Shown here: in pieces, positions 1-64,000 of the stretch
Numbering within the stretch: position 1 is the stretch's first letter
How the letters are laid out: each line of letters opens with the position of its first letter
DNA from: Candidatus Aenigmatarchaeota archaeon
GTDB taxonomy: Archaea; Aenigmatarchaeota; Aenigmatarchaeia; QMZP01; JAFGSV01
Assembly: GCA_016934325.1 (NCBI GenBank)
Contig: JAFGSV010000024.1
Location: 5,306-69,305, forward strand
Length of the DNA stretch: 64,000 bases
Direction of reading: 5' to 3'
Translations under genes and position numbers: made by a program
Notes under the pieces: model-generated
What the model saw: the letters and a program-made list of their open reading frames with translations, nothing else
Database searches by the model: none
Told to the model about the DNA's origin: nothing

Positions 1-366
1 GGCGTTCTCCGGGCCAAAAAGCTCGGCCACGCCCAACGCCATGAAAAGGAGTATTGCGAGCGATATTCCTCGCATCTTCGGGCTCTTCCCGATCATCTGG
101 TCCTTCATCAGGACGTATATGACACCGAACACGATCCCCGTCAAAACACCGCCGAATATGGCCGAAGGGAAGGAAGATATCAGGGTTATGCTGTAGAGCT
201 GCTCGGTGGAGATGGGGATGTTCGCGTTCGAGGAGAGCACGGACTGCAGCATCTGTACTATCTTCTCCTTTTCCAGGACCATGTAGAGGACCGTGACTAT
301 CCCGGCAAGGATCCCGTAGAACACCCCGGCGGCAGCGCCGCTCTTGATGCCGTGCTTCCATTCCAT
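1..366 (-). CDS. Integral membrane protein, N-terminal part only (gene runs off the window start)
   Basis: A reverse-strand ATG at 366-364 opens an uninterrupted frame down to position 1 (MEWKHGIKSGAAAGVFYGILAGIVTVLYMVLEKEK...). It has several hydrophobic stretches. It is missing from the ORF track because there is no stop inside the window. Confidence 0.5.
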   Translation of the reverse strand, partial: MEWKHGIKSGAAAGVFYGILAGIVTVLYMVLEKEKIVQMLQSVLSSNANIPISTEQLYSITLISSFPSAIFGGVLTGIVFGVIYVLMKDQMIGKSPKMRGISLAILLFMALGVAELFGPENA

Positions 367-461
367 GAAGATATTTCGCGCCCGTGGTTAAAATGCTTTC
401 ATCAATTTGTCTGACACAAAGCCGAAAATAGCATATAAGAAATATCGACCAATTATGAAAG

Positions 462-2249
462 ATGTCGAGGCTAAATGCAGGGTCAGCTGTTTACTTGGTT
501 GTGGTCGCGATGGCGATGCATGCCCTGTCATCGCCGGACGCGCTGGCGCAGACATGCCAGATGAACGGGACCATCATTACTCCAGATTCCGATGTATTCC
601 TCAGGGGCCGCTATGTGATGATAGAATCGTATCTGGACGACTGCGAAGGCAACCCTATATCCGGGGCGACGAACACCATGAGGGTCAAGCACAGCGATTC
701 CCCCAACGAGCTGCCATACTGGGAGTCGTGCTTCAACATGTCCGAGGCGGGCGGCATTTACAGCTGCTACTGGAGGGCGCCCGATGACGCCAAATTCGGC
801 TGGTACGATGTCAGGCTGGACGCCCAGAAGTCCGGCTACGGAACGGCTTCCGCCATGAAGAGAGCGTTATACATCGGATACGTCCCGGAGATACGGTCCG
901 TTTCTGTCAGCCCGCTGGCCGGCTCCCCCTGGACCGGATTCGATTTCAAGGTCCAGGTCAACGACGATGACCATTCATGGAACAACATTACCCTGTTGGT
1001 GAGCAAGGACAACGATACATGGAAGGAGATCAAGACGGTCAGGGTGAAGCCGCAACCCGCATACTCGTTGACCATGGAGGATGTCATTTTCACTCCCGAT
1101 GATGAGGGGGCGAGGTATTTCAAGTTCGTGACGGTGGATGATATCTCGCACTTCGCAGCTGAAAGCGGAGCCTATGGCTTCAAGATTTACGATTGCGGTG
1201 ACGGGACATGCGACCCTGACGAGCATTGCATGACCTGCCCGTCGGACTGCGGCTACTGCAAATCGGCCAGGATCGATGTCATCGATATCGCTTCCGATGC
1301 AGGGAATGTCATTCATCCAGCAACGATCGTCGTGACCTCGACGATAGAGTGCTCCGGCATGCGTTATGAATCGCCGTACTTGTACGGGGTGTTGGACTGC
1401 TCGGGGGCAGCAGCTGAGATACATCTCGCTGGCGACGTGCTTGGATTGGCCCCGGGCGAGGAATCCGTGCACCAGCTAGGAACGATGGAGAACGGGAGCA
1501 AAGCGGAGACATCATGGACACTGGTCACGCTCCCCAAGATACGGATGGATGAGGCGCCCCTGAGCATCCGTATCAACGTCTCCGCGAGGGAGAGCACGAA
1601 CTGCACCAACGGCTCAGCGACTTCCGATATGATATACGTGACATACAGATGCGGGAACGGCGTCTGCGACGAAGGGGAGAGCAACTGCACCTGCCCATTT
1701 GACTGCGGGAACTGCAGCGGCGTCTGCGGCGTCTGCAAGGGATACGCATGCGTGAATTCCAGCTGTGCCTGCACGACGATGGGTGATTGCTGCGGGAATT
1801 CCGTCTGCGATGCCAACGAGACGTATTCGGTCTGTCCGGGTGACTGCACCCCGGAGTGCGGGAACGGGGCCTGCGAAGCCCCGAACGAGACCCATTCGAA
1901 CTGCTGCGAGGACTGCGGATGCACGAACAACCAGACATGCAGGAACGGGGCCTGCGTGGATGAGAGGCCGAGGATATGCGTCCCGGATGCCATAAGATGC
2001 TCGGCGGGCAATCTGCATCTGTGCAGTGCCGACGGGACCGACTGGCTCATCCTCAGGATATGCGAGCACGGCTGCAGCGAATACGACCTTACATGCAACC
2101 CTGCGGGCGGTTCCGATGACTCCGCTTGGTATGTATTAGCGGTCCTAGCCATGGCTGCTGCCTTGCTGGCATACGCCTATCGCAGGAAGAGGAAGTCCAG
2201 GAAGCCGCTTTCCCTGGAAGAGGCGCTGGACGGCTTCTACGGTGCATGA
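462..2249 (+). CDS. Secreted cysteine-rich surface protein with C-terminal membrane anchor
   Basis: It has a signal-like N-terminus (AVYLVVVAMAMHALSSPDALAQ). It carries repeated modules such as CGDGTCDPDEHCMTCPSDCGYC, CGNGVCDEGESNCTCPFDCGNC and CGNSVCDANE..CPGDCTPECGNGACEAPNE..CCEDCGC. A C-terminal TM helix (WYVLAVLAMAAALLAYAY) is followed by a basic tail (RRKRKSRK). Confidence 0.75.
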   Translation: MSRLNAGSAVYLVVVAMAMHALSSPDALAQTCQMNGTIITPDSDVFLRGRYVMIESYLDDCEGNPISGATNTMRVKHSDSPNELPYWESCFNMSEAGGIYSCYWRAPDDAKFGWYDVRLDAQKSGYGTASAMKRALYIGYVPEIRSVSVSPLAGSPWTGFDFKVQVNDDDHSWNNITLLVSKDNDTWKEIKTVRVKPQPAYSLTMEDVIFTPDDEGARYFKFVTVDDISHFAAESGAYGFKIYDCGDGTCDPDEHCMTCPSDCGYCKSARIDVIDIASDAGNVIHPATIVVTSTIECSGMRYESPYLYGVLDCSGAAAEIHLAGDVLGLAPGEESVHQLGTMENGSKAETSWTLVTLPKIRMDEAPLSIRINVSARESTNCTNGSATSDMIYVTYRCGNGVCDEGESNCTCPFDCGNCSGVCGVCKGYACVNSSCACTTMGDCCGNSVCDANETYSVCPGDCTPECGNGACEAPNETHSNCCEDCGCTNNQTCRNGACVDERPRICVPDAIRCSAGNLHLCSADGTDWLILRICEHGCSEYDLTCNPAGGSDDSAWYVLAVLAMAAALLAYAYRRKRKSRKPLSLEEALDGFYGA

Positions 2250-2391
2250 CGTTAGCGCTGTAACATGAGCTTAGGATGAATTCGATTCAAGCCCCAAATC
2301 ACAGGGCAACGCGAAGAGGTAATGGGCGATTAATAAGCAATCGCAATCAAGAATTAATCAGGACATGCATATCAACTGAGATGGTGATGGG

Positions 2392-2583
2392 ATGGAGGAG
2401 GAGCGCAGGCTGACGATGTATCTTTTCATAGTGTTCATATTCCTGCTGATCATCCTTTACATGGCCAACCTGATACCCCCCGACGAGAGTAGGTTCGTCA
2501 TCACCCTGAGGATATTGATACTGGCGGCCGCCGTAATCGTTGGGTTCTTCGGGGTCCTGAGCTATTATGGCAAGTGGGGATGA
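2392..2583 (+). CDS. Small two-TM membrane protein (hypothetical)
   Basis: 63-aa ORF with two hydrophobic helices (LTMYLFIVFIFLLIILYMANLI and ILILAAAVIVGFFGVLSYY). No family was recognised. Confidence 0.35.
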   Translation: MEEERRLTMYLFIVFIFLLIILYMANLIPPDESRFVITLRILILAAAVIVGFFGVLSYYGKWG

Positions 2584-2647
2584 ATAGTGACTTCATTTCT
2601 TGAAACGCAATTTTGAGGATTTGAAAAAGCACCCAGAACCAAGAGAA

Positions 2648-3652
2648 TCAACGGAATTCGATTCCATAGGCCTCAAGAAGCATGTTGAAAGCCTCGTTTG
2701 CTGTGATGAACCTATCGAATCCCGTATTGCCTGAAAATTTAGTCGAGCCAAAGGCTCCCATGCTGCTCTTGAGATGGGGCTCAAGCGTCCAGACTTCATG
2801 GTGATCAACTACATCGATGATTGCTGTTCTCTCTTGGAGTATCTCCTTGTAACCGCCATCGCCCTGCCCGACCGCACAGAACCTCTCCTCTCCGTCGCCT
2901 GTCGGTACCAGATTATCATTCTCATCCCTTCTTCCAATCCCGTCCTTGACATGGAAGCGGCTGGTTCTATGCAGAGTCATATCATATGCCTTCTTGGGCT
3001 CGATGCCCTCGGTGATGTAGTTCATGGCATCGTATATCATGGTATAGGTTTCCCGGACTTTCGGATCCATGTTCTTAAACAGCCAGTTGAGCATTTCCGG
3101 GCTGTAACCGAAAAGTTTCCTTTCATTCTCAACGCCAAGCAGTACTCGCTCTCCGCCTTCCATGGCCGCTTCGCCCATCATGTTCATGAATTTCAGCACA
3201 TTTTGTCTAACCCTTTTGTCGCTGACATCGCTCATATCTCCCACAGGATATAGGCTGAACACCCTCAGCGCCGGAGGCGTCTCCTCTGTCGCGTATATCC
3301 TTGCAGCGGCAAGTGCGTTCTGGAAATCCCCTCCCTTCTTCATAAGATACTCTTCAAACGATTTCCTGACACCCTGCTTATTGGTGCGGGTATCCAATAC
3401 AGTGTCGTCATCCACCAGGTCCACCTTGCCTATGGGCGAACCGACAGTGGCCACCTTTCGGCCAATCGACTCCAAATCAGCCCTGTATTGCTTGTGCTTG
3501 CTCTTAGGAAGATCGATGACATTATCATTCCCGATCATCCTGATGTCAAGGTAATTGATTTTCATCCTTTGCAGCGCATATAGCTGCTTTGACCAGTCAC
3601 GGAAGCATTCGTCAATGAAAGCGGACTTTGCGATATATCCCATGATCATCAA
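2648..3652 (-). CDS. Xylose-isomerase-like TIM-barrel protein (sugar phosphate isomerase/epimerase or AP-endonuclease-2 fold)
   Basis: 334-aa ORF. It has metal-ligand-like motifs typical of the fold: LLGVENERKLFG (the Glu of VEN) and RTSRFHVKDGIG (H-x-K-D). Substrate is unknown. Confidence 0.55.
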   Translation of the reverse strand: MMIMGYIAKSAFIDECFRDWSKQLYALQRMKINYLDIRMIGNDNVIDLPKSKHKQYRADLESIGRKVATVGSPIGKVDLVDDDTVLDTRTNKQGVRKSFEEYLMKKGGDFQNALAAARIYATEETPPALRVFSLYPVGDMSDVSDKRVRQNVLKFMNMMGEAAMEGGERVLLGVENERKLFGYSPEMLNWLFKNMDPKVRETYTMIYDAMNYITEGIEPKKAYDMTLHRTSRFHVKDGIGRRDENDNLVPTGDGEERFCAVGQGDGGYKEILQERTAIIDVVDHHEVWTLEPHLKSSMGAFGSTKFSGNTGFDRFITANEAFNMLLEAYGIEFR

Positions 3653-3736
3653 GCAATAATTGTCATGAAACTTTTTATCCGTTTCGCTGATACCAAGGAC
3701 AATCTCTGCTATCGAATCAGAACATATAAAAATGAA

Positions 3737-4264
3737 TCAAGACCCTGGCGAATGGTATCTCAGTATATCGAAAAACCTAATGCCATCTTCCACCGATATG
3801 GGAACGGGATTCAAATCGTCGATCCTCAGCATGTGCTCAGCTGCCGCCTCGCAGATTCCGCCTGTGACGTTGTCAGCATCGCCCTCTACGTGGAACATGT
3901 CAGTCTGCTGCAGCATCTCTATCCCGGGTCTTTCATCGGCCGTTATCGCGTTCGGAAATGCTCGGGCCTTCCAGGAATAGACATCGACATGTCCCGTAAA
4001 CGGATATCCGCTGGCGGTGATCACGTGCTTATTACCGGAAGTGGACAGGAGGAAATGTCTCTGAAAACCGGGAAACAATGGATCATCAGGAAGAGCAACC
4101 GCTTTGAGGTGGAAAATCCTCGGATCGAATTCGAGGTGTCCAGCTTGAATATCATCAGAAGTGTATTGACGGGGGCATGCGAAGAAATATTTTCCATCAT
4201 CCTGTCTTATTCTCAAAGGTGATGCCTTCTTCGCTTCAATCTGACTCGCATACAAGGTGTCCAT
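3737..4264 (-). CDS. Hypothetical protein
   Basis: The ORF-track frame is 3737-4378. I prefer the internal start MDTLYASQ at 4264 because GGAGGA lies about 7 nt upstream on the coding strand. No family was recognised, and the upstream part of the long ORF looks like junk. Confidence 0.45.
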   Translation of the reverse strand: MDTLYASQIEAKKASPLRIRQDDGKYFFACPRQYTSDDIQAGHLEFDPRIFHLKAVALPDDPLFPGFQRHFLLSTSGNKHVITASGYPFTGHVDVYSWKARAFPNAITADERPGIEMLQQTDMFHVEGDADNVTGGICEAAAEHMLRIDDLNPVPISVEDGIRFFDILRYHSPGS

Positions 4265-4384
4265 GGCCATTCCTCCGAGAATATTCAGACGATAAATAAT
4301 ATAAATACAAAAGTGCCGAGGGCGGACGATGTTCGGTGTATGAATCCGAACCATTAACATCGATGGCGATTTATCCACGCTATT

Positions 4385-4420
4385 GATACATTTGTATCAT
4401 TTATTGTATACAAATGTATC
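4385..4420. promoter_or_regulatory. Two copies of a near-palindromic box GATACAWWTGTATC in a divergent intergenic region (candidate operator)
   Basis: GATACATTTGTATC at 4385-4398 and ATACAAATGTATC at 4408-4420 are reverse complements of each other. Each is itself nearly palindromic. A TATA-like run (TATAAAAATATA, about 4446-4457) follows, roughly 15-25 nt before the ATG at 4470. Confidence 0.4.
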
Positions 4421-4469
4421 CATCACATTTATATACGACTGTAGCTATAAAAATATACAGGTGTATCAA

Positions 4470-4865
4470 ATGAATATCGAGTCTCATAAGAGAGCGATAA
4501 GGGAAAGCCTTGAAATCATAGAGGAATCGATACGGAAAGGGGTATCGGAGAGGCAGAGGACCATAGGGTTCCATTGCTCGGTCGCGGCTGCTGACATCCT
4601 CGAGCTTTTCTTGCATTCGCGGGGGCTGATAAGCCCGGGCAAGACCATAAAGCATGATTTCTTCGCTTCGAAGAGGAAGCTGAAGGAGAGGCTGCCGGAG
4701 TTCGAACACAGGGAAAGGGCCATCGAACTCCTCACGGAGCTAGAGTCCAAGAGGAGCCTTCTCTGCTACGGCAAACCGCAAACCGAGGGGCTCATCGAAG
4801 AATACCTGTCGACATTCAACAAGATTCGGAAACTTTTTGATGGATTGGGTGCGGATTATGAATAA
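4470..4865 (+). CDS. Small alpha-helical protein, possible HEPN-like partner of the downstream nucleotidyltransferase
   Basis: 131 aa from MNIESHKRAIRE. Its stop overlaps the next gene's ATG (TATGAATAA). It has an R-x4-H string (RTIGFH), but in the N-terminal third rather than the usual HEPN position. Confidence 0.45.
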   Translation: MNIESHKRAIRESLEIIEESIRKGVSERQRTIGFHCSVAAADILELFLHSRGLISPGKTIKHDFFASKRKLKERLPEFEHRERAIELLTELESKRSLLCYGKPQTEGLIEEYLSTFNKIRKLFDGLGADYE

Positions 4866-5484
4866 GTTGCTGGTGGCCTTCGCAGCGGATTTCGTCTCTT
4901 TCCTCATCCAGAAGATCGGCAGCAAACATCTCTCGAATCTCAGAGGTGTCATACTTTTCGGTTCTGTCGCCAGGGGCGAAGCAACGAAAGAAAGCGATGT
5001 CGATATTTTCTTGGACCTGTTTAGAGAAGACGATGCGCTGTTAAAAATCGTCCCGGGAATAATCGAGGAATTCTACTCCGGCGCGATGTTCAAGAAGTAC
5101 TGGAGGCTGATGGGAATAGACAATGAAATAAAATGCGTCCCGGGCAGGCTTGATAAATGGAAGGATCTCCAACCTTCCATAATATCCGAAGGGATCACGC
5201 TTTTCGGGAAATATGCGCAGGCTGCCAAGAACGGGGGGAAATCCTTCGTCATAATAACGTGGGAAAAGGTCAGGCCCGAATCGAAAAGGGTTTTTCTGAG
5301 CAAGAAACTCTTCGGGTATTCCCTGAAAGGCAAGATGTACAAGGGTGTCCTTGATGGTACGGGAACGGTTAAGCTGGGCAGTTCATGCCTGCTCGTTCCT
5401 GTTGAGAATTCAACGCTCGTCATGGAAACATTCAAAAACATGAAAGTATGTTACAAGACATTCCATGTGAGCAGCCTAATCTGA
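4858..5484 (+). CDS. Nucleotidyltransferase-domain protein (MNT / Pol-beta superfamily)
   Basis: It carries the GS-x9-12-D-x-D signature LFGSVARGEATKESDVDIFLDL. The start ATG at 4858 overlaps the upstream stop, which suggests translational coupling. There is an extra C-terminal domain of about 110 aa. Confidence 0.7.
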   Translation: MNKLLVAFAADFVSFLIQKIGSKHLSNLRGVILFGSVARGEATKESDVDIFLDLFREDDALLKIVPGIIEEFYSGAMFKKYWRLMGIDNEIKCVPGRLDKWKDLQPSIISEGITLFGKYAQAAKNGGKSFVIITWEKVRPESKRVFLSKKLFGYSLKGKMYKGVLDGTGTVKLGSSCLLVPVENSTLVMETFKNMKVCYKTFHVSSLI

Positions 5485-6069
5485 GGATTCATTCAACAAT
5501 GTCATATATGCGAGCATTATCAATAGAGCCTGATATGCCTCGGGTGCATCAAAGAACCGAATTCAGAGTTCCAAGCTAATATATTTCCAGCTCCTTCCAT
5601 GAAAATCGATCAGGTATATAAAATTTCTTTGTATAACTTTGTATAATATTCAATGGTGACCTTATGAGAACTTATGGCTCCAATAATGCTTTTGATACCC
5701 AACATCCGCCCGGAACCCTTCAAGTTGACATACTTTTTCATTATGGAGACGGCAGGACTGACTCGGATCGGTTCTGGTATAGGGATGAATCCCCTGCTGT
5801 TGATTTCTTGGCGGCGAGAAAGCATTGGGGGATTCCAGACGGAAGAAAAAGGTATGCTGAAATCAAGATCTCAGAAGAGGCTACCGGAAGAGATGTTACA
5901 AAAAAATTATTGAAGATTGCGGAGTCCACGACGGCTATACAGGATGCCTCGCTGCCATGGGAAATCGTATCTTATGAAAGATCGTATGAAAATAGGCCTC
6001 GTCATGATTGGAGTCGTCCTTTCATGTAATTGAATGATTATTATGAAACAAACGATATCAAACGAACTT

Positions 6070-6083
6070 ATGCCTCGGGCGGG
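6070..6083. repeat. Distal copy of the 14-bp att-like direct repeat ATGCCTCGGGCGGG
   Basis: It is identical to 52079-52092, which covers the 3' end of the tRNA gene, and has the same orientation. It lies just outside the element-borne orc1/cdc6. Confidence 0.55.
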
Positions 6084-6308
6084 CAAGCATGTGAAATTGT
6101 AGTGCCTACATTTATGTTAAGATTTGTGACCCTCAACGAATAATTGTCCACGTGTTATAAATTAGTTGCGCCGGTGGTATTCCTTATTCGGAATGCATGA
6201 AAGCACGAACTTGACCCATTCAGGCGTCTCAATCTCTTTCTCGATTTCTTGGTTCATGGATAATTGTACGACAAGGACTTTTACTCCATTACATCTGCAC
6301 TTCGCTTG

Positions 6309-6320
6309 TTATGCGGATAA
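6309..6320. repeat. TTATGCGGATAA box, copy 1 (just downstream of the orc1/cdc6 stop)
   Basis: Exact 12-mer shared with 7425-7436. It is near-palindromic, with 10 of 12 positions symmetric. Confidence 0.3.
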
Positions 6321-6328
6321 CTGCCACT

Positions 6329-7369
6329 TCATTGAGCAACAGTAAATTCCCTGACTTTCCCCTGTATCGCCGCTCTCTTGGCCTGCACCAGACCGAACTC
6401 GACGAGCTTGTTACAGTAATCGGAGTACGTCCGGACAGCAATGGGCCTGATTTTTCTGCTGTCGCAGGTTTCGATATATTGCCTCCAGAGTTCTCCGGAA
6501 AGAATCCGGTTGTTTTTCGAGATCAGCTCGTAAAGAAGCCTGTGATGATCGGTCAATTTACTGACCATGTGAGTTTTGTTCAGGTCGTTCGCCGAATTCC
6601 AAGCTTTCATAACATGGGAGTTTGTGATAACGTCCTGTGCATCCTTCTCAGCCAGAAAGGCAGCATTCTTAAGAGTATGGATGGCTATCCGTGCGTCTCC
6701 CGATGCAAGGGCGGCAATTGTGTGAAAAAGACCTTCGTCGCAGGTGTCGGTGGCCAGGGCGTGACGGGCACGCTGCAACAGTATCTCGAACAGTTCGTTC
6801 TGTGTGTACTCCTGAAAGTGTATCCTGGCGGGATTGAGTCTGGATTTGATCCTGTCTTCGAGGTCGAAGTAAGCGTGCTGGGAATTGCAGGCACATATCA
6901 GGCCGGTTTTTGAGAGGCCCGAAAGATTGTACAGGATTGCGTGCCTTTCCTTGGGCGGTGGTTTATCGATTTCATCGAGGACTATTACCAGGCGTTCGCC
7001 GGAAATGTGCCTCTTAAGCCTTTCAAGCTTGAAGGAGGTGCTGAGCTTCTCCGCCCCGAGCATCCTCAGTTTCATGGCGGTTCTCTCAAGCACCGAAAAG
7101 AAGGTCGGATATTCCCAGCAATTCACGTATACGCCCCTGACACCCGCTTCTTCGGTCAGCTTTCGCAGGGCATGTATTGCGGATGCAGTCTTGCCGGCTC
7201 CTGACTTGCCATAGAGCCAGCAGTTAACGGGCTTGTCGCCGTTGGTAATCGGCCGCATACAGTTTATGATTTCATTCACGTGTGATTCCCTTGAATGGAT
7301 GTCGTTCGAGAGGTGACTCTCACTGAGGACGTCAGGGTCTATCAGTATTTCTGTTTTCTTTGATTGCAT
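6329..7369 (-). CDS. cdc6: Orc1/Cdc6 replication initiator (AAA+ ATPase plus winged helix)
   Basis: Walker A is GKSGAGKTASA and Walker B is LVIVLDEIDK. The sensor-2-like motif is SGDARIAIHTLK. The C-terminal region looks like a winged helix (YSDYCNKLVEFGLVQAK). Confidence 0.85.
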   Translation of the reverse strand: MQSKKTEILIDPDVLSESHLSNDIHSRESHVNEIINCMRPITNGDKPVNCWLYGKSGAGKTASAIHALRKLTEEAGVRGVYVNCWEYPTFFSVLERTAMKLRMLGAEKLSTSFKLERLKRHISGERLVIVLDEIDKPPPKERHAILYNLSGLSKTGLICACNSQHAYFDLEDRIKSRLNPARIHFQEYTQNELFEILLQRARHALATDTCDEGLFHTIAALASGDARIAIHTLKNAAFLAEKDAQDVITNSHVMKAWNSANDLNKTHMVSKLTDHHRLLYELISKNNRILSGELWRQYIETCDSRKIRPIAVRTYSDYCNKLVEFGLVQAKRAAIQGKVREFTVAQ

Positions 7370-7424
7370 ACAGTTTTTTCGTGCCGTACCAAGAAATAGT
7401 TTTCGTTTCTACTCGTCTTGCTGT

Positions 7425-7436
7425 TTATGCGGATAA
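7425..7436. repeat. TTATGCGGATAA box, copy 2 (about 56 nt upstream of the orc1/cdc6 start)
   Basis: Exact 12-mer shared with 6309-6320, in the same orientation. It lies in the orc1/cdc6 upstream region next to TTTTCGT direct repeats (about 7373-7410). Confidence 0.3.
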
Positions 7437-7494
7437 GAATGATGTGCTTAAACAAAAAGGAAAAAAGTATAAACTAGAAGTGACAAGTTGCGCT

Positions 7495-7880
7495 TGTTTG
7501 GTGTACCGGCAAGGGTCAAAAAAAGTGCTCTACGTCGAATGCTCCGTACGTCTGCCCAGTGGCATATACTCTCGCGTCGTCATGCACTACCAGATGCTTG
7601 ACGTCCCCTGGAGGGTACATCATTGACCATATAAACAGCAACGTCCTTGACAATCGCCGGGGCAACCTGCGATTATCGACCGTCGCCCAGAATGCATGGA
7701 ACGTGAAGAAGTGAAATCCCCACTTCGGTTACAAGAGCGTCTGCCACAACAAAACAAGGGCCTGTGGAGGGCGGGAATTGTCTATCAGGGTAAAAGAATA
7801 CACTTTAGGCTATTTCAAAGACAAAATCGCCGCCGCAACGACATACGATGTCGCCTCGATAATTCTCCCCTTATTTTTCT
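7495..7880 (+). pseudogene. Decayed HNH-AP2 type endonuclease gene (multiple frameshifts)
   Basis: The homologous pieces are spread over three frames. The HNH part is ...SRVVMHYQMLDVP / GYIIDHINSNVLDNRRGNLRLSTVAQNAWN. The AP2-like part is YKSVCHNKT / GLWRAGIVYQGKRIH / LGYFKDKIAAATTYDVAS. Stops separate the pieces. Confidence 0.65.
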
Positions 7881-8062
7881 GGAATTCCCCTAAAATTTTT
7901 TTGTCAGAAGTCATAATGGCCGATATAAAGAATATTGTGTTTAACATTGTAGACAGCTATATATTCTGGATTTAGAGATAATAGAAAGAGACAGCGGGAT
8001 TCAACCCCGCTAAGGCCGGATTTGTATAAAGACCTATAAAAATCTGGTGCGTCTCTGAAAAT

Positions 8063-8103
8063 AGCCCTGCTGATTCATATGCAATGATTCAGCGGGCTTT
8101 TTT
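8063..8103 (+). terminator. Intrinsic-terminator-like hairpin plus T-run
   Basis: AGCCC(T)GCTGATTCAT-atgca-ATGATTCAGCGGGCT forms about 14 bp with one bulge and one mismatch. TTTTTT follows immediately. It sits at the start of the AT-rich segment. Confidence 0.35.
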
Positions 8104-8240
8104 ATTCTAATTTCTTCATTCTTAGGAGCATTTTAATGCTCTCATTTTTACCTTGCAAGAAATTATACCGCATTGTAGACTTTTGTATAGGGAAAGAATC
8201 TCGATCTAAGTTGTTGAAGGAATATTCAGAGTGAAAGAAT

Positions 8241-9500
8241 ATGAGCGCCACTGTAAAAAAATTTGAAATGCCTAGCATCGAGGATATCGAGAGATATATT
8301 AAATCGGAATTGGGCCGGATAAAAGCGCGTGACTATTCGGCAAATGAAATTTATGAGTGTGTAAGAGTTTACCGTGACCTTGAGATATTCTACCACAACC
8401 TTATTGAAGCTTTTAGTCTTCAAATTCAAACTGCAGATGAGATATCTGAATTTGTTCATTCGGTTAGGTTCCGTACCAAAGATCCATATCACCTTGTATA
8501 TAAATTAGTGAGAAGGTGCTTAGGATTAGATGACAAGAAACCACATAATATTACACCTTTCGATCTCCTTGACCCAGAGGTGGGTATAACTGATTTGGGG
8601 GGAGTGCGAATTCTGCATCTTCGTGCCAATGATTGGGAATATATACACGATTATCTTGTAGCCCCGGGAAATATGCCAAGTTTATCAATTGAGAAAAAGA
8701 TAGCATATGTCAAGCCAGAAAAAAAGTTAGAATATACAAAAGGGAACAGGTTTTACCTTGATGATAAGGATCTAAACAAAAGCGAAATAAAATATGACGA
8801 CAAACAAGAATACACGTCTCTACATTACATTTTTAAATCGAATTATCCTCATCCTTCTGGAACTCTTTATTTTGAGTGTCAAGTTAGGACATTATTTGAA
8901 GAAGGTTGGGGCGAAATCGACCACCAAATGAATTACCCTGACAAAGCAAATTCTATAATACGTGGATATCTTTCATTATTAAATTCTAGCGCACACACTG
9001 CAAACACCATCGCAGCAAAACTCGAAACTCTAGAATATATCCCTTTGTATATTACATGGGAAACCGAACTTCGTACAGAACGAAGCGCAGATAGGATTTA
9101 TTGCATTACACCAGATCTAAAATGGGTGGCCGAAAATCTCGATAAATCTATTAATAACGTTAAAGATTCGGAAGGTACTTTCCACTATTTTATTCTGAGT
9201 GATGACAATGACACAAAACAAAACATTACAAAGGTAGAAAAACGTTTGAAAGCGGAAGGTCTTTGGAAAGTAAAAGTTTGGCTGCATCATCTTTCAGGAG
9301 ACAAATCTGTGGTTCCGGTAATCGCCGATTTACTTCTACTTGAAAATGCTGTTCATCCAATTACGCATAAGCAATGCCCCATATCTGTAGTGGGAGTACC
9401 AGCGCAGAAGGAAGTTAGTCAAGAAGAACATCTGGACATGTTGATTACAGAAGAATCAGCTATTAAACGAATGAAGAAATTCTTCGAGAACCTTTTATGA
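8241..9500 (+). CDS. RelA/SpoT-domain nucleotidyl/pyrophosphotransferase (small-alarmone-synthetase-like) with an uncharacterised C-terminal extension of about 170 aa
   Basis: The synthetase-fold motifs appear in order: KDPYHLVYKL, ITDLGGVRILHL, EYTSLHYIF and ECQVRTLFEEGWGEIDHQMNYP (compare EIQIRT..Q..WAE..H...YK). Its stop overlaps the next start (ATGA). Confidence 0.8.
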   Translation: MSATVKKFEMPSIEDIERYIKSELGRIKARDYSANEIYECVRVYRDLEIFYHNLIEAFSLQIQTADEISEFVHSVRFRTKDPYHLVYKLVRRCLGLDDKKPHNITPFDLLDPEVGITDLGGVRILHLRANDWEYIHDYLVAPGNMPSLSIEKKIAYVKPEKKLEYTKGNRFYLDDKDLNKSEIKYDDKQEYTSLHYIFKSNYPHPSGTLYFECQVRTLFEEGWGEIDHQMNYPDKANSIIRGYLSLLNSSAHTANTIAAKLETLEYIPLYITWETELRTERSADRIYCITPDLKWVAENLDKSINNVKDSEGTFHYFILSDDNDTKQNITKVEKRLKAEGLWKVKVWLHHLSGDKSVVPVIADLLLLENAVHPITHKQCPISVVGVPAQKEVSQEEHLDMLITEESAIKRMKKFFENLL

Positions 9501-10315
9501 CACAAGTGCTTACATGGGAAGACACTTTACTGGATTATTTGCGGACATCCAACGAAGATGAACAAGTAGTCAATTTTGTCAGCAAAACAATCCTTCCCCA
9601 ACTCACCAGTAGATTTGATAAAATCGACTGGCTGGAATTAGGTCCGGGTCCTGGAACTAAAACGCAGCTAATTTTAGAGGATATTATGGGATCGGCACAA
9701 GCTCATCTACGAAGTTTGCGGTTGATCGAACCATCAGTAGCTTGGTGTGACTTCATTCGCCGCAATACTCCAGAGATATTGAACACAATCAAAATATTCG
9801 AGATGAGTTTTAATGACTACCTTTATAGTGAATCAAGACTATATGACAAATGGCAACCGAATTTCGTGACCTGCTTCCATGTTCTCTACGAATATGAGTT
9901 GATTGAAGAATTTCTTCTTTATCTCAAACACCAAGAGCAAACTGGCCACCGCTTGCTCGCATGCATTATCGTCGAATCAGAACACTCTGACTTCTTCAAG
10001 CTTCGCCAAAAACTTATACATTTTGGACAACCTCAGCCATCACCGGCCGCCCTTCAACTTCGCAGTTCGGTTTCGAAGTTAGGTTTGCCAGCACAAGAAT
10101 TCGAAGTGAATAGTCAGTATTTCAGAATTTCGGATATTTATGAAGGATTACAATGGCTTTTAGCGTTTCTCTTCGGATGTGAAAAAGAAGCGTTAACAAA
10201 GATACCTGAAAAAGTTCGCATGGAAGCTAATGAGATAATAAAACAATTCCTTGAGAAAAAACAGAACCAAGTATTAGAAGTACCTGATATAGCTTTTGTT
10301 TTTGCCATCGGATAA
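9497..10315 (+). CDS. Class I SAM-dependent methyltransferase-like protein
   Basis: Motif I-like WLELGPGPGTKT is followed by an acidic loop (LILED). It overlaps the upstream RelA/SpoT gene by 4 nt. Substrate is unknown. Confidence 0.55.
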   Translation: MTQVLTWEDTLLDYLRTSNEDEQVVNFVSKTILPQLTSRFDKIDWLELGPGPGTKTQLILEDIMGSAQAHLRSLRLIEPSVAWCDFIRRNTPEILNTIKIFEMSFNDYLYSESRLYDKWQPNFVTCFHVLYEYELIEEFLLYLKHQEQTGHRLLACIIVESEHSDFFKLRQKLIHFGQPQPSPAALQLRSSVSKLGLPAQEFEVNSQYFRISDIYEGLQWLLAFLFGCEKEALTKIPEKVRMEANEIIKQFLEKKQNQVLEVPDIAFVFAIG

Positions 10316-10318
10316 GTT

Positions 10319-11104
10319 ATGTCACATGTTGTTGTTAATCGACTGAGTCACACTTTTACTTCTCGCAAAGAAAAGCTTGAAGTTTTGGATGAACTATCAT
10401 TTGAAGTATTTCCGACAGAAGTCGTTACCATTCTTGGACCCTCGGGTTGCGGTAAGTCTACTTTGCTCCGATGTTTAGCAGGCTTGCTTGTTCCATCAGA
10501 AGGAACTATCGAAATTGACGGTCAATCTCCAGACATCCTCCGGCAAAAAAAGGAACTGGGTTTTGGTTTTCAGGAGCCATCTCTTATGGATTGGCGAACG
10601 GTCGAAGACAACATCTCGCTTCCAGCAGAATTAGGTATTCAGGATGGAGCCTTATCCGAATTAAAACTACGTATAGATGATATGCTTAATCTCATTCGGA
10701 TGACAAATTTCAGGAGACATTATCCACCACAACTCTCAGCAGGAATGAAACACAGGACTGCGCTAGCGCGTGCTTTAATATTGGAACCAAAAATTCTATT
10801 ACTCGATGAACCATTAGCTGGTCTTGATCTTCTCACAAGGAGAGAGTTAATGGGTCAAATTACTACATTGCTCGAACGACAGAAATGCACGACAGTAATA
10901 GTAACACATAGTGTGGAAGAAGCTGTTTTTTGGGGTGACAGAGTGATTCTCCTTACTCATCGACCCGCCTCAATTGTGCAAATAATTGAGCATCATGGAC
11001 AGCGTCCAAGAAAACTCGCATATGCCGAGTCGATGGAATTCCATCACCTTGTGGATCGATGTTCTGACTTGATTCTCGGATTAAGTAAATCAAACCATGA
11101 ATAA
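10319..11104 (+). CDS. ABC transporter ATP-binding protein (NitT/TauT nitrate/sulfonate/bicarbonate-type family)
   Basis: Walker A is GPSGCGKSTLL, the signature is LSAGMKHRTALARAL, Walker B is ILLLDEPLAGLD and the H-loop is VTHSVEEA. Confidence 0.9.
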   Translation: MSHVVVNRLSHTFTSRKEKLEVLDELSFEVFPTEVVTILGPSGCGKSTLLRCLAGLLVPSEGTIEIDGQSPDILRQKKELGFGFQEPSLMDWRTVEDNISLPAELGIQDGALSELKLRIDDMLNLIRMTNFRRHYPPQLSAGMKHRTALARALILEPKILLLDEPLAGLDLLTRRELMGQITTLLERQKCTTVIVTHSVEEAVFWGDRVILLTHRPASIVQIIEHHGQRPRKLAYAESMEFHHLVDRCSDLILGLSKSNHE

Positions 11105-11840
11105 AAAGAAGATTATTGTACCTGTTGTAGTACTGTTAGCTGTCTTAGCTGCGTGGGAAATGGTTACGCGATTGGCAAACGTGCCTATATATATTCTGCC
11201 GCCACCATCTCATGTAGCCAAAGCTTTCTTTGATCCAAGAACACAATTATTGAAACATACATACGTCACCTTAGGTGAATCGGTATGTGGATTATTGATC
11301 GGTTCGATGATAGGCCTATCTTTAGGAGTTATACTTGCTGAATCTCAGTCGGCACGACTTGCTTTTCTACCATATATCGTTGGTTCCAACGCGGTTCCTG
11401 TTATCGCAATTGCTCCACTAGTTGTCATGTGGTTTGGGTACGGTTTTTTATCAAGGGTATTGGTATCAGCATTCCTCTGTTTCTTTCCGTTGTGTATCAA
11501 CGCTTATCGAGGACTTCAAGCAGCAGATACACACTTCCGGGAACTTTTCGATGTTTATGGTGCTACACGAAGCCAATACCTACTAAAAGCTCGACTGCCT
11601 TACGCAATGCCATTTTTGTTTGCTGGGGGTAAACTAAATGCAACATATGCTGTTATTGGAGCAGTTGTAGCAGAATTCATCGGCACTACTGCTGGATTAG
11701 GTTATGGGATGGTCCATGCTTCATACAATTTGGATACACCTCGTCTTTGGGCTTATCTGGTGGTGTCTATAACAATGGGAATTTCCTTTTATAGTATTGT
11801 GTGGATATTAGAATTTTGGTATAGGAGACGCTATGAATAA
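11097..11840 (+). CDS. ABC transporter permease (TauC/SsuC-like)
   Basis: It is a polytopic membrane protein with an EAA-like loop (GATRSQYLLKARLPYAMPFLFAGGKL). It overlaps the ATPase gene by 8 nt. Confidence 0.85.
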   Translation: MNKKKIIVPVVVLLAVLAAWEMVTRLANVPIYILPPPSHVAKAFFDPRTQLLKHTYVTLGESVCGLLIGSMIGLSLGVILAESQSARLAFLPYIVGSNAVPVIAIAPLVVMWFGYGFLSRVLVSAFLCFFPLCINAYRGLQAADTHFRELFDVYGATRSQYLLKARLPYAMPFLFAGGKLNATYAVIGAVVAEFIGTTAGLGYGMVHASYNLDTPRLWAYLVVSITMGISFYSIVWILEFWYRRRYE

Positions 11841-12900
11841 AGAATCAAATTCAAATTTTGGTCAAAGGCGAATACCTAAGAAGGTAGGGCTTGCCGTAGT
11901 CGTCGTGATAGTTGTAATTGCTTGTGTGTTTGTAATAAGAAATCTTCAGAAACCAGACAGTTCTGGATTGATTCAAGTTCGTTTTCGCTTGCAATGGACA
12001 CCACAAGCTCAATTTGCAGGATACCTTGTGGCAAAGGAGCTTGGTTACTATAAAGACCAAGGGCTAGATGTAGAAATCCGACCTGCCGGTCCTGATTTAA
12101 AGCCGCAGAACACAGTAGCAGCGGGTAGTGACGACCTTGCAGTGGGAGTAGCTAATCTGATTGTTGCTTCTCGATCGAGTGGCGTCCCGCTGAAAATAAT
12201 CGCACAAATTTTCCAAGATTCTGCCAACCGTTATATTCTCAAAAAAGAAAACGCTATTCAATCTTTACATGATTTGCGCGGTAAGAAGGTTGGAATCTGG
12301 ATGGGTGGTGATGAAGCAGAATTCGTTGCTATGCTCAAAACGGCTGGAATGACGTTAAATGACGTAACTGTTGTGCCGCAAGGTTTCAGTGTTGCTCCTT
12401 TTCTCAACGGGGAATATGTGCTTTCAATGGTTACAACCTACAATGAATTGAATCAAATAAGAGATCAAGGCATTACAGATGATAAACTACAGATTATTGC
12501 ACCCGGAGATTATGACGCGGCAATTGTGGGTGATGCGCTGTTCACAAGCGAAAGGTACATTCAAGAAAATCGCGATGTAACGCAAAAATTCCTTAATGCA
12601 TCACTTAAGGGTTGGATATTCTGCGCGGAAAATCCTGAGAAAGCAATCGACATCGTTCTGAGGTTCGAAAAGTCACTTAAACGGGAGGATCAAGTTAAGC
12701 AACTCAAAGAGGTCATGTCGCTTGTTCTCAGCGGACAGGCTAAGAGCAAGGGTATTGGTTACATGGATCGTAACTATTATGTAACAGCGGAACGTGTTCT
12801 TTTTGATTCGGGCCAAATCTCTAAACGGGTAGAACCTTCAGCTGTTTTTGATGATTCACTTTGGCAACAAGTCCCGTTATCAGAAAAATTGGTGAAGTAA
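11833..12900 (+). CDS. ABC substrate-binding protein, NMT1/THI5-like (SsuA/ThiY-type)
   Basis: It has an N-terminal anchor with a Cys (VVIVVIACVF). The NMT1-type core is LQWTPQAQFAGYLVAKELGYYKDQGLDVEIRPAGP. It overlaps the permease gene by 8 nt. Confidence 0.85.
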   Translation: MNKESNSNFGQRRIPKKVGLAVVVVIVVIACVFVIRNLQKPDSSGLIQVRFRLQWTPQAQFAGYLVAKELGYYKDQGLDVEIRPAGPDLKPQNTVAAGSDDLAVGVANLIVASRSSGVPLKIIAQIFQDSANRYILKKENAIQSLHDLRGKKVGIWMGGDEAEFVAMLKTAGMTLNDVTVVPQGFSVAPFLNGEYVLSMVTTYNELNQIRDQGITDDKLQIIAPGDYDAAIVGDALFTSERYIQENRDVTQKFLNASLKGWIFCAENPEKAIDIVLRFEKSLKREDQVKQLKEVMSLVLSGQAKSKGIGYMDRNYYVTAERVLFDSGQISKRVEPSAVFDDSLWQQVPLSEKLVK

Positions 12901-13584
12901 GGAATCCACTTGGAAATCGATAAGAGTCCTATTATCATTATTGACAGAGAATCGTGGCTCTTTGAATTTCCGTTAACTACGCTTATAAATATTCTGAACT
13001 CCAGAAAGGTCTTTTAGTGAATCTCGGACAAACCAGACTACGGCTACTTTGTCGGTCATTGGCCAACTGGATCAGATAGCCCCTTGCGGTCGTACACATT
13101 TTACATACGGACAGGCAACAGCATGAGGTAATACCACGTGAGAAACATCTCTTGGCGTTTTAGACTAAATGATCTAAGGATGTAACTAATGCGACGTAAA
13201 TAGAACACAAGATAGGCAGATAAACCATTTCTTAATTATAGTTGATTTTTCACTTGGTTTTTTCAAGAATAAATGTTATAAAATTATAGAAGGTTCAGTT
13301 TATGTGCGGCATGCGAACCTTTTGGAGTACGGCAAAATCAACGTAACGACTTTGCTACGATGTAGTTATACTTCTTGAATAGAAATTGGGCAGAAATATT
13401 TATAAAGCTTACACTGAAGGAGGTAGGATAAGAGGAGAGGCTATTGAAATGTTCGTAACATCATTGATAATAAGCTGTTATGGAAGTATGAGGCATAGAA
13501 AAATGCTCGGAGTAAAAATAAAAAGATTCAGAAAACGCACAATTAGTAACCTTTTCGTAAGGAATAAAAAATGCTCAAAAAAAT

Positions 13585-14232
13585 ATGTTAAGGGCAAACT
13601 GGGTCCTGGATCCCGGCAAATTTCTCTCCCGGGAAGAAGTAGACAGACTGCTGGAGACAGCGAGAAGAAGGGCAGAGGCGGCCTTGGCCAAAGGGCTCAA
13701 GGTGGCCGTAAGGGATTACTTTGTCGTGGACCTTGCTCTATCCACGGGATTGCGGGTGGCGGAGATTGCCAACTTGAAATGCAAGGACATATTCTTGAAC
13801 GACCGGATGTGTGCGCTTCTGGTCAGGAACGGCAAGGGCGGCAAGAAAAGGCTGGTCCGATTCAACGGATCTTTCGGGCGGCATTACGAAGAGTATGTCC
13901 TGTGGAAGCAAGCCTTCGGCGAACCTGCTGGTCCCGGCGATCCGCTGCTATTGTCCAGCAATACCGGCGGCCATATGACCACTCGGGCGATAGAGAAGGC
14001 GTTCAAGAGGACGGCCGCCAGAGCCAGCCTGCCTTCCCGTTATTCCATCCACTGTCTCAGGCACACCTATGCCTGCGAACTTTACCGGGCCAGCGGCTAC
14101 AACCTGCGTCTGGTCCAGAAGCAGCTCGGGCACGCCCACATCGCGACAACGCAGGTTTACGCGGACGTGGTGGAACCTGACATGCAACGGGCCCTGCAAA
14201 GATTATACGCCCCCCGGCAGGGGCGATTGTGA
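13585..14232 (+). CDS. Short tyrosine recombinase, catalytic domain only (FimB/FimE-like size)
   Basis: 215 aa. The catalytic residues are the Arg in LSTGLRVAEI, H-x-x-R in HCLRHTYA, then LGHAHI and the Tyr in TTQVYADV. It starts directly with KFLSREEVDRLL, so there is no N-terminal core-binding domain. Confidence 0.85.
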   Translation: MLRANWVLDPGKFLSREEVDRLLETARRRAEAALAKGLKVAVRDYFVVDLALSTGLRVAEIANLKCKDIFLNDRMCALLVRNGKGGKKRLVRFNGSFGRHYEEYVLWKQAFGEPAGPGDPLLLSSNTGGHMTTRAIEKAFKRTAARASLPSRYSIHCLRHTYACELYRASGYNLRLVQKQLGHAHIATTQVYADVVEPDMQRALQRLYAPRQGRL

Positions 14233-14263
14233 AGCTTTTAAGGCAGCAGCAATAAGAACATAA

Positions 14264-14845
14264 ATGGATGGCGACGAGCGAGGTGGAACGTCTGGTGGTT
14301 GCATGGTCTTGGCCGGGATTCTAAAGAAACTTCTGCTTGGCAGGGCTTTCACAACCGAACATGGCAGGATAAGGCTCTTCGGCATGATGGACTGGATTCT
14401 GATTCCCGCCATGGCCTTGGCGAAGGACATCCAGATGATCGGCGAGAAGAACGGAGAAGAGTTCCTGTACGAGCTCGGTTACGAAGGCGGAAAGGAAGGA
14501 GCAAACGAACTGATCAAGTACATGGGTTTAAAGCCGAGAGCGGGATGGGTGACGCAGAAGGCTATTCTCAGTCTGCTGGAATTCATCGGGTATGGAAAGC
14601 CTGAATTCCTGGTGGCCAAGGTTGGTGAAGACGGGCATCACCATCTCGTCTTTCACGTGAAGAACAATCCGGTGGTCGAGCACGCCGCCCGGATGTACGG
14701 CGCCAGGTCGAAGGTATGCTCCTGGTTCATGGGAATTTATGCGGCTCACGGGGAAATGGAACTCGGAATTCGCAATGCCCGGCTGAAGGAGAACAGGTGT
14801 ATCTGCCGGGGTTCGCCTTACTGTGAATGGGAAACGAAATGGTAA
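14264..14845 (+). CDS. V4R (4-vinyl reductase) domain protein
   Basis: The C-terminal V4R signature is VCSWFMGIYAAHGEMELG....ENRCICRGSPYCEWE (C..G..E..C..G..C). The true start may be the internal MVLAG. Confidence 0.65.
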   Translation: MDGDERGGTSGGCMVLAGILKKLLLGRAFTTEHGRIRLFGMMDWILIPAMALAKDIQMIGEKNGEEFLYELGYEGGKEGANELIKYMGLKPRAGWVTQKAILSLLEFIGYGKPEFLVAKVGEDGHHHLVFHVKNNPVVEHAARMYGARSKVCSWFMGIYAAHGEMELGIRNARLKENRCICRGSPYCEWETKW

Positions 14846-14885
14846 TCGGGAATAACTTTCTTGCTTGTTTTGGAGGGAATTTCTG

Positions 14886-16535
14886 ATGGCTCGCGGTCTG
14901 TTAATCAGCTATCCGGGATACCCTTACACACCCAGCAGCCTGCTGCCGGACAACGGGCTGGCGAATCTGGCCGGGGCACTGATTGAAGCGGGCCACGAGG
15001 TGCAGGTTCTGGATTACGGAACCGTTGACACGATGAGGCGGCTCGTTCCGCAGGGCTTACGGCGAAAGCTGTCTGAAATTTACGACCAGGTCAGCAGGGC
15101 AAGAAATGACTGTATGTCCGGGCTGAGGGGATTGTATTTGCTGTCGAGGCTTCACTTCGCGGACGGGCGGCTTGCCGGGTACCGTGCGCGGGAAGTCATG
15201 CGAATTGCAGAGGAAATAGCACAAGTAATTCAGAAGCGAAAGCCTGACTTCGTGGGATTCAAGCTGTGGAACGGTGACGGATTCAGCGGCCCTGTGATGA
15301 TAGCGGAGTTCCTGAAGAGACGGTTCCCGGAACTGAAGATATTCGCCGGCGGCCCTCACGTGGATTTTTTCCGCGGGCTTATATTTGAAAGAACGAAGGC
15401 GTTCGACGGTCTGGTCTATGGAGAGGGAGAGGAAACCATCGTTCAGATCGCTGATTGCGTTTCCGGCCTATGCAAGCTCGAATTACCGAATCTTATTACG
15501 CCGGACGGCATTGAGAGGCAGATAAAGCGGATCGGGGACCTGGACGGTCTGCCGATGCCCGTCTATGACGAGAACGTCTATCCCTCCATGAAAGGCAACG
15601 GGAAGATAAAGATAGTTGTCCTCGATGAGAGCAGGGGATGCCCCTACGGCTGTGCCTTCTGCGTTCAATCCGTAAAGAGCGGGCATGAGAGAAGGGTAAA
15701 AACGGCTGCTCGCATCGTCGGGGAAATGAAGCGAATTCGCGACCATAACGGAATAAGGTCATTCAGATACGCGGGATCAAGCACACCATCGACATTGATG
15801 AGAGAAGTTGCAATTAAAATCATGGAAGAGGACCTTAAAGTGAACTACTGCTCGTATGGGCACGTCAGGGAATTCTGTTCCGAGGATGCAAAGGCACTGA
15901 AGGAGTCCGGACTCTTCGGGCTTCTTTTCGGGATAGAGTCAGGGAGCCAGGGGGTTCTGGATTTGATGAACAAGCCCACCACAATTGAACAGATCAGAAC
16001 GGCCGTCAAGGCAGCAAAGGTTGCGGGAATATTTGTCGTCGGAAGCGTGATACTGCCTGCTCCTGGGGACGATAAAGACACCATGAACGAAACATTTGAA
16101 CTGCTGTGTGACATCCGGCCCGACTCCGTTTTCATCCAGTTTCCGGGCGTTTACCCGAGAACGCCATGGGTGGAGAATCCGGAGAAATACGGTTTTGACC
16201 TTGACGCGGAGAATTACTGCCGTCAGGTCATGGATTACAAGATCAAGACGCTTTTCCCGCCGTCGTTCTGGTCGCCCCTGCCTTACCGGCTGAACGGAAT
16301 GAGATTCAGGAAGTTTGCGAGGATTACGGAACAATTTGCCCTGAAGCTGGAGAGGAACGGCCTTGTCACGCAGCTCACCGACGACATCGCAATGGTTGGG
16401 TCCGTGCTTGGAATGGAACCGATGGGATTCAAACAGGTTACAGCAAGGGCGATGTGGACTGGGGACTGGGAGAAGATGGCTGAGGTGGTTTCGGAGTTCA
16501 ATGAGAAATCGTCATGCAAGAGTCAGAAAAAATAG
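14886..16535 (+). CDS. B12-binding-domain radical SAM enzyme (class B rSAM)
   Basis: The CX3CX2C cluster motif is GCPYGCAFC. The N-terminal Rossmann-like B12-binding region is LISYPGYPY...HEVQVLDYG...FVGFKLW. The ATG at 14886 is preceded by GGAGGG. Confidence 0.8.
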   Translation: MARGLLISYPGYPYTPSSLLPDNGLANLAGALIEAGHEVQVLDYGTVDTMRRLVPQGLRRKLSEIYDQVSRARNDCMSGLRGLYLLSRLHFADGRLAGYRAREVMRIAEEIAQVIQKRKPDFVGFKLWNGDGFSGPVMIAEFLKRRFPELKIFAGGPHVDFFRGLIFERTKAFDGLVYGEGEETIVQIADCVSGLCKLELPNLITPDGIERQIKRIGDLDGLPMPVYDENVYPSMKGNGKIKIVVLDESRGCPYGCAFCVQSVKSGHERRVKTAARIVGEMKRIRDHNGIRSFRYAGSSTPSTLMREVAIKIMEEDLKVNYCSYGHVREFCSEDAKALKESGLFGLLFGIESGSQGVLDLMNKPTTIEQIRTAVKAAKVAGIFVVGSVILPAPGDDKDTMNETFELLCDIRPDSVFIQFPGVYPRTPWVENPEKYGFDLDAENYCRQVMDYKIKTLFPPSFWSPLPYRLNGMRFRKFARITEQFALKLERNGLVTQLTDDIAMVGSVLGMEPMGFKQVTARAMWTGDWEKMAEVVSEFNEKSSCKSQKK

Positions 16536-17122
16536 TGGTCAGAAAAGCTAACGGCCATGATGAGTTGCAGGCCATCTTCCGGCTCAGGTACGAGAGCTAC
16601 CTGCGTAAGGGATACATACCTTCCAATCAGGATGGTATTATGCTCGATGAATGGGATGAATCGCCTGACACGACTCACTTCGTTGCAATGGAAAGCGGCG
16701 AACTCCTTGGAGCGGTAAGGCTTGTCCTGGACTCGATAAAAGGTTTACCTATGGAGCGGGTGTTTCCGGAAGCAATCAAGAAATTGAGAAAGCAGGGCAG
16801 AAAAGTTGCGGAGGCTTCCACCCTGGTGGTTGCAGAGGGTCCGTCCGGTTCGAGCCGGAAGCTATGGATGAAATTATGCAGGACTCTATGGATGGAGGCG
16901 GAGGCCCGGCATATTGACGACCTTTGCATTGCGGTGACACAAAATCATGTTGGCTTCTATAAAAGGCTTTTATTCGAAAACATGGGAAGGGGCAGGCACT
17001 ACAAGTCCCTGAACGGCATACTCGCTTACCCGCTGCGAGTATGTGTATCTGGTGTCAGAACCAGTCACAAGTCAGACGGAAGCAACCATGATCGATCTCT
17101 GCGCAGGCAGCTCCTGGAGTAG
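16514..17122 (+). CDS. GNAT-fold N-acyl amino acid synthase-like acyltransferase (FeeM / exosortase-associated acyltransferase type)
   Basis: The family-like N-terminus is VVRKANGHDELQAIFRLRYESYLRKGYI...LDEWDESPDTTHFVAMESGELLGAVRLVLDS. It overlaps the rSAM gene by 22 nt. Confidence 0.55.
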   Translation: MQESEKIVVRKANGHDELQAIFRLRYESYLRKGYIPSNQDGIMLDEWDESPDTTHFVAMESGELLGAVRLVLDSIKGLPMERVFPEAIKKLRKQGRKVAEASTLVVAEGPSGSSRKLWMKLCRTLWMEAEARHIDDLCIAVTQNHVGFYKRLLFENMGRGRHYKSLNGILAYPLRVCVSGVRTSHKSDGSNHDRSLRRQLLE

Positions 17123-17423
17123 TCCAGATAGAGCCTGTGTGTTAAGCACGTCAGGATTAGCCAGTCTGATTTTTCCACCGTCCCATTGCATACGCAAAAG
17201 GTTATGCCGATGAGGTTTAAAAGGTTTATCGTGGAAGGTGAGTTTCGTGCGGATAAGAAATTTGCAGCTTGATGAATAAAAATGGTGTATAATATTCATC
17301 AGAGTGATGGAGTCGCTCAGGTTTGTATCAGAAGAGCGGGAATCATTTGGTAAAACACCTTTCTGTGAAAGCCCCGTTTGCGTAGGATGCTAAACCATAA
17401 AAATCTGATTAGGGTATCTTTAA

Positions 17424-20400
17424 GTGCAGATAGCTATGCTTGTGAATTTTCCGCGAATAACGAACAAAAGAATATTTAGGAGGCATTATGGCGCTAGTCA
17501 TCTCCGGGGAGAATTCTATTTGCTATATTATAAGGATTTTCCGCGTGCTGCGTACGTTGTTGATGGAGAGGATAATGAGTGTGTTAAATACTTCTCCGAT
17601 AGGAGTCAGTTTTTGTTGCCTGCGGCTTGGCTCATTGTAACACGCGACTCGGGGACAAGGGCATTCAGATATAGTAATGGTAGTTACAGAGCATGTTCTG
17701 GCAGCGTTGACTGGCACGAGGTACAAAAATCGAAACCCGTCAACCTGACGCCAAACTGTGCAAGCGTGATAATAGACCAGATTTTCAAGGATCACAAGAA
17801 TTGGCTCAGTGACCCCCTTTCTAAAGCGGCGATTGGTAGCATACCTAAGATATTTTCAGAATGCACAACGCTTGTCTATGAGTTGATTCAGAACGCGTTT
17901 GATGCCAATGCCTCACGTGTCAGGATAGAGCTTGATGAGAAGGGCCTTAGGTTCTTTCATGATGGGTACAACTTCTCGGAATCCGATGCAAAAGCGATTT
18001 CATTTGTCAATCTATCAAGTAAGGACAAAGATAAAACGGGATTCATGGGAATTGGCTTCAAATCCGTATTTGAAGCAAGCTTGAAGCCTGAAATCCATTC
18101 GGAACCGTTCTCGTTTTTATTTAATAACCGGAGCGAAGGTGGATACATCCTACCGCAGAATGTTTCACCCAAGACAGTGACACCTCCTTTCACCACTTTG
18201 ATTTACGTGCCATTCAAGGAGAAGCGTGTTTGTGACTTAATCAACAAGGAACTGACTCCTGAAGAGGAAAAAGACAACAAACTAGGTTTCTCAAGGAAGA
18301 CCTTCCTTCATCTACTCAAGGAAAAGAATGGAATATTGGCTGGCATCAGGAACGTGGAGACACCGTTTGTCAAGTTTAGGATTGTAAGGGGAAAGTTTCC
18401 AAACTCGTATCGGATTGAGGACCTCAAAGAGGAAAAGGTAATTGATAGGAAGCCATGGCTATACTTTGAAACGCGGCTTAGGCCGGAGAAAGGAGAAGTA
18501 TCTGATTTTCTCAGAGCGCGGGGCATTAAGAATGAGGAGCTTGAAGAGGAAGGATGGGACGAAATACTTTCGATTATCATTCCATTGACACAAACTAACA
18601 CAGGTTATGCTCCGGTTAAAGGTTACGCGGGTATACTTAACGTGTATCTCCCGACCACAATTAAGACTGGTTTCTCCTTTGACCTTCAGGGGAATTTCAT
18701 AATCAGTGCAGGCAGGGAGCGATTGAGATACGCCACAGGCAAATGGAACAGAGAACTGTTCTCACATGTAGGAGAATTGCTGGTAAAGATATTCGACTGG
18801 TGCAAGTCTCTGAAGGAAATTTCAGATATTGATCTTTCAGCTTTCTATTGTTTGATTCCTGATTGGAAATCAGTGGACTTCGTGGATAGAGAAATCATTG
18901 ATGATATTAGGTCCCGTTTCACTAAGTTTTTCAATTACTTGGCGATAATACCCGTTGGGTCGGAAGAATCAAAGAGGATAACGTATAGGACCGCCAAAGA
19001 TTGTGTCATGGTTGATGGTCCTGTCCTGGATCTTTTCGGTAAAAAAACTATCGAACACCTGACTGGGAAGAAAATAGTTCTGCCCAGCCTGAGCATGGAA
19101 GCGAGGGAGAAGATATCTGAGTCATGCGATGTCGATACATGGGGCGTGAACGAGACGATAAAACTCATTTCACAGAAGGATTGGTTAAAGTATTCACCTA
19201 AGTTCAAGAGTCGGCGACATTGCCACCGATGGCTATCAAAACTATATGCATATTTGAATAGTGTTCCTGTGCAGGATAGATATGACAGCGATCTTGCAAA
19301 CTTAGAGGATAGGATTCTCAATTGCTTTATATTTCCAACTGAGTGGGTAGAGGGAGAGAAACAATATAAGTATAGCCGATGTCGTGCGCCAAGAGAGAAG
19401 TTGTACAGGCTGCCAAGGGAACAGGCGGCATTACCTGTGGAAGCTTTCCTGCGAAAGATTAGCATTGTGAACCAGGGTTTTGAGGATTACATCCGGGGCA
19501 GACCTAGCAAAATGACGGATGAGGAAAAGGCGATGGCAGAGGCCAGCAGAAATTTTCTGGAGAGTATTGGTGTTCCTACTTTGGAACCGGACGTTATAGC
19601 CAAGGATTTCATCTCGCCCCTCTTCCGGAACACTTCAGCCCATAGCAAAAAGGTTCTTCTGGAATATACATCTTTCATCTGCGAGCATCTGAAAGAAGTT
19701 AAGAAAGAATCAATAGACATCCTCTTGTTGAATAAGCGAGGAGAATTTTGTATCCCCGACCAGCTATTCCTTGGTGACGCTTATGGTTTTGCTGACATAG
19801 AAGAATTCCTTGGCCGTACCAACCACGATGTCTTTGTGTCCGAACAGTATCTGAATAAGGCGTCCATAAGTACGAGCAAGTGGGTAGAATTCCTTTCGTC
19901 AGTCGGCGTCAAAAATTGGCTACCTATTAAATCAATAAAAGAAACGTTGGGGCCACACAGACTGAAGGAGAGACTGGGAGAGCATTACAAGGATTTCCAA
20001 GATATACCGCTGAGGGGGAGTTATATAAGTGCAGATTTTCCTGGTAACAGATTTCTTCTGATAGATGGTGATTTCTTAGATGTGGTAAAATGTAGACTCG
20101 AGGAGATTCGGAAGATGCCCCTCATTTCAAAAAAAGACTGCATGCGAGCATTCTTGAGAATCATTGACGCTCATTGGGAGTCAAAGTACTCAAAGAACCT
20201 GTATGTGAAGGTACTGTACTATAAAGAATATGAGCCGTACTATTCCAGTCCGCATAAAAGATTAATAAGCCTTAAAGCGAAATTTGCGGAGTATCTCATC
20301 AGGGAAAGATGGGTGCCTGCAACGAATTCCGATGACTTACGTGAGCCGAGTCAAGTTGTGGCTCAAACCGAAGAGAATATATCGCTGTCCGATGAAGGAA

Positions 20401-22361
20401 TTGTTCTGTGTGAAGAGGTTGTAAAAAACCCAGACCTTCTGGGGTTCTTAAAATTCAAGCCTATCCCTGAAAATGTCACTAGCTTGGATAGACTGGTTAA
20501 TTTGAAGACTCGCGGAAGTGAAAACCTCGATATGTACAAGAAGCTTTACAGGCTGATTGCTAAGGACGTTGAAGAAAAAAAGCTAGGTACTCAAGATGTA
20601 GTTAGAGAGTTCAGTGATAATAAGCTCATATATATAAATAATAGCTTCTGGTCACCTGAGGAAACGATCTTCAATCCACCCGCTCCTTTGCGGTTATACT
20701 ATCCAGCCGTAATTGAGACATACCCTGACATGAAGGATTTCTTCTGCAAGACACTTGGCTGTGACAATGACAATCCGTCAATCAAGAAAATCATTATGTA
20801 CTTTCTTAAATTCCTATGGGTAACAGACAGAGGCATGGATGACACGCTCAGAGCATCAGTTGTCCATTGTTACAGGAAACTGCTGGATTTCGTCGGCGAA
20901 CAGGAGAATGCAACATATAAGGAGGAGCCCCTTTGGGAGAGTTTTATAAACGATTGCAAGGTCTTCTGCAGGGATATCGGCTGGATATCCTCCCGAACAG
21001 ACAAGCCTATTGTCTTCCTTGACGTGCCAAAACACGAGGAATATTTCCATCGTTGTAAAAAGATTCGCATTGAGAGCCACCTTTCACAGCTACAGCGGGA
21101 TACTAGCGACCTTGTGCCCTTACTGGAACTCCTGAACGTAAAGCCTGCATCACAAGCAATAAAAGAAGACATTTCTTCATCCGGGGAGGGCATTCATGAG
21201 AATACCCAGCAAATCGAAGCTAATTTGAACTTCCTTGCTGAGTCTATAGTCGATGTGCTTTCGAGAAAATACATTGACTCGACCAAGAAGGAACGGACGG
21301 AACTGAAGAAATTCATCGAAAAGCTAAACGACTTCAAGAAATATCGAAAAGTTGTATACCATGTGGATCGGATTGCCTGCAAAATGTATTTGGACGGAGA
21401 AAAGCTATTTGATGTGAATAAATCTTGTCATATAGAAAAGGAAGGTGGGTTGCTTAAGATACTGGCTAGGGACGCTTTGGGCGTAATATACGGGCAATTG
21501 TCTGGTGAGCTTTGCAGTTTTTTGGGAACGGCAATTCTCCCCCGAAGCATTAAAGATGTAGTCCATCTGATGATAGACAGAACTGTTGGCAACATCGAAG
21601 GGGATTTCCGAAGAAGTATGCAAAACGTATACCGTGACATTGGCTTCGACACAACACATGATGAAAAGGCTGAAGACCTCGAGGAGGAAGAGGATGCTGA
21701 TGAGACAGAAGAAGTCGATACTGGGGAGGAACCTCAGGATTCAGAAGGCTCACAGAAGCACGAGAAGAAACCATATGATGAAGTAACAGATCCTGTCGAC
21801 TTTTCGGGAATTTCGCTGGTGACGGTCATTGGCAGTGAAACAACACAGCATGATCAAAGTGGTGGTGGCACAAGAGGGCATGTTGGCAAGAGGCATTTCA
21901 CTCCCAACCCATACTCCGAGGAAGACGGAAAAAGGGGCGAGGGGATTGTGCTCGAGAAGGAAAAGGAACGCCTCAGGAATATTGCATTGTCTGATTACGT
22001 TCAGAAAGTCGTTCATATCTCGGAAACCAAACCAGGCAATCCGTGGGACATAGAATCTTTTGACAAAAGAACAGACACTGGAGAAGTCATTCCAATAAGA
22101 ATTGAAGTGAAGGCAACCCCAGATGAACACAGCCTCGTGTTTCCGATGTCAGAGCCAGAGTTCAGAGCCGCTTTAGACACAAAGAGTCCGAAAGGTACTT
22201 ACTTCATCTACAGGGTCTTCAGCGTTAGAAGTGCAAAGCCGTCGATAAAGAGATATGAATTCTACGAACTGTTTCAAGAGAAACGAATTTCCATTAAGAA
22301 AGCGAAAGACTTCTATCTCGAGCTTCCAATAAGTGATGAAGAAAGCAGTGTAGAAGCGTGA
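17424..22361 (+). CDS. Giant GHKL-ATPase (sacsin/NO VEIN-like) protein with a C-terminal DUF3883 nuclease-like domain
   Basis: 1645 aa. The GHKL N-box is LVYELIQNAFDANASRV, the G1 motif is FHDGYNF and the G2 motif is GFMGIGFKSVFE. The C-terminus matches the DUF3883 pattern (GEGIVLEKEKERL...PWDIESF...IRIEVKAT...SEPEFRAA...YFIYRVFSV). The start is uncertain (GTG at 17424 or ATG at 17436). Confidence 0.75.
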   Translation: MQIAMLVNFPRITNKRIFRRHYGASHLRGEFYLLYYKDFPRAAYVVDGEDNECVKYFSDRSQFLLPAAWLIVTRDSGTRAFRYSNGSYRACSGSVDWHEVQKSKPVNLTPNCASVIIDQIFKDHKNWLSDPLSKAAIGSIPKIFSECTTLVYELIQNAFDANASRVRIELDEKGLRFFHDGYNFSESDAKAISFVNLSSKDKDKTGFMGIGFKSVFEASLKPEIHSEPFSFLFNNRSEGGYILPQNVSPKTVTPPFTTLIYVPFKEKRVCDLINKELTPEEEKDNKLGFSRKTFLHLLKEKNGILAGIRNVETPFVKFRIVRGKFPNSYRIEDLKEEKVIDRKPWLYFETRLRPEKGEVSDFLRARGIKNEELEEEGWDEILSIIIPLTQTNTGYAPVKGYAGILNVYLPTTIKTGFSFDLQGNFIISAGRERLRYATGKWNRELFSHVGELLVKIFDWCKSLKEISDIDLSAFYCLIPDWKSVDFVDREIIDDIRSRFTKFFNYLAIIPVGSEESKRITYRTAKDCVMVDGPVLDLFGKKTIEHLTGKKIVLPSLSMEAREKISESCDVDTWGVNETIKLISQKDWLKYSPKFKSRRHCHRWLSKLYAYLNSVPVQDRYDSDLANLEDRILNCFIFPTEWVEGEKQYKYSRCRAPREKLYRLPREQAALPVEAFLRKISIVNQGFEDYIRGRPSKMTDEEKAMAEASRNFLESIGVPTLEPDVIAKDFISPLFRNTSAHSKKVLLEYTSFICEHLKEVKKESIDILLLNKRGEFCIPDQLFLGDAYGFADIEEFLGRTNHDVFVSEQYLNKASISTSKWVEFLSSVGVKNWLPIKSIKETLGPHRLKERLGEHYKDFQDIPLRGSYISADFPGNRFLLIDGDFLDVVKCRLEEIRKMPLISKKDCMRAFLRIIDAHWESKYSKNLYVKVLYYKEYEPYYSSPHKRLISLKAKFAEYLIRERWVPATNSDDLREPSQVVAQTEENISLSDEGIVLCEEVVKNPDLLGFLKFKPIPENVTSLDRLVNLKTRGSENLDMYKKLYRLIAKDVEEKKLGTQDVVREFSDNKLIYINNSFWSPEETIFNPPAPLRLYYPAVIETYPDMKDFFCKTLGCDNDNPSIKKIIMYFLKFLWVTDRGMDDTLRASVVHCYRKLLDFVGEQENATYKEEPLWESFINDCKVFCRDIGWISSRTDKPIVFLDVPKHEEYFHRCKKIRIESHLSQLQRDTSDLVPLLELLNVKPASQAIKEDISSSGEGIHENTQQIEANLNFLAESIVDVLSRKYIDSTKKERTELKKFIEKLNDFKKYRKVVYHVDRIACKMYLDGEKLFDVNKSCHIEKEGGLLKILARDALGVIYGQLSGELCSFLGTAILPRSIKDVVHLMIDRTVGNIEGDFRRSMQNVYRDIGFDTTHDEKAEDLEEEEDADETEEVDTGEEPQDSEGSQKHEKKPYDEVTDPVDFSGISLVTVIGSETTQHDQSGGGTRGHVGKRHFTPNPYSEEDGKRGEGIVLEKEKERLRNIALSDYVQKVVHISETKPGNPWDIESFDKRTDTGEVIPIRIEVKATPDEHSLVFPMSEPEFRAALDTKSPKGTYFIYRVFSVRSAKPSIKRYEFYELFQEKRISIKKAKDFYLELPISDEESSVEA

Positions 22362-22365
22362 TGAA

Positions 22366-24414
22366 TCATAATGCTTGCTGTCTCTTTGTATGTATCACGA
22401 GAGGGTCATCAAATCCTGCTTCTCGGCACTTCTCAATATTGCCTTCAACATCCGACTTCCCCGTCTCGATTTCAATCGCTATTCTCCGTCCATCTTTTGA
22501 AGCCACAAGATCAACCGCTTTGCCGTTCCCGATAGGCACTTCCTCCTCAACCGTATAGCCTTTCCTGCGATACTGCTCCGCAACCATGTGTTTCCAGTAC
22601 TCGTGCTCAAGGCTGGCGTTCTTGGGCAGTGACTTCACTTCTATCCCTTCAAGCTTTAACAGTTCCCGGCCTTTTTCCGTGACCTTCAGCAGCGTGACAC
22701 TCCCATTAGGCACGCCGATTCTATCCTGCTTTATCAGTTCCCTTTCCAGCAACGTTTGCTTAATCTTCGTGCCGGTTCGAGCATTCCAGACGAGCCTTGT
22801 GTATCTGTCGGTCACTACGGCTAGAGGATGCTCTGCTATATCTACCAATAAATCCCACTCCATCGGTGCGATTTCAGGTATTTCGTCTTCCTTTCTGGCA
22901 GCTTCCGGAAGGGCTGAAATAGCCTCGTTCAGGGCCAACTGAAGTTCTTGCACCCCCCGCTTGACGGAATCGCTTCCGGAATGTCTTATTTCTGTCTTGG
23001 ACGCCTGGAAATTGCTCACTACTGGAAACAGAGGGAAACGAACGAGGAACGGCTTCACCCACCTGTCCTGCATCTTGACTATTCCCTGCCCGACCGGCAG
23101 CCTGCCGATGTGGTCCCATTCCTCACGTGGAAGTGTCAACGACTTTCCGGCTGCCGCCACGTCGTTTGCGTGCTTTAGGTTCAGGCAGATCGTAACTCCG
23201 GTGTTGCCCAGGGCGGGCGTTGTCAGAAGACTCGGATTCTGGTCCAGGAGAACGATAGCCTCACCGAGATCTCTCATCTGCCTGAGGATGAAATCGTGCA
23301 TCGATTGCCCTACCGTATGACGGCGGAGAAACAGGTTATGAGCCTCCTCGACAATCAGAGCATGCTTGAAGGCTCTCGATTTTCCTTCCGAAAGCCGGTG
23401 ATAGTAAAGCCACAGAAGGAACGCCTGGCTGAACAGGCTCCTGTCGGTTTCGCTGCCGAGGCCGGAAAGCTCCAGGATAACGGGTCGGTCAAGGAGGTCC
23501 TGAAGCCTTGCATTGGAAGAGGAGTTTATGATCCTGCCTATAGGGCCAGTGGTCAGCTTGAAAAGGGTGTTGAGGGCCGAAGCCTTCCAATCCCGTTCCC
23601 GCGAATCCGCTCCGTAGGACTCGATGCGGTTCCTGACGTCGTTGAAGGTTATCGGTTTTGCCCTGTCCCCCATCATGGAGCTGAGGGATTTGAGGAGAAA
23701 ATATTCAACGCCCCTCGTGCTCAATAGCTGGTTCCCCGGCAGGTAGGTTGAGCAGACCACTGACGTGATGTCGCGCAGGTAGGCTTCCGCCTGGTTGTAG
23801 GTAAGATTGGGCGGCGGGTCAAGCGGATTGAAGGATAGCGATCCCGGCTCGCCAGGGGCGAATGTGAGAACCGTCCGTGCCCCGTTTCCGTGCTTCAGAC
23901 ACTTGTAATTGCCCCGCCAGTCAAGGACGGTGAACGGCTTGCCTTTTCTCAACAGGTTTGATACGAGCAGGTAACCGACGTTGGTCTTGCCCGCCCCGGA
24001 ACGTCCGAGTATTGCCACGTGCTGCGGAAGGTCGGTCTCTCGCAGGCCGAAAGGATGCAATGATTTATCTGCGTAAATCACGGTTCCGAGCGGATACCCG
24101 CCTTCGGCCTTTTCTCGCGGCGGCGGCTCAAGCAGGATGTGCCTTCCCGCGTAGCTCTCGTCCAGCAGCTCGGCTGCCAGTGCACTGGCCACGGCATGGA
24201 TGTCCCTCTGCCGGTCCGGATCAAGCAGGGTGGTGAGCCAGAAGGCGTCCGCCATGTCACCGATGACGGGACGGAGCTTCGCCAGCAGGGATTTGAATTC
24301 CTCATGGTACACGTGAATCACCTTGAACCTCAACGTTACTGGCTGACCTATTCGTTCCGTCAAGGGCGTCGATTTCGCGTTGGAGCTTCCTGATTTCGCC
24401 CCTGAGCCAGACAA
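22366..24414 (-). CDS. HerA/FtsK-superfamily (DUF87-like) ATPase fused to a winged-helix and a PD-(D/E)xK-like C-terminal module
   Basis: Walker A is ILGRSGAGKTNVG and Walker B is ALIVEEAHNLF. An FNPLDPP motif is present. The C-terminus has a wHTH-like segment, then KAVDLVASKDGRRIAIEIETGKS. The true start is probably downstream of 24414 (GTG near 24320 or MADAFW), because the long ORF overlaps the upstream gene. Confidence 0.7.
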   Translation of the reverse strand: MSGSGAKSGSSNAKSTPLTERIGQPVTLRFKVIHVYHEEFKSLLAKLRPVIGDMADAFWLTTLLDPDRQRDIHAVASALAAELLDESYAGRHILLEPPPREKAEGGYPLGTVIYADKSLHPFGLRETDLPQHVAILGRSGAGKTNVGYLLVSNLLRKGKPFTVLDWRGNYKCLKHGNGARTVLTFAPGEPGSLSFNPLDPPPNLTYNQAEAYLRDITSVVCSTYLPGNQLLSTRGVEYFLLKSLSSMMGDRAKPITFNDVRNRIESYGADSRERDWKASALNTLFKLTTGPIGRIINSSSNARLQDLLDRPVILELSGLGSETDRSLFSQAFLLWLYYHRLSEGKSRAFKHALIVEEAHNLFLRRHTVGQSMHDFILRQMRDLGEAIVLLDQNPSLLTTPALGNTGVTICLNLKHANDVAAAGKSLTLPREEWDHIGRLPVGQGIVKMQDRWVKPFLVRFPLFPVVSNFQASKTEIRHSGSDSVKRGVQELQLALNEAISALPEAARKEDEIPEIAPMEWDLLVDIAEHPLAVVTDRYTRLVWNARTGTKIKQTLLERELIKQDRIGVPNGSVTLLKVTEKGRELLKLEGIEVKSLPKNASLEHEYWKHMVAEQYRRKGYTVEEEVPIGNGKAVDLVASKDGRRIAIEIETGKSDVEGNIEKCREAGFDDPLVIHTKRQQAL

Positions 24415-24919
24415 GGTCCCGCCAGCTTGTCAGGGCCTCCCGTCTCCGCTGGCGCTTAAGCTCGAACAGCCTGCGTTCGAGGTCGCGCCGCCGCTCCGTG
24501 TTGTTCATTGCGGCCTTCAGTGCAGAAAGGGATACCTCGCACTCCCGTATCTCAGGATCAAGCTCTTTCAGGGCGTATTGAGCCAGTTGCTCCCTGTCCC
24601 TCTTCGCTCCTTCGAGTTCATCGAGCGCCCTTTGCAGGAAGTCGAGCCGGTCTGCGAAAAGGGATTGCAGAAGACGGAGAGGACGGAGGTGGCTTTCATC
24701 GTTGGAGGGTAGCGATTCCGGCGATGACCGGCCCGGAAAATCGGGGTCGCTTATGAGTTCGTGAAAATCCTGCATGGAAGCGTTCTTGCCATTGGGTGTG
24801 CTTGAACGGGAATCAGCCGGATTTTCGGACGAGTATGTCCCTTCTTTCAGATCCCAGGTTGTCGGGTATGGCACGTATTTCGGATAAATCTCCCCCACGA
24901 CGTTTTTCCGGCCACGCAT
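24302..24919 (-). CDS. Coiled-coil protein (hypothetical), upstream partner of the HerA-like ATPase
   Basis: 205 aa. The C-terminal half is heptad-like and charged (LDELEGAKRDREQLAQYALKELD...RRLFELKRQRRREALTSWRDLVWLRGEIRKLQREIDAL). It is on the same strand as the ATPase gene and abuts it. Confidence 0.5.
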   Translation of the reverse strand: MRGRKNVVGEIYPKYVPYPTTWDLKEGTYSSENPADSRSSTPNGKNASMQDFHELISDPDFPGRSSPESLPSNDESHLRPLRLLQSLFADRLDFLQRALDELEGAKRDREQLAQYALKELDPEIRECEVSLSALKAAMNNTERRRDLERRLFELKRQRRREALTSWRDLVWLRGEIRKLQREIDALDGTNRSASNVEVQGDSRVP

Positions 24920-25038
24920 GTCTCACCCTGAAAATCGGGTTTTATTTTAGGGGAATACGTAATAAATAGTGAATCGACATGGATAGTGCTATTTGTGCCT
25001 ATGATTGAATTGTCTCATTCACCATATTCTCAGGCGAT

Positions 25039-25857
25039 TTGCAGCAAGGGCATACTTTTAATTCTTTCTGGTCAAGACTGTATTGTGGTTGGATGATACC
25101 GCAGGACAAGTTTGGGAATCCTATATATGAACACATATTCAAGGTACTCCAGGAGAACGGCAGAGTTCTCGCATTGGCGGGTTTCAAAGAAAGTAGAAAT
25201 AAACCTAATCTGTTTTTCCTGAAAGATGAGGAAAAGAATGTGGTATTCTTTGCTGACATGAGAAGTACAGGAGATGTGCCGATATGGGAGGACACAAGAC
25301 CTCTCATTTATGGTAAATTCCTTGCGGAACACCCTGAATGGAAGAAGCGAAGAATCATGACAGGAATGTTTCAATTATTATTGCAAAATGGTTGTGAATG
25401 TAGATTTGAAGATGATTTATTAGTTGAGCACGGCGAAGACGGTTACTGCAAGCTTTGTGGTAAAGATTTCCAGGCAGATGGATTATACTGTTCAAAAGAG
25501 TGCGAGAAAGCTGATGAGGAAACATACAAGGATCATTGTGCTGTATGCGGAAGGAGCCTGGATCGGAGAGATGTCATCCGGCACCATGTGAGTTACAAGG
25601 AAGAAAAAACTATCCCTGTATGTCGCTCATGCCATTTGAAAATACATAAGTCGCAGAAAATGCCAAATTTGAAACCTGATGAAGAAGACAAAAAGAAATT
25701 TTATGAAAGAAAACGTAACTGTGAATACTGCGGTCAAGAATTTAAATCAAAGAAAGCAGTTGAGAGGCATGAAAAGGTTTGTTATAAAAGGTACAGGCAA
25801 TTAGCAATGGAACACAAATCCTCATCCGCGCCAATTCTTATGGGAATAGTCAAATAA
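25039..25857 (+). CDS. Multi-zinc-finger protein (zinc ribbon, HNH-like and C2H2-like motifs)
   Basis: The motifs are CKLCGKDF..YCSKEC, then CAVCGRSLDRRDVIRHHVSY...PVCRSCHLKIH, then CEYCGQEFKSKKAVERHEKVC. The start codon is uncertain. Confidence 0.5.
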   Translation: MQQGHTFNSFWSRLYCGWMIPQDKFGNPIYEHIFKVLQENGRVLALAGFKESRNKPNLFFLKDEEKNVVFFADMRSTGDVPIWEDTRPLIYGKFLAEHPEWKKRRIMTGMFQLLLQNGCECRFEDDLLVEHGEDGYCKLCGKDFQADGLYCSKECEKADEETYKDHCAVCGRSLDRRDVIRHHVSYKEEKTIPVCRSCHLKIHKSQKMPNLKPDEEDKKKFYERKRNCEYCGQEFKSKKAVERHEKVCYKRYRQLAMEHKSSSAPILMGIVK

Positions 25858-25928
25858 ACGATTTATTACTTAACTTTTGGTGTAGGATTCCGATTTTTTA
25901 TGCAAGTGGCATTTTAAGGAAAAGCCTC

Positions 25929-28022
25929 TTATAATTGGTCGAACAGCAACATCTGCCGATCCCCAGATGAAGAATTTCTCCTCCTCCTTCCGCCCCTTCT
26001 CTTTTTAACAAAGCTTTCAGGATCAACGTAAAACAGCATGCCCTCTGGTGCAACTTCCGCAACGTAGCCGGGGGCGTTTTTCTCGTTCAGATTCGACCAC
26101 ATCTGCTCCACTCCTTCGGTGCTTAGGCCGTCGACGAGGGCCTTCGCCATCGCGGTCGTCATGTCCTCGCCCTGGGTCATCGCCAGCAGGCCCTCCTCGC
26201 TGAACTTGCCCTCTATGGCGAGGCTCGCCTCCAGCTTAGAGCCCATCAGGTGCATTGCCCTCTCCTGCATCGTGGGGCGGTAATACAGATAGTTCACTGT
26301 GACCGGCCGCTTCTGACCAATACGCCACGAGCGGCGTGACGCCTGCCTGAGCGTGAAGACTGAGTATCCGGTCTGGTAGAACGTAAGCTCGGGGAAGTCG
26401 TAAAGGTCAAGACCGGTCTGAACCAGCTTCGGATTCGCTATAACCACGTCGGTCCCGGAGTCCGTCTTTTTCCTTATCCAGTCTTCTCTTTTCTCAGGAT
26501 CAACCGAGGCCCTGAGAATCTCGGCTTCGATTCCCTCGTCCAGCAAAAGCTCCTGCAGCCTGGTGGTCACGTCTTTGGTTCCGGTATACTGGGCGAACGC
26601 GAAGACCTTCCTGCCGTCTGAGAGGCTGCTCTTGACTATATCGACGAGCTTACGCTCCTTGCTGTAGACCTTGTCCCTGGGCAGTTCAAGAGGCTCCACG
26701 ATCACCTTGCCGGTGTGGGGATGGATGATAGGCTCGTTGTCGAACGGCCTGTCCGGGTATGAGAGCAGCGCGTTGACGTACGTTCCGAGCAGGGCCTTGC
26801 TGCCTTTCGACAGTGCCTGCCTGACGGCCTCGGACAGCCGGTCTTCAAGAATCCCGTACGCGTCCGCAAGCTCTTCGTCCATGTCTATTCCGTGGACTTG
26901 TTCGGAGATAGGGGGAAGGTCCGAAGCCATGTCACCCAGGGAAAGGAATACGGATTTGTCGAGCAGGTGCCTGCTGAAGACGAGAGGCGAGACGCCCGGC
27001 TTCCTCTTCAGGATAGTCCTGCCCTTCCTGCCCTTCGAGCAGACGTTGTCCTGCGGATAGGTCCTCGTCACCCGCTCAAGTACTCCGTACTTCGCCATCC
27101 AGCCGGTGACGTGCCCGTAGTCCAGGCCGTCATCCTTAAGGGTGGCCGGACTGAGCCTATAGAGCACGTAGAAGACGTCGTCCGCGTAGCCGCCGAGCAG
27201 CGTCCCGGTCATGGCGATGGTCTTGCCGCACGCGCTTGAAAGGGCGCCGAACGAATTGCCCTGGGCGGTAGAGCCGCCTTTAAGCTCGTGCACCTCGTCG
27301 GCAACCAGGAAATCGAAGTATCCGTTCATGTATCTCTTGACGTACTCGGACAGAGGGAACCGCCTGACCCTTTCGCTGTCCGCCTGCCACAGGGCGGAAC
27401 CGCAGTCGCCGCAGGACCTTTTGTTCGTGCGCAGGTAATTATAGCTTACCGGTATGCCGTCCCTGTTCACGATCAGGTCATTGCAGTCGGGGCAGTGGTA
27501 GCCGTCCTTTTTCTTGATGGCTGCGGGCCTCCAGGCGTAGCCCAGCTTCGCCCTGTCCTTGCTTATGACGGTGTATTCGGGTCTGGACGGTTCAACGCTC
27601 GTGTCGAGACATTTGACGTCCTCAAGACTCCTGATGATTTTAGCGTCGGAGTCGGGGACCGTTTCGAGGATTTCCCTCTGCCACTTCTTGACCAGGTGTC
27701 CGGGGCACATGACCAGCGTCCTAGCCGGCCTGTCGCCGTTCTTGTAAACGTATGGAACGGAGGCGCCGATCAGCGTCTTGCCGCAACCCATCTCGCCGAC
27801 CACGATTGCGGAGTCGTATTCGTGCAGCAGGCTGCAAAGCCCCATGACGGCGTCGCCCTGGGCCTGGTAAGGCTTCCGCAGCAACGAGTACAGCTTTTCA
27901 TCCCATCTGTCTCCGGGGCTGAAAAGAGGCTCGGCGTAGCCCTTGATCGACTCAGCAAGTGCGCTGCCATACGACTTCAGATACCCGTTCATGTCTGCGA
28001 CGTCTTTCAGCATCTTCACCAC
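25929..28022 (-). CDS. SNF2-family helicase with an inserted zinc ribbon
   Basis: Motif I is GEMGCGKTLIG, motif II is LVADEVHELKGG and motif VI is QASRRSWRIGQKRPV. A CPDC...CGDC insert lies between motifs I and II. Confidence 0.85.
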   Translation of the reverse strand: MVKMLKDVADMNGYLKSYGSALAESIKGYAEPLFSPGDRWDEKLYSLLRKPYQAQGDAVMGLCSLLHEYDSAIVVGEMGCGKTLIGASVPYVYKNGDRPARTLVMCPGHLVKKWQREILETVPDSDAKIIRSLEDVKCLDTSVEPSRPEYTVISKDRAKLGYAWRPAAIKKKDGYHCPDCNDLIVNRDGIPVSYNYLRTNKRSCGDCGSALWQADSERVRRFPLSEYVKRYMNGYFDFLVADEVHELKGGSTAQGNSFGALSSACGKTIAMTGTLLGGYADDVFYVLYRLSPATLKDDGLDYGHVTGWMAKYGVLERVTRTYPQDNVCSKGRKGRTILKRKPGVSPLVFSRHLLDKSVFLSLGDMASDLPPISEQVHGIDMDEELADAYGILEDRLSEAVRQALSKGSKALLGTYVNALLSYPDRPFDNEPIIHPHTGKVIVEPLELPRDKVYSKERKLVDIVKSSLSDGRKVFAFAQYTGTKDVTTRLQELLLDEGIEAEILRASVDPEKREDWIRKKTDSGTDVVIANPKLVQTGLDLYDFPELTFYQTGYSVFTLRQASRRSWRIGQKRPVTVNYLYYRPTMQERAMHLMGSKLEASLAIEGKFSEEGLLAMTQGEDMTTAMAKALVDGLSTEGVEQMWSNLNEKNAPGYVAEVAPEGMLFYVDPESFVKKRRGGRRRRNSSSGDRQMLLFDQL

Positions 28023-28568
28023 TCAGAACGATATTTCCCCGTTGCCGATTCCTTCCGAGATCAACGAATCGAGGATTCTCTCATTCACGGACAGCCTCAG
28101 CACTTTCCTGGTGCCAAGCATCTCGCGGACATGACCGTTGTTCCTGAGCTTTTTGTAAAGCCAGTCCAGCCAGTCCGGAACAACGGGAACCGGGTAGCTG
28201 CTTCTAACGGTTTCGTAGACGAGGCGGGCGGGATCTTCGTTGTCCACGTATAACAGGCTCTCCGGCCTGTCCCCTGACCTGAAGAATCCCTCCTCGGCGA
28301 CCACCTGGTGCAGTGAAGATCCCGGCAGCCTGCCGCTCAGTATCCTGTATTTCGCAGCGTAGGACTTGTTCAGCCCGATGATCCTGTCCGTCATTATTTC
28401 GACTGTCCTGCCGCTTACGAGGGCGCTGGTGACAGCCTTGACGCTGCCGTCACGTCCCCCGACCGACAACAGATAAGGGCAGGAGTACTCGTCGTACGCG
28501 TAGCCGTCCGTGAAGGCCTCAACGTCGAGGCCCTTGTCGTAGTCCCGGAACCTGACCTTTTCCAGCAT
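28023..28568 (-). CDS. Hypothetical protein encoded between the methyltransferase and the SNF2 helicase
   Basis: 181-aa ORF. Its stop abuts the SNF2 start, and its start lies 6 nt after the methyltransferase stop. No family was recognised. Confidence 0.55.
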   Translation of the reverse strand: MLEKVRFRDYDKGLDVEAFTDGYAYDEYSCPYLLSVGGRDGSVKAVTSALVSGRTVEIMTDRIIGLNKSYAAKYRILSGRLPGSSLHQVVAEEGFFRSGDRPESLLYVDNEDPARLVYETVRSSYPVPVVPDWLDWLYKKLRNNGHVREMLGTRKVLRLSVNERILDSLISEGIGNGEISF

Positions 28569-28574
28569 TCGTAA

Positions 28575-29588
28575 TCACATCAGGTTCCTTATCTCGCCGT
28601 CCGGAGTGAGCACCTTGACGGAGACCCTGTACCTCTCGACCTCCCTCTCGACGAGGACGTCGCCCTCGTATTCCTGTTCAAGGTGAGAGACCTTCTCGAC
28701 CTTGCCCCTGACGATGTGCCTGTCGTCGCCCTCGCCGACCATGCCGTCCAGGCAGCCGCTCGCTAAAAGGAGGCCCAGGTGACCGGTGTGCAGCGGCAGG
28801 GGCGGCCTTCCGACTCCGTTCCTGTTTCGCTGCCCGTGCCCGTTCAGCTTCTCCCATAATGCAGATGAACCGAGTTCGTGCTCTAGCTCCGCTTCGTCAA
28901 TCAGGGTGGATCGGAAGAGTCTGACCTCCGGGGACGACGGTACTTGGTAGACCGGTTGCTGCATGTGCGGGATTTCGGGCAGATCCACGTACGGTATGGA
29001 CCTGAGCATCCCGAACGAACCGTCATCGAGGCAGTTCTGTCCTTTCCTCCTGCCGAACAAGACCACCTGCCTGAAGGCTTCATACTCGTCGTCAGGGAAC
29101 CTGTAAGTGTTGAAATCGTCAAAACGGTATGAGAGTATCTTCGCCACGTCCTCGGTGACCCTCGGCTGCGGGACGATGTAAACGACGATGCCCTGCGGGA
29201 CGAGATACCTGACCGTGCCTTTCAGGAAGACCTTCTCCGTCCTCTCGTGCTCGTGCCCGTGCGCCGGGCTTCCTTTCTGCCAGTCGTAGGGCGGATTCAG
29301 AAAGAGGCACGACACGGAACTGTTGCTCATCCTTGCGTCCTCATAGCCGCATTGAAGCACGTGGTCGAGCTTCTCTCTGGCCTGTTCGGCCCTGTACTCG
29401 TCAAGCTCGATCCCGTAAGTAATGGCTCTGGCACCATCCACCAGATTCCGCACGGCGGTTCCCTCCCCGCAGCACGGGTCCAGAACGTTAGCGTTGTCGT
29501 CCGGAAATTCCAGGAAGGACCTTATCCGGTATACCACCGACAGCGGCGTCGGGTAGTATCCCATCTTGATTCGGGCTTCTGGTCTCAT
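28575..29588 (-). CDS. N6-adenine-type DNA methyltransferase (NPPY class)
   Basis: Motif I is VLDPCCGEGTAV and motif IV is FLNPPYDW. The N-terminus (MGYYPTP) is of the kind seen in methylases carried by mobile elements. Confidence 0.8.
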   Translation of the reverse strand: MRPEARIKMGYYPTPLSVVYRIRSFLEFPDDNANVLDPCCGEGTAVRNLVDGARAITYGIELDEYRAEQAREKLDHVLQCGYEDARMSNSSVSCLFLNPPYDWQKGSPAHGHEHERTEKVFLKGTVRYLVPQGIVVYIVPQPRVTEDVAKILSYRFDDFNTYRFPDDEYEAFRQVVLFGRRKGQNCLDDGSFGMLRSIPYVDLPEIPHMQQPVYQVPSSPEVRLFRSTLIDEAELEHELGSSALWEKLNGHGQRNRNGVGRPPLPLHTGHLGLLLASGCLDGMVGEGDDRHIVRGKVEKVSHLEQEYEGDVLVEREVERYRVSVKVLTPDGEIRNLM

Positions 29589-29806
29589 TTGAACCGTCTC
29601 CCTGACATCTTCAGGGAATACGGTGGCCGGTATTTTTTAGGTGCCGCACAAGGCTTGCTGATGATGCCGATGTAATAAGACAATTTTGAATAAATCATCT
29701 ACTTTGTGCGGATGGCACGAACGGCGAGACCTCCATGAAAAGTATAAGCGGAGAAGGTGACAAGGTACAGTCATAAGAAACAGTTAAAGGTGATTTTCTG
29801 CAACTG

Positions 29807-30106
29807 ATGACGGAGGAATTGAGGGCGAAACTTCCTAAGCTGTACGCACAGGAGAAGCTCGGAGCTGATGCGATAGTTTATGTGAAGTATTTTACGCCCG
29901 ATAGCAACTGGACATTCTACGGCACGGAGTTTGACGGGGAGGACAGGTTCTTCGGCCTGGTGGATGGATTTGAAAAGGAATTCGGGTACTTCAGCCTTTC
30001 GGAGCTTGAGAGTGTGAGAGGCCCTATGGGACTTCCGATTGAAAGGGATCTCTACTGGGAGCCGAAGACTCTGAAAGAGATTGTGCCGGAGCTATTCATG
30101 GAATAA
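29807..30106 (+). CDS. DUF2958-like small protein (family typical of conjugative plasmids and ICEs)
   Basis: 99 aa with the pattern LYAQEKLGADAIVYVKYFTPDSNWTFYGTEFDGEDRFFGLVDGFEKEFGYFSLSEL. Confidence 0.65.
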   Translation: MTEELRAKLPKLYAQEKLGADAIVYVKYFTPDSNWTFYGTEFDGEDRFFGLVDGFEKEFGYFSLSELESVRGPMGLPIERDLYWEPKTLKEIVPELFME

Positions 30107-30142
30107 AGGCACTCGTTATACGATGAATTCAAAGTGCAAGTC

Positions 30143-32848
30143 TCATTTATCACTTTGAATGTCAACCATCCTGCCCGTGAACCCGGAAAACTCCATCGGA
30201 CGGTGAGTGAATACTATCACTTGGAGTCCATGCTCGCTGATTGCCTCGTTTATCTTCTCGATTACTCTGTCAGATCGGTCTGTACTGACGTGCACGAATG
30301 GATCATCGAGAACAAGGCATTGAGAGTCTCTTTTGCTTAAGTGTTTTGCGATAGCCAATCTGACACAGAGAGCCAGAACCTCTTTCAATCCGGAGGAGGC
30401 GTCATTAAATTCCAGCGATATATCGTCAATACCGCGTTCACCGAACCTGGTTGGAAACAGATATTCGTTGAGTTCCACGTCCTCATGCATGAATCGGGTT
30501 ATGTAACTCAATGAAGCCTTAACTTCATCCTTTATTGGGCCTACGACACCTGATAAGGCCGAGTGATACTGATTCTCCAACGCTTCCTTCAAGAGTTTGA
30601 ACGACTCTGCACGCATCCGTTCTTTCTCAAGCCTTTCAGTGAGAATTTCAATTTGGGATTCGGTTTCCGTTAATTCTGAATATGCTCCGCCCAGGCTTTC
30701 CTTGGCTATGCCACCTTTGAGTTGGTCTATGGAGGTTTGTTGCTGTCGAATTACCTGATCCTGGTTTTCAATCTGCTTCTTCAGACGTTTTATTCTGTTT
30801 AACGGTCCTTTCTCCAGCTCATCATGTCGCTGCTTTATTTTCTTATACGCTTCGTTCTTTTTAGTTAGGTCTGCGTTAGCGGTGCTCAGGTTCTTTTCCT
30901 GGCTCTCAACTGACCCGTGCTGTGTAATGACCTCGCGCTCACGGGCTCTTGCCTTTTCAAGTTCCTCCGAACAACTCTTCTGTTCAGCCCGTATTCCTGC
31001 CAGCTCTTGCTTTTTTTCCAAATGCTCCTTATCGACTTCATCCCTTTGGGTTCTCGCTCTGTCGAGGACGGTTTTTGCTGCCTCCTGCTCCTGTTCTCTA
31101 ATGTTCATGAGTTCTGCAAGGTCACCGTCCAGAGAGTTCAGTTTTATGGCATTGGGCGTCCTTTCAGTCTTTTTGCATTCTTCAAGTATCTTTTCGAGCT
31201 TCTTCAGTTCACGAGCCATCTCATTCACGGTGCGCTCGTCGATTCCCTTCCTCTCAGCCTGCAATAGGTCTATCTTTTTCGAAATGTCGTTTTGTTTCCT
31301 GCTTAAGTCTTTTAGCTGGTCTATGGATTTTACACTGTATTTTTTCAGGGTACTCTGAATACTGGCTTGAAGGCCCTTGATGTCGACCTTTGCGTCATGT
31401 GCTTGCTTGATATCTGCTGTGACATCGACCTTTCCTAACTCCGGTGCTGTCACGCTTACGCTCTCGGCACCGGTGTCCTTAAGTCTACCATCTTCAAGGT
31501 TCTTTCCATCCACCTCCACTTGAAGTGACCCTTTCTTGCCGGGTGTGACAGTTACCGTTAGCCCTCTCATAGCCAGGCTCTCTTTCAATGCCTCGATTCG
31601 CGCCAGGCTGTTGCTTAGTTTCTCTATTTCGTCCTCCGTGGGGACTACGGGTGCTTCTTCCTTGGACAGTTTTTCGATTTTCGTGGTGATGTCGTCTATC
31701 TTCCTGATTCTTTCATTCGAATCCTTGATCTTCTTTTCGGTGTCGGCCATAGTCCAAAGGATTCGGGCGTCCTTGGTCAGTTCCTCGCACTCCCTTATTT
31801 TCATTGCCTTCTCTTCAACCTCTGCCTTAGCTTCTTGCTGGCGTTTCTCAAGATGCTCACAGACGGCCTCTAGCCGGGAGAGGTTGTCTCTTGCTTTCTT
31901 CTCTTTCTTCTGGAGACTCTCTACTTCCTTAGCGGAATTCTTGAGTTCCTTTATCGCTTTCTCTGAATCCTGCACGTTTCTTTTGGCCTCTCTGACATCA
32001 GCCTCAGAGGCTTCCAGTTTTGACTCGATGGCGGAAAGGTCGACGACCTCGGTTTGTGCCTTTTCAAGTTCGTCTCTCGTCGCTGCTATCTTCTGCTCAA
32101 GACCGGGGAGCTGTTGTTCAAGCTCCCTCAATTGGTGTTTTTCAGCCTCCACCTTATCTATTATGTCAGCAAGTTCTGTTCTTCTATTCTCATGCTCCTG
32201 TATCTCTTCTTCGGTGTTTGATATAGGGGAACCACTGACAGCCCTTCCCGTCTTAGTGAAATAACGAGCACAGGAGGTCTGAACAAGGTTTTGAACGTCC
32301 TGGAATTTCGGGGTGACTAACACACCGCCGGTTTCTCCCCTTTCGAGGTGAAGGGCGGCGGTAGGATCTCCATCTTTATCCGTTGGCAGTTCCCGGTTTT
32401 CCTGGGGTGTCCACAGCCAGCGAAAAGCGCCCCATTGGGAGGGCTTGCTCCCCCTTGAAGAGGGCAGGTCTGCTTCCAGCAGTTTTATCAACTGCTCGTC
32501 TGCCGAGTCATCTTGAGCTTGCAGAACCGGCTTATTGCCGACAACCTTGTACAAGGATGTGCCCCTTCTCAAATTGAAGTTCTTCTCGACGCGATACCTG
32601 GTTTCGTTAAGAGTGAACTCAACGGTAACGGAGGATGTTACGTTTCCAGAAGCTGTGCGGGGTTTAACACCCTTGATGGATTCGGCATGGGAGCTTGACC
32701 TGTCAAAAAAGGCTTTGCTCAGGGCTTCCAGAATGGTTGATTTCCCTGTCTCGTTGGGACCATATATTATTGTCGCGTTATCGTCGAAATCTATCCTTCT
32801 CTTGGTGTGCTTTCTCCAGTTTTCGAGTTCAACCCGGTGAAGCTTCAT
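30143..32848 (-). CDS. SbcC/Rad50/YhaN-like SMC-type ATPase with a long coiled coil
   Basis: The N-terminal Walker A is IIYGPNETGKSTILEAL and the C-terminal Walker B/D-loop is CLVLDDPFVHVSTDR. About 600 aa of charged heptad sequence lie between them. I see no CxxC zinc hook. Confidence 0.8.
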   Translation of the reverse strand: MKLHRVELENWRKHTKRRIDFDDNATIIYGPNETGKSTILEALSKAFFDRSSSHAESIKGVKPRTASGNVTSSVTVEFTLNETRYRVEKNFNLRRGTSLYKVVGNKPVLQAQDDSADEQLIKLLEADLPSSRGSKPSQWGAFRWLWTPQENRELPTDKDGDPTAALHLERGETGGVLVTPKFQDVQNLVQTSCARYFTKTGRAVSGSPISNTEEEIQEHENRRTELADIIDKVEAEKHQLRELEQQLPGLEQKIAATRDELEKAQTEVVDLSAIESKLEASEADVREAKRNVQDSEKAIKELKNSAKEVESLQKKEKKARDNLSRLEAVCEHLEKRQQEAKAEVEEKAMKIRECEELTKDARILWTMADTEKKIKDSNERIRKIDDITTKIEKLSKEEAPVVPTEDEIEKLSNSLARIEALKESLAMRGLTVTVTPGKKGSLQVEVDGKNLEDGRLKDTGAESVSVTAPELGKVDVTADIKQAHDAKVDIKGLQASIQSTLKKYSVKSIDQLKDLSRKQNDISKKIDLLQAERKGIDERTVNEMARELKKLEKILEECKKTERTPNAIKLNSLDGDLAELMNIREQEQEAAKTVLDRARTQRDEVDKEHLEKKQELAGIRAEQKSCSEELEKARAREREVITQHGSVESQEKNLSTANADLTKKNEAYKKIKQRHDELEKGPLNRIKRLKKQIENQDQVIRQQQTSIDQLKGGIAKESLGGAYSELTETESQIEILTERLEKERMRAESFKLLKEALENQYHSALSGVVGPIKDEVKASLSYITRFMHEDVELNEYLFPTRFGERGIDDISLEFNDASSGLKEVLALCVRLAIAKHLSKRDSQCLVLDDPFVHVSTDRSDRVIEKINEAISEHGLQVIVFTHRPMEFSGFTGRMVDIQSDK

Positions 32849-33996
32849 GACCCGACCTCCCTTCCGTATCTTTGCAGGTGGGCAAGAGCCTCGACTATTA
32901 TTCTTCTCTGTCCAGGATCAGTCTCTTTAGATAATGATTCTTTCAGGTATGTTTCGGTCTGATTCAGGATTGGATCTCCGAAATCGAACGGCGTTTCCAA
33001 CTCAGGTGGAACGGTGATATTAAGTGACTCCGATTTCACTCTGAGGTTCTTGTGTATTGTTGCTTGAAACTCCAGCATATTCTCAAGTTCTTCTTTGAGT
33101 TCTAACGGCAGCTCCCCGTGAAGCTCCAATCGAACCATATCAATATCTCTGATTGCTTCGAAATGTCTCTTGAGTTCATCAAGAGAGGAAGAGTCTTTCA
33201 TCTCGAACTCGTCGGATGTCCATGTGAGTTTACCGGTGGTTATAGTGTCAATCTTAGGCGGATCACCTTTCTTTTCAATTTCGACCAGTAGGCATTTTCC
33301 TGCATCGTCTTCACCAAACTTGGTTTGTTCATGAGTCCCGGAATATGCGATTCGGGGTACTCCTCTGTCATCGTCGAAAGCTCTATGACTGTGCCAGTGG
33401 CCCAGAGCAAGGTAATCGATGCCCGTTCTTTCGATACAAGATGGATCAACCGGCAAAGCTGTATCTTCCCAGTTTGAGGAAGGGAACTTGCCTACCAGAC
33501 TTCCGTGGGCTACTCCTATATGGATGCCATCGGTTTCTCGAACGTTTGGGATTCTTGCCGTAAGATCCTGAGCGGTGACCTTGGAAAGAACCGGGCAAGG
33601 ATGAAGGGTTGCTCCGACAACTTCTACCACATCATCTGTGGTGATGATTGTGAGGTGCTTTAATCGTTGGAATATTGCCCTATTGTAGACACAATCTGAG
33701 CCAAGGATATCGTGATTCCCAGGAAGAAGATAAATAGGTATGCGGGGGTATTGATTGAATATGGCAACAACTTTCTTAACGGTCTCCTGACTTACCATGT
33801 TGTGCTCAAAGATATCGCCACATAATAGAACAAAGTCAGCATTCTTTTCCTGGGCGGATTTCAATACGTTGAGGATTGATTCAATTCGGATTTCTCGCAC
33901 AATGGGACCGGCTTCTCCAAGTCCTCCGCCTTTCATTCCGATTTGCCAGTCGGATGTCTGAATAAAACGTACCAAGTGATCATCTCCTATTGACAC
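32845..33996 (-). CDS. SbcD/Mre11-like calcineurin-fold metallophosphoesterase
   Basis: The motifs are SDWQIG, LLCGDIFEH, LPGNHD and ALGHWH. It overlaps the ATPase gene by 4 nt. Confidence 0.85.
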   Translation of the reverse strand: MSIGDDHLVRFIQTSDWQIGMKGGGLGEAGPIVREIRIESILNVLKSAQEKNADFVLLCGDIFEHNMVSQETVKKVVAIFNQYPRIPIYLLPGNHDILGSDCVYNRAIFQRLKHLTIITTDDVVEVVGATLHPCPVLSKVTAQDLTARIPNVRETDGIHIGVAHGSLVGKFPSSNWEDTALPVDPSCIERTGIDYLALGHWHSHRAFDDDRGVPRIAYSGTHEQTKFGEDDAGKCLLVEIEKKGDPPKIDTITTGKLTWTSDEFEMKDSSSLDELKRHFEAIRDIDMVRLELHGELPLELKEELENMLEFQATIHKNLRVKSESLNITVPPELETPFDFGDPILNQTETYLKESLSKETDPGQRRIIVEALAHLQRYGREVGS

Positions 33997-34381
33997 TACT
34001 TTACTTGATATTTCTAAATATTATAAACTTTTCTGTTGTAACAAATCGTGGAGATTGCGCCGCCTATTATCTGTTTGCTTAGAATAACCAACATATGTGT
34101 GTCTGTCAAGTACGGACTTAAAAATAATAATCTGAAGTGCTTTGATACGTATTCTATCACCGGGCTGTTGTGCGGGCCTCGACAGGCTTAAGCCATTGTA
34201 CGGCCCGAACCCTCGATATACGTGCCTCCAACTGAAACCGACTTGCTGGCTTCTCCAGTCCGAGCCAGGAAGCGAAACCACAACGTCGCTTTCCCCTTAC
34301 GGGACGCCTCCGGCACTCCGGAAGGTAAACAATAAGCAGGGCGATTCGGAAACGGACGCTTCTGGATTTGGAGGTGAAAGC

Positions 34382-34690
34382 ATGGAGATGGCAATGGTTC
34401 AGATGGACGGGAAGGGAAGAGTGTTAATACCGAAGAAAATGCGGGAGAGCTTAAAAATGGGCGTTAACGTGGTCTTATTTGTATACGCGTTTGAAAGCGT
34501 AGTGTTCATGCGGAAGGTAAGCACGGACAATAAATCAGTTCTTGAGAGTGTGGAGAGGCTGGGGCTTACGGCCCTGGCCCCCTCAAATAAGTCGCTTGTC
34601 TACTTTGTAATTGCTTTTTGTCAGTATTTATTGTATACTACTCTTTCAAAGAGGCAGCCAATGGAATCGCGGACAAAGTTAGCGCTTTAA
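34382..34690 (+). CDS. AbrB/SpoVT-type DNA-binding protein
   Basis: The swapped-hairpin motif is VQMDGKGRVLIPKKMRESLKMG. The ATG at 34382 is preceded by GGAGGTGA. The upstream part of the track ORF (34142-) looks non-coding. Confidence 0.65.
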   Translation: MEMAMVQMDGKGRVLIPKKMRESLKMGVNVVLFVYAFESVVFMRKVSTDNKSVLESVERLGLTALAPSNKSLVYFVIAFCQYLLYTTLSKRQPMESRTKLAL

Positions 34691-34728
34691 GTTGAGCGCA
34701 ACCCTTGTTCGAAAACAGTGAGAGATGA

Positions 34729-36822
34729 ATGGGAATATTTTCTGTTAATAATTCACCAGTGAATATAGCTGAGTTGATTTCTTCTTGGTGTGATGAGAAG
34801 GATTTCAGAGTTTCGAAGCGGGCAGAGCAACGTTTGGCAAGCGTTACCTCTATAGACGTGGAGGCACGCCCAATTAACAAGAAAGCGGTCTCCGCAGTTT
34901 ATTGGGAAGCCAGCGGAGGAGAAAAGGAATCGGTTGTGCAGGTACGGGTAGAGCCAAATACAAGCCTTAGCGTTCTGGCTTGTCTAGCAATGTGCGCTTG
35001 CGCTGGGACAGTTTTTAGCGGGTTTTTCTACGCTTCCAGTTTTTCTAAATTGGGATTTCTCAGCATTATGATACTTGCTATCTTTTTCGGCCTGCTATTT
35101 ATTTTTTTAGGGAAGTGGCTCACAAGAAAGCAAATTTTATGTGAGGATTCTTTCTGGGAGATGCTACCTAAAAAAGAACTTCTGCGGCATGTAGAGGGGA
35201 ACTTTGGTCCAATCTGGTTTGAGCTTTCCTTTCCGTTCATTATGTCTGTGCTTCTTTTTCTGGTTTTCGCAGTGAATAAGGCACTAGTGTTTGGGGTTTT
35301 TATTCTCAGCTTTTCGTGGTGTTATGTCTTAGTCGGACTCCTTGACTTGTCTGTTAAAGATAGCTATTCGAGATGGAAAATGCTCACAGCTCATGTAACG
35401 AACAGATGGATACAGGTCTGTTTCAAAGCCGTAATGCCATTTGTTCTCTTGTGCGCATTGAACAGCCTTTTCATGCTTGTTGTGGAAGACCAGAACATTT
35501 CCAAAAACAAATTAGGTGTTGTTCTACAGGAAATTGTTAGCACAGCATTTTCCGAAAAAGCCTTTTCAAGAACAAGCGGCATCTTCGAGGAAGAGAATGC
35601 TTGGATACTTAAGAGCGCATTAACGAAAGGCGTAGAAGTGGCGAAAGGCAAGGACGTGAGTTCAGATGCCATAGAAAAAAAGCTTCGCGCGATAAGTGGT
35701 GTGATGCTCGCGGGTATTGTACTCCTGCTGATTTCTTACCTTATCTCTTTGCGTCGACTTCTCATCGTCGCGAATGAATGGGGGATGCGGACTGGATACG
35801 AGGACGAATCGAAAAGGATATCTACGCCGTCCGTGCATCTGAAGCACGGAAAGATAAGTCGCGTTTTATTCCTAGCGCTCATTACGCACTACTTGTTAGG
35901 AAGCGTAATAACAATAACCGCGGGGCTTATTTCTCTTGACGCCATATCTTATGTAATCTCGAAACACTCGCTTATTATCAGGCCGATGAACGTTTTGTGT
36001 GCTTGGATTTTTACGTTTGGAGGAATGGCCTTGACTCCTACTCTTAGTCAAATTGTGGGGTCTTGCTTTTTGCTCGCGTTAGCGTTTCCATTCATGGTAT
36101 TCTTTGTGAATAACATAAAGCGCTTGGTGAGCTTCATGGTGTGGAGGATCATGCTTTATAGGCATATTGGAATGTTGCCTGGGGTACTTATCAATGGAGA
36201 TAAAGTCAAAGAAGTGAATGGATTCATAAGAAGGACCTGTGCAAAATTCGGTCTGACAGTACCAAGGCTACTGATTGAAGAGAAGTGTAGGCAGCCGATT
36301 TTCATTCGAGGGAACCTTATGAGCAAGATCTCAACTATCGGCATTAATCGGAATGTGCTGGAAAATCTGAATACATATGAGTTAAATGCGGCCATAGCAC
36401 ATGAATTGGGACACCTGGCACAAGGTATGAGAAAAATCGAATGGCTTAAACTGATATCGGTAATAACGATGTACTCGAATTATTACCTGACACTGTGTCT
36501 TGACGTGCCACGACGTGAAGTTGAAGCTGATAGATTTGCGATAAGCGCCGGAGTGGACCCCGCTACGTTGGGCAGAGCTATGGTGAAAACCAGTATGATT
36601 GATTTGGGTGCGGAATCATCACGCAGGGAACAGTTGAGCAGAAAGTTAATAAAAGGAATCGAAAGTGTTCTCAGAATAAAAGGAATTGGCATGGTGCATG
36701 AATTCTTTTTCGGTGAAGCGATACTGGGTTACACGTACCCTCTTCTTTCTGAAAGGCTTGCGGCGATATGTATGTCGACAGGTAATGAGGCTGTTGTTGG
36801 TACCGAAACGGAAGCGAAATGA
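34729..36822 (+). CDS. Polytopic membrane protein with a C-terminal M48/M56-like zinc metalloprotease domain
   Basis: The HEXXH motif is AIAHELGHLAQG, with a downstream EVEADRFA that may supply the third ligand. There are more than 8 predicted TM helices N-terminal to it. Confidence 0.7.
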   Translation: MGIFSVNNSPVNIAELISSWCDEKDFRVSKRAEQRLASVTSIDVEARPINKKAVSAVYWEASGGEKESVVQVRVEPNTSLSVLACLAMCACAGTVFSGFFYASSFSKLGFLSIMILAIFFGLLFIFLGKWLTRKQILCEDSFWEMLPKKELLRHVEGNFGPIWFELSFPFIMSVLLFLVFAVNKALVFGVFILSFSWCYVLVGLLDLSVKDSYSRWKMLTAHVTNRWIQVCFKAVMPFVLLCALNSLFMLVVEDQNISKNKLGVVLQEIVSTAFSEKAFSRTSGIFEEENAWILKSALTKGVEVAKGKDVSSDAIEKKLRAISGVMLAGIVLLLISYLISLRRLLIVANEWGMRTGYEDESKRISTPSVHLKHGKISRVLFLALITHYLLGSVITITAGLISLDAISYVISKHSLIIRPMNVLCAWIFTFGGMALTPTLSQIVGSCFLLALAFPFMVFFVNNIKRLVSFMVWRIMLYRHIGMLPGVLINGDKVKEVNGFIRRTCAKFGLTVPRLLIEEKCRQPIFIRGNLMSKISTIGINRNVLENLNTYELNAAIAHELGHLAQGMRKIEWLKLISVITMYSNYYLTLCLDVPRREVEADRFAISAGVDPATLGRAMVKTSMIDLGAESSRREQLSRKLIKGIESVLRIKGIGMVHEFFFGEAILGYTYPLLSERLAAICMSTGNEAVVGTETEAK

Positions 36823-36838
36823 GGAGTTAAAAAAGAGA

Positions 36839-37705
36839 ATGCGTGAAAATGATTTGGAGATGCTCGACGGAGTCCGGGAGATTGCGAAGAGATTCATAAG
36901 TGAGAACTATAGCGACGAAGCTCGTTTTTTCGAGGCCATGTGGACGGTATTGTGCCCGCGCTTACGGGACTGGAAGCGTCTGCCAGCGGAGGCTTGGCCT
37001 CTACCGGACACTTCACGAATGGCAGCAACGGAAGTTGGGCTGACTGGACCGGAGGCTGTCGATCTGGTCACACCAATTGTCGTCGCGACGATGGGTTTTT
37101 TAATGCGTGAAGCGTATGAGAAGGACCTTTCACTTGAGGAACTCGAGGCTCTTACGGGGAAGACCGCGGCACACTTTGGTGCGAATCCAGGATTGACCGC
37201 ACAGTTAGTCAAACACGCTCCGGGTCTTTGCGAGGCTGTGACATCCGCGAAACCAGGCGCAAAGAAGGCCGTGGTATCGGGAATTGAGAGCCCCCAGTAT
37301 AAGATTTGGAGTCGGGGGAAGTGCGTCATAGTTGATGACATCAGCGGATACGAACGAAAGAAAAGGGATTACCTATTTTGGATTGACATGGATGAAAAGA
37401 AGCACATGTCGGTGAGAATACCGGGGGTGGAGCTTAAGAGAATGGCAGCCAGGCTGTTGTTTTATCTCGTTCAGAGGCTTGGGAAGCGCGTTCCGGTTAC
37501 AGACGTTCTCAGAGAGGTCTTTGAGGATGAAATCCCGGAGCCAGGAGGAACGGAAAAGAACAGAATTGATCAGCAGCTTTCGGCGCTTGAAAAGTTCTGT
37601 GGTGGCGGGTTCCGTGAGCATGTTTTCGAGGAATGGTTTGAGAAAGGTCTGGGTTTGAAAAGGTCATTCCTGGAGGGGTACTTCATCTATCGCAGCCTGC
37701 GGTGA
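36839..37705 (+). CDS. Hypothetical protein with an OmpR/PhoB-type winged-helix-like C-terminus
   Basis: The C-terminal pattern is VELKRMAARLLFYLVQRLGKRVPVTDVLREVFEDE....KNRIDQQLSALEKF. The start is uncertain (ATG at 36785 or 36839). Confidence 0.45.
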   Translation: MRENDLEMLDGVREIAKRFISENYSDEARFFEAMWTVLCPRLRDWKRLPAEAWPLPDTSRMAATEVGLTGPEAVDLVTPIVVATMGFLMREAYEKDLSLEELEALTGKTAAHFGANPGLTAQLVKHAPGLCEAVTSAKPGAKKAVVSGIESPQYKIWSRGKCVIVDDISGYERKKRDYLFWIDMDEKKHMSVRIPGVELKRMAARLLFYLVQRLGKRVPVTDVLREVFEDEIPEPGGTEKNRIDQQLSALEKFCGGGFREHVFEEWFEKGLGLKRSFLEGYFIYRSLR

Positions 37706-37716
37706 ATCTTTCATAA

Positions 37717-38304
37717 TCACTTTCCAAACGCTTCATGTTGGTAGCCTAGGGCTGCGATTCTGTCCGCTGCAGAGAGACACGGCGCCCTGAAGGGAAGGCT
37801 TATGTAATCGAGGAGAGCCTCACCTTTTTGGTGAAAAGCATGGGGGTTGCGGTACTGTCCAGCAGGTATGACGTTCAATTCGCTTTTCCTCACTAGGTTG
37901 ATTAGGCAGCGTTTTCCAAAGTGGCAGCCCTCATAGAGGGTCACCAAGAGCCTGCGGTTTGTTGCATCGTGATATTCTTCCTTTAACTCGAATTCGGGCG
38001 GCCATTCATTGGGCTTGATGAGCCAAGCCTCGCTCCATATGCAATGGGCTTCTCTGCGGGGCCTCCTGGCACAGAATGTGATTCTGGTATTGAAGGCCAG
38101 ATTCCCGTATATCGAATCTTCGTCCCATTCTTCCCAGCTAAAGGGAGGCCTCGAGACCATCCTTGCGGATTGATTGCGCTTGAGTTCCTCAGCTTCCGCA
38201 GATTGCTCGGTGAGACTGATAAGGACATTTTTCGAGGGGAGATAGCCATCTACGAGGTACGCATTCAACCTTTCATCTATTCCAGTGTAATGGGCCAAAC
38301 CCAT
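37717..38304 (-). CDS. Hypothetical protein
   Basis: 195-aa ORF with normal composition, divergent from the 38491 operon. No family was recognised. Confidence 0.5.
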   Translation of the reverse strand: MGLAHYTGIDERLNAYLVDGYLPSKNVLISLTEQSAEAEELKRNQSARMVSRPPFSWEEWDEDSIYGNLAFNTRITFCARRPRREAHCIWSEAWLIKPNEWPPEFELKEEYHDATNRRLLVTLYEGCHFGKRCLINLVRKSELNVIPAGQYRNPHAFHQKGEALLDYISLPFRAPCLSAADRIAALGYQHEAFGK

Positions 38305-38490
38305 GCTTCGTCACCTGTGCTATTTATGAGGGTAATTTATAAAAGCTTTACGGCGAGCAGAGATTTTTCAGCAGGTATTCATTCGGCGCACAGAGAGAAC
38401 GGTATGTATGCTCATGTTGTACTTCTGTTGATTGCAGACTGAATGACAGACATAGATGGCCCAAAAGGACTTCTCGAAAGGAGATTAACA

Positions 38491-38820
38491 ATGCAAACGG
38501 GAAACAACGGCAAACAGCGGATTCAAATCCATGTGCCGGACATGTTCCAGCAGCTTCTTCTCATGGAGCTTGGGAAAGCGCGCGGACTTGAAATCTGGAT
38601 AAACGGCAGGAGCAGCAGGAAGGTGAGCCTGTCCTGCAGCAAGGAAGAGGCGGATGCCCTGCTCCGGGAAGCCACGCCAGCCGGAAACGTCCTGTGCCTG
38701 CTGCAACTGGAGTCCGTGGCAAAGTCAATGAAGGTGGCGGGACAGACGCCGTCACAAAACCTGCTCGACATGGTCGCGCAGTTGCGGTCGGAGCTGGGAG
38801 TCTTGGCCGCTCGTGTTTAA
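38491..38820 (+). CDS. Small hypothetical protein, tandem paralog 1
   Basis: The start MQTGNNGK is preceded by AGGAG. It aligns with the next ORF: LLLMELGKARGLEIWINGRSSRKVSLSCSKEEADALLREA against LLLAEIAQSRGFECWIDDGNRYEVCIYASEEEIDSTVRKAA. Confidence 0.55.
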   Translation: MQTGNNGKQRIQIHVPDMFQQLLLMELGKARGLEIWINGRSSRKVSLSCSKEEADALLREATPAGNVLCLLQLESVAKSMKVAGQTPSQNLLDMVAQLRSELGVLAARV

Positions 38821-38880
38821 GGCACATGGATAGCGTGTTCGTTATAAGAAAACCTTTATTGTTTTGAAAGGAGAACGGAA

Positions 38881-39267
38881 ATGAAAAAGACAGAAAGAGA
38901 TGACCGGAAAAGATGCTATATGATTCCGTTTGCCAGCAGGATGCGGGCCCTTCTCCTCGCCGAGATAGCACAGTCAAGGGGATTCGAATGCTGGATTGAT
39001 GACGGAAACAGATATGAGGTGTGCATCTACGCAAGTGAGGAGGAAATAGACTCCACGGTCAGGAAGGCAGCGGATACCGATGACCTCCTGCGCCTGAAGC
39101 AGCTAGAAGCACTTTCAGCTACCATAGAGAGCATCGGTGAAAAGCCTTCGCGTTTGCTCAAGACGGCCATCTCTGCTGCGAAGCGCGAAGCTGCCCGCGA
39201 AGAATCAAAATGTGAAAAGCTTCCTGCAAAGAGATTCGGCCGTGACTCCCTGGCGTCAAGCAACTGA
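38881..39267 (+). CDS. Small hypothetical protein, tandem paralog 2
   Basis: It is preceded by AGGAGAACGGAA-ATG. It is homologous to 38491-38820 over about 90 aa (alignment given there). Confidence 0.55.
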   Translation: MKKTERDDRKRCYMIPFASRMRALLLAEIAQSRGFECWIDDGNRYEVCIYASEEEIDSTVRKAADTDDLLRLKQLEALSATIESIGEKPSRLLKTAISAAKREAAREESKCEKLPAKRFGRDSLASSN

Positions 39268-39347
39268 CACGGATGCCGCGAACTATCTGACAGCCGGAAC
39301 CGGGATAGTGACGGCGGAATGAAAGTATTTAAGACGGGAGAACAAAC

Positions 39348-39605
39348 ATGAACCATGAAGGTGAGCTGATGGGGTTTGCCAACGTCCTTTCAGGGATACG
39401 CAGGTGGTGGAGGAATTACGGCCTTGAAGCCGCCTGCGACGGCCTCATCGATGAATGGGAATACAAGGACCCGGAGCGCCTGGACATGATATGGGGATGG
39501 ATTCAGACGAATCAGATACCCGACGACGAGGACATGAGGGTGCTCTGCGAGGTCTACAGGAAAAGACTGGAGCCCAGACCGTGCTACCGTCCTGCGAAAA
39601 CATAG
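39348..39605 (+). CDS. Small Trp-rich hypothetical protein
   Basis: 85-aa ORF (IRRWWRNYG...WEYKDPERLDMIWGWIQTNQ). It is co-directional with the operon and preceded by a GGGAGA-like site. Confidence 0.4.
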   Translation: MNHEGELMGFANVLSGIRRWWRNYGLEAACDGLIDEWEYKDPERLDMIWGWIQTNQIPDDEDMRVLCEVYRKRLEPRPCYRPAKT

Positions 39606-39622
39606 TTATATCCGCCGTTGCG

Positions 39623-39910
39623 ATGATAACGGCGAACGTCGTTCTTTTTGCCGCTTTCTCGTGGCTCTGGAAAGAAGGAAAAGCCCTGTTGAGCGATTTA
39701 CTCCTCCTTGTATTGTTCTTCGTCAATCTGGCGACGTTTTTAATCAGTGCCACGCTTGGTGTCTACGGTAAAGATTCTTGCCGACATTTGTTCTCTATGG
39801 GTTGCTTGACGTATTTTCCGATGGTGATGTGGGTTTATGTTTGTCTCCGTAAGAATTATCGCCACAGGAAGGAGGTGGATTCAAAATCGAAACGCAGGAA
39901 ACGGAAATGA
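39623..39910 (+). CDS. Small three-TM membrane protein with a basic tail
   Basis: From the ATG at 39623: MITANVVLFAAFSWLW...LLLLVLFFVNLATFLISATLGVY...YFPMVMWVYVCL, followed by RKNYRHRKEVDSKSKRRKRK. The upstream part of the track ORF overlaps the previous gene. Confidence 0.4.
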   Translation: MITANVVLFAAFSWLWKEGKALLSDLLLLVLFFVNLATFLISATLGVYGKDSCRHLFSMGCLTYFPMVMWVYVCLRKNYRHRKEVDSKSKRRKRK

Positions 39911-39961
39911 CAGTTTCCCGGTCATTTTGACAGTAAAAACAGAAATGAAAGGAGCACAAAA

Positions 39962-40267
39962 ATGGAAACGCAGGAAACTACCGATTTGGCGAACCGTAAG
40001 ACGAACGCACTGGCCTCAAGAGACCTGGCGAACATCGTGCTATCAGGTGCCCAGTTATGCCAGCCCGCCGAGACTGTGGCAGTCGGCGTATTTTCGCCGG
40101 AGCTGGAAGAAATCGAAAGAAGAAGGGCCGAGAAGTCCGCCCGGCGGGACGCTGCACGAAGGGCGAAGGAGGCCGCCGCCAGGGGGCGGGCGGAAGAGGC
40201 CCGGCGGAGAGAGGAAGCCGCCGAGATCCGGCGCCAACAGAGGATAAGCGAGATAGGTTACGACTGA
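39962..40267 (+). CDS. Small protein with an Arg/Glu/Ala-rich helical C-terminus
   Basis: 101 aa, ending EEIERRRAEKSARRDAARRAKEAAARGRAEEARRREEAAEIRRQQRISEIGYD. Confidence 0.4.
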   Translation: METQETTDLANRKTNALASRDLANIVLSGAQLCQPAETVAVGVFSPELEEIERRRAEKSARRDAARRAKEAAARGRAEEARRREEAAEIRRQQRISEIGYD

Positions 40268-40335
40268 TAGAAGCTGGCGGCGGTGGTCCAGGGAGGGACG
40301 CCGCCGCTGGCGGGCTTACAGAAGGAGAAGTGATT

Positions 40336-41721
40336 ATGATAGAGCACGTCACAATAACGATTCCATGGCATATAATGAATGACGCGCTTCCCAGGCTTGA
40401 AAAGAACTACGGCAGAGAGGTCGCTTTCATCATCGCGGGCAAGCTCGAATATGGGAACACGCTTGAGTTTCTGCACCGCTCTACGTTCTTCACCGACAAT
40501 CCGGAAAGGGTCTGTTCCAGGATTGATGGGGATGGCTTGTACCGGCTGATTATGACTTACGCTCCGCGACGGGCGAGAGAGGAGGAGATAGAGCCGCTCC
40601 TTAAGGCGCTTTCGGGTTCCGGTGCGGAGAGATTCGGGTTCTTCCAGATAGTGAGAGTTCAGAGGGGCCTTTCGGCCATTGGCTGGGTGAAGGATCACGG
40701 GATGTTCTTCCCGGTGGACGTGATTAACGTCCCGGGGCCGGGGATGCTGAAGCTCTCAGTCGGACGGGCGTGGCCGCTGCCGCCCGTGAAGGCGAAGGAC
40801 GATGGCAATTCGGCCCCCGCAAGGGACGTTTTGCTGGAGGAGTGGCTCACGAGGTCGGACCGCCTGGAAGGTTTCATGGGAAACGGAAAAATAAAGGAGG
40901 GAGAGGATATACTGCTGAAGAGCATATTCTCGTCATTCGCGCTGATAGGTGCGGGACGGATGGGTCTGTGCCTGGCGAAGCATCTTATAAAGTACGGTGC
41001 GGGTAAGCGGGGTACGTTTCTGATTGTTGACCCGGATTTCCTGGAAGCCGCCAATCTGGACTCGATGGAGGTTCCGGAGAAGGCCGTCGGGATGTCCAAG
41101 GCGGATGTTGTCTCACTGGTCCTCAAATCGCTCGACAGCAACCTGCGGGTCGTGCCGGTCGTCGGGACACTGAGCGACATGGATGTCGTCCGCTCAGTTG
41201 CAGCGTGCGACTTTATCTTCATCTGTGTGGATAACGTGGCAGCTCGCGTCCAGGCGTCGATGATAGCCCAGATGTGCAACCGTGTATGCTTCGACCTTAC
41301 CGGTGCCATGGCTCGCAACGAAGATAAGAAAACGACGGCTGGTGGGGAGATTCGAATTTCGATTCTGGATTCGACTGGATGTTCGGTCTGCATGAGCGGC
41401 ATCGGCAAAGATGAATTCTTGCGGCAGGTTTCGGGCGGATACGGGGAGAGCAGATGGGATAGGCCGGAGAACTGGCAGGACGGCGGCAAGGCGGGTTCGT
41501 TCAAGGGGATAATCTCGATGGTGGCCGGCCAGACCTCGTTGTTGTTCCTGCGGCTTCTACAGGGCAGGCTGACGTCTTCGAAGTGGTTCCACCTTGATGC
41601 GGACGGCCTGATTGCCGTCCCGGAGGACGTGACGGATAGCGTGGATAGCGATGATTGCCTCTGCTGCTCCGACAGGTGGGGAGTGAGGGGGCTTGGCGAC
41701 TACTGGTTCAGAAATGGCTGA
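40336..41721 (+). CDS. Divergent E1-like (ThiF/MoeB superfamily) protein with an MPN/JAB-like but motif-less N-terminal region
   Basis: The start ATG at 40336 follows GAAGGAG. The Rossmann motif is ALIGAGRMGLCLAKHL, then LIVDPDFLEAANLDSM where the canonical D-x-D..NL-x-RQ would be. CSVC and CLCC cysteine pairs are present. The N-terminus (VTITIPWHIMNDALPRLEKNYGREVAFIIAGKLE) resembles the first strands of an MPN fold, but there is no HxH/JAMM motif. Confidence 0.65.
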   Translation: MIEHVTITIPWHIMNDALPRLEKNYGREVAFIIAGKLEYGNTLEFLHRSTFFTDNPERVCSRIDGDGLYRLIMTYAPRRAREEEIEPLLKALSGSGAERFGFFQIVRVQRGLSAIGWVKDHGMFFPVDVINVPGPGMLKLSVGRAWPLPPVKAKDDGNSAPARDVLLEEWLTRSDRLEGFMGNGKIKEGEDILLKSIFSSFALIGAGRMGLCLAKHLIKYGAGKRGTFLIVDPDFLEAANLDSMEVPEKAVGMSKADVVSLVLKSLDSNLRVVPVVGTLSDMDVVRSVAACDFIFICVDNVAARVQASMIAQMCNRVCFDLTGAMARNEDKKTTAGGEIRISILDSTGCSVCMSGIGKDEFLRQVSGGYGESRWDRPENWQDGGKAGSFKGIISMVAGQTSLLFLRLLQGRLTSSKWFHLDADGLIAVPEDVTDSVDSDDCLCCSDRWGVRGLGDYWFRNG

Positions 41722-42106
41722 AAAATACAGAATTGAATGGGCACGGGTTCTGAGTGACAGAAGACCGGCACCAGTGATGAATGAGAGCAAGGGCTTAACG
41801 GACCGGATTAGGGAACATAAGATTTGGTCGTCCAAAGGAAGTCTTGGCGTCGCAAAGCTAAAGGGGAAAAGAAGTTTTCGGAAACGGCTGAACTGGCATA
41901 TCAGTCCAGACGCGATGGAATTTATATTAGGACTCCTGGGCATCTTTCTGATGGTGGCTTTTACCATAATATGGTTTTTCTGCTGGGTTTGGGTGACGAG
42001 GCTTGTTGGACAAAGTCCCTACGTCCTCCTCGTCGGAGTGGTGTTTGTTCTGGGGTGGTGGCTGGGATTGTATTGTCTGTGTTATTTGTTTTCTGATTCA
42101 AGGTGA
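41714..42106 (+). CDS. Two-TM membrane protein translationally coupled to the E1-like gene
   Basis: The ATG at 41714 overlaps the E1-like stop (ATGGCTGA). The N-terminus is MAEKYRIEWARVLSDRR. The TM helices are FILGLLGIFLMVAFTIIWFFCWVWV and VLLVGVVFVLGWWLGLYCLCYL. Confidence 0.55.
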   Translation: MAEKYRIEWARVLSDRRPAPVMNESKGLTDRIREHKIWSSKGSLGVAKLKGKRSFRKRLNWHISPDAMEFILGLLGIFLMVAFTIIWFFCWVWVTRLVGQSPYVLLVGVVFVLGWWLGLYCLCYLFSDSR

Positions 42107-42172
42107 GCGGCTTGTTAAATTTGCAATGATTCATGAGGGGTTCGAGGCGGTTTGGTGACTACTGGTTTAGAA

Positions 42173-42688
42173 ATGGCTGATGAGAATAAAAAAATGGACT
42201 GGGCTCGCATTATCGAAAGCCAAAGAATAGAATCCAACGTTGATATTAATCATACCGGAGAGGGTAATATTTCCCGTGTCCTGGGGCGTAGCATCGCACA
42301 TGCTTTTTATAGAATCTTTTATGACAAAATAGTGAGAGAACCGGATGCATTGACAATTGCTTGTGTTGTTGCTGTGCTTGGCTTCTTAATATTCGTGTTT
42401 GCTATGTGGTTGATAGATAGCATGACTTCAGGAGAGGCAAAAAAACCACAAACGGAAATCCGGTATTCGTCTTCGAAAAAGGAAACGGAGAGCGACTATA
42501 AGCTGTGTGTCATAGACGGCGTGAAGTACATGCTCGACAGCGACGGGACGGTGAGTGGGACCGCCGTGGAATGGTTATGGGAAATGTTCAATCCGGCAAA
42601 ACCGCCAATTACACGGCACTCATTACGAAGGCCGCCGATGCGGGCTACAAGCTATTCATCGTTCTGGCCGGAGTTCATAACAGTCTGA
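42173..42688 (+). CDS. Membrane protein, N-terminal paralog of 41714-42106
   Basis: The N-terminus MADENKKMDWARIIESQR parallels MAEKYRIEWARVLSDRR. It has one TM helix (LTIACVVAVLGFLIFVFAMWLI). Its 3' end overlaps the Z1 ORF in another frame, and the last 35 or so codons look like out-of-frame read-through. Confidence 0.45.
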   Translation: MADENKKMDWARIIESQRIESNVDINHTGEGNISRVLGRSIAHAFYRIFYDKIVREPDALTIACVVAVLGFLIFVFAMWLIDSMTSGEAKKPQTEIRYSSSKKETESDYKLCVIDGVKYMLDSDGTVSGTAVEWLWEMFNPAKPPITRHSLRRPPMRATSYSSFWPEFITV

Positions 42689-44952
42689 GAAGTCAGACAC
42701 AGACAAGATTGAATGACGAGTTTCTGGGTTATGACCTTGACAGGGTCCAGAGAGTCACGGGCACGGAACAGCGAATCGGCGTGAAAAGGCTGTTTCCGGA
42801 GCACGGTATGGTCTATACCCTGACGAGCAGCAGCCAGAATGGCGATTTCAACAAGCGAATCGCATCCCAGGTCGGGATATTTCCCTCATCCGAAGGGCCT
42901 CCGATAATCCTGATCATAAAGAAAAATGTGAGTATCCTGAAGAATCTTATTACCTGGATTTCGTCCATATGTGATGAGCATGACCATAAAGGAAGGCCGC
43001 ATCTTTCCAACATACCCACTCTCATAATCGATGATGAATGTGATTATGCGTCGATAAACACCAAGGAACCCGAACTGGATGAGAACGGCAATATCAATTC
43101 TGAATGGGACCCGACAAGAACCAATCTTCTTATAAGAAGGTTGCTGAATATTTTTGACAGGTGCGCGTATGTGGGTTATACGGCCACTCCATACGCGAAT
43201 ATTTTCATTCACAAAGACAGGAAGCATCCCCGATGGGGTGATGACCTTTTCCCCCGGAGTTTTATCATAAGCCTGCCCACACCGAGCAATTATATCGGCC
43301 CGGAAAGAGTCTTCGGCTTGGAAGCGGATTCTGACAGGGGTGTTGAAGAAATCGAGGCTCTTCCCCTGATCCGGTATGTTGATGATCACACCGACATTAT
43401 TCCCGACCGGCACAAGAAAACCACCGTGGTCGCTGAATTACCTGAAAGCATGAAGCACGCGATAAAGAGCTTTCTTCTGAACTGTGCTGCTAGGTCATTG
43501 CGCCGGGAAGGAACTCCGCACAACTCAATGCTGATACATGTTACCAGATTTACGGCCGTACAGGGTCTTGTGGCCGATCTTGTTGAATCGGAACTTCAGA
43601 AACTGGCAGCCAGAATAATGAGCGGTGAAAACCTTGACGACTTCAGGAAAATCTGGGAATCGGACTTCGTACCGACGACAGAAGAGATGTCGGAACGCGG
43701 GTTTGCCGATGCTGCCAAGCACTCATGGATTGATGTTCTGAACCAGCTGAACAGGACCACAAGAACGGTCAGAATCAAGGTGATTAATGGAACAGCAAGA
43801 GATTATCTCGATTACAGGGAAACCGAGCTTGCAGCCGGTGTCAGAACAGCCGCCGGGGAAGAAGTCCCGTGGGAGGAGCAGGGACTGAATGCGATAGTAA
43901 TTGGGGGTGATAAGCTTTCAAGGGGATTAACTCTTGATGGTTTGACTGTAAGCTATTATCTCCGCGCTTCGAGAATGTACGATACTCTCATGCAGATGGG
44001 AAGATGGTTCGGTTACAAGGACGGATACAGCGATCTGTGCAGAATATACACGACTTATGAACTGGCTTCTTGGTACCGGCATATTGCCAACGCAACGATG
44101 GAACTTCGTGAGGAAATAAACTATATGGCCTCTATCGGAGAGACTCCTGACAGGTTCGGTCTCAAAGTGAGGAGTCATCCCGGAAGACTCATTGTCACGT
44201 CCGCGGGGAAGTCACGAAATGCTCAGAAGATAGACCTCTCGTATGCAGGTCAGAGAAAGGCAACAATCATATTCGACAAGAACCTGCTGAAAAACAACAT
44301 GGATGCACTGGAGAAGTTGATAAAAGAGATCGAAAGATCCAAGTATACACGGGTTCGGGAGAAGAACTTCCACTGGCGGGGAGTTTCCTCCGATACTGTC
44401 ATCAACTTTCTGCATAATTACAGAATACATGATGCAGCAATAAGGGAAGTCAAACCGGAACTATTTGCGAGGTACATTGAACGTCAGGTAAAGAATAATG
44501 AACTCACACACTGGGATGTTGTACTGGTTCATAAAGAAAAGGGTCCCGGGAAAAAACCGACAGTGAATATCGGAGGGTATCAAGTGGGATCAGTCTATCG
44601 AAAGCCAGATAAGATTGACGCCGGTATAATTTCCGTTGGTACTCTCATCAACCCGCCCGACGACATGCTGGATTTTACTGATAAAGAAACTGAGAAAGCC
44701 AAGAAAGATCCTGATTGGGGCGATAAAAAAATACCTGCAAAAATCAGGACTATTGTAAAGAAATATCGTCCCAAAGACCGTGGACTTCTGCTGATATATC
44801 TGCCTTATTGTGACACTGCCGGTAAATCATACGGCGGTCAGGGTGAGGAAGTTGTCGCCTTCGGGATAAGCTTCCCTGAAAGCCCCACGGCTGTTCCCAT
44901 TCAATATGTTGTCAATCCTGACGTATATTCGGTCGATAACGGGAGTCAATAG
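42505..44952 (+). CDS. Z1-domain P-loop ATPase
   Basis: Walker A and context are GMVMGNVQSGKTANYTALITKAADAGYKLFIVLAGVHNSLRSQTQTRL. The Z1 signature is GGDKLSRGLTLDGLTVSYYLRASRMYDTLMQMGRWFGYKDGYSDLCRIY. The N-terminus is unclear. The track start is GTG at 42505, and the first ATG before the P-loop is at 42571. Confidence 0.8.
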   Translation: MCHRRREVHARQRRDGEWDRRGMVMGNVQSGKTANYTALITKAADAGYKLFIVLAGVHNSLRSQTQTRLNDEFLGYDLDRVQRVTGTEQRIGVKRLFPEHGMVYTLTSSSQNGDFNKRIASQVGIFPSSEGPPIILIIKKNVSILKNLITWISSICDEHDHKGRPHLSNIPTLIIDDECDYASINTKEPELDENGNINSEWDPTRTNLLIRRLLNIFDRCAYVGYTATPYANIFIHKDRKHPRWGDDLFPRSFIISLPTPSNYIGPERVFGLEADSDRGVEEIEALPLIRYVDDHTDIIPDRHKKTTVVAELPESMKHAIKSFLLNCAARSLRREGTPHNSMLIHVTRFTAVQGLVADLVESELQKLAARIMSGENLDDFRKIWESDFVPTTEEMSERGFADAAKHSWIDVLNQLNRTTRTVRIKVINGTARDYLDYRETELAAGVRTAAGEEVPWEEQGLNAIVIGGDKLSRGLTLDGLTVSYYLRASRMYDTLMQMGRWFGYKDGYSDLCRIYTTYELASWYRHIANATMELREEINYMASIGETPDRFGLKVRSHPGRLIVTSAGKSRNAQKIDLSYAGQRKATIIFDKNLLKNNMDALEKLIKEIERSKYTRVREKNFHWRGVSSDTVINFLHNYRIHDAAIREVKPELFARYIERQVKNNELTHWDVVLVHKEKGPGKKPTVNIGGYQVGSVYRKPDKIDAGIISVGTLINPPDDMLDFTDKETEKAKKDPDWGDKKIPAKIRTIVKKYRPKDRGLLLIYLPYCDTAGKSYGGQGEEVVAFGISFPESPTAVPIQYVVNPDVYSVDNGSQ

Positions 44953-44961
44953 GGAAGTGTA

Positions 44962-45966
44962 ATGATGAAATATGACTTAGAAAAGATATGGGCTTTACTT
45001 GAGGGAGGAATTGAACCCGCAGAATCCAGCCACAACCGGGTGTATAGAAGACTTGATTCCGATAAGGAAACGGGAATCCGGCTCGGTGTTGTCACGCCCG
45101 GTAAAGTCCGGGAGATACTTGTACAGATAGACAGGAAGCAGCAAAAGTCTTTCTCGCCCCCTAAATGGACGGGGATGAGATTTGAAATAATATCACTGGA
45201 TATTCCAAAGAGAACACCTCACATAAGGCTCTTTCTTGCCAACAGGGAACACAAGACCGTATTCTCAACCGTCTGTCATGATATGGTCAATACGCTGCTG
45301 AAGGTCCGAGCTCCCGCTCTTCGGGGCGAGGAATTACAGAACTGTATTGAAAGATGGAGTAGCTTCTTCAGGAAATACGGTGCTGAAGGACTGTCACCGG
45401 AGATGCAACGGGGCCTCTTTGGGGAACTCACGTGGCTCGAGCTGCTGCTCTCCCGGAATATGAATGCGACGGCCGCCGTCAAATCGTGGAAGGGCTGCAG
45501 ACGAAATTTTCATGATTTTCAATACGGGGACAGGGTCGTTGAAGTAAAGACGACCATCAGAAAAGAGCCCCGCAAGGTGCGTATCAACAATGAAAGGCAG
45601 CTCGACAATCGTGGATTCAGCTCACTGTACCTTTTCATATTAACCCTTCAAAAACTTGAATCCGGAGGCCGGACGCTTCCGGGGCTGGTAGATGAAATCA
45701 GGGATGTGATCGGGAATGACAGATCGGCCGAGAATCTGTTCGAGATTGCACTCAGGGACGCCGGATTTCTTGACGCTCACGTTTCCCTTTATACAGATGG
45801 ATACAGGATTATCAAACAGGAGATTTTTGACGTGAAAAGCGGATTCCCCAGAGTTATTGAAGTTCCAAAAGGTGTGGGAGATATTGCATATACGGTGACG
45901 GTCTCGGCATGCTCCGATTTTGAATTGAAGTTTGATGATGCGGTGGATAATTTCGTGGGAACGTGA
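44962..45966 (+). CDS. PD-(D/E)xK-motif protein (DUF4420-like), the usual partner of Z1/AIPR genes
   Basis: 334 aa. The nuclease-like core is FHDFQYGDRVVEVKTT. It sits in the position typical of Z1-AIPR clusters. Confidence 0.65.
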   Translation: MMKYDLEKIWALLEGGIEPAESSHNRVYRRLDSDKETGIRLGVVTPGKVREILVQIDRKQQKSFSPPKWTGMRFEIISLDIPKRTPHIRLFLANREHKTVFSTVCHDMVNTLLKVRAPALRGEELQNCIERWSSFFRKYGAEGLSPEMQRGLFGELTWLELLLSRNMNATAAVKSWKGCRRNFHDFQYGDRVVEVKTTIRKEPRKVRINNERQLDNRGFSSLYLFILTLQKLESGGRTLPGLVDEIRDVIGNDRSAENLFEIALRDAGFLDAHVSLYTDGYRIIKQEIFDVKSGFPRVIEVPKGVGDIAYTVTVSACSDFELKFDDAVDNFVGT

Positions 45967-47984
45967 ACCTGATGGGCGATCTTAAAGAGGCTTCAGAGAG
46001 ATTTCATTCTGATATCAGCACAACGGCTCTCGAACTTGACCTGTTAAAAGAACACAAGTTTGTTGAGGATGTTGGTGAAATCCTTGTGGACGCGGGGGAG
46101 CTTGAAGACTGCGTCAGGTGTTCATATCAGGGACGGGGGACCAAGGTTGACGGGTATTTCTATGACGCAGAATTTGACGTTCTATACTTGATCGTGTCCC
46201 ACTGGATAGATGAGACCGATCCGGCAAAATCAAGAGTCGCACCCGGGGAAATAGACAAGATATTTAAAAGATGCGAAAACTTTTTCAGCCGTAGCCTTAA
46301 GCAACTGTTCAGTAAAATAGAGATTGCCAATGAGGCTCATGACCTCGCCCATCTCATATACGAAACGAAAAAGGAAATCACCGCCGTTAAAATATTCCTG
46401 GTCACCGATGGCATATGTCCCAAAAGACATGCGGAAGTTGTTGATATAGACGGCATAGAGGTTACCAGAGTAATATGGGACATCGAGCGAATTCTGACGT
46501 TCACGGAAACCGGCGAGCGAGAGCCCATAATCATTGATTTTACAGAAAATGGTGGCCCCATTCCGTGTCTGGTGGAAAACACAGAAGATAAGAGATACAC
46601 GGTTTATCTGGCATATATTACAGGACAGGCTCTTGCAGATATGTATTCAAGGTGGGGAACGAGACTGCTTGATATGAATGTAAGAGTCTTTCTGTCCGCA
46701 CGGGGCAAGGTGAACAAGGGAATCAGGGAGACTATTGTTAACGAACCAGACATGTTCTGCGCTTACAACAACGGAATAACGGTTTTTGCCAGGGAAATAG
46801 ATTATACATCTCTGGATAACGGTCTTGTCGGGATATCAAAGGCCACGGGCTTCCAGATAGTTAACGGCGGTCAGACAGTTGCTTCTCTCTACCATGCGAG
46901 CAAGAAGCAGAAAGCACAATTATCCCAGATATCGGTTCAGATGAAACTCATTGTTGTTAATAACAGGGATGATATTGAAAAGCTTGTACCCAGAATAAGC
47001 GAGTATTCGAATACACAGAACAAGGTCAGTATGGCGGATTTATCTGCAAACGATCCACCTCATCCGGAATTGCACGAGATATCGAAACGCCTGAAGGCAC
47101 CCGATCCGACAGGAGGATCCCGGCAGACTTACTGGTTCTACGAGAAAGCACGCGGCAGCTATGAGGAGACAAAAAGACTTGAGGCAAAAACCCCGGCCAA
47201 AAGAAGAGAGTTCGAGGCCCTGTATCCAAAGAAACAGCGATTTGATAAAAGTCTTTTCGGGAAATCCTGGAATACGTATCTGAGAAAGCCTCATACAGTG
47301 AGTCTTGGTGCTCAGAAAAATTTCGCAAATTTTAACATGTGGCTCAAAGAACAAAAGGAAGAGGATCTGAATGAGTTTTTTAAGAAAACGGTGGCGCTGG
47401 TTTTATTGTGGAAAAATGCCGAACGGATTGTCCGAAAGCAACCTTTCGAAGGATACAGGCACAACATTGTGACATACACACTTGCCTGGATATTCGAGTT
47501 ATCAGACAGCAGAATCGACCTGGCCAAAATCTGGAGAGAGCAGGTTATACATGAAAAGATAAACGATGCAGTTGAGGAAATGTCTTTGATTGTTAATGAA
47601 CACATAAGGAAAACTGACAAAAACGTCACGGAATGGTGCAAGAGCGAAGACTGCTGGAAAAAGCTTCTGGATAAAGATTATCAACTCCCCAAAGGTATAG
47701 AAGACGCTTATATAGCGCCTGGTTCGAAAATAGACGTTTATGATCCAAGAATCAGGGAGGAGGTAGAGGTTATCGAATTCTGCAAATCAAAGGGATCTCA
47801 AGCCTGGTGGGATCTGGCAAAATGGCTGAAGGATAGACAGTTTTTGTCCGCCAAAGCAAGAAGTCAGTGCGGTAATATGGGTAAAGCACTTGGAAGGGGG
47901 AAAGACCCAAGTTATTTCCTCTCCAAGGCGTGCAAGAAAGCGTGGGAGGATGCTGAAGTCAGGGGCTGGTCCCCAAATGATTAA
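45963..47984 (+). CDS. AIPR (abortive-infection phage-resistance) family protein
   Basis: 673 aa. The family-type motif is GFQIVNGGQTVASLYHA. It overlaps the upstream gene by 4 nt. Confidence 0.8.
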   Translation: MNLMGDLKEASERFHSDISTTALELDLLKEHKFVEDVGEILVDAGELEDCVRCSYQGRGTKVDGYFYDAEFDVLYLIVSHWIDETDPAKSRVAPGEIDKIFKRCENFFSRSLKQLFSKIEIANEAHDLAHLIYETKKEITAVKIFLVTDGICPKRHAEVVDIDGIEVTRVIWDIERILTFTETGEREPIIIDFTENGGPIPCLVENTEDKRYTVYLAYITGQALADMYSRWGTRLLDMNVRVFLSARGKVNKGIRETIVNEPDMFCAYNNGITVFAREIDYTSLDNGLVGISKATGFQIVNGGQTVASLYHASKKQKAQLSQISVQMKLIVVNNRDDIEKLVPRISEYSNTQNKVSMADLSANDPPHPELHEISKRLKAPDPTGGSRQTYWFYEKARGSYEETKRLEAKTPAKRREFEALYPKKQRFDKSLFGKSWNTYLRKPHTVSLGAQKNFANFNMWLKEQKEEDLNEFFKKTVALVLLWKNAERIVRKQPFEGYRHNIVTYTLAWIFELSDSRIDLAKIWREQVIHEKINDAVEEMSLIVNEHIRKTDKNVTEWCKSEDCWKKLLDKDYQLPKGIEDAYIAPGSKIDVYDPRIREEVEVIEFCKSKGSQAWWDLAKWLKDRQFLSAKARSQCGNMGKALGRGKDPSYFLSKACKKAWEDAEVRGWSPND

Positions 47985-48078
47985 TTAACGGCATAAGATT
48001 GAAGTAAGCTTTAAGAATGTGTGTCCTACAATCTGGAATATGCCATACGGCCTATTCCGAAATAATTGGAGAAATACC

Positions 48079-48276
48079 ATGAATGAATATCAGGCCAGTC
48101 GAATTGCTGAAGTCCTCGGCGGTGAACCATGGCAATCAGGAGGAGATATATGGCTGGTGATGAATTACCGGCAGGACGGTAAGCTCGTAGTCATATCTGA
48201 TGATGTTATATGCCTGTATGATAATCAAGAATGTTTTGATAGTGCGGAGCCTACGACATCGATTCTTCTCAGATAG
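48079..48276 (+). CDS. Small hypothetical protein
   Basis: 65 aa from MNEYQASRIAEVLGG, preceded by GGAGAAATACC. No family was recognised. Confidence 0.3.
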   Translation: MNEYQASRIAEVLGGEPWQSGGDIWLVMNYRQDGKLVVISDDVICLYDNQECFDSAEPTTSILLR

Positions 48277-48312
48277 CAACCGGGATTAGGACATCCAAAT
48301 CCGTTCTATCGA

Positions 48313-49110
48313 TTACCACTTCTCGCACATTCCCTGATAGCCGCAAATCCCGCACATATAGCCCTCGTTCGGATAATAGACGCCTGAGTTGATGGCGTTC
48401 TCGACCTGTCCGGCGAGGCGTGAGAAGCGGTCTATGTCGGCCTGGGTTCGCGTTCCGTATAACTGCTGGATCTTCGGCTGCTTGTTCCTGACCATCACGT
48501 CGAGCCTGACGCCGCTTTCTTCCTCCCCGTAAAGCGTGCGGAAGGCCAGCGAATAGGCCGTGAGCTGGACGTCCTTCTCCGCTGTATTCTCCGGGAAACT
48601 TCTCTTCGTTGTCTTGTGGTCTATGATGCATGCCTGGTCGTCGATGAGGTCGATGTAGCCTTTCAATGGAAGCCGCGTTCCCGGCGTCTCGATCAGGAAT
48701 TCGCGTTCGACCTCGATTGGCTGGACGCCCGGAGCGATCTGGTCGAAGTATGCCTTAAGGAGGCCAACGCCATCGTCTTTGAACTGACCTGGTTTTTCAC
48801 CTTTCGCGAACTCCGTTTCCCTGGCTTCCCGGTCCCAGTATTCGCTGAAAAGCTCGCTGATGTGGTCAATGATGATGTCATGTCCGGTCTTCATCTTCTG
48901 CTTGTAGTTATCGTTCAGGGTCTGATGGATCGTCCTGCCAAGGGTCAGGTCGCCCGTCGGCGGTGATTTCAGACCGCATACGTACCTGAAGAAGTATTGA
49001 AGCGGACAGCGAAGGTACATCTTGAGCTGGGAGACTGACAGGTGGGGCATTATCGTGGTTGCCGTCCCCACCTGCCTGTCCGAAGAGATTTCACTGACTG
49101 CCTCTGCCAT
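48313..49110 (-). CDS. Cas4/RecB-like PD-(D/E)xK exonuclease with a four-Cys cluster
   Basis: The N-terminal Cys context is SVSQLKMYLRCPLQYFF. The nuclease core is GYIDLIDDQACIIDHKT. The C-terminus is CGICGYQGMC. There is no CRISPR array or other cas gene nearby. Confidence 0.75.
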   Translation of the reverse strand: MAEAVSEISSDRQVGTATTIMPHLSVSQLKMYLRCPLQYFFRYVCGLKSPPTGDLTLGRTIHQTLNDNYKQKMKTGHDIIIDHISELFSEYWDREARETEFAKGEKPGQFKDDGVGLLKAYFDQIAPGVQPIEVEREFLIETPGTRLPLKGYIDLIDDQACIIDHKTTKRSFPENTAEKDVQLTAYSLAFRTLYGEEESGVRLDVMVRNKQPKIQQLYGTRTQADIDRFSRLAGQVENAINSGVYYPNEGYMCGICGYQGMCEKW

Positions 49111-49525
49111 GGTTCCCCCCGCCGTTCTGCTGTGCCGGAGCGTCCGGCTCGCCCTCGAAGACGTAGCGTTCGAAGAATCTTGCCGTCTCTATGGTCAGAT
49201 CCTTCTTGGCTTCGGGGTCAAGCTGCACGGGTGCGAGGATCTCGCTGGCGGATTTCAGGCACGACATCCTCGCGATCTGCCTGTCCTTGCCGTTTGGCCG
49301 GTACTGCGGCTGACCGTTGCCGTTGCCGTCGACGGGCTCTACGTCCGTCATGTTCTTGAAGTTCCCGCTCTGCTTGTAGTCGAAGTCGACGGTGACTCCT
49401 TCCTGCAGCGTGTCGAAGTACTTGTCGTCCCAGACGCTGTATCGCTCTCCCCCGACCTGGACGGTCAGGTATTTCTGTCCCTTTCTGCTTTCGTTCTCCC
49501 AGACCTGTTCTATCATCCCTCTCAT
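49091..49525 (-). CDS. Hypothetical protein with an OB-fold-like N-terminus
   Basis: 144 aa (IEQVWENESRKGQKYLTVQVGGERYSVWDDKYF...). It has a Gly/Asn/Gln-rich linker and an acidic, Gly-rich tail. It overlaps the Cas4-like gene by 20 nt. Confidence 0.45.
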   Translation of the reverse strand: MRGMIEQVWENESRKGQKYLTVQVGGERYSVWDDKYFDTLQEGVTVDFDYKQSGNFKNMTDVEPVDGNGNGQPQYRPNGKDRQIARMSCLKSASEILAPVQLDPEAKKDLTIETARFFERYVFEGEPDAPAQQNGGGNHGRGSQ

Positions 49526-49553
49526 ACTGTACCTCCAATTTTATTCAAGGCAG

Positions 49554-49739
49554 CTACACGATGTCCGCCGCGTCTTCCAGTATCGCCTTGGGGCAGAAGC
49601 GGCGGCACCGCTTCACCTCTTTTGAGGAAGGTATCTTCTTCAGCACGGCACACCATACGCCCCTGCCGTTTTCGATACCGCAGATGCACTCGGTGCACTT
49701 AAGCTGGGAAGAGCCTTCCGGTCTGTAGCTGCCTGACAT
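49554..49739 (-). CDS. Small Cys-rich protein (possible zinc ribbon)
   Basis: 61 aa with CTECIC...WC...CRRFC. It is co-directional with the two genes downstream. Confidence 0.3.
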   Translation of the reverse strand: MSGSYRPEGSSQLKCTECICGIENGRGVWCAVLKKIPSSKEVKRCRRFCPKAILEDAADIV

Positions 49740-49809
49740 TACATGAGGTATCTCAGTTCGTCATTTTAGGGTAATGGACAGAGATATTGCGGTTTGTGCG
49801 ATTAAGATA

Positions 49810-50697
49810 CTATTCAAGAAGTGAATCACCATAACTTGATTTCAACTGCTCCCACCAAGTCGATAAATCCTGTTGTGAAGGAAATTGTGTAATCTGGATT
49901 CTATCTGAACATCCAAAAAACGGTTTACGTGCCGCCTCACACCATTGTTCTGTTCCAATAGTTCCATTGCCTTCAAGATTGAGCTTAACATATTCAAGAG
50001 TGTCCCGGTCTGCTGCAAATATGGATTTATCTGCCCATGCAGCTAGAAATGTGTTCACTTGACCAAGTGTAAGGTTTCGACATCGTTCTGTTGCCTCCTG
50101 GCGGCCTCCAAAGATGATGTGGTGCTTAGAAAGAGGTACCATCAAGACCGTACCTCCCCGTAGGAGGCCGTTTGTTTGACAAACAGGATTGTCAGTGATA
50201 ACAATGTAACATTCGTCAGGGAAGACCTTCATTTTCCATCGAAAGTCTGCTCTTGTCAGAATGTCTTGCCATTCGGTAAACCAGTTGGACCTGAATTCGT
50301 TGGCTAATAAAGACACTAATGCATCAAGAGTCTCGTTTTCTCTTTGGGCAATCGCTTTTGCTATGCATATGAAAGCGTTTGTACGGCAGAGCATAGCGGC
50401 AACCCAGTCCACCAATGCCGCACCCCCCTCACCAGAGAGTTCTCTCGTATTTCCGTGATCGACTATAGATGGGTAGTACCTTGCAAAGTTTTGTTCAATT
50501 GGTATAAGCAAGTCAGAATCAAGGTTTGAAACCAGGTCGAGGTAATAATTGTCAATATAAAGAATACGCCTGGGTGACCGACGACGAGTACATATTCTAA
50601 AACTCGGCTTGTGAAGTTCGATGACTTTGTCGTCTTCACCTGTAAACTTTTTTATCATCATTTGAGGAATCAGATGCTGGCGATTTCCTGCTGGCAT
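49810..50697 (-). CDS. DUF4238-like protein
   Basis: I prefer the start MPAGNRQHLIPQMMIKKF, which fits the H-x-[IV]-P-Q..[LI]..F N-terminal signature of the family. The track ORF extends to 50748. Confidence 0.55.
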   Translation of the reverse strand: MPAGNRQHLIPQMMIKKFTGEDDKVIELHKPSFRICTRRRSPRRILYIDNYYLDLVSNLDSDLLIPIEQNFARYYPSIVDHGNTRELSGEGGAALVDWVAAMLCRTNAFICIAKAIAQRENETLDALVSLLANEFRSNWFTEWQDILTRADFRWKMKVFPDECYIVITDNPVCQTNGLLRGGTVLMVPLSKHHIIFGGRQEATERCRNLTLGQVNTFLAAWADKSIFAADRDTLEYVKLNLEGNGTIGTEQWCEAARKPFFGCSDRIQITQFPSQQDLSTWWEQLKSSYGDSLLE

Positions 50698-50841
50698 TGC
50701 AGATTCTCTCCTAATGTGGTTTATATTGCCTTCTATTGAAATCGGCATATTATGAACTTGATATTAAACTATCAGGTGAAAAAGAGGCAAAATTCTTTTC
50801 AAAATGTCTGAGGGGACGATTTTTACAGTAAAAGATATGAG

Positions 50842-52020
50842 TTATAATTGAGCAAGTTTCCTTTTGAGAACTTCCCGGAATTCCTGATCTTGAATAAGCC
50901 TGTCCATCATTTCATCGGCTTTCTTTCTGTCGAGCTCTTTCTGAACGATTGCGTTCGCTGTTTCCTCATCCAGGACTGTCCCGCACCTGCTGCAGAATCT
51001 GTGGCCTGGTGGATTCGAGTGCTTGCACCTCGGACAGTCCATGATTGTGAATTTGTTGTTGCTCTCGTCTTCCTTGGGGATTGGCTTGTTATGCATCTTA
51101 AGCAGAGCGTTGTCTATGTCACGCCCTGAAAGATGCACGTAGGTCGAGGCCATGTCCGATCCCTGGACCCATCCGAAGTACTCATTCATCTGGGCCTCTG
51201 TGAGACAAGTGGCAAGATGTGTCGCCCTGCTATGGCGGAAGTTGTGCGGGTTCACGGATTTTTCAATCTGTGCCCTGCGGGCTGCGTTTTTGAGAATCGT
51301 GTGAGCCTGGGTGTATGCTATCCGGTTCACATTGGAATGGCTCGTTATCCACAACGGTGCTGCAGGATTACGCCGTCTTGGATGCTCATTGAGCCAGTCC
51401 GTCACGTACTGTGCACACGCAATCAGCAGCAGACGCCTCGGACCGGTCTTTCCATTGACGCTGATTTGAAAACCATGGGGATGCTGATTTATGTGCCTGA
51501 TCTGCATGCCGAGGACTTCTCCTATCCTGCAGCCGCTCTCATAGAGCATTGCAATAAACGCCCTGTCCCGGGTGCTCATGGCTGCGGCTATCATGGCATG
51601 AATCTCCTCCTGGGTGAGCAGCTCCTCCGGCAATTTCCGGTGGCGGTTTGTGAATCCCGTCTTGATCCATCTGACCTCGTGCGGATACTCTTCCGTGCCT
51701 CTCAGCCAGCGGAAGAACTTCTTCAGGGTGACTCGGACGTCATGCTTGGTCCAGTCCGAGTAATCGGACCGCTCTATCTTCCTCACGAGTTCCTGGATGT
51801 CTTCGCGATTGCATCTTCGAAAGTCCTTTCCGAGCTGATTGTCGATTGCACGGAGCGTGTATATGTATTTGATTACCCGCCTGATTCCGAGGCCTTCAGA
51901 AAAGCAGAAGTCTGAGAACTTGAGGATGGCTCTCTTGTTCTCAGGGTATTCCTTCGATGCACGGAGCTGCTTATGGAGCCTGGCAAGCCTTCTTTCGAAC
52001 TCTTCTTTCTCATCCGGCAT
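50842..52020 (-). CDS. Tyrosine integrase (full length, with a C-terminal zinc ribbon)
   Basis: The catalytic residues are the Arg in ESGCRIGEVL, H-x-x-R in HNFRHSRATHLA, and the Tyr in MASTYVHLSGRD. It has an N-terminal core-binding-like domain and a CPRC...CSRC ribbon. It starts 60 nt from the tRNA 3' end. Confidence 0.9.
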   Translation of the reverse strand: MPDEKEEFERRLARLHKQLRASKEYPENKRAILKFSDFCFSEGLGIRRVIKYIYTLRAIDNQLGKDFRRCNREDIQELVRKIERSDYSDWTKHDVRVTLKKFFRWLRGTEEYPHEVRWIKTGFTNRHRKLPEELLTQEEIHAMIAAAMSTRDRAFIAMLYESGCRIGEVLGMQIRHINQHPHGFQISVNGKTGPRRLLLIACAQYVTDWLNEHPRRRNPAAPLWITSHSNVNRIAYTQAHTILKNAARRAQIEKSVNPHNFRHSRATHLATCLTEAQMNEYFGWVQGSDMASTYVHLSGRDIDNALLKMHNKPIPKEDESNNKFTIMDCPRCKHSNPPGHRFCSRCGTVLDEETANAIVQKELDRKKADEMMDRLIQDQEFREVLKRKLAQL

Positions 52021-52078
52021 GAGTGATAACCTACGGGGTGCTTTAAGAGGGTTATGTAGGCATCACGCTTTTAAGGTC

Positions 52079-52092
52079 ATGCCTCGGGCGGG
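52079..52092. repeat. tRNA-proximal copy of the 14-bp att-like repeat ATGCCTCGGGCGGG
   Basis: It covers the discriminator base, the 3' acceptor strand and part of the T-stem of the tRNA. It is identical to 6070-6083. Confidence 0.55.
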
Positions 52093-52223
52093 ATTTGAAC
52101 CCACGACCTCCGCGTATCCCATTTAGATCATCGAAAACTCTCGTTTTCTCAGCGCTCACAAAGACACGCTTATGAGCTTCGCCCATTATTTGTGCGGCGC
52201 TCTAACCACTGAGCCACCGAGGC
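52080..52223 (-). tRNA. tRNA with anticodon CAU (elongator Met or Ile2 type) interrupted by two putative introns
   Basis: The reverse strand reads GCCTCGG-TG-GCTC-AGTGGTTA-GAGC-G-CCGC [16 nt] GCTCATA [55 nt] A-CGCGG-AGGTC-GTGGG-TTCAAAT-CCCGC-CCGAGGC-A. Removing both inserts gives a 73-nt cloverleaf. Its anticodon stem is CCGCG/CGCGG and its loop is CUCAUAA. No CCA is encoded. Confidence 0.7.
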
Positions 52224-52525
52224 TTTTGCATGGATTGTTTACTTGTTCTCGTATTTATATCTTGTTAGGCGTTTCATTTAAAATCTCATTGAAGCTTTTA
52301 ATAACGAAAGCCATATATAATGTATGTTCACCCAGTGCAGGAAATGCCCTTATTTTACCAGGGAGAAGGACAAGCTTCGTAACGGCCACATAGTACTCGG
52401 ATTCTGCAGGCTCAGGCAGAAGCACATAACCGACACGACCATAAACAGGCCCCAGTGCAAGGAAAGGGCCGTTATGACCATACCAGATGAAGAGTCATCA
52501 GGAAAGCAAAAAGAACCATCTTTGT

Positions 52526-54586
52526 TTAACCTATCATCCCCATGACTTCCCTTGTCGCCTCGACGTCCATCCTCTTGGACATGCCGTCGACCAGTACCTT
52601 CCTGTTCTTGTAGACCAGCAGCCAGTAAGGGCAGTAGACTATCTTGGTCGATTCCGCCCAGATGCCGAAAAGCTCCGCGATCTTCGTGACCATGTCCTTG
52701 CTCACGTTGAAGTTGACTATCTTGCCCTGCAGGCCCGTCTCCTCGGGCGCGGCCGAGATGCCCGTCTTGAGCAGGTTGTGGGGGATGCTTATCCTGCTCG
52801 GCCTGTACATGTATCCGTCGCTGCTGACCAGCCCCTTCGCCATGAGTATCTTCAGTATCCTGTGGGCGTCGTTGGGCAGCAGCCGCGTGGCCGCCGACAC
52901 CTTCTCAAGGGTGGTCTGCTTCACCTTGCCGAGCAGCGCGATTATCCTCCTCTCCATGGACGAAAGCGTGACGAGGCTCCTAATCCCCCGGGTCCTCCTG
53001 ATCTCCCCATCGCTCTCGTAAACTATCTCGCCGAGCAGGCCGTCCACGTATATGCCCGCCCTGTCGCCGTTGACGGTCCCCTCGACAAACCACAGGGGAT
53101 AATGGATCTGCAGTATGCTCTCCGAGCCCTTGAACTCATGCCGGATGTCATCGAGGGTGAACCGCATCGGCAGGGCGAGGTTGGTGACGCTCACCTGGAC
53201 GGGCTCCGGCAGCACCTGTATCGCTTCCCCCCCGTGCTTGCTCCTCCTTATCCTTATCTCCGCGAGGACCGGCTGCTCGGTGACGCCTATCACCAGGGCG
53301 TTCCCTATGGGCAGGTCCCTGATCCCTTCCTTGACCCCCTGCGTTATCCCCTCGGCGGAGTCGGATATCGCCTTGAGGTCGTTGGGATTGGTGACCTTCA
53401 TGATGACCTGGGTGTTGCACTGCGAGAGGACGTTCTTGTCCACCCTCGCAGGCCTCTGCGAGATTATGCACAGGCTCAGCCCGAACTTCCTGCCCTCGGA
53501 CGCAATGGTCCTTATCATCTTCGAGGAAGCCACCTCCCCGAAGCCCCTCTCCGGGCAGAATGTGTGCGCCTCCTCCAGGACGAGGAAGAAGCCCGGTATC
53601 TGCCCCCTCTTCCTGGCGGCGAAAAGCTCCTCGACGACCTTGTACACGATCATGTGCTGTATCTCGGGCCTCGCAAACTTCAGGTCGAGTATGGAGATGA
53701 CACCGTCCTTGACGAAGTCCTGCGGGGCCGTCGGGTTGGCGGAGAACAGGTTCGTCTTCTGCAGGAAATCGAGCCCCGAGATAAGGTTCCATTTCGACTG
53801 CGACGGTATGTTGCTCACCTCGTTCATCAGGTCGGCAACCGTGTAGTCCTTGTTGCCGAGGTTCCTCATGGCCGAATATATGAGCCCCTTCTGGGTGCTC
53901 GAGACCTTGATGGGCAGGCACTGGAAGAGCTCCTCCGCCGACAGCTTCCCGTCCAGCTTCAGCCTGTTGTTCTCGGGGCTGAACACCTGCACCTGGGAGC
54001 GGTACGACTTAGGCTCGACCCCGAACTTCTCGGCATACCTCAGCTCCTTCTCCTCGTCGTTCTCCTTGACAAGGCTCGAGTACTCCCCGTGCGGGTCTAT
54101 GACAACTACAGGTATGTTCTTCTCGGCGAGCTCCTCGAGCAGCACCCCCGCCATGTAGCTCTTGCCCGCCCCTGTCTTCGCGAGTATCGAGACGTGCTTG
54201 GTAACGAGCTGCTTGACCGGCAAGTTCACGTTGATGTTGTAGCCCTCCAGCTTGCCTATGTACAGGCCTTCCTCGGGCAGCCCAAGCGTGTTCTTGATCT
54301 GCTCCTCGGACGCCGAGAACACGGGCGTCTGGGGGGCGAAGGGGACGTTGGGCGCGATGAGGAAGCCTCTCGGATTCCTGTAGCCTATGACCCTGGCCTC
54401 CGCCTTCGTCCTGTCGGCGTACCTGATTATGTTGTCGATGTAGGCCGTGACCCATTCGCCCTCGGGGGTCTTGACAGCGACGTAATCCAGCTTCTTGACC
54501 TTTGCCTCTGCCTCGAACACGAACTCCTTCGTCGTCACCCTTCCGGATATCTTTCCAAGCAGCATATGAGCACCGCCGTGTATCAC
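52526..54586 (-). CDS. HerA-like DUF87 ATPase (chromosomal copy)
   Basis: Walker A is ILAKTGAGKSYMAG and Walker B is FFLVLEEAHTFCP. The motif SQRPARVDKNVLSQCNTQVIMKV is present. The likely start is MLLGKISG at 54565. The composition is GC-rich, like the core flank. Confidence 0.8.
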   Translation of the reverse strand: MIHGGAHMLLGKISGRVTTKEFVFEAEAKVKKLDYVAVKTPEGEWVTAYIDNIIRYADRTKAEARVIGYRNPRGFLIAPNVPFAPQTPVFSASEEQIKNTLGLPEEGLYIGKLEGYNINVNLPVKQLVTKHVSILAKTGAGKSYMAGVLLEELAEKNIPVVVIDPHGEYSSLVKENDEEKELRYAEKFGVEPKSYRSQVQVFSPENNRLKLDGKLSAEELFQCLPIKVSSTQKGLIYSAMRNLGNKDYTVADLMNEVSNIPSQSKWNLISGLDFLQKTNLFSANPTAPQDFVKDGVISILDLKFARPEIQHMIVYKVVEELFAARKRGQIPGFFLVLEEAHTFCPERGFGEVASSKMIRTIASEGRKFGLSLCIISQRPARVDKNVLSQCNTQVIMKVTNPNDLKAISDSAEGITQGVKEGIRDLPIGNALVIGVTEQPVLAEIRIRRSKHGGEAIQVLPEPVQVSVTNLALPMRFTLDDIRHEFKGSESILQIHYPLWFVEGTVNGDRAGIYVDGLLGEIVYESDGEIRRTRGIRSLVTLSSMERRIIALLGKVKQTTLEKVSAATRLLPNDAHRILKILMAKGLVSSDGYMYRPSRISIPHNLLKTGISAAPEETGLQGKIVNFNVSKDMVTKIAELFGIWAESTKIVYCPYWLLVYKNRKVLVDGMSKRMDVEATREVMGMIG

Positions 54587-54652
54587 CGTTTATCAGATAG
54601 TAAATATTATTGTCCGGTTATATTTTAATCACCTTGCGTTACTTTTCAAGGT

Positions 54653-55972
54653 ATGGCCCGAATGAGGACCCAGCTTTCATCGGCGCTCGACGGCAGGATA
54701 ACGAGGGAGATGAGGATCGTTGCCAGACAGGAGCATGCCGATGCCGGCGATGTGATGGAGCGTGTCGGAAAAGGCGTCCTGGTCATCCCCTCCAATGGCT
54801 TGAAGCCTCCCCGCCGGGTCGTCGGGATAGGGCGGGGTCTCAGGACGAAGGTCAACGCGAACATCGGGACCTCCCCAGACTCGGCGGACCTTTCGCTAGA
54901 GCGCAGGAAGCTGAGGGCCGCCCTTGACGCTGGGACCGACACCGTCATGGACCTGAGCATAGGTGGGGACATTCGCAAGATAAGGAGGAGCATCATGTCG
55001 GTTTGCCCCGCTCCTCTCGGCACCGTGCCCATCTACCAGGCGACCGTTCACGCCGCTTCCGAGGGAAAGGGCATAGTCAGCATGGACGCCGATGCGATCT
55101 TCAACGCCATCGAAGAGCATGCGATGGACGGTGTCGATTTCATGACCGTCCACTGCGGCGTGACGACCCGGAGCCTTAACGAGCTGAAGAAGACGGGCAG
55201 GGTCATGGGCATCGTCAGCAGGGGAGGCTCTTTCCTTGCGACGTGGATGCTGCACAACAGGCGAGAGAATCCGCTCTACGAGCAATACGACAGGCTGCTC
55301 GGCATCGCGAGGAGATATGATATCACGCTCAGCCTCGGAGACGGCCTGAGGCCCGGCTGCCTGGCCGACGCCAACGACAGGGCCCAGCTGGCGGAGACCA
55401 GGATTCTCGGGCAGCTTGCTGCAAGGGCGAGGCAGGCCGGTGTACAGGTGATGATTGAAGGTCCTGGCCACGTACCCATGCACAAGATCAGGGAGAACAT
55501 CAGATGGCAGAAGAGGGTATGCGACGGCGCCCCCTACTACGTCCTCGGACCGCTGGTCACGGACGTGGTTCCCGGCCATGACCACATAACGGGCGCCATT
55601 GGCGGGGCGATAGCGGCCTGGCACGGCGCGGACTTCCTTTGCTACGTGACGCCTTCTGAGCACCTTTCCCTGCCGACCCCCGGCGACGTGAGGCAGGGCG
55701 TGATAGCGTCGAGAATCGCCGCGCACGCGGCGGACATAGCGAAGGGGTTGGAAGGTGCCGAAAAATGGGACGAACAGCTTTCGCGTCATAGGTTCGACCG
55801 GGACTGGAAAAGGCAGATCTCGATGAGCATGGACCCCGCCAAGGCGAAAAGAATCAGGAAGAAGAGCCGGCCGGGAGCGGAAGACGTCTGCACCATGTGC
55901 GGGGAGTACTGCGCCATAAAGCAGGTCGAAGGCCTTTTCAGGAAGAGGAAGCGAGCCCTGGGCGGCCTCTGA
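54653..55972 (+). CDS. thiC: Phosphomethylpyrimidine synthase ThiC
   Basis: The ThiC pattern runs full length: VNANIGTS, DTVMDLS, GTVPIYQA, FMTVHCG, GIVSRGGS, MIEGPGHVP and YVLGPLVTD. The C-terminal cluster motif is CTMCGEYCA. Confidence 0.92.
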   Translation: MARMRTQLSSALDGRITREMRIVARQEHADAGDVMERVGKGVLVIPSNGLKPPRRVVGIGRGLRTKVNANIGTSPDSADLSLERRKLRAALDAGTDTVMDLSIGGDIRKIRRSIMSVCPAPLGTVPIYQATVHAASEGKGIVSMDADAIFNAIEEHAMDGVDFMTVHCGVTTRSLNELKKTGRVMGIVSRGGSFLATWMLHNRRENPLYEQYDRLLGIARRYDITLSLGDGLRPGCLADANDRAQLAETRILGQLAARARQAGVQVMIEGPGHVPMHKIRENIRWQKRVCDGAPYYVLGPLVTDVVPGHDHITGAIGGAIAAWHGADFLCYVTPSEHLSLPTPGDVRQGVIASRIAAHAADIAKGLEGAEKWDEQLSRHRFDRDWKRQISMSMDPAKAKRIRKKSRPGAEDVCTMCGEYCAIKQVEGLFRKRKRALGGL

Positions 55973-56054
55973 TCTGAATAGATGTTTCGGGTTCTGCCGA
56001 AGAAAATGCAAAGCCGCTATAATATACCAGAACAACTCCTATCCAGTGAGCTGC

Positions 56055-56225
56055 ATGAAGAGGTACGCGTTGATACTGTTCATAATAATAACGTTCGCGT
56101 CCAATGCTGCAGTTGCGATGGCGAGCGAGACTGGGAATGCTTTCAGGAACGGCGTGATAGCCTACGTCATCGGCCTCGTCTGCCTGTCGTTCGCGGCGGC
56201 CTTTTTAATCATGCCGAGGAGATAA
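56055..56225 (+). CDS. Small membrane protein (below the ORF-track size cutoff)
   Basis: ATG at 56055 to TAA at 56223-56225. The sequence is MKRYALILFIIITFASNAAVAMASETGNAFRNGVIAYVIGLVCLSFAAAFLIMPRRR. It ends 4 nt before the ArsR-like gene. Confidence 0.3.
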   Translation: MKRYALILFIIITFASNAAVAMASETGNAFRNGVIAYVIGLVCLSFAAAFLIMPRR

Positions 56226-56229
56226 TGTC

Positions 56230-56793
56230 ATGGAGGACAAGATAACGCTGGACAGGGAATCGTTCAAGAGCCTGGCATCGGAGACCAGGGTTTCCATACT
56301 GAAGAGCCTTGACAGGAGGAGGAAGACGCTGACGGAGCTCAGCAAGGAGTTCGGCATGTCTCCCTCGACAGTGAAGGAGCACATGGACAACCTGTGCGGG
56401 GCGGGTCTGACGGAGCAGATCGACGAGGGCCACAAGTGGAAGTACTACGAGCTGACCATGAAGGGGAAGAATGTCCTGCATCCCGAGTACACGAAGATAT
56501 GGATCCTACTCTCGGTATCGGCTCTCGCGATAGTCGGCATATTCTACGATCTCTGGAGGATGGGTAGCGGAGCCGTGCAATTCGCGGGGAGCGCGGCCCC
56601 GCTGCTCGGGAACGCGGACAAGATCGCCGAAGTGCCGTCAGACGCCGGAGGGCAGGCAGTCTCCCAGATCGCTGCAGAGGCTCTGCCGCAGTCGATCCCC
56701 TACCTGCACATAATCGGGATACTCCTGTTCGCAGTGCTTCTGGGGTCTTGCATGACTTACATTTTCCTGAGAAGGAATAGCGTGAGGGTCTGA
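56230..56793 (+). CDS. ArsR-family winged-helix regulator with C-terminal TM segments
   Basis: The HTH is LASETRVSILKSLDRRRKTLTELSKEFGMSPSTVKEHMDNLCGAGL. The TM helices are IWILLSVSALAIVGIFY and the C-terminal YLHIIGILLFAVLLGSCMTYIF. Confidence 0.7.
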   Translation: MEDKITLDRESFKSLASETRVSILKSLDRRRKTLTELSKEFGMSPSTVKEHMDNLCGAGLTEQIDEGHKWKYYELTMKGKNVLHPEYTKIWILLSVSALAIVGIFYDLWRMGSGAVQFAGSAAPLLGNADKIAEVPSDAGGQAVSQIAAEALPQSIPYLHIIGILLFAVLLGSCMTYIFLRRNSVRV

Positions 56794-56813
56794 TGCCGGG
56801 TCCTGTGCTTCCC

Positions 56814-57071
56814 TCACATCATCTCCTTGGAAACGTAATGGGTAGCGATCAGTATGCTCAGGCCTATGATGATCGAGGCAATTAAGCTCAGCTGCCTGTC
56901 GTGAGGGAACAGGTACTCCTCCTGCAGGCCCCACACGCCTCTCCAGAAAGAAATGACCGCGAAAGCTATCAGTATGGCGAATATGCTCTGGTGCTTGAAC
57001 TTCATCTTGTTGAATTTGTCAATCATAATCAATAATTTGCGGCGATAAATAAATATCATTTTGGATATCAT
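56814..57071 (-). CDS. Small membrane protein (hypothetical)
   Basis: 85-aa ORF with two hydrophobic helices (SIFAILIAFAVISFW and LIASIIIGLSILIATHYV). The start is uncertain. Confidence 0.4.
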   Translation of the reverse strand: MISKMIFIYRRKLLIMIDKFNKMKFKHQSIFAILIAFAVISFWRGVWGLQEEYLFPHDRQLSLIASIIIGLSILIATHYVSKEMM

Positions 57072-57082
57072 GACCGGATGAA

Positions 57083-58009
57083 GTGGCGTCTCCGGCCCGG
57101 CCGGCCGGGATTTTTAAATCAGGCCATGTTATGGATAGTATGGAAGTCCTGCTGCTAGACCACCTCAAGGATGCGGACAGGCTGCTAGCGGCCGCGGGCT
57201 GGGCGACGAGGAGCGAGAGGTGCGGGGCCGAGTACAAGCCGACGGACAAGGAGGTCCGGGACATGGTGAAGTACTCCAAGGAGATGAAGCTCAGCTCCGT
57301 GCTCGACATACCCTTCTTCGTCTTCAGCATAAAGGACGTTTCGAGAGCCTTCACTCACCAGTGGGTGAGGTACAGGGTCGCCGCCCACATGCAGCAGAGC
57401 CTCCGCTACGTCAACATATCCACGGACAGCAGCAGCTGGTTCGTGGTCCCTCCGACGGTATCGGAGAAGGGCCATGGCGCTGTCGTCGGTTACATGAGGA
57501 ACCAGCGCAGTGCGGCGGAAAGCTACCGGAAGCTGATAGATTCTGGGGTGCCGATCGAGGACGCGAGGTTCGCCCTGCCCATAGGGACCAAGACCCACAT
57601 CACTACCGCCATGAACGGCGAGGAGCTGCTGCACGTCTTCAGCCAGAGGTGCTGCACTGACGCCCAGTGGGAGATTAGGGCCGTGAGCTACGCCCTGCTC
57701 GCCGCGGGGATGATGATAGCTCCCCTGCTGTTCGAAGGCGCGGGCCCGCACTGCATCGGGGACGGCGTATGCCGCGGCTCGGGCAGGGGGAAATGCAAGG
57801 GAGAGTCGCTGGAGATAATCGGCAAGATCAGAAAGGCCATCGCCGGCAGGAAGGAGGAGTATGACGGGATGGGCCCCGGATGGCTGGAGCTCGACCTCAC
57901 GGACGTGCTGGGCTATTCCGCGCCCGCCGGATTGAAGGCCGGCGTCAGGCGGGAGTTCGGCCAGGAAGCGGGGCTCGACGTGCCCGTCAAGCTGAAGATA
58001 AGGAAATGA
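57083..58009 (+). CDS. thyX: Flavin-dependent thymidylate synthase ThyX-like
   Basis: The ThyX-type motif is THQWVRYRVAAHMQQSLRY (R-x-R-x7-S-x-R-Y). The size fits ThyX. The start is either 57083 (non-ATG) or the ATG at 57129. Confidence 0.75.
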   Translation: MASPARPAGIFKSGHVMDSMEVLLLDHLKDADRLLAAAGWATRSERCGAEYKPTDKEVRDMVKYSKEMKLSSVLDIPFFVFSIKDVSRAFTHQWVRYRVAAHMQQSLRYVNISTDSSSWFVVPPTVSEKGHGAVVGYMRNQRSAAESYRKLIDSGVPIEDARFALPIGTKTHITTAMNGEELLHVFSQRCCTDAQWEIRAVSYALLAAGMMIAPLLFEGAGPHCIGDGVCRGSGRGKCKGESLEIIGKIRKAIAGRKEEYDGMGPGWLELDLTDVLGYSAPAGLKAGVRREFGQEAGLDVPVKLKIRK

Positions 58010-58013
58010 GCGG

Positions 58014-59276
58014 ATGAGCGCTATGGATGCCATAGGCAAGGAAGACGTGCTGCGCATCGTCAGGGACCAGGACAGGTGGAGAGGCACCGAGTGCCTGAAC
58101 ATGATAGCTAGCGAGAACGTCATGTCGCCCCTGGCCACCAAGGCGTACGTGTCCGACTTCATGCACAGGTACGCCGAGGGCAGCCCGTTCAAGAGGTTCT
58201 ACCAAGGGGCCAGGAACATCGACGAGCTGGAGAGCAGCGCGATCGAGCTCGCCAAGCAAGTGTTCGGCGCAACGAAGGCCGACCTGAGGCCCATCTCAGG
58301 GGGCGTAGCCAATGCGGCAGCCTTCAGCGGGCTGACGAGCCACGGGGACCTGCTCCTGAGCCCGGGCGTCGCGGGAGGCTCGCACATATCCCATGAGCCC
58401 TTCGGCGTGGCCGGGGTCCTCGGCCTCAGGGTGGAGCACGCCGCCTTCGACGAGCAGGAGTACAACATCGACGTCGACGAAAGCATCAGTAAGATCAGGA
58501 GGCTGAAGCCGAACCTAGTCACCCTCGGAGGCTCCGTCATACTCTTCCCGCATCCGGTCAGGGAATTCAGCTCGGCATGCGCGGAAGTCGGCGCCAAGCT
58601 CCTGTACGACGGCGCCCACGTGCTGGGCCTCATCGCTGGCAAGCAGTTCCAGGACCCGTTCAGGGAGGGCGCGGACATCATGACGGCGTCCACGCACAAG
58701 ACATTCCCTGGGCCCCAGGGAGGCATCATACTCGGCAACACGGAGGACGAGGCCTGGAAGAAGGTCAAGTTCAGGATATTCCCGGGGCTCGTGTCGAACC
58801 ACCACCTGCACAGGATACCAGCGATGCTGATCGCCCTGCTCGAGGCGCAGCGCTTCGGCGCGGATTATGCCAGGCAGACGGTCAAAAACGCGAGGGCTTT
58901 GGGGGAGGCGCTAGAGGAACTCGGCTTCAAGGTCCTCGCCTCGGACAAGGGCTACACGAAATCGCACCAGATACTCGTCGACGTGAGGGAGAACGGCGGC
59001 GGGAAATACGTCGCTGGCGCGCTCGAGGAAGCGAACATCATACTGAACAAGAACATCCTTGCATGGGACGACGTCAACAACCCTGACGACCCAAGCGGGC
59101 TGAGGATCGGCACCCAGGAGCTCACCAGGATGGGCATGAAGGAGAGCGAGATGAAGCACGTCGCCGAGCTTATGAGGAGGGTCGTCATGGACAAGGCCGA
59201 CAGGGTCGCGGTGAGGGAAGAGGTCATCGGGTTCAGGCGGGACTTCCAGCAGGTGCATTACTGCTTCGGGGAATGA
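58014..59276 (+). CDS. glyA: Serine hydroxymethyltransferase
   Basis: The PLP-lysine motif is TASTHKTFPGPQGGII. The SHMT N-terminus is LNMIASENVMSP...RYAEG. Confidence 0.92.
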   Translation: MSAMDAIGKEDVLRIVRDQDRWRGTECLNMIASENVMSPLATKAYVSDFMHRYAEGSPFKRFYQGARNIDELESSAIELAKQVFGATKADLRPISGGVANAAAFSGLTSHGDLLLSPGVAGGSHISHEPFGVAGVLGLRVEHAAFDEQEYNIDVDESISKIRRLKPNLVTLGGSVILFPHPVREFSSACAEVGAKLLYDGAHVLGLIAGKQFQDPFREGADIMTASTHKTFPGPQGGIILGNTEDEAWKKVKFRIFPGLVSNHHLHRIPAMLIALLEAQRFGADYARQTVKNARALGEALEELGFKVLASDKGYTKSHQILVDVRENGGGKYVAGALEEANIILNKNILAWDDVNNPDDPSGLRIGTQELTRMGMKESEMKHVAELMRRVVMDKADRVAVREEVIGFRRDFQQVHYCFGE

Positions 59277-59437
59277 TGCCCGGCAGCAAGCGAAGCCTCT
59301 CCCGTTGGTCTGAGCCCGGATGCTCTCGTGAAATCCGAAATCTCCAGCCATTGATAATTAATCAGTTGACTCGACATTCTTGGCTTCATTGCCGTCATTA
59401 TTAAGCCAGGCATAACATAATTATCACTTGTGTCCGG

Positions 59438-60862
59438 GTGACTTCCATGAGAGTGGGAAGGAAATGCGAAGATAGAGGGGATATTCCCAGCCCGGGCAAG
59501 AACAGGGACCTCGTCGGGTCGCCCATCATGAAGACGCTTTTCATCCTTGCCGCCCCGATAATCCTGGGCATGGCCATGCAGACGGGGTTCAACCTGATCG
59601 ACACCTTCTTCATAGGGATGCTTGGCTCTGAGGAGCTGGCAGCCATAGGGGTGACGTTCCCCGTCGTCTTCATATTCATCGCCATAGCATCCGGCTTGAC
59701 GGTGGGTTCCACGGCGCTGATCTCGCAGGCCATAGGCGCCGGCAAATCCAGGAGGGCCAACAACATCGCCGAGCATTCGCTTGTGATAGCCACTGCGGTC
59801 GGGGTGTGCACGGCCGTCCTTGGCGTGCTCTTCTCTCCCCCGCTCTTCTCCTACATGGGGGTCAGCGGGCACATCCTCGACATGACGATCCAGTACTCCA
59901 ATCTCATATTCCTCGGGTTCGTGTTCCTGTTCATTGGCTTCGTATCGCAGGGGATAATCCAGGCGGGAGGCGACACCGTCACCCCTACGAGGAACCTGTT
60001 CATCTCCATCGTGATAAACGTGATACTCGACCCTGTCTTCATATTCGGCATAGGGCCCTTCCCCGCCATGGGACTTGTAGGCGCCGGCGTCGCGACGGTG
60101 TTCGCGCGCCTGGTGGGGGCCATGCTGAACGTGTGGCATGTCTTCGCGGGCAAGGCCCTGGTCAAGATCGATCCCAAGTGCTTCAGGCCCGATTCCTCCA
60201 TATTCCTCAGGATAGTCAGCATAGGCCTTCCATCGTCAATAAGCCTCTCCATGAACAGCGTCGGCATGATACTGCTTATGGGGCTCGTGGGGACCTTCGG
60301 CACGGCCGCCATCGCCGCCTTCGGTGTCGGGATGAGGCTGGAGTCCCTGGCGATACTGCCGGTGATAGGACTCGTGAACGCCCTAATCCCCTTCATCGGG
60401 CAGAACCTGGGCGCGGGGAGGCAGGACAGGGCGAGGAGGGCGACGACGCTGTCTTGCTATGCGGTCATACTGTTCATGCTGGTGTTCACGGCCATGTGGT
60501 TCTTCGTCCCCAGGCTGATATTCTCCCCCTTCACGTCCGACGCCGCCATCCTGGACATAGGGGAGGGCTATTTCAGGATTATATCGTTCGGGTACGTGTT
60601 CCTCGGACTCTCATTCATCCTTGGAGCGGCCTTCCAGGCGGCCGGCCGCACGGGGCTGCAGCTGTGGGTCAACGGCCTGAGGTGGGCATTGGCGATAGGC
60701 ATCGCCTATTCGTTGGTTTCCGGCTTCGGCCTTGACGGGGTATGGGCGGGCTTCCCGCTCGGCAATTTCTTCGCCTTCCTGGTAGCGTTCGTTGTGCTTA
60801 AATCGGGATACTGGCTGCATGGCTGGGAAGAGAAGAAGGACCATGAGCGGAGTGAGCGGTGA
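59438..60862 (+). CDS. MATE-family efflux transporter
   Basis: The N-terminus is RDLVGSPIMKTLFILAAPIILGMAMQTGFNLIDTFFIGMLG. It has 12 TM-like segments in an internally duplicated architecture. Confidence 0.88.
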   Translation: MTSMRVGRKCEDRGDIPSPGKNRDLVGSPIMKTLFILAAPIILGMAMQTGFNLIDTFFIGMLGSEELAAIGVTFPVVFIFIAIASGLTVGSTALISQAIGAGKSRRANNIAEHSLVIATAVGVCTAVLGVLFSPPLFSYMGVSGHILDMTIQYSNLIFLGFVFLFIGFVSQGIIQAGGDTVTPTRNLFISIVINVILDPVFIFGIGPFPAMGLVGAGVATVFARLVGAMLNVWHVFAGKALVKIDPKCFRPDSSIFLRIVSIGLPSSISLSMNSVGMILLMGLVGTFGTAAIAAFGVGMRLESLAILPVIGLVNALIPFIGQNLGAGRQDRARRATTLSCYAVILFMLVFTAMWFFVPRLIFSPFTSDAAILDIGEGYFRIISFGYVFLGLSFILGAAFQAAGRTGLQLWVNGLRWALAIGIAYSLVSGFGLDGVWAGFPLGNFFAFLVAFVVLKSGYWLHGWEEKKDHERSER

Positions 60863-60898
60863 AGAAAGCTTTTATTCTGCTCCGCAAATTCATTTAGA

Positions 60899-61795
60899 AT
60901 GAGCCTGATAGACATTCCGGAATACCCCCGGATCAGGGCCATAGAGATCAGAGACAAGCCCCTGTTCGACAAGGCCTTCAAGGAGATGCAGCCGAAGATA
61001 TCCGAGTTCACGTTCACCAACCTTTTCGTGTGGGGCAAGGCGAGAGGATACAAGGTCAGCCGGTCGGACGGGCACATCCTCGTGCATCATGTAGAGGGTG
61101 GAAGGGCTGTGTTCTTCTCTCCCATAGGCCCCGAACCCGACAGGGTGATCCTTGGCCTGTTCCGCGAGCACGGGGACAATGTTTCGTTCATCAGGGTTCC
61201 GCTCGAGGTCGCGTCCAGGCTGCCGGACAAGGATGTCCTGAAAGCCGAGGACAGGGACAGCTTCGACTACGTCTACAAGAGAAATGATCTTGCAGAGCTG
61301 AGAGGGGCGAAGTACTATCCGAAGAGGTCGTTCGCGGAGAAGGCCATGAAGTACGGCCCGATTATACTCGACGACCTCTGCGTCGACTCCGAGATGCATA
61401 AGTTCATCAGGCTCGAGCAGGAATGGTGCGACCTCAGGGGCTGCGACAAGGACAAGGCCCTGGGGGAGGAGGAGAGGGCCATCTACGCGCTGTTCGGCAA
61501 CAAGGACGTTCTGGGGGTCACCTGCGTGGCGGTCGAGATAGAGGGGAGGGTCGTCGCGTTCGCCCTCACCGAGGAACTCAACGACGAAACCTGCGTTGTC
61601 CATTTCGAGAAGGCCGACACCAGCTTGGTCGGCATGTACCAGCTGGTCAACAGGGAGTTCGCCAGGAGGGTTTCGGAGCGCCACAGGTACATAAACAGGG
61701 AGCAGGACCTCGGCATACAGGGCCTGCGCAAGGCCAAGCTGAGCTATTATCCGGCCTTCTTGGTGAAGAAGTTCAACGTGACCATGAAAAGCTAG
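60899..61795 (+). CDS. DUF2156-like protein (lysyl-phosphatidylglycerol synthase C-terminal domain-like, GNAT-related fold)
   Basis: The family-like N-terminus is FDKAFKEMQPKISEFTFTNLFVWGKARGY. Further motifs are YYPKRSFAEKA and INREQDLGIQGLRKAKLSY. Confidence 0.65.
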   Translation: MSLIDIPEYPRIRAIEIRDKPLFDKAFKEMQPKISEFTFTNLFVWGKARGYKVSRSDGHILVHHVEGGRAVFFSPIGPEPDRVILGLFREHGDNVSFIRVPLEVASRLPDKDVLKAEDRDSFDYVYKRNDLAELRGAKYYPKRSFAEKAMKYGPIILDDLCVDSEMHKFIRLEQEWCDLRGCDKDKALGEEERAIYALFGNKDVLGVTCVAVEIEGRVVAFALTEELNDETCVVHFEKADTSLVGMYQLVNREFARRVSERHRYINREQDLGIQGLRKAKLSYYPAFLVKKFNVTMKS

Positions 61796-61855
61796 GTTCT
61801 TCCAGCCGCCGCTGGTTACAGTTTCATTCCTTCTTCCCGGGATTTCTCGGATGAT

Positions 61856-62206
61856 TCATCGACTGAGACGCGTCGCCAGGACGTCCGTTATCGTCCCGTA
61901 GACTATCCCTGCCCCGATGAAGATGGCCGCCCCGCCGTAGAACGATATTCCCACGCTGACGATCGCTCCCAGTATGCCTCCTCTCAACGCAGCGTTCGCG
62001 GGATCGCCCTTGAGCATCTTGATGGGCCCGGACAGCCCTATCACCAATCCCATGAGGAGCCTGCTGTAGAATATGGTCAACAGGTACGTCATGGTCATCT
62101 CGAAGCCCGGGATCTCCACGGCCGATGTCCCATAGGCGCAGCCGAAACCGAAAAATGCGGCGACGATCAGAGCGATTCCCATCCTTCTGGGATTAATTCC
62201 TTCCAT
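61856..62206 (-). CDS. Small polytopic membrane protein (hypothetical)
   Basis: 116 aa with four Gly-rich hydrophobic segments. Confidence 0.5.
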   Translation of the reverse strand: MEGINPRRMGIALIVAAFFGFGCAYGTSAVEIPGFEMTMTYLLTIFYSRLLMGLVIGLSGPIKMLKGDPANAALRGGILGAIVSVGISFYGGAAIFIGAGIVYGTITDVLATRLSR

Positions 62207-62326
62207 TGAAAGATGTTGTTTTCAGGCCTAATAAATATACATCATTCGAAGAATTCCCCCGTGAAGAGGACCTCATCCCCCAACCATGAGCAGCCGTTCT
62301 CCACGAAATTGGCAGGATCGCTGCCG

Positions 62327-63217
62327 TCACACGCCCTTGAGATGTTCGTCGAAGAACCCTATTACCCTTCTTTCGTACTCCGTTCTCTCCGTGTGGAATG
62401 CGGCGACGTGTGGAGTGTCATCGAGAAGCCATAGCTCCTTTGGCTCCTCGGCCATGTCGTAAAGAAGCCTCGCGTCATCGAGCCCGACGAGGTGGTCACT
62501 GTCACCCTGTATTATAAGCAGGGCGTTGGGGCTTATCCCCTGCACGTAGCTGATGGGAAGGTTGTCATCGAGGTTCATGCCCCTGGCCCTGGCGAACAGG
62601 AGCGTCAGGAAGCTGAAGGGGGGCGGGAGATTGTTGTCCACGGCCTTGGCTATCAGCCTGGACCTGTCAGCGAAAGCGCTGTCCGCAACGACCGCCTTGA
62701 TATCATCAGTCTGTCCTGCGGTCGTTATGGCCGTTGCCCCTCCCATCGAGAAGCCCAGCACCCCTATGCTGGCCGGATTTGCCATTTCATTGACGAATCC
62801 GATCGCCGCCTTGAGGTCTTCGACCTCGAGCCACCCGAGGGTGGCAAGGTCCCCCCCGCTCTCCCCGTGGGCCCTGAAATCGAACATGAAGACGCTGTAT
62901 CCGTTCCTGTATAGCATCTCGGCCACCCCTATGACGTCCCCCTTGCTCGAGCCGTGCCCGTGGCACACTACGACCAGCGCATTTGATGCGTCATTTGGCA
63001 TGAGCCATCCGTCCAGCTCAACGCCGTCTGAAGAGCTGAAGACGACGTGTTCGTAATCCTCGGCGAAGTACGATGGGGTGACGGCGCTGGTCCTCCTCTG
63101 GGGATGGAAGAACGCATAGGACTGGTAGAATGGGGTGACCGAAATAAGGACAAGCAGAATGAGCAGCGCCATGCCGGCGGCTCTGAGCGCCTCGGGTTGC
63201 TTTCCCGGTCTTCCCAT
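62327..63217 (-). CDS. Alpha/beta hydrolase with an N-terminal membrane anchor
   Basis: The nucleophile elbow is GFSMGG and the oxyanion region is VVCHGHGSSKGD. Downstream are IQGDSDHLV and a late His (DTPHVAAF). The N-terminal TM helix is AAGMALLILLVLISV. Confidence 0.8.
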   Translation of the reverse strand: MGRPGKQPEALRAAGMALLILLVLISVTPFYQSYAFFHPQRRTSAVTPSYFAEDYEHVVFSSSDGVELDGWLMPNDASNALVVVCHGHGSSKGDVIGVAEMLYRNGYSVFMFDFRAHGESGGDLATLGWLEVEDLKAAIGFVNEMANPASIGVLGFSMGGATAITTAGQTDDIKAVVADSAFADRSRLIAKAVDNNLPPPFSFLTLLFARARGMNLDDNLPISYVQGISPNALLIIQGDSDHLVGLDDARLLYDMAEEPKELWLLDDTPHVAAFHTERTEYERRVIGFFDEHLKGV

Positions 63218-63528
63218 AAAAGGAATTTATATTAATATATTATATATGATTCTTCTTCTACTGAATGCCGGAAAACTACGATGTCCTGGGTGCCGTAAAG
63301 CCCCGGGAGGGTCGCCAATGGGCCCTACAAGAACGGGAATACTTGAGCTGAGGACACACAAGAAACAGATAGAAAAGAAGGAAACCAAGAAGATGGAGGT
63401 CAGGTAGTCATGCTGGCAGCGGTTTTCTTGCTCCGATAAATAATAAAGTCAATTCTATACCGAAAGAGTCGGTAATCCGACAAACCCATTCTGATAGCCT
63501 ATTAAAAACAGGCTAACCTATTAAATAT

Positions 63529-64000
63529 ATGGATTTGATTCAACTTTTTATTTTTGCTGCAATAGGCACATTCACTGGTTTTATTAGCGGGATATTTGGT
63601 ATAGGAGGAGGTTCTATCAGAATCCCGTTGCTTGCAATGACGGGAATGACTCTGATCCATGCTTTTGCAACGAATATGTTTGCAATACCCTTTTCTTCAA
63701 GTATTGGTGCGTATACTCAGAGAAAAAACATAGGCTGGAATATAACAAAGCCTTTTGTTGCAGGCGCTCTGATAGGGATAGTAATTGCCACTCTTATTGT
63801 GGGCTTTGTATCAAGCCAGTTCCTTGCAACCGTCTTCCTTTTTTCCGCATTTCTAACAATTTTCGGACTTTACCTGAACAGGATCAGTCCCAGAGTCTAT
63901 AACAAAATAAGGCCTACATGGTTTAACCTATTCTGCGGTGGATTTATCGCGAATCTTATTATTGGAATGAGGGGAGGCAGCGGAGGGACGGCTTTTCCCC
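63529..64000 (+). CDS. TSUP (TauE/SafE) family membrane transporter, 5' part (runs off the window end)
   Basis: The ATG at 63529 opens a frame that stays open to the window end. The sequence is MDLIQLFIFAAIGTFTGFISGIFGIGGGSIRIPLLAM..., which carries the family GIGGG motif. It is not in the ORF track because there is no stop. Confidence 0.65.
   Translation, partial: MDLIQLFIFAAIGTFTGFISGIFGIGGGSIRIPLLAMTGMTLIHAFATNMFAIPFSSSIGAYTQRKNIGWNITKPFVAGALIGIVIATLIVGFVSSQFLATVFLFSAFLTIFGLYLNRISPRVYNKIRPTWFNLFCGGFIANLIIGMRGGSGGTAFP

What the first reader, a model, noticed from the sequence alone, without database searches (positions are those of the whole stretch)
8241..12900. AT-rich five-gene operon coupling a RelA/SpoT-type enzyme and a methyltransferase to a NitT/TauT-type ABC importer, inside an archaeal element
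The 419-aa first gene has the full RelA/SpoT synthetase motif series (ITDLGGVRIL, YTSLHYIF, ECQVRTLFEEGWGEIDHQMNYP). It also has an unassigned C-terminal domain of about 170 aa.

It is chained by overlapping or abutting start and stop codons to four further genes. The junctions are ATGA, a 3-nt gap, an 8-nt overlap and another 8-nt overlap. The four genes are a class I SAM methyltransferase-like protein, an ABC ATPase, a permease and an NMT1/THI5-like binding protein.

RSH-family enzymes are predominantly bacterial or plastid and only sporadic in archaea. Stand-alone versions are known as alarmone synthetases or as toxSAS / CapRel-type toxins with fused or adjacent regulators. I do not recognise a fixed operonic link to a methyltransferase and a solute importer as a described system.

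The whole block (about 7.9-13.6 kb) is visibly more AT-rich than anything around it. It begins after a bacterial-style hairpin-plus-T-run, which suggests recent import.

Speculative alternative: the enzyme pyrophosphorylates or otherwise modifies an imported small molecule. ThiY-type binding proteins bind pyrimidine precursors, and the chromosome encodes thiC at 54653.
Basis: partly seen in the sequence, partly recalled or inferred. Interest (0 to 1): 0.7.

Follow-up and report, generated by a model that had tools for sequence, protein, structure and literature searches.

The report
Importer-linked alarmone-synthetase and methyltransferase cassette
A rare, horizontally mobile five-gene cassette, here sitting in an archaeal defence island, hard-wires a nutrient-type ABC importer to a RelA/SpoT-type pyrophosphokinase carrying a new transporter-associated domain and to a histamine-methyltransferase-like enzyme, a combination I did not find described in the literature held here and whose job is unknown.

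Summary
Five intact, overlapping or abutting genes lie at 8241-12900.

- g1 is a RelA/SpoT (SAS-type) pyrophosphokinase with every ATP, Mg and G-loop residue conserved, plus a 160-aa C-terminal domain.
- g2 is a divergent histamine-N-methyltransferase-like SAM enzyme.
- g3-g5 are a NitT/TauT ABC importer with a ThiY/NMT1-like binding protein.

The linkage is not chance. All 14 independent loci that carry a g1 relative (31-63% identity, mostly bacterial) carry g2 and the importer.

New points:
- The C-terminal domain weakly resembles non-catalytic PLD-like folds. It also occurs alone, often behind two membrane helices, directly upstream of the same importer family.
- g1 and the 5' part of g2 are hypervariable (17-59% identity) inside a frame whose importer genes are 81-91% identical.
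- The cassette is more AT-rich than its flanks in 11 of 13 loci.
- The "hairpin plus T-run" belongs to a conserved structured leader RNA shared by four cassettes, with no Rfam match.

Best reading (about 0.4): a solute importer coupled through the C-domain to a gated pyrophosphokinase, with g2 methylating the solute. The rivals are a salvage or activation pathway and a toxSAS-like defence module. I rate it a new variant of a known kind.

The parts
7870..7984 (+). Left edge of the cassette. This conserved upstream block carries a promoter-like TTTAAC/TTGACA region and precedes the structured leader.
   Evidence: blastn gives 74% identity between window 7870-8197 and L008 2352-2697. The alignment is A7.
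7985..8112 (+). Candidate structured leader RNA. It has a three-stem element: P1 GAGAC/GUCUC, a P2 hairpin with an invariant AUUCAAC loop, and a P3 of variable length. An intrinsic-terminator hairpin (about 8064-8100) and a U-run follow. The 5' strand of P2 (CAGCGGG) repeats the 3' strand of the terminator, so an antiterminator pairing is possible.
   Evidence: It is conserved in window, L008, L089 and L096. RNAalifold predicts 30 pairs, 2 of them with compensatory changes. The MFE is -50.5 kcal/mol with z = -6.8. cmsearch scores 135-153 bits in these four loci only. Rfam has no match at E<=1.
8152..8180 (+). Conserved sigma-70-like promoter motif, TTGCAA-17 nt-TAGACT, between the terminator and g1.
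   Evidence: It is read. It is conserved in L008 (TTGCAA..TAAATT), L089 and L096. Function was not tested.
8241..9023 (+). g1 N-terminal domain (residues 1 to about 261): a RelA/SpoT small-alarmone-synthetase-type pyrophosphokinase.
   Evidence: PF04607 scores 43.7 bits. The family profile hits RelP and RelQ at E 6e-13 to 1e-7. Foldseek hits 5ded, 6ex0 and similar entries at E about 1e-6. The SaRelP residues R78, K80, K88, R91, D107, R112, Y151, E174 and H190 (PMC5794853) align to g1 R78, K80, K88, R91, D118, R123, Y191, E212 and H228. Six of these (R78, K80, K88, D118, Y191, E212 and H228 among them) are invariant across 23 homologs, R123 is nearly invariant, and the R91 position lies in a conserved basic stretch but is not itself listed as invariant.
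9024..9500 (+). g1 C-terminal domain (residues about 262-419): a new domain with no Pfam or PDB sequence match. It weakly resembles non-catalytic PLD-like folds and has no HxK motif.
   Evidence: The AF2 model has pLDDT of about 88-97 over most of 270-419. Foldseek hits MITD1 2ymb, NgoAVII R-protein 4rct and FAM83B 5lzk at E 6e-3 to 7e-2. There are no Pfam or PDB sequence hits. In 1.84e9 representative proteins it is found in about 26 RelA/SpoT fusions and about 44 other small proteins.
9497..10315 (+). g2: a divergent histamine-N-methyltransferase-like class I SAM methyltransferase.
   Evidence: The family profile hits human HNMT 1jqe at E 1.2e-7 over residues 8-245. The AF2 model has pLDDT 84. 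The top Foldseek hits are HNMT with TM 0.68-0.73 and E 2e-14. Motif I E47-x-G-x-G-x-G53 and the acidic E78 are conserved.
10319..11104 (+). g3: the ABC ATPase, of the NitT/TauT-like type.
   Evidence: PF00005 scores 113 bits. The best NCBIfam hits are SaoA, NtrCD and TauB-like, all below their equivalog cut-offs.
11097..11840 (+). g4: the type I importer permease.
   Evidence: PF00528 scores 99.6 bits. SaoP, SsuC and TauC hits fall below their cut-offs.
11833..12900 (+). g5: an NMT1/THI5/ThiY-like solute-binding protein with an N-terminal hydrophobic anchor and a lipobox-like VIAC.
   Evidence: PF09084 scores 173.9 bits. The nearest solved structures are 4nmy (E 1.6e-21), the ThiY FAMP-binding protein 3ix1 (3e-18) and THI5. 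SsuA reaches only 2e-5. The anchor is read from the translation.
12901..13584 (.). AT-rich (GC 0.36) non-coding tail between g5 and the integrase gene. It is not shared with the related cassettes.

Best explanation
**What it is (shown).** This is a horizontally mobile operon of bacterial origin. It has three parts: (1) a binding-protein-dependent ABC importer of the NitT/TauT type, (2) a SAM-dependent N-methyltransferase of the histamine-methyltransferase type, and (3) a catalytically intact small-alarmone-synthetase-type pyrophosphokinase. The pyrophosphokinase's C-terminal domain belongs to a previously unnamed family that is encoded next to this same importer family even when no enzyme domain is attached.

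**How it most likely works (inferred).**
- The ThiY-like lipoprotein captures a small nitrogen heterocycle or amine outside the cell, and the importer brings it in.
- g2 N-methylates that solute, or a close derivative. Its pocket keeps the HNMT Glu28 equivalent and is rich in invariant acidic and His residues.
- The C-domain of g1 acts as the coupling module. It either docks on the transporter or binds the imported or methylated ligand.
- This gates the N-terminal domain, which transfers pyrophosphate from ATP to the 3'-OH of a purine nucleotide. The product would be (p)ppGpp-like or (p)ppApp-like, or possibly the tRNA CCA end.
- Uptake of one specific external compound would thereby be converted into a growth-controlling nucleotide signal.

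**Regulation (inferred).** In the sub-clade that includes the window, expression is probably set by a structured leader with a terminator/antiterminator choice.
For: **Fixed linkage.** In 14 of 14 independent loci with a g1 relative, g2, the ABC ATPase and the permease are present, and the binding-protein gene too wherever the contig reaches it. This holds across 31-63% identity and two gene orders. The g2 family has only 14 members in 5.8e9 proteins. At least seven of the 13 others lie on contigs whose length matches that of a contig carrying a g1 relative, and P0086 was shown directly to sit in a cassette.

**The C-domain is importer-associated in its own right.**
- L095 (reached from the domain side, via P0111) and L093 (Lacihabitans) have a C-domain-only gene overlapping the ABC ATPase gene by 14 nt.
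- L092 has binding protein, g2, ATPase and permease without RelA/SpoT, but a C-domain-only gene lies about 1.9 kb downstream.
- So all 3 of 3 binding-protein relatives sampled have a C-domain gene nearby.
- 19 of 44 C-domain-only proteins have 1-2 N-terminal membrane helices, which would place them at the membrane.

**The enzymes look active.**
- The RelP ATP, Mg, ribose and G-loop residues are matched in g1, and eight of the nine positions are invariant or nearly invariant in the family.
- The SAM motif I and the acidic beta2 residue of g2 are conserved.

**A nucleotide product is plausible.** One variant cassette (L005-L007) adds a LOG-family gene upstream. An HD_4 gene (the Pfam family of the RelA/SpoT-type hydrolase domain) lies convergent just downstream.

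**A conserved leader RNA suggests ligand- or factor-dependent control**.
Against: No step of the mechanism has been tested. Specific weaknesses:
- The solute is unknown. NMT1-type binding proteins range from pyrimidine precursors to, by riboswitch association, purines (PMC7373994).
- The PLD-like fold assignment of the C-domain is weak (E 6e-3 to 7e-2), and no ligand- or partner-binding site is identified.
- The association of C-domain-only genes with importers rests on three loci, two of which were picked through the importer.
- The strong divergence of g1 relative to the importer and the frequent defence-island neighbours fit a conflict role at least as well as nutritional signalling.
- In the archaeal host the bacterial-type signals may not work, so this copy could be silent.
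Confidence: 0.4

Rival explanations
1. **toxSAS-like conflict or defence module.** g1 is an autoinhibited toxin built on the plan of fused CapRel: an N-terminal toxSAS plus a C-terminal sensor/antitoxin. When triggered it stops growth by pyrophosphorylating tRNA or by making (p)ppApp. g2, whose start overlaps the g1 stop, is a second neutraliser or modifies the trigger. The importer brings in the small-molecule cue.
For: - The architecture of a SAS domain plus a roughly 160-aa C-domain parallels CapRel (PMC9712102).
- In the close sub-clade g1 is 17-59% identical, against 81-91% for the importer genes, and the divergence decays through the 5' part of g2.
- The C-domain is fused to other N-termini: two membrane helices, or an unassigned soluble N-terminal domain (my guess that it resembles a nucleoside 2-deoxyribosyltransferase or TIR fold got no tool support).
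- Neighbours are often defence or mobile genes. Around the window lie AIPR, Z1, AAA_15, HerA, SNF2 and integrases. L004 is next to DUF2397/DUF2398/SbcC, which look Wadjet-like (my reading), and AAA_15. L094 is next to patatin, NYN, Nmad2 and HNH. L089 is next to EAD7 and a ParB-methylase. L001 is next to a SEFIR-like gene and LOG.
- An HD_4 hydrolase lies beside the L005 cassette.
- The cassette GC is below that of its flanks in 11 of 13 loci.
Against: - There is no PADLOC hit for g1 or g2.
- The profile finds the housekeeping enzymes RelP and RelQ but not CapRel, FaRel2 or Tas1 at E<=1.
- The C-domain is not a pseudo-zinc-finger domain.
- A three-gene importer, which is the best-conserved part of the cassette, has no precedent that I know of in defence systems.
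- L008 sits among housekeeping genes (obg, rpmA, prfA).
- A riboswitch-like leader is more typical of metabolic operons.
- The defence-island enrichment is uncontrolled.
Confidence: 0.25
2. **Salvage or activation pathway.** The imported heterocycle or nucleoside is the substrate of both enzymes. g2 methylates it and g1 pyrophosphorylates it. This would parallel HMP to HMP-PP, thiamine to TPP, or the bacimethrin route of glycosidase, methyltransferase and pyrophosphorylation (the last recalled from memory). The effect would be to trap and activate a cofactor precursor or antimetabolite.
For: - The binding protein is closest to ThiY (FAMP-binding) and THI5.
- The operon logic of importer plus modifying enzymes is classic. 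L092 keeps g2 with the importer without g1.
- A LOG-type nucleotide N-glycosidase accompanies two cassettes.
- There is a riboswitch-like leader.
Against: - Every characterised RelA/SpoT synthetase uses the ribose 3'-OH of a purine nucleotide or of tRNA A76 (PMC9712102). g1 keeps the G-loop tyrosine and the whole nucleotide-type active site.
- C-domain proteins with no enzyme domain sit beside the same importers, which a pure substrate-binding role does not explain.
- Fast divergence of g1 is unusual for a salvage enzyme.
- The host already encodes thiC.
Confidence: 0.2
3. **Ordinary stand-alone alarmone synthetase** that merely lies beside an unrelated transporter. The archaeal copy would be a silent passenger of gene transfer.
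For: - The closest solved relatives are housekeeping RelP and RelQ.
- The promoter-like motif and intrinsic terminator are bacterial in type, in an archaeal host.
- In the collections searched I identified no other copy in an archaeal context.
Against: - The five-gene set is conserved in 14 of 14 loci and across a gene-order change.
- Start and stop codons overlap.
- No full-length g1 is found without its partners.
- All five ORFs in the window are intact.
- The 'silent passenger' part cannot be excluded for this particular genome.
Confidence: 0.03

Closest known systems
Small alarmone synthetases RelQ/RelP (RSH superfamily, PF04607)
   Same: The synthetase fold is the same. The residues that coordinate ATP (R78, K80, K88, R91, R112 in SaRelP), Mg (D107, E174) and ribose (H190), and the G-loop Tyr151, are all matched in g1.
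   Different: A single-sequence search finds no PDB relative. Identity is about 16-18%. g1 has a roughly 70-aa variable N-terminal helix region and an extra 160-aa C-domain. It is always encoded with a methyltransferase and an importer. No full-length member occurs in 185,579 GTDB species genomes.
Fused toxSAS CapRel (for example CapRel-SJ46)
   Same: One polypeptide carries an N-terminal SAS-type pyrophosphokinase and a C-terminal non-catalytic domain of similar size. It is hypervariable and often lies in mobile or defence regions (PMC9712102).
   Different: The C-domain is not a pseudo-zinc-finger domain. It weakly resembles PLD-like folds. There is no sequence-level match to CapRel structures and no PADLOC hit. 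CapRel is a single gene, whereas this is a five-gene operon with an importer.
ThiXYZ / ThiY-type (NMT1) NitT/TauT ABC importers
   Same: The three-component type I importer is the same. The binding protein is closest to ThiY 3ix1 and to 4nmy.
   Different: It falls below every NCBIfam equivalog cut-off (SaoAPX, SsuABC, TauABC, NrtBCD). There are no thiamine genes in the operon and no TPP or HMP-PP riboswitch. NMT1-type proteins also occur in purine contexts (PMC7373994). The ligand is unknown.
Histamine N-methyltransferase (HNMT) family
   Same: The whole-length fold matches (TM about 0.7). The SAM motif I, the acidic beta2 residue and the HNMT Glu28-equivalent (E20 in the invariant SNED) are conserved (HNMT residue numbering is from memory).
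   Different: Identity is 19%. No Pfam methyltransferase model hits. HNMT Gln143 aligns to an invariant His. It is prokaryotic and confined to the operon.
Transporter-coupled signalling and import-and-modify operons (PhoU-PstSCAB; Lsr AI-2 import plus LsrK kinase). These are functional analogies from general knowledge.
   Same: An accessory cytoplasmic protein is encoded with an ABC importer and converts transport or ligand into a cellular signal, or an imported signal is phosphorylated on entry.
   Different: There is no homology. The output enzyme here would be a pyrophosphokinase. The analogy is inferred only.

Membership tests
RSH superfamily, SAS-type synthetase (PF04607) | RelA_SpoT profile match above the curated threshold | tested here: met
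   43.7 bits against a cut-off of 27, residues 78-235. Every listed homolog carries PF04607.
RSH superfamily, SAS-type synthetase (PF04607) | Catalytic and substrate residues: the ATP-coordinating Arg/Lys set, the Mg-binding Asp and Glu, the ribose His and the G-loop Tyr | tested here: met
   g1 R78, K80, K88, R91, D118, R123, Y191, E212 and H228 align to SaRelP R78, K80, K88, R91, D107, R112, Y151, E174 and H190. All but the R91 position are invariant or nearly invariant in 23 homologs.
RSH superfamily, SAS-type synthetase (PF04607) | SAS three-dimensional fold | tested here: met
   Foldseek hits RelQ and RelP at E about 5e-7, with TM 0.55-0.61 on the target. The model is low-confidence over residues 221-264.
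RSH superfamily, SAS-type synthetase (PF04607) | Synthesis of (p)ppGpp or a related nucleotide | not testable with these tools
   This needs an enzyme assay.
Named SAS/toxSAS subfamilies (30 SAS subfamilies of Jimmy et al., bioRxiv 10.1101/575399) | Assignment by subfamily HMM or phylogeny | not tested
   The subfamily HMMs are not available here. Indirect evidence: there is no full-length member in GTDB species representatives, and that paper does not mention a methyltransferase or transporter association.
CapRel-type fused toxSAS | C-terminal pseudo-zinc-finger antitoxin domain homologous to CapRel antitoxins | tested here: not met
   The profile search of the PDB returns no CapRel chain at E<=1. 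The Foldseek hits for the C-domain are PLD-like proteins.
CapRel-type fused toxSAS | Toxicity relieved by the C-domain, and phage-triggered activation | not testable with these tools
   This needs genetics.
Known anti-phage defence systems (PADLOC-DB v2) | Match of g1 or g2 to a defence-system model | tested here: not met
   There is no hit for g1 or g2. Relatives give only weak PDC-S33 hits.
Class I SAM methyltransferase, HNMT-like | Rossmann-type methyltransferase fold with the HNMT-specific N-terminal and insert elements | tested here: met
   The top five Foldseek hits are all HNMT, with TM 0.68-0.73 and E down to 2e-14. hmmsearch gives E 1.2e-7 over 238 residues.
Class I SAM methyltransferase, HNMT-like | SAM-binding motif I (E/D-x-G-x-G-x-G) and an acidic residue at the end of beta2 | tested here: met
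   E47-L-G-P-G-P-G53 and E78 are present. G49, G51 and G53 are invariant, and position 78 is Glu in 14 of 15 family members (Asp in L004).
Class I SAM methyltransferase, HNMT-like | Histamine-binding residues and histamine as substrate | tested here: inconclusive
   HNMT E28 aligns to the invariant E20, but Q143 aligns to the invariant H128 (HNMT numbering from memory). The substrate is unknown.
NitT/TauT-family ABC importer | ABC ATPase, BPD_transp_1 permease and NMT1/SsuA-type binding protein encoded together | tested here: met
ThiXYZ (FAMP/HMP) transporter | Orthology to ThiY, with thiamine-gene or TPP-riboswitch context | tested here: inconclusive
   ThiY 3ix1 is the second-best solved relative at E 3e-18. 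There is no riboswitch and no thiamine genes in any cassette. The binding-site residues could not be compared because the ThiY paper is not held.
Rfam riboswitch or leader families | Covariance-model match of the leader | tested here: not met
   There is no match at E<=1 in 7300-8400 and none at gathering threshold in the window and six loci.

The most novel reading that the evidence does not exclude
The C-terminal domain defines a new family of transporter-coupled small-molecule sensors with interchangeable outputs: a RelA/SpoT toxSAS-type pyrophosphokinase, two-helix membrane modules, or other N-termini. The cassette would be a new kind of conflict or communication system. A dedicated ABC importer takes up an extracellular cue, perhaps one made or edited by the HNMT-like methyltransferase. 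The sensor then switches on a growth-arresting nucleotide pyrophosphokinase. A new leader RNA would add a second layer of control.
Probability: 0.15. Interest if true: 0.85.

Novelty: new variant of a known kind. Interest (0 to 1): 0.66.

Why it matters
RelA/SpoT-type enzymes are known in two roles: stringent-response enzymes regulated by ribosomes or transcription, and toxins held in check by antitoxins or phage sensors. A version hard-wired to a specific solute importer would be a third regulatory logic. It would link one external compound directly to alarmone-type signalling or to growth arrest.

The work also yields three concrete things to test:
- an unnamed domain family tied to NMT1-type ABC importers,
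- a bacterial HNMT-like methyltransferase family with no assigned substrate,
- a conserved structured leader RNA that may be a new riboswitch or sRNA.

The window copy is also a clean example of a bacterial operon, with its bacterial-type regulatory signals, recently placed in an archaeal tRNA-anchored defence island.

Tried and rejected
**Searches that gave nothing useful.**
- A single-sequence PDB search with g1 returned only noise. A family profile was needed.
- Pfam, NCBIfam and PADLOC gave nothing for g2, and PADLOC gave nothing for g1.
- The C-domain has no Pfam or PDB sequence relative.
- Rfam gave no hit on the leader or elsewhere, apart from tRNAs.
- The leader covariance model found only the four closely related loci it was built from, not the more divergent cassettes. 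The exact leader core is absent from viral contigs.
- GTDB species genomes hold only short SAS-like relatives covering residues 72-265, with no cassette.
- Plasmids hold no g2 and only partial g1 matches, for example Bacillus pXO1-type RelA/SpoT genes.
- Viral contigs hold no cassette and no C-domain-only relatives.
The g2-based scan gave 7 loci.
- Three literature searches for the gene combination returned nothing, and a fourth returned one unrelated paper. The ThiY structure paper is not held, so ligand-pocket residues could not be compared.

**Ideas considered and set aside.**
- Wider upstream alignment across all loci shows no conservation outside the close sub-clade.
- The hairpin is not the terminator of an upstream archaeal gene. 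That reading is rejected because the hairpin is conserved together with the cassette in bacterial contigs.
- g5 is not a sulfonate or nitrate binding protein, because ThiY and THI5 score far better than SsuA.
- The N-terminal domain of P0106 and P0109 could not be assigned.

Full report
**1. Observation.**
The five ORFs, their lengths and their junctions are exactly as reported: a 4-nt ATGA overlap, a 3-nt gap, and two 8-nt overlaps.

Pfam confirms the following:
- g1: RelA_SpoT, 43.7 bits against a cut-off of 27, residues 78-235.
- g3: ABC_tran.
- g4: BPD_transp_1.
- g5: NMT1.

The cassette (7870-12900) has GC 0.40 and the tail has 0.36, against 0.51 for the rest of the window.

**2. What each gene is.**

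*g1, N-terminal domain.* A single-sequence search of the PDB finds nothing. A profile built from 23 family members finds the small alarmone synthetases RelP and RelQ at E 6e-13 to 1e-7. An AlphaFold model (pLDDT 84) matches RelQ and RelP by Foldseek at E about 1e-6.

I used the residue roles described for S. aureus RelP (PMC5794853). The mapping onto g1 is:

| Role in SaRelP | SaRelP residue | g1 residue |
|---|---|---|
| ATP coordination | R78, K80, K88, R91 | R78, K80, K88, R91 |
| ATP coordination | R112 | R123 |
| Mg binding | D107 | D118 |
| Mg binding | E174 | E212 |
| Ribose | H190 | H228 |
| G-loop | Y151 | Y191 |

Seven of these positions are invariant in the family and R123 is nearly so; the R91 position sits in a conserved basic stretch. 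g1 is therefore predicted to be an active pyrophosphokinase of the nucleotide-acceptor type.

*g1, C-terminal domain.* Residues about 262-419 form a separate, confidently modelled domain. It has no Pfam or PDB sequence relative. By Foldseek it resembles non-catalytic PLD-like folds, only weakly: MITD1, the NgoAVII R-protein and FAM83B. No HxK motif is conserved.

*g2.* It has no Pfam hit. Its family profile matches human histamine N-methyltransferase over 238 residues at E 1.2e-7. Its model (pLDDT 84) has HNMT as its five best Foldseek hits, with TM about 0.7. SAM motif I and the acidic beta2 residue are conserved.

*g3-g5.* They form a NitT/TauT-type importer. The binding protein is closest to 4nmy, ThiY (the FAMP-binding protein) and THI5, and is far from SsuA. 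All NCBIfam equivalogs fall below their cut-offs. NMT1-type proteins are not restricted to thiamine chemistry: a xanthine/urate riboswitch is named after its association with them (PMC7373994). The solute is therefore open.

**3. The linkage is conserved.**
About 26 full-length relatives of g1 exist in 5.8e9 proteins. The g2 family has 14 members, and at least eight of the 13 others can be placed on g1-bearing contigs, seven by matching contig length and P0086 by direct look-up.

I examined every g1-bearing contig that I could fetch. These were window, L001, L002/L003, L004, L005-7, L008, L089, L090, L091, L094, L096, L097, L098 and L101. All have g1, g2, the ABC ATPase and the permease, as far as the contig reaches. 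In L004 and L090 the binding-protein gene has moved to the front but stays adjacent.

No full-length member occurs in one genome per GTDB species. There, only short SAS-like relatives covering residues 72-265 were found. None occurs in PLSDB plasmids or IMG/VR. The family is rare and is found almost entirely in metagenomes.

**4. The C-domain is the importer-linked element.**
I searched a profile of the C-domain alone against 1.84e9 representative proteins. It returned about 26 RelA/SpoT fusions and about 44 small proteins (220-400 aa) with the domain at their C-terminus and no Pfam domain. Of these, 19 have one or two N-terminal membrane helices.

Three loci carry such C-domain-only genes:
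- **L095**, reached from the domain side through P0111. The gene overlaps an ABC ATPase gene by 14 nt and a permease follows.
- **L093** (Lacihabitans), reached from the binding-protein side. A distant C-domain-only gene overlaps the ATPase gene by 14 nt, with the permease and NMT1 gene downstream.
- **L092**, also reached from the binding-protein side. It has NMT1, a g2 homolog (hhalign probability 99%), the ATPase and the permease. It lacks RelA/SpoT. A C-domain-only gene lies about 1.9 kb downstream (E 5e-36 and 1e-10).

So the deeper association is between the C-domain and this importer family. g1 is that module fused to a SAS domain.

**5. Mobility, mosaicism and context.**
Three bacterial or metagenomic cassettes (L089, L008, L096) are about 81% identical to the window at DNA level from g2 or mid-g2 to the end of g5. 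They are 68-74% identical in the upstream leader. g1 itself is not alignable at DNA level except around the catalytic motif.

Protein identities to the window within this sub-clade, taken over all three relatives L089, L008 and L096, are:

| Segment | Identity to window |
|---|---|
| g1 residues 1-70 | 17-39% |
| g1 core | 39-59% |
| g1 C-domain | 33-52% |
| g2 residues 1-100 | 43-75% |
| g2 remainder | 65-87% |
| g3, g4, g5 | 81-91% |

This pattern means either allele replacement by recombination or fast evolution centred on g1.

Cassette GC is below that of its flanks in 11 of 13 loci. L008 lies among obg, rpmA and prfA, so that host is bacterial.

The window host is archaeal:
- An Orc1/Cdc6 gene lies 0.9 kb upstream.
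- An intron-containing tRNA lies at 52080-52223, next to an integrase.

The whole stretch from about 2.5 to 52 kb is a defence or mobile island. It carries AIPR, Z1, AAA_15, HerA, SNF2, a DUF6094 methylase and a second integrase at 13585.

Several other cassettes also sit beside defence-type genes. L004 is next to DUF2397/DUF2398/SbcC genes, which I read as Wadjet-like, and to AAA_15. L094 is next to patatin, NYN, Nmad2 and HNH. L089 is next to EAD7 and a ParB-methylase. L001 is next to a SEFIR-like gene and LOG. This enrichment is uncontrolled.

One variant, L005-7, adds a LOG gene and a second methyltransferase. An HD_4 hydrolase gene lies convergent just downstream.

**6. The leader.**
Its parts are:
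- a closing stem,
- a hairpin with an invariant AUUCAAC loop,
- a third stem of variable length with two compensatory pairs,
- a terminator hairpin and a U-run.

The MFE is -50.5 kcal/mol with z = -6.8.

The 5' strand of the second stem repeats the 3' strand of the terminator, so an antiterminator alternative exists. I read this directly from the sequence. A conserved TTGCAA-17-TAGACT motif lies between the terminator and g1.

The element is therefore either a riboswitch-like attenuator or a separate small RNA gene. Rfam has no match. With only four sequences this is a candidate, not a demonstrated RNA.

**7. Mechanism.**
The domain assignments, the synteny and the mosaicism are shown. The rest is inferred. 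My best reading, at about 0.4, is this:
- The importer takes up a small N-heterocycle or amine.
- g2 N-methylates it.
- The C-domain couples ligand or transport state to the SAS domain.
- The SAS domain pyrophosphorylates a purine nucleotide.

The main rivals are as follows.
- **A CapRel-like autoinhibited toxSAS acting in conflict (0.25).** It is favoured by the hypervariability, the swappable N-termini and the island context. Against it are the lack of any defence-model or CapRel match and the fact that the conserved importer is the best-kept part of the cassette.
- **A salvage or activation pathway in which g1 acts on the imported compound (0.2).** It is favoured by the ThiY-like binding protein and by operon logic. 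Against it are the fully nucleotide-type active site and the C-domain-only proteins beside the same importers.
- **Chance adjacency.** The synteny survey contradicts it.

**8. Novelty and limits.**
Each component belongs to a known superfamily. I found three things undescribed in the libraries and literature available here: the fusion, the fixed five-gene operon, and the C-domain family with its importer link. I rate the finding a new variant of a known kind.

The limits are:
- There is no biochemical evidence.
- The ligand is unknown.
- The C-domain fold assignment is weak.
- The C-domain-only contexts number three.
- Placement among the published RSH subfamilies was not possible without their HMMs.
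- Expression in the archaeal host is unknown.

Noticed in passing
window 7985-8112 (+); L008 2483-2611; L089 6330-6475; L096 723-865: A conserved structured RNA candidate lies upstream of the cassette. It is a three-stem element plus an intrinsic terminator, with possible antiterminator pairing. It has no Rfam family. It could be a new riboswitch-type leader or an sRNA.
   Followed up: partly
window about 2500-52223: The cassette sits in a roughly 50-kb island anchored at an intron-containing tRNA (52080-52223, minus strand; found by Rfam, missed by ARAGORN) with an adjacent integrase (50842-52017). The island carries AIPR (45963-47984), Z1 (42505-44952), a ThiF-like protein (40057-41721), an AAA_15 ATPase (30143-32848), a DUF6094 methyltransferase (28575-29588), an SNF2/ResIII helicase (25929-28022), HerA/DUF87 (22366-24414), a 1645-aa Sacsin-like protein (17424-22361), Orc1/Cdc6 (6329-7369) and a minimal nucleotidyltransferase (4837-5484).
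   Followed up: partly
window 7535-7900 (+): This is the remnant of an HNH endonuclease gene (HNH_3, E 1.3e-9). It is followed in the same frame, after a TGA at 7712, by an AP2-like stretch (YTLGYFKDKIAAATTYDVAS, not confirmed by Pfam). It ends where homology to the bacterial cassettes begins (about 7870), so it may mark the insertion site.
   Followed up: partly
window 13585-14232 (+) and 12901-13584: A short (215 aa) tyrosine recombinase with host-like GC lies directly after a 680-bp AT-rich non-coding tail of the cassette. No flanking direct repeats of 14 nt or more were found.
   Followed up: partly
window 14865-17122 (+): A B12-binding radical SAM gene (556 aa) is followed by a FeeM-type N-acyl amino acid synthase gene (202 aa). 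Together they could form a small lipid or secondary-metabolite unit next to the integrase.
   Followed up: no
L005/L006/L007 5202-13613: This is a variant cassette. Its order is LOG (SLOG cluster 4), RelA/SpoT with C-domain, an extra Methyltransf_23/25, g2, ATPase, permease and NMT1. A convergent HD_4 hydrolase gene (the Pfam family of the RelA/SpoT-type hydrolase domain) and a 503-aa PFK gene follow. An integrase lies upstream.
   Followed up: partly
L001 2894-5199: A LOG-family gene and a 530-aa protein lie immediately upstream of the cassette. The 530-aa protein has a weak N-terminal SEFIR/TIR-like match (E 5e-4).
   Followed up: partly
L011 5527-9089 (Yersinia alsatica): The closest RelA/SpoT-domain relatives in cultured genomes include a 431-aa protein encoded right after a phage-type integrase and two CI-like repressors. 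That context is typical of prophage or satellite defence cargo. The family is different and lacks the C-domain of g1.
   Followed up: partly
L092 6529-7608: In the RelA/SpoT-less variant, a DAO-family FAD oxidoreductase gene lies 0.4 kb upstream of the NMT1, g2 and ABC genes. DAO enzymes include ThiO and N-methyl-amine oxidases, which may hint at the chemistry of the solute.
   Followed up: no

What the first reader, a model, noticed from the sequence alone, without database searches (positions are those of the whole stretch)
14264..17122. V4R protein, B12-binding radical SAM enzyme and FeeM-like N-acyltransferase: a compact small-molecule biosynthesis trio carried behind a recombinase
Three consecutive plus-strand genes with 19-40-nt gaps or overlaps encode the following:
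- A V4R domain protein, with the signature C..G..E..C..G..C at its C-terminus.
- A class B radical SAM enzyme (GCPYGCAFC plus an N-terminal B12-binding region).
- A GNAT-fold protein whose N-terminus resembles N-acyl amino acid synthases and LuxI-like acyltransferases.

The V4R plus B12-rSAM pairing is known from bacteriochlorophyll biosynthesis (BchJ and BchE). The acyltransferase family makes N-acyl amino acid lipids or signals. The combination suggests a modified (methylated or cyclised) acylated metabolite or signal encoded on a mobile element. I cannot match it to a described pathway.
Basis: partly seen in the sequence, partly recalled or inferred. Interest (0 to 1): 0.6.

Follow-up and report, generated by a model that had tools for sequence, protein, structure and literature searches.

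The report
Inversion-switched V4R, radical-SAM, acyltransferase operon
The three genes form a real gene set that recurs in other genomes and probably makes and binds a modified fatty-acyl compound, and the recombinase in front of it looks like a DNA invertase that flips a 233-bp leader switch, which this window holds in the rare orientation.

Summary
Window 14303-17122 encodes three proteins:
- a 180-aa V4R-fold protein, shown by fold only (no Pfam hit);
- a B12-binding radical SAM enzyme;
- a clear FeeM-family N-acyltransferase.

All three genes recur together in 8 close loci with different flanks, plus one locus whose contig ends inside the rSAM gene. They also recur in 3 deeply diverged loci (rSAM 42-46% identical), once in a different gene order.

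The V4R protein is the constant part. In 34 of 62 distinct V4R loci it is followed by a Methyltransf_20 enzyme instead. A KASIII-like or a distant FeeM-like enzyme follows it more rarely.

The main new result concerns the upstream 215-aa recombinase. Two 34-bp core sites (13289-13322 and 13522-13555) bracket a 233-bp leader. Each has 14-bp inverted arms around a 6-bp spacer. In 24 distinct loci scored by script, the two spacers are exact reverse complements, yet the spacer sequence differs between loci. The window is the only locus with the segment inverted.

A sigma-70-type promoter sits just upstream of site 1 in 17 of 21 loci. In the common orientation, site 1 folds as a terminator. The closest described analogue is the C. 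difficile cwpV switch.

The same switch also precedes unrelated cargo. The product, the ON/OFF polarity and flipping within one population are inferred, not shown.

The parts
13254..13282 (+). Degenerate counterpart (TTGGTT-17-TATAAA, 8 of 12) of the fixed sigma-70-type promoter that precedes site 1 in relatives
   Evidence: It aligns with the TTGACA-16/17-TATAAT element of other loci. 17 of 21 distinct loci score at least 10 of 12 within 50 bp upstream of site 1, against 0.6% of shuffled 50-mers. The window scores only 8 of 12.
13289..13322 (+). Recombination core site 1: GAAGGTTCAGTTTA | TGTGCG | GCATGCGAACCTTT (14-bp arm, 6-bp spacer at 13303-13308, 14-bp arm)
   Evidence: The inner arm and its flank equal the reverse complement of the inner arm of site 2 in the other loci.
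13309..13535 (.). Invertible leader segment, 227 bp between the two spacers, here in the rare orientation B
   Evidence: Global alignment to the L013 segment scores -6.5 forward and +49.5 reverse. All 22 other loci in that comparison score better forward, and so do four more. The re-flipped window segment aligns column by column with the other 19. Logan contigs of relatives in runs X2 and X4 join 13309 to 13536 on opposite strands, with 6 shared letters.
13522..13555 (+). Recombination core site 2: AAAGATTCAGAAAA | CGCACA | ATTAGTAACCTTTT. The spacer (13536-13541) is the reverse complement of the site 1 spacer. The site ends 30 nt before the recombinase ATG.
   Evidence: These two sites are the only convincing matches in the 64-kb window; three weaker single matches are within the shuffle expectation of 0-3.
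13585..14232 (+). 215-aa tyrosine recombinase with the catalytic domain only; the predicted invertase of the switch
   Evidence: PF00589, 107.9 bits. Xer models align from about model position 100 onward, so there is no core-binding domain; weak hits to the FimB/FimE-type invertase models NF007370 and NF007371. R, K, HxxR, H and Y motifs can be read in the sequence. More than 120 database clusters are at least 68% identical.
14235..14264 (+). Conserved intergenic motif CTTTTAAGGCA-N-ACAAATACATAAA between the recombinase and V4R genes; possibly an internal promoter or operator
   Evidence: Alignment of 19 loci and a motif scan. Its function is unknown. It is a caveat for the claim that the switch controls the trio.
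14303..14845 (+). 180-aa stand-alone V4R-fold protein with an invariant Cys-Glu-Cys-Cys set; predicted binder (carrier or sensor) of a small hydrophobic ligand
   Evidence: DmpR coordinates zinc with Cys151, Glu172, Cys177 and Cys185 (PMC7264223). Residue-by-residue correspondence was not checked.
14886..16535 (+). 549-aa B12-binding (class B) radical SAM enzyme of an unassigned subfamily
   Evidence: The best curated models score far below their cut-offs (ApyD 114 of 750, PhpK 99 of 600, HpnJ 93 of 578, BchE 82 of 481). The nearest solved structure is 9CCB, MgmA (E 5e-12).
16514..17122 (+). 202-aa FeeM-family N-acyltransferase (N-acyl amino acid synthase type)
   Evidence: PF21926, E 7e-39. 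FeeM structure 2G0B, E 1e-10. R96, E100 and S102 are invariant across close and deep relatives.

Best explanation
The locus is a four-gene unit placed behind a DNA-inversion switch.

**The switch (sequence evidence, comparative).**
- The 215-aa catalytic-domain-only tyrosine recombinase recognises two 34-bp core sites. Each site has 14-bp inverted arms around a 6-bp spacer.
- The sites lie in inverted orientation, 233 bp apart, between an upstream promoter and the recombinase's own ribosome-binding site.
- Strand exchange in the spacers flips the leader segment.

**Polarity (inferred).**
- In the common orientation A, the promoter-proximal site is a near-perfect 12-16-bp hairpin followed by a T-tract. 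This would be an intrinsic terminator a few bases after the transcription start, so the operon is OFF.
- In orientation B, which this window has, the hairpin is weakened and the T-tract is replaced. Transcription would then read through into the recombinase, V4R, rSAM and FeeM genes (ON).
- Because the recombinase is itself downstream of the switch, the ON state would raise recombinase levels and favour return to OFF. This would explain why about 25 loci are in orientation A and only one is in B.

**The cargo (inferred from families and context).**
- The FeeM-type enzyme transfers a fatty acyl group from acyl-ACP or acyl-CoA to an amine, most likely an amino acid.
- The B12-radical SAM enzyme modifies an unactivated carbon of that lipid or of its acyl precursor, most likely by C-methylation.
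- The V4R protein binds the hydrophobic substrate or product, acting as carrier or sensor.
- The V4R protein is the constant partner. The enzyme after it has been exchanged a few times in evolution: Methyltransf_20, KASIII-like, distant FeeM-like, or rSAM plus FeeM.
For: **Switch.**
- In 24 distinct loci scored by script, spacer 2 is the exact reverse complement of spacer 1.
- Nine different spacer sequences occur across those loci: TGTGCG, TGTGAG, TGTGCA, GATGCG, GATGGG, GGTGTG, GGTGCG, CCTACG and CTTACG. A tenth pair (CTCACG/CGTGAG, L036) was read by eye in the sequence printed. This is covariation.
- Site 2 always ends 30-34 nt before the ATG where both coordinates came from the same script (one row reads 50 because its ATG came from a gene call).
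- The window's segment is inverted, with break points at the spacers.
- An independent Logan assembly of the source run has the same orientation as the window with 0 differences. Contigs of relatives show the opposite junction, with 6 shared letters.
- These two sites are the only convincing matches in the window.
- Promoter: 17 of 21 loci score at least 10 of 12, against 0.6% in the null.
- Hairpin: site 1 in orientation A folds at -9 to -20 kcal/mol with a T-rich tail. After in-silico flipping it folds at -2 to -11, with the tail TTTTGG or TTTAAG. The terminator scan calls it in L003.
- Precedent: in the cwpV switch, a 195-bp invertible region lies between promoter and ORF and forms a terminator in the OFF transcript (PMC2784873).

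**Portability.** Of 6 distinct loci sampled from the recombinase side, 3 carry V4R plus Methyltransf_20 and 3 carry unrelated cargo. All 6 have the switch.

**Cargo.**
- The V4R tree shows recombinase-plus-rSAM loci and recombinase-plus-methyltransferase loci as separate starred clades (100/99 and 100/97). The partner label changes far less often than when labels are shuffled.
- Relatives of the rSAM that lack V4R and FeeM sit beside ketoacyl synthases and 7TM histidine kinases. Other V4R partners are KASIII-like and FeeM-like. All of this points to acyl chemistry.
Against: - No data show both orientations within one population. Only assembled contigs were available. Four salt-marsh runs holding a related locus all showed orientation A, at 3-7x depth.
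- No RNA was found. ON/OFF polarity rests on folding energies and consensus motifs.
- The window's own upstream promoter is degenerate (8 of 12). Its host appears to be archaeal: a tRNA with a 71-nt intron at position 37/38. Here the switch may therefore be frozen or read differently.
- A conserved motif between the recombinase and V4R genes could be an independent promoter. In that case only the recombinase would be switch-controlled.
- The V4R assignment rests on fold only.
- The rSAM has no characterised close relative. Its best partial matches are enzymes that methylate RiPPs or proteins, so a lipid substrate is not shown.
- No product, acyl donor or acceptor is known.
Confidence: 0.55

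Rival explanations
1. The recombinase is an integrase that mobilises the trio as a cassette on a mobile element. Under this view, the conserved order recombinase-V4R-enzyme reflects co-mobility, not regulation.
For: The recombinase scores best against Xer and integron-integrase-type models. The locus lies in an island with mosaic GC next to a tRNA gene. The enzyme after V4R differs between loci, as with cassettes.
Against: Only two convincing sites exist in the window. They are inverted, 233 bp apart, and both lie upstream of the recombinase, so they bracket no gene. The protein lacks a core-binding domain. The window differs from relatives by inversion of exactly this segment. Enzyme swaps are few and ancient on the V4R tree.
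Confidence: 0.08
2. The enzymes act on a peptide or protein rather than on a lipid. The B12-rSAM would C-methylate, and the GNAT-fold enzyme would acylate, a peptide or the V4R protein itself. The eukaryotic V4R relative Bet3 occurs in crystal structures with covalently bound palmitate.
For: The best partial matches of the rSAM are the RiPP enzyme ApyD and a RiPP C-methyltransferase model. The nearest solved structure is MgmA, a protein glutamine C-methylase. The V4R protein is the constant element while the enzymes change. Palmitate-bound Bet3 chains are among the fold matches.
Against: All of those model scores are far below their cut-offs. The genes leave no room for a conserved precursor ORF: the gaps are 19-40 nt or the genes overlap. 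FeeM-family membership is strong, and the characterised member makes N-acyl amino acids. Relatives of the rSAM pair with ketoacyl synthases.
Confidence: 0.15
3. The V4R-plus-enzyme pair is a conflict (anti-phage or anti-element) module. The enzyme would make a diffusible messenger, the V4R protein would sense it, and phase variation would limit the cost of the system.
For: Neighbours are defence-type genes. In the window these are a GHKL-DUF3883 protein and a HerA-like ATPase. In relatives they are AIPR in L013, Mrr_cat, AbiEii, TIR and OLD/UvrD. A 2026 preprint predicts V4R-sensor-plus-enzyme immune systems (bioRxiv 10.64898/2026.10.19.760177).
Against: No effector domain is fused to or constantly paired with this V4R protein. 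The archaeal wHTH-V4R-enzyme versions sit among housekeeping-type genes such as KaiC-like, polyprenyl synthase and pilus genes. Defence neighbours vary and may only mark an island hot spot.
Confidence: 0.15
4. A tetrapyrrole-type pathway analogous to BchE/BchJ.
For: The BchE model gives a partial match.
Against: BchE scores 81.5 bits against a cut-off of 481. Other models score higher. No other tetrapyrrole genes occur in any of the loci. The V4R protein pairs equally well with methyltransferases and acyl enzymes.
Confidence: 0.02

Closest known systems
cwpV phase-variation switch of Clostridioides difficile, inverted by the tyrosine recombinase RecV (Emerson et al. 2009, PMC2784873)
   Same: A short invertible segment (195 bp there, 233 bp here) lies between a fixed promoter and the coding region and contains neither. 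One orientation is proposed to form an intrinsic terminator in the leader. A tyrosine recombinase does the inversion. A minority of cells are ON (about 5% there); here 1 of about 26 loci is in the alternative orientation.
   Different: Here the recombinase is encoded immediately downstream of the switch and would be co-regulated by it. It has only the catalytic domain. The recombination site itself forms the terminator hairpin. The cargo is a small-molecule module rather than a cell-wall protein. The hosts are uncultured Planctomycetota-type bacteria and, for this window, apparently an archaeon. Nothing has been tested experimentally.
fimS switch with FimB/FimE of E. coli
   Same: Recombinases of about 200 aa without an N-terminal core-binding domain, encoded beside a short (about 300 bp) invertible element. 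There are weak hits to the invertase models NF007370 and NF007371.
   Different: fimS carries the promoter and has 9-bp inverted repeats. Here the promoter is outside the segment and the sites are 34-bp arm-spacer-arm cores. Sequence similarity is closer to Xer-type recombinases than to FimB/FimE.
FeeM, N-acyl amino acid synthase from environmental DNA (PDB 2G0B; Pfam PF21926)
   Same: Full-length match at 133.6 bits and direct similarity to 2G0B. An invariant glutamate (E100) aligns with the glutamate of the FeeM segment KKLAEV.
   Different: FeeM sits in the fee cluster; from memory this includes its own acyl carrier protein. Here there is no ACP gene, and the partners are a B12-rSAM and a V4R protein. 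The substrate is unknown.
Sensor (A) domains of DmpR, MopR and PoxR (V4R scaffold with bound zinc)
   Same: These are the best fold matches. A Cys-Glu-Cys-Cys set is invariant in this family, and DmpR coordinates zinc with Cys151, Glu172, Cys177 and Cys185.
   Different: Here the domain stands alone, with no AAA+ or DNA-binding domain. No sequence-level match to Pfam V4R or to these chains was found. The ligand is unknown.
BchE/BchJ of bacteriochlorophyll synthesis
   Same: A B12-rSAM and a V4R-type protein occur in one pathway.
   Different: The BchE equivalog model is far from met (81.5 of 481 bits), and no tetrapyrrole genes are nearby.
MgmA (PDB 9CCB), the B12-rSAM that C-methylates a glutamine of methyl-coenzyme M reductase
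   Same: It is the nearest solved structure by sequence (E 5e-12) and has the same two-domain class B architecture.
   Different: The similarity is low, and the matching NCBIfam model TIGR04014 scores 81 of 360 bits. No MCR is present, so a different substrate is expected.

Membership tests
V4R domain (Pfam PF02830) | Match to the Pfam profile | tested here: not met
   No Pfam family matches at E <= 10, for either the 193-aa or the 180-aa form. No precomputed Pfam domain is recorded for any of the 92 relatives except one unrelated PF01751 entry.
V4R domain (Pfam PF02830) | V4R / Bet3-type fold | tested here: met
   The model has pLDDT 89.2 and pTM 0.84. Foldseek matches PoxR, MopR and DmpR sensor domains at E 4e-7 to 1e-5, Bet3/TRAPPC3, and the V4R protein MJ_1460 (2OSD, 2OSO) at E 6e-4.
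V4R domain (Pfam PF02830) | Cys/Glu metal-binding set near the C-terminus | tested here: inconclusive
   C139, E163, C166 and C174 are invariant in 48 sequences. DmpR binds zinc through Cys151, Glu172, Cys177 and Cys185. Residue-by-residue superposition was not possible with these tools.
Class B (cobalamin-dependent) radical SAM enzymes | N-terminal B12-binding domain, radical SAM core and a CX3CX2C motif | tested here: met
   PF02310 scores 52.9 bits (cut-off 32.1) at residues 110-195. PF04055 scores 66.4 bits (cut-off 29.5) at residues 256-414. CPYGCAFC can be read in the sequence.
BchE (TIGR02026) | Score at or above the equivalog cut-off | tested here: not met
   81.5 bits against a cut-off of 481.35.
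Any named B12-rSAM equivalog (ApyD, PhpK, HpnJ, ladderane rSAM, MgmA, BzaD, HpnR) | Score at or above the curated cut-off | tested here: not met
   The best is ApyD at 113.8 of 750 bits. All 25 listed models are far below their cut-offs.
FeeM / N-acyl amino acid synthase (PF21926) | Full-length profile match above the gathering score | tested here: met
   133.6 bits against 27, covering profile positions 1-156 of 158. 2G0B matches at E 1.2e-10.
FeeM / N-acyl amino acid synthase (PF21926) | N-acylation of an amino acid from acyl-ACP | not testable with these tools
   This needs an enzyme assay. Only the conserved glutamate (E100) and the GLPME motif were seen.
Site-specific DNA inversion switch (inverton) | Two recombinase sites in inverted orientation flanking a short segment | tested here: met
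   The sites lie at 13289-13322 and 13522-13555. The arms match a consensus found in more than 25 loci, and the spacers are exact reverse complements.
Site-specific DNA inversion switch (inverton) | Both orientations exist in nature, with break points at the sites | tested here: met
   The window is in orientation B and about 25 other loci are in A. The junctions fall at the spacers. Contigs of relatives in runs X2 and X4 give the opposite-strand joint. This evidence compares different loci, not cells of one population.
Site-specific DNA inversion switch (inverton) | Both orientations within one population | tested here: inconclusive
   Only assembled contigs were available. The 4 runs laid on L014 show orientation A at 3-7x depth. 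The source run shows only B.
Site-specific DNA inversion switch (inverton) | Adjacent recombinase with the full catalytic set | tested here: met
   PF00589 matches over profile positions 1-168 of 172. The R, K, HxxR, H and Y motifs can be read in the translation.
cwpV-type terminator switch | Promoter outside the invertible segment | tested here: met
   This is met as a consensus match only. 17 of 21 loci score at least 10 of 12, with the -10 element ending 6-19 nt before site 1 (null 0.6%). The window scores 8 of 12.
cwpV-type terminator switch | Terminator formed in one orientation only, with an effect on transcription | tested here: inconclusive
   Predicted hairpin energies and tails differ between orientations, and the terminator scan calls site 1 in L003. 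There are no transcript data.
Integron or integrative cassette | Recombination sites flanking the cargo genes | tested here: not met
   No further convincing site occurs anywhere in the 64-kb window.

The most novel reading that the evidence does not exclude
The V4R-plus-enzyme pairs would be self-contained lipid-signal modules. The enzyme makes an acyl-derived messenger and the V4R protein binds it. The modules originated beside a small autoregulatory wHTH gene in DPANN archaea. They were then captured in bacteria behind a self-limiting inversion switch, so that only a small, transient subpopulation produces the signal. The rSAM-FeeM version would make a C-methylated N-acyl amide of a kind not yet described. 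This window would then be a copy of the bacterial-type, switch-borne cassette sitting in an archaeal genome in the ON state, which would mean exchange of a phase-variable chemical signal system between domains.
Probability: 0.15. Interest if true: 0.85.

Novelty: new variant of a known kind. Interest (0 to 1): 0.66.

Why it matters
- **A testable enzyme set.** It defines a conserved, undescribed three-enzyme-scale module (V4R binder, class B radical SAM, FeeM-type acyltransferase) whose rSAM belongs to a large uncharacterised family. That family otherwise pairs with ketoacyl synthases and 7TM histidine kinases. This gives a concrete route to new B12-rSAM lipid chemistry.
- **An explanation for the recombinase.** It accounts for the puzzling constant recombinase. 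It adds a well-defined family of inversion switches with a built-in terminator site and a self-encoded minimal invertase. The family occurs in environmental Planctomycetota-type genomes, where I know of few described cases of phase variation (my own recollection, not searched here).
- **A clean data set for recombination rules.** The spacer covariation across loci documents how a catalytic-domain-only tyrosine recombinase uses its sites.
- **Modular V4R pairing.** The V4R protein's pairing with interchangeable enzymes, in both DPANN archaea and bacteria, suggests a general ligand-handling role for stand-alone V4R proteins.

Tried and rejected
**Searches that found nothing.**
- Pfam at E <= 10 for the V4R protein.
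- phmmer and a family-profile hmmsearch against PDB chains. Both gave only spurious helical-repeat hits.
- A viral-contig scan for the V4R family.
- A metatranscriptome from the same study as the source run.
- Four salt-marsh runs holding a related locus. They showed only orientation A, at low depth.
- Rfam gathering scan of the window, which found only a tRNA.
- Literature searches for the gene combination and for MopR zinc residues. The DmpR paper was used instead.

**Ideas considered and set aside.**
- A promoter inside the invertible segment, on the fimS model. The only conserved internal element is TAAGCTTTATAAAT. Sigma-70 matches around it are weak and inconsistent. The conserved strong promoter lies outside the segment.
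- The V4R protein as an obligatory partner or directionality factor of the recombinase. This became unlikely because 3 of 6 recombinase-side loci have the same switch without any V4R gene.
- The large ORF 13386-14180 overlapping the recombinase in another frame. I judge it spurious because it overlaps the Pfam-matched recombinase frame; it was not itself searched.

Full report
**1. The observation**

The three plus-strand ORFs exist where stated.

- Relatives fix the likely starts at 14303 for the V4R-like protein (180 aa), 14886 for the rSAM (549 aa) and 16514 for the FeeM-like protein (202 aa).
- The rSAM and FeeM genes overlap by 22 nt.
- Pfam confirms B12-binding plus Radical_SAM for gene 2, and FeeM (PF21926, 133.6 bits, E 7e-39) for gene 3.
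- Gene 3 also matches the FeeM crystal structure 2G0B directly (E 1e-10).
- Gene 1 has no Pfam match even at E <= 10. A profile of 48 relatives finds no V4R chain in the PDB by sequence.
- JGI names several relatives of gene 1 'predicted hydrocarbon binding protein'.
- An AlphaFold model built on the family alignment (pLDDT 89) matches the V4R-scaffold sensor domains of PoxR, MopR and DmpR. It also matches Bet3/TRAPPC3 and the V4R protein MJ_1460.
DmpR coordinates zinc with a Cys-Glu-Cys-Cys set (PMC7264223). I could not superpose residues, so the equivalence is inferred.

**2. Co-conservation of the trio**

The rSAM has two shells of relatives: about 17 proteins at 71-85% identity, and a very large family at 43-48%.

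Every close relative whose context I could read has the same four genes in the same order: a short recombinase, the 180-aa protein, the rSAM and FeeM. The flanks are unrelated (L001, L002, L003-5, L013, L032, L036, L037). L035 shows the same order until its contig ends inside the rSAM gene.

Three deep loci also carry a FeeM-family gene (PF21926, E 5e-11, 3e-9 and 1.5e-20). Their rSAM is only 42-46% identical to the window's.

| Locus | Gene order |
|---|---|
| L070 | wHTH, V4R, rSAM, FeeM |
| L087 | recombinase, V4R, rSAM, FeeM |
| L089 | FeeM, V4R, rSAM |

**3. The V4R protein is the constant part**

Scans of one-genome-per-species contigs and of metagenome contigs with the V4R family gave 81 loci. 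A tblastn census found 62 distinct V4R proteins.

| Upstream gene | Gene after V4R | Distinct loci |
|---|---|---|
| recombinase | Methyltransf_20 (PF12147) | 22 |
| recombinase | rSAM | 7 (plus one at a contig edge) |
| small wHTH gene | Methyltransf_20 | 12 |
| wHTH or a second V4R copy | 'FAM11', a 370-410-aa protein | 4 |
| wHTH | KASIII-like | 1 |
| wHTH | rSAM | 1 |
| FeeM | rSAM | 1 |

The remaining 13 are contig-edge, tandem-copy or unclassified cases, including four edge loci also followed by Methyltransf_20.

- By profile comparison, FAM11 is a distant FeeM-like protein (hhalign 77%, E 2e-5).
- The wHTH type occurs in MAGs labelled Aenigmatarchaeota, Micrarchaeota or 'uncultured archaeon'. 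It lies next to KaiC-like and polyprenyl-synthase genes.
- The recombinase type occurs in MAGs labelled Phycisphaerae, Pirellulales and Sedimentisphaerales. Its flanks include a planctomycete-type ECF sigma factor, GH16/GH98 enzymes and YD-shell proteins.
- On the V4R tree, recombinase-plus-rSAM and recombinase-plus-methyltransferase are separate, well-supported clades (100/99 and 100/97), nested among archaeal wHTH types. The partner label changes far less often than with shuffled labels. Enzyme exchange was therefore rare, and the V4R protein co-diversified with its partner.
- rSAMs of the wider family that lack V4R and FeeM sit beside ketoacyl synthases and HisKA_7TM histidine kinases. On an rSAM tree these are interspersed with the V4R/FeeM-linked ones.
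- All identified partners except the methyltransferase are acyl-chain enzymes. This is the basis for proposing a fatty-acyl substrate.

**4. The recombinase and its switch**

The recombinase is 215 aa. Xer-type models align only from about position 100 onward, so it lacks a core-binding domain.

Aligning the roughly 600-bp non-coding tract upstream of it across loci revealed a conserved element. Closer reading resolved it into two core sites.

- Each site has 14-bp inverted arms (consensus AAAGGTTCAGnnTT) around a 6-bp spacer.
- In the window, site 1 is 13289-13322 (spacer TGTGCG) and site 2 is 13522-13555 (spacer CGCACA). Site 2 ends 30 nt before the ATG.
- A scripted search recovered such a pair in 23 loci with zero spacer mismatches and in five more. 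After removing identical copies, 24 are distinct. One further diverged pair (L036) was read by eye in the sequence printed.
- Across loci the spacer takes at least nine different sequences, yet within each locus spacer 2 is the exact reverse complement of spacer 1. This is the signature of functional tyrosine-recombinase sites in inverted orientation.
- These are the only two convincing sites in the 64-kb window; three weaker single matches are within the shuffle expectation.

The window's inner segment is inverted relative to all the others.

- It aligns to the L013 segment at -6.5 forward and +49.5 reverse. All 22 other loci compared align better forward, and four more do as well.
- After in-silico re-inversion it aligns column by column with the other 19.
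- The break points fall at the spacers.
- The orientation is not an assembly artefact. An independent Logan contig from the source run matches the window with no differences across both sites. Contigs of relatives in two other runs give the opposite-strand joint 13309|13536 with six shared letters.

**5. How the switch probably works**

- Directly upstream of site 1, 17 of 21 distinct loci have a sigma-70-type promoter scoring at least 10 of 12, several of them 12 of 12. The -10 element ends 6-19 nt before the site. Shuffled sequence reaches this score in 0.6% of trials.
- In orientation A, site 1 is a 12-16-bp hairpin (-9 to -20 kcal/mol) followed by a T-rich tail. After flipping, the hairpin weakens (-2 to -11) and the tail becomes TTTTGG or TTTAAG.
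- This is the logic of the C. difficile cwpV switch. There, a 195-bp invertible region between promoter and ORF forms a terminator in the OFF transcript (PMC2784873).
- I therefore read orientation A as OFF and the window's orientation B as ON.
- Because the recombinase lies downstream of the switch, the ON state would raise recombinase levels and favour return to OFF. This fits the count of about 25 loci in A and one in B.
- These steps are inferred. I found no transcript data and no data on mixed orientations within one population.

**6. Portability of the switch**

Close recombinase homologues are numerous: more than 120 clusters at 68% identity or above. I sampled six distinct loci from the recombinase side.

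- Three carry V4R plus Methyltransf_20 (L094, L096, L102).
- Three carry other cargo: a response regulator and kinase fragments in L098, 69-aa and 423-aa unknown proteins in L099, and a 332-aa unknown protein plus a TPR protein in L101.
- All six have the promoter and the switch in orientation A.

The switch is therefore a portable regulatory module, and the V4R modules are its commonest cargo in this sample. This argues against the V4R protein being a required partner of the recombinase.

**7. Caveats**

- A motif conserved between the recombinase and V4R genes (window 14235-14264) may be an internal promoter or operator.
- The window's own upstream promoter is degenerate (8 of 12).
- The window's host appears to be archaeal. 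A tRNA at 52080-52223 has a 71-nt intron at position 37/38. An Orc1/Cdc6 gene lies in the island. Earlier notes place the MAG in Aenigmatarchaeota. In this copy the switch may therefore be frozen or read differently.
- The rSAM has no characterised close relative. All curated models are far below their cut-offs, and the nearest structure is MgmA. The chemistry is open.

**8. Neighbourhood**

Downstream of the cassette, a HerA-like DUF87 ATPase with a coiled-coil partner recurs on the opposite strand in many loci. Variable defence-type genes lie between the cassette and the ATPase: GHKL-DUF3883 here and in L102, AIPR in L013, and others. The region behaves as an island hot spot. A defence role for the module is a live rival.

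**9. Verdict**

It is a small-molecule module, but not BchE/BchJ-like, and the trio is not the basic unit.
- The recombinase is best explained as the invertase of a cwpV-like leader switch. This window is the only copy I found in the alternative state.
- I rate it a new variant of known kinds: an inversion switch and a FeeM-type acyl module.
- I did not find the gene combination, the switch family or its spacer covariation described in the searched literature.

Noticed in passing
window 52080-52223 (-): A tRNA gene with a 71-nt intron at the canonical 37/38 position. Rfam finds it; default ARAGORN misses it and finds it only in intron mode. It lies at the GC shift between the island and ThiC/ThyX/SHMT-type genes. 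It therefore probably marks the island's integration site and points to an archaeal host.
   Followed up: partly
L006-L012 (relatives of the rSAM at 43-46% identity): The wider rSAM family has no V4R, FeeM or recombinase gene nearby. It sits next to a FabF/FabB-type ketoacyl synthase and a set of HisKA_7TM, GAF and PAS histidine kinases and response regulators. This is a conserved, apparently undescribed cluster in MAGs labelled Omnitrophota, Chlamydiota, Nanoarchaeota and others.
   Followed up: partly
L018, L021, L027, L068, L070, L074, L076, L078, L079 (upstream of the 83-aa wHTH gene): In DPANN loci, the promoter of the wHTH-V4R-enzyme operon has TTTTCAC(T/A)nnAGTTAC-type repeats on both sides of a TATA box (ATTTATTTAAA), about 25 nt before the ATG. 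This looks like an autoregulated, leaderless archaeal promoter with operator sites.
   Followed up: no
L023, L025, L027, L030 ('FAM11', 370-410 aa, after V4R): An unannotated protein family with no Pfam or NCBIfam hit. Its N-terminal half aligns with the FeeM family (hhalign 77%, E 2e-5), including a GhP(L/M)ENR motif. It is often preceded by two tandem V4R genes.
   Followed up: partly
window 17424-24919; also L013, L014, L028, L036, L038, L094, L096, L102: A HerA-like DUF87 ATPase with a coiled-coil partner recurs convergently downstream of the cassette. Variable defence-type genes lie between them: GHKL/sacsin-DUF3883 in the window and L102, AIPR in L013, and a 1281-aa unknown protein in L094 and L096.
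   Followed up: partly
L098, L099, L101: The same promoter, switch and recombinase module stands in front of cargo unrelated to V4R: a response regulator with sensor-kinase fragments, 69-aa and 423-aa unknown proteins, and a 332-aa unknown protein with a TPR protein. This suggests a general phase-variation device in these bacteria.
   Followed up: partly
window 14235-14264 and the same position in 18 other loci: A conserved non-coding motif, CTTTTAAGGCA-N5-8-ACAAATACATAAA, lies between the recombinase stop and the V4R ribosome-binding site. It is more conserved than its surroundings. It may be a promoter, an operator or an RNA element.
   Followed up: partly
window 13342-13359 and the equivalent place in other loci: Inside the invertible segment there is a conserved small hairpin (CGTAAC...GTTACG) and a conserved TAAGCTTTATAAAT box. 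The function of both is unknown. The box resembles an archaeal TATA element.
   Followed up: no

Follow-up and report, generated by a model that had tools for sequence, protein, structure and literature searches.

The region between nucleotides 38491 and 42688 of the window (the whole 64,000-nt stretch of DNA that was analysed) contained eight co-directional plus-strand ORFs around a 461-aa ThiF/E1 protein, here called E1, all of them as described in the initial annotation (Table 1). GGAG-type Shine-Dalgarno sites were found upstream of O1, O2, O5 and E1, and codon-position statistics marked O1, O4, O5 and E1 as real coding genes. The small proteins were also as first described: O1 and O2 are tandem paralogs (29% identity, E 2.5e-12), the Trp-rich 85-aa protein is O3 (5 Trp), the membrane protein with the poly-basic tail is O4 (2-3 hydrophobic segments, KRRKRK at the C-terminal end) and the charged helical protein is O5.

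Table 1. Features of the E1 locus and of its surroundings in the window (positions in nt; L numbers denote related loci).
Feature	Position	Strand	Description
AbrB/SpoVT-like small regulator	34382..34690	+	First backbone gene; 61% to L015 399-875, 33% to L001 4114-4647, equivalent position
Polytopic membrane protein	34729..36822	+	M48-type HELGH metalloprotease motif, backbone; Pfam Peptidase_M48 E 2.2e-8
Conserved ~300-340 aa backbone protein	36686..37705	+	Function unassigned; 38% to L015 3455-4333 (E 5e-60), 25% to L001 7488-8393
Conserved ~190 aa backbone protein	37717..38304	-	35% to L015 4340-4900(-), E 7e-33
O1	38491-38820	+	109 aa; semi-conserved accessory protein
O2	38881-39267	+	128 aa; O1 paralog, window-specific copy
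O3	39348-39605	+	85 aa, Trp-rich, window-specific; Shine-Dalgarno-like site
O4	about 39581-39910	+	Small 2-3 TM protein, poly-basic tail; independently mobile accessory gene
O5	39962-40267	+	101 aa; small partner in all contexts, candidate E1 substrate
E1	40336-41721	+	461 aa; predicted MPN/JAB-like domain 1-~150 and ThiF/E1 domain ~190-461
O7	41714-42106	+	Extra O8-like membrane protein, mostly in inserted segment
O8	42173-42688 as ORF, homology to 42550	+	Membrane partner, 3'-truncated here
49-nt direct repeat, copy 1	41673..41721	+	True E1 3' end and coupled start of next gene
49-nt direct repeat, copy 2	42132..42180	+	82% identity; relic E1 3' end (..GDYWFRNG*) before O8
Junction	42538..42567	.	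O8 homology ends 42550, MzaC homology starts 42538
Z1-domain protein related to MzaC	42505..44952	+	Outside E1 module; lacks about 125 N-terminal profile positions

A survey of homologs for conserved neighbours, as proposed in the initial annotation, revealed O5 and O8 flanking E1 in 10 independent contigs, one of which comes from a Pirellulales MAG. O5 was directly upstream of E1 in 10/10 contexts, and the start of O8 overlapped the stop of E1 in all relatives, a sign of translational coupling. Judged by this recurrence, the arrangement is conserved and not a product of chance, and three of the eight genes (O5, E1 and O8) are its core. Locus L011 matches L009 across O5-E1-O8 (96% aa identity in E1) and L004 across the Zn-ribbon, TM82 and ATPase genes (85-94% aa), whereas between L011 and L004 the E1s share only 33% identity, a pattern which indicates that O5-E1-O8 moves as an exchangeable cassette.

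The eight genes had been taken as a unit; instead, the conserved unit is the triad within a larger backbone, and alignment with relatives identifies O2, O3, O4 and O7 as lineage-specific local insertions. Positions 38817-39947, which hold O2-O4, have no counterpart in L004, the closest relative, and positions 41746-42148, corresponding to O7 beyond its overlap with E1, have none in L004 or L002. No homolog of O3 was detected across the related loci compared. O4 is 94% identical to L005 39-368, with mostly synonymous differences, yet the E1s of the window and L005 share only 37% identity, and by this comparison O4 is an independently mobile accessory gene. O7 is coupled to the E1 stop via ATGGCTGA, as previously noted, and contains 2-3 hydrophobic segments; its similarity to the O8 family is limited to the N-terminal MAExxRIxWARV motif. 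O1 showed 74% identity to L004 273-608, with differences mainly at third codon positions, and its relatives occupy the equivalent position in L001 and L009.

The homology of O8 to L004 and L002 stops at ..YMLDSDGT. O8 had been read as a full ORF, but its last ~46 codons are out-of-frame MzaC DNA, and it shows no third-position excess. The Z1-domain protein that follows matched the MzaC profiles of PADLOC (2.5e-177, profile positions 129-840/952) and NCBIfam (7.7e-200, profile positions 125-791/806). The run of the gene set into a Z1/AIPR cluster had been noted; it is a recombination or deletion scar at about nt 42550 that truncates both O8 and MzaC, and no functional link. The downstream genes are missing from the window copy of the module, which may no longer be functional.

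Judged by gene order, complete copies of the cassette are embedded in a backbone of ten or more genes on mobile elements, whose hosts are uncultured archaea and bacteria. This backbone consists, in order, of an AbrB-like gene, an M48-like membrane protease, two unknowns, O5-E1-O8, a Cys-rich Zn-ribbon protein, a membrane protein of 82 aa and a HerA-like ATPase, which in complete elements carries a nuclease-like motif as well as a C-terminal wHTH. In the window, the AbrB/SpoVT-like protein contains the MEMAMVQMDGKGRVLIPKK motif, and the M48-type protein is homologous to L015 1331-3406 (700 aa, E 1e-41) and L001 5490-7412. The first of the two unknowns, whose true start is probably internal, had no match in Pfam, PADLOC or PDB, and the second had no family or PDB match.

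The E1 motifs FALIGAGRMG, LIVDPD, ANLDSM (at the site of NLxRQ), GCSVCM and DCLCCS, with their two cysteine pairs, were exactly as first read. Residues 197-411 matched Pfam ThiF with 61.2 bits (cutoff 28.1, E 1e-16). The best sequence matches in PDB and NCBIfam were MoeB and ThiF, and the MoeB Zn site of two CxxC pairs is also kept in the E1 clade, as would be expected if the protein activated a sulfur carrier in housekeeping MoeB/ThiF fashion. That role is nevertheless extremely improbable: scores reached 38.7 bits or lower against NCBIfam equivalog cutoffs of 150-650, there is an additional MPN-like N-domain, and no ThiS/MoaD or rhodanese was found. Moreover, the region around the gene is mobile, integrated and mosaic, with an integrase and genes for defence, and the family is extremely rare (7 clusters among 5.8 billion proteins in a word search). 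As every NCBIfam equivalog stayed far below its cutoff, a housekeeping identity is contradicted, and the initial view of a divergent E1 outside the MoeB/ThiF housekeeping group was upheld. By sequence relationship, E1 belongs to a large, unnamed clade, with members as low as 20-30% identity.

The fold of E1 was predicted from one AlphaFold2 model, built from 7 sequences (pTM 0.77; pLDDT 84-89 in the N-domain and about 90 in the E1 core, with a low-confidence loop at 346-386). When this model was searched with Foldseek, the top 8 matches were all BubCD, at full length (E 5e-20, TM 0.61, ~461-476 alignment columns), whereas E1-only proteins gave TM values of about 0.40 and the MccB matches covered the E1 part only. 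A profile comparison of the N-domain with a genuine JAB-E1 N-domain by hhalign was not significant (probability 0.5%). On the model, E1 is a fusion of a complete MPN/JAB-like N-domain with an E1 adenylation domain, and the earlier impression that only the first MPN/JAB strands were present has to be revised.

The JAMM motif (H-x-H...S-x-x-D) was absent in 7/7 close members, and only one of the best 149 representatives had it, so that, as far as its residues can tell, the JAB/MPN domain is catalytically dead. Conservation of the adenylation site was scored over 132 full-length cluster representatives at 50% identity, 34 of them close members. K255 and D299 were found in 100% of the representatives, and nearly as conserved were the Gly-loop residues G205, G207 and G210 (130-131/132; 128 for G207) and R208 (127/132), D232, D234 and N240 (124-131/132), R304, R340 and C349/C352 (127-131/132), and G387 and S388 (130/132 and 128/132). 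Conservation was weaker for C441/C444 (116/132 and 106/132; 32/34 and 31/34 in close members) and W380 (116/132; 25/34). Arg was never found at position 243, equivalent to MoeB R73, in the 132 representatives; in these alignments the clade invariantly lacks the NLxRQ arginine and carries a Gly-loop arginine instead (GxGRxG), and R208 may compensate for the loss.

These data bear on the idea of a pseudoenzyme scaffold, in which the JAB and E1 halves would both be dead and the protein would only bridge O5, O8 and the downstream ATPase machinery. The missing JAMM motif and the missing arginine are in its favour, as is the use of BubCD R227A, an alanine mutant, as an adenylation-dead control; we take R227 to be the NLxRQ arginine, which has no counterpart in the window E1. 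Inactive E1 adenylation domains, however, usually lose nucleotide/Mg2+ residues, and here K255, D299, the Gly-loop, D232/D234, N240 and R304 are retained over divergent representatives, with an invariant Arg that has appeared in the Gly-loop. We regard such a scaffold as unlikely.

O5 proteins measure 80-104 aa, include a 55-residue helix and end in D in 9/10 cases and in E in 1/10. The window O5 is 39% charged, with pLDDT <50 over residues 8-40 and a helix at 46-100 modelled at about 90; it is predicted to consist of a disordered N-terminus and a long charged helix, with no folded domain and no beta-grasp. O8 keeps a conserved N-terminal motif in 9/9 orthologs and is, from its sequence divergence, a fast-evolving membrane partner.

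BubCD, the nearest structural relative, functions together with a Ubl and an E2, and O1-like proteins recur beside O5 in 4 lineages, so a conventional Bub/Bil-type Ubl conjugation could be imagined, with a Ubl and an E2 too divergent to be recognised among O1, O2, O3 and O8, or with their genes at another site in the genome. Searches with Pfam, NCBIfam and PADLOC profiles and the O5 model revealed no Ubl, E2 or BubE partner, in agreement with the initial reading, which recognised neither an E2 nor an active JAMM nor a Gly-Gly partner. The small ORFs, O1 included, had no match in Pfam, NCBIfam, PADLOC or PDB sequences, and no ORF of the gene set ends in Gly-Gly or in Gly. In addition, L015, L002, L003 and L006 retain the triad but have no O1-like gene; O5, the one small partner present throughout, does not have a beta-grasp fold, and a JAB domain that is catalytically dead would be unable to process a Ubl precursor. 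Ubl conjugation of this type thus seems quite unlikely.

An MccB/PaaA-like maturation has even less to recommend it. O5 would be a ribosomal precursor, adenylated or nucleotidylated at its C-terminus to give a secreted toxin, with export or immunity as the role of the membrane proteins. The presence of MccB among the Foldseek matches for the E1 part would fit, as would a small O5 immediately upstream with a conserved terminal residue, and membrane proteins downstream. Nevertheless, the N-domain resembles the JAB domain of BubCD and not the peptide clamp of MccB, O5 is a long helical protein with an acidic end, whereas MccA precursors end in Asn, and no MFS or ABC exporter and no MccE/F-like immunity genes were found.

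The O5-E1-O8 module, carried by mobile elements of uncultured microbes, probably represents a protein-activation system that has not been described before. From residue conservation, the structural model and analogy, we favour, at a little less than an even chance, an active, Ubl-independent C-terminal adenylating enzyme, probably acting on O5 at the membrane. E1 would be a dimeric, ATP-dependent enzyme working without a beta-grasp Ubl, for which Cap2 and MccB are precedents, and would activate a protein encoded beside it at the C-terminal carboxylate; O5 is the most likely substrate, a pairing suggested by gene order only. The dead MPN domain may be a docked tail-binding or scaffold domain, and the conserved N-terminal peptide of O8 may tether E1 to the membrane. 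The activated C-terminus could then be passed to an acceptor, possibly via the near-invariant Ser388 close to the crossover loop, in a manner comparable to the oxyester chemistry of Bub. Where the element is complete, the activation would take place in the context of HerA-type ATPase machinery.

Among known systems, CBASS Cap2 acts on the C-terminus of a cyclase and MccB on that of a peptide. The lack of a detectable Ubl partner, pointed out from the start, stands but, given Cap2, is not by itself unprecedented for bacterial E1 systems. To our knowledge, no E1 adenylates a C-terminus ending in Asp or Glu, as that of O5 does in place of Gly. The gene set had been said to fit no described architecture, and in the literature no description of it was found. 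However, the window E1 is predicted to share its overall two-domain build with BubCD, in which a JAB peptidase is fused to an E1 in Type I Bub ("6E.1") operons and whose crossover loop is flexible at 347-377. With BubCD as its closest known relative, the architecture belongs among those already described, as a variant of the BubCD-type JAB-E1 fusion.

The eight co-directional plus-strand ORFs O1 to O8, the sixth of which encodes the 461-aa E1/ThiF-like protein (E1), were all found as the initial annotation had described them, with Shine-Dalgarno-like sites of the GGAG type 5-10 nt upstream of O1, O2, O5 and E1. The small products also had the features attributed to them: O1 and O2 were paralogous (29% identity, E 2.5e-12), O3 contained five Trp in 85 residues, O4 combined hydrophobic segments with a KRRKRK tail, 39% of the O5 residues were charged, and the start codon of O7 lay inside ATGGCTGA at the E1 stop. 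No product ended in Gly-Gly, nor in a single Gly. Differences from the closest relatives were concentrated at third codon positions in O1, O4, O5 and E1, which are therefore genuine coding genes. None of the small ORFs matched any NCBIfam model, and PDB sequence searches with O1/O2, a 339-aa protein and a 195-aa protein gave no match. The predicted RNA fold of the 5' leader was unremarkable, and promoter and terminator scans stayed at background level.

In E1, the motifs FALIGAGRMG, LIVDPD, ANLDSM, GCSVCM and DCLCCS were present as quoted, and the ThiF core was recognised by Pfam ThiF (PF00899) over residues 197-411 with 61.2 bits against a cutoff of 28.1. Its PDB sequence matches were MoeB, Uba1 and Uba4, as could be expected if E1 were a housekeeping MoeB/ThiF enzyme, one of the rivals to the model proposed below; the best NCBIfam score was 38.7 bits against an equivalog cutoff of 275, which places the protein outside such a family, in line with the divergence originally claimed for it.

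An AF2 model of E1 was built from seven family members (pTM 0.77). Its pLDDT was 84-89 for residues 1-150 and close to 90 in the Rossmann core, and low confidence was confined to the linker between the two domains, the crossover loop (346-386) and the tail at the C-terminus. When this model was compared with the PDB by Foldseek, the top matches were eight chains of Citrobacter BubCD (E 5e-20, TM 0.59-0.61, about 461-476 aligned columns), followed by ThiF, MoeB, UBA5, MccB and Cap2 with E of about 1e-11 or weaker and query-normalised TM of about 0.34-0.41. As the BubCD matches covered the full length, E1 is predicted to consist of an entire MPN/JAB fold docked on a single E1 adenylation domain, so that the earlier view of an N-terminal region resembling only the first MPN/JAB strands has to be revised. 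The MPN assignment rests on the structure model, because hhalign detected no significant similarity between this domain and that of the only genuine JAB-E1 fusion retrieved (P0008, HSHPEE...S..D). A Foldseek search of BFVD matched the E1 part only. The absence of an HxH was borne out: the JAMM motif H-x-H...S-x-x-D was missing from all seven close members and from 148 of the 149 best representatives of the wider clade.

A word-indexed search of 5.8 billion proteins, with both protein and family-profile queries, returned only the same 8 proteins in seven clusters, and the clade became visible only when 1.84 billion cluster representatives were scanned exhaustively with HMMER. About 30 full-length relatives (E 1e-169 to 1e-50) were retrieved in this way, together with a wider group of proteins of 400-460 aa (E about 1e-30). 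The wider clade comprises well over 100 clusters when grouped at 50% identity, and it occurs in several distinct contexts with a membrane link. No NCBIfam model reached its cutoff for any clade member, and neither a curated family nor a published description was found for the wider clade. Scanning IMG/VR gave no relative of the E1 family, and tblastn against PLSDB gave no full-length one. In one of these contexts (loci L013 and L014), a wider-clade E1 stood in a membrane-linked, co-directional cluster of MotA/ExbB-like, ExbD-like, 395-aa unknown, trypsin-like peptidase, E1 and 481-aa unknown proteins, with no Ubl or E2, adjoined by a reverse transcriptase and HRDC gene pair and a NACHT/FGE-sulfatase protein.

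Conservation was counted on 132 proteins of the HMMER scan aligned to the family model. K255 and D299 were conserved in all of them, and the Gly-loop glycines, D232/D234, N240, R304, R340, C349/C352, G387 and S388 in 124-131. Lower counts for W380 (116) and for the second Zn-site pair, C441 (116) and C444 (106), were mainly due to gaps in the broad set. The position of MoeB Arg73, the arginine of NLxRQ, was never Arg (0/132) and was followed by Met in 89 proteins, and an arginine in the Gly-rich loop (R208) was present in 127; we infer that R208 replaces the lost one. The missing arginine would also suit a pseudoenzyme, a second rival reading, but, at the level of sequence, an active nucleotide site is favoured by the strictly conserved Mg2+ Asp and phosphate Lys. 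A nearly invariant G-L-G-D was also seen at residues 452-455, a few residues before the E1 C-terminus, and comparable endings, ..G-x-D or ..G-D, recur in several O5 proteins; the E1 tail might mimic its substrate.

Family members were present on ten independent contigs, namely the window and L001-L006, L009, L011 and L015; the scan for related loci with the family alignment (A1) gave one genome locus and five metagenome loci, and L009 belongs to a Pirellulales MAG, while the NCBI record of the window itself carries the label "Candidatus Aenigmarchaeota". The claim that the neighbours form a set held for O5 and O8, with an O5-like gene directly 5' of E1 in 10/10 loci and an O8-like gene, its start overlapping the E1 stop, 3' of E1 wherever the sequence continues. 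It did not hold for O2, O3 and O7, which were found in the window only. O1-like proteins occurred in four lineages, and O4 had a 94% identical counterpart in L005, although the E1 proteins of L005 and the window share only 37% identity.

The O5 proteins (80-104 aa) have in common an N-terminal segment of weak conservation and a stretch rich in Arg and Glu that varies in length, and their last residue is acidic in all ten loci (Asp in 9, Glu in 1). A role for O5 as Ubl was considered and rejected, since its AF2 model contained no folded domain, only disorder at 8-40 and one long helix at 46-100; as modelled, O5 is neither a beta-grasp protein nor an E2. A conventional Ubl system hidden among the neighbours is a further rival. 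No Pfam, NCBIfam or PADLOC match to a Ubl, E2 or BubE partner was obtained among the neighbours in the window, L001, L009 and L013, O5 being the one whose structure was modelled. The O8 proteins share only an N-terminal MA[DE]xxxR[VI]xW motif and transmembrane segments, show no third-position excess, and diverge much faster than E1 (69% against 96% identity between L009 and L011).

In the complete loci, the O5-E1-O8 triad is embedded in a backbone of conserved genes. The genes downstream encode a Cys-rich Zn-ribbon protein; TM82, an 82-aa protein that has three TM segments and whose tail, ..LDDVFGKEK, hardly varies; a HerA/DUF87-type ATPase (about 685 aa) that carries a C-terminal wHTH as well as a PD-(D/E)XK-like motif; and two acidic proteins rich in Pro. 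The four genes on the upstream side, all of them present in the window, encode an AbrB-like regulator, a polytopic protein in which the M48 motif HELGH occurs, a protein of about 300 aa and, on the other strand, one of about 190 aa. The TM82 tail was kept even between loci whose E1 proteins are only about 33-55% identical, which makes it an alternative candidate for a recognised C-terminus or substrate. The ATPase is a single 685-aa ORF in L001 and two overlapping ORFs, split at the same position, in L004, L011 and L015, a pattern more suggestive of a gene split particular to one lineage than of an error in sequencing.

Among the backbone genes, only the ATPase matched PADLOC (HerA and mad8 models). 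A T4SS or conjugation reading, with VirB2/VirB3/VirB4-like downstream genes, was not adopted, because the ATPase matched HerA, DUF87 and mad8, and T4SS-related models (TraG P-loop, TrwB) gave only weak sub-threshold matches. L011 shared 91.5% DNA identity with L009 across O5-E1-O8, whereas across the Zn-ribbon, TM82 and ATPase genes it shared 93% with L004, to whose E1 protein its own is only 33% identical. Therefore, the triad is exchanged as a unit between backbones. Just upstream of the backbone in L001, a Qat-like defence set was seen (KAP NTPase, weak QatB match, faint QueC match), and elements with the E1 module seem to collect defence cargo.

Within the window, DNA homology to L004 covered O1, O5 with E1, and O8 in two stretches, separated by insertions that hold O2-O4 and O7 (see the table). 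The last 49 nt of E1 (..GDYWFRNG*), with the overlapping next start codon, are repeated before O8 at 82% identity, which points to recombination at the conserved E1-end/O8-start junction. Homology of O8 ends at ..YMLDSDGT, and that of the Z1 protein MzaC begins slightly before this point, at profile position 125-129, so that the last ~46 codons of "O8" are out-of-frame MzaC. The Zn-ribbon, TM82 and cognate ATPase genes were searched for in the window and were absent, the only related gene being a distant DUF87 paralog.

The Mza defence system comprises five genes, MzaA-E. The cluster downstream of O8 encodes an MzaC-model Z1 protein, MzaD and an AIPR protein (MzaE model, E 2e-87); no PADLOC match to MzaA or MzaB was found among O8 and the E1-module genes, the ORFs tested upstream of MzaC, and without the full five-gene set and a full-length MzaC the cluster is Mza-like and partial. 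MzaC lacks about 125 N-terminal profile positions and, since the Walker A GNVQSGKT is kept, a shortened protein might still be made. Given the truncated O8, the truncated MzaC and the absent downstream genes, the contact between the two gene sets, already remarked on in the initial annotation, is a scar that truncates both units. It may alternatively be an assembly chimera.

Elsewhere in the window, a minus-strand run of a SNF2/ResIII-type helicase, a DUF6094 methyltransferase, a 901-aa AAA_15/SMC-like ATPase and a calcineurin-like phosphoesterase (the last two an SbcCD-like pair), likely defence or DNA-processing genes, interrupts the backbone relative to the synteny of L001. A second minus-strand set probably marks the end of the integrated element and codes for a Cas4-like PD-(D/E)XK nuclease, a DUF4238 protein, a tyrosine integrase that has a zinc ribbon at its C-terminus, and another DUF87/HerA-type ATPase; high-GC housekeeping genes (ThiC, ThyX, SHMT, MatE) lie directly beyond it. 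No tRNA gene was found in the whole window. Two further regions hold a 1645-aa protein with a weak Sacsin (HATPase-like) match, adjoined by a convergent 682-aa DUF87 ATPase only about 25% identical to that of the E1 module, and an Orc1/Cdc6 replication initiator of archaeal type followed by a RelA/SpoT-domain gene in the same orientation as those of an ABC transporter (ATPase, permease, NMT1/THI5-like binding protein). GC content fluctuates along the window from 38% to 60%, suggestive of a patchwork of foreign segments.

Positions of the features in the window and in the related loci that carry E1 relatives
Locus	Position	Strand	Feature
Window	6329-12900		Orc1/Cdc6, RelA/SpoT-domain and ABC transporter genes
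Window	17424-24414		1645-aa protein and convergent 682-aa DUF87 ATPase
Window	22366-24414	-	Distant DUF87 paralog of the module ATPase
Window	25929-33996	-	Likely defence or DNA-processing run
Window	between 30106 and 34142		Interruption of backbone relative to L001
Window	34382-38304		Four upstream backbone genes
Window	38300-38500		5' leader
Window	38491-42688	+	ORFs O1 to O8
Window	38476-38816		DNA homology to L004, O1
Window	38817-39947		Insertion relative to L004, O2-O4
Window	39948-41745		DNA homology to L004, O5 and E1
Window	40336-41721	+	E1
Window	~41689-41700	+	G-L-G-D codons of E1
Window	41673-41721 / 42132-42180		49-nt repeat
Window	41746-42148		Insertion relative to L004, O7
Window	42149-42481 and 42494-42550		DNA homology to L004, O8
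Window	42550		End of O8 homology
Window	42538 onward		MzaC homology
Window	42505-47984		Mza-like cluster
Window	48313-54586	-	Probable end of integrated element
L001	1-3249		Qat-like defence set
L001	12509-12757		TM82
L001	12759-14816		HerA-like ATPase, single ORF
L002	7247-7495		TM82
L004	3706-3954		TM82
L004	3956-5058		HerA-like ATPase, two ORFs
L005	3193-3441		TM82
L011	4137-4385		TM82
L011	4387-6578		HerA-like ATPase, two ORFs
L013	4823-17391		Membrane-linked cluster with wider-clade E1
L015	7883-8131		TM82
L015	8133-10255		HerA-like ATPase, two ORFs

As a mechanism, we propose that E1 would be an active homodimeric adenylating enzyme with no need for a beta-grasp Ubl, which would activate the C-terminal carboxylate of O5. 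The dead MPN domain would serve as a tail-binding scaffold, the N-terminal peptide of O8 would anchor the enzyme at the membrane, and transfer may go via the region of the nearly invariant Ser388, by analogy with the oxyester nucleophile of Bub in the same flexible loop. Put together, this would be a Ubl-independent protein-ligation system, in which an E1 of a large clade, with a relocated phosphate-binding arginine and a dead, docked MPN domain, adenylates the acidic C-terminus of O5 and joins O5 to an acceptor at the membrane, either protein or lipid. Specificity would be set by the hyper-variable O8, and the exchangeable triad would serve the HerA-ATPase-driven DNA-handling apparatus of mobile elements in bacteria and archaea as a cassette for recognition, exclusion or immunity; we consider this complete scheme rather unlikely.

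Bacterial E1/E2/JAB systems (CBASS Cap2/Cap3, Bil, Bub) are working relatives of eukaryotic ubiquitination, and those studied experimentally act in antiviral immunity. The present clade has the body plan of BubCD without the peptidase site, the canonical arginine, Ubl, E2 or BubE, and a fixed pair of new partners instead. If active, it would bring within E1 chemistry a substrate that has no beta-grasp fold and ends in Asp, in a membrane context, and would define an accessory cassette new for the mobile elements of little-studied lineages (Planctomycetota, DPANN-labelled MAGs). The window holds a decayed copy, cut short and joined to a defence gene that is itself truncated, so that study should turn to complete loci such as L015, L001, L011 and L009. 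Such study is merited by the clade and its conserved module, the mechanism being a proposal drawn from sequence and models. No paper describing the dead-JAB E1 clade or the O5-E1-O8 gene set was found in an incomplete literature search, and surveys of the Aravind group may mention related architectures.

The closest known protein, BubCD, is the JAB-peptidase/E1 fusion of Type I Bub, class 6e or '6E.1' of Iyer et al. 2006 (PDB 9ea4, 9ea5, 9eav; bioRxiv 10.1101/2024.11.21.623953; PMC1779556). Its JAMM site (E28, H91, H93, D104) processes BubAB, a Ubl-E2 fusion with a C-terminal Gly on the Ubl, the other partner is the DUF6527 Ser-His protease BubE, and the system works through oxyester intermediates with the nucleophile in the flexible crossover loop. 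The two proteins are of similar length (458 and 461 aa) and have the same order, an N-terminal JAB/MPN domain docked on a C-terminal single E1 domain, with a long flexible crossover loop (347-377 in BubCD, 346-386 in the window E1) and no catalytic cysteine outside the Zn site. However, their sequence identity is 14%, the JAMM residues have no counterpart in the window E1, the adenylation arginine is lacking and an Arg is found in the Gly-loop instead, and the invariant crossover-loop Tyr370 is not conserved, a loop Tyr being present in only the three closest sequences of A1. The partners also differ, as O5, O8, the Zn-ribbon protein, TM82 and the HerA-like ATPase were found here and BubAB or BubE/DUF6527 were not. 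Therefore, with the JAMM site, Tyr370, BubAB and BubE all missing, the window E1 is not a member of Type I Bub.

Maturation of a peptide as by MccB, the microcin C7 synthetase, is a further rival: MccB also has an E1 fold with an extra N-terminal substrate-binding domain, and its substrate, a small ribosomal product that lacks a beta-grasp fold and whose gene lies immediately upstream, is adenylated at the C-terminus. Against it, MccB was matched by Foldseek in the E1 part, with E of about 6e-10 and TM of 0.38-0.39, no better than E1-only proteins and below the 0.59-0.61 of BubCD; the window N-domain is MPN-like rather than a peptide clamp, the putative substrate has 80-104 aa and ends in Asp/Glu instead of Asn, and export or immunity genes are lacking. 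With the minimal homodimeric E1 enzymes of the MoeB/ThiF/UBA5 type, the window E1 shares the Rossmann core, Mg2+ Asp, conserved Lys and tetracysteine Zn site, but it has an extra N-domain and NLxxM in place of NLxRQ, and no ThiS/MoaD-type sulfur carrier or other beta-grasp partner was detected among the neighbours. PRTRC ThiF and the BilD of Bil are likewise E1-like proteins on mobile elements; the model TIGR03736 (PRTRC_ThiF) did not match the window protein at E <= 1 and scored the wider clade at no more than 30 bits against a cutoff of 144.75, and no equivalents of BilA, BilB or BilC were found.

CBASS type II shares with the module a mobile or defence-island context, and Cap2 a homologous E1 domain (PADLOC 'E1-E2' models to E 1.4e-12, Foldseek 7to3 at 5e-12), although the PADLOC alignment covers residues ~200-353, the E1 part of the profiles only. 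An E2 domain, CD-NTase, effector and active JAB are lacking, with no CD-NTase or Cap3 match among the neighbours in Pfam or PADLOC. The module thus belongs to none of CBASS type II, Bil, PRTRC, MccB and MoeB/ThiF. Cap2 nevertheless provides an E1 precedent for action on the C-terminus of a non-Ubl protein, and among the known systems it is BubCD or a Cap2-type E1 that the way of working of the E1 protein most resembles.
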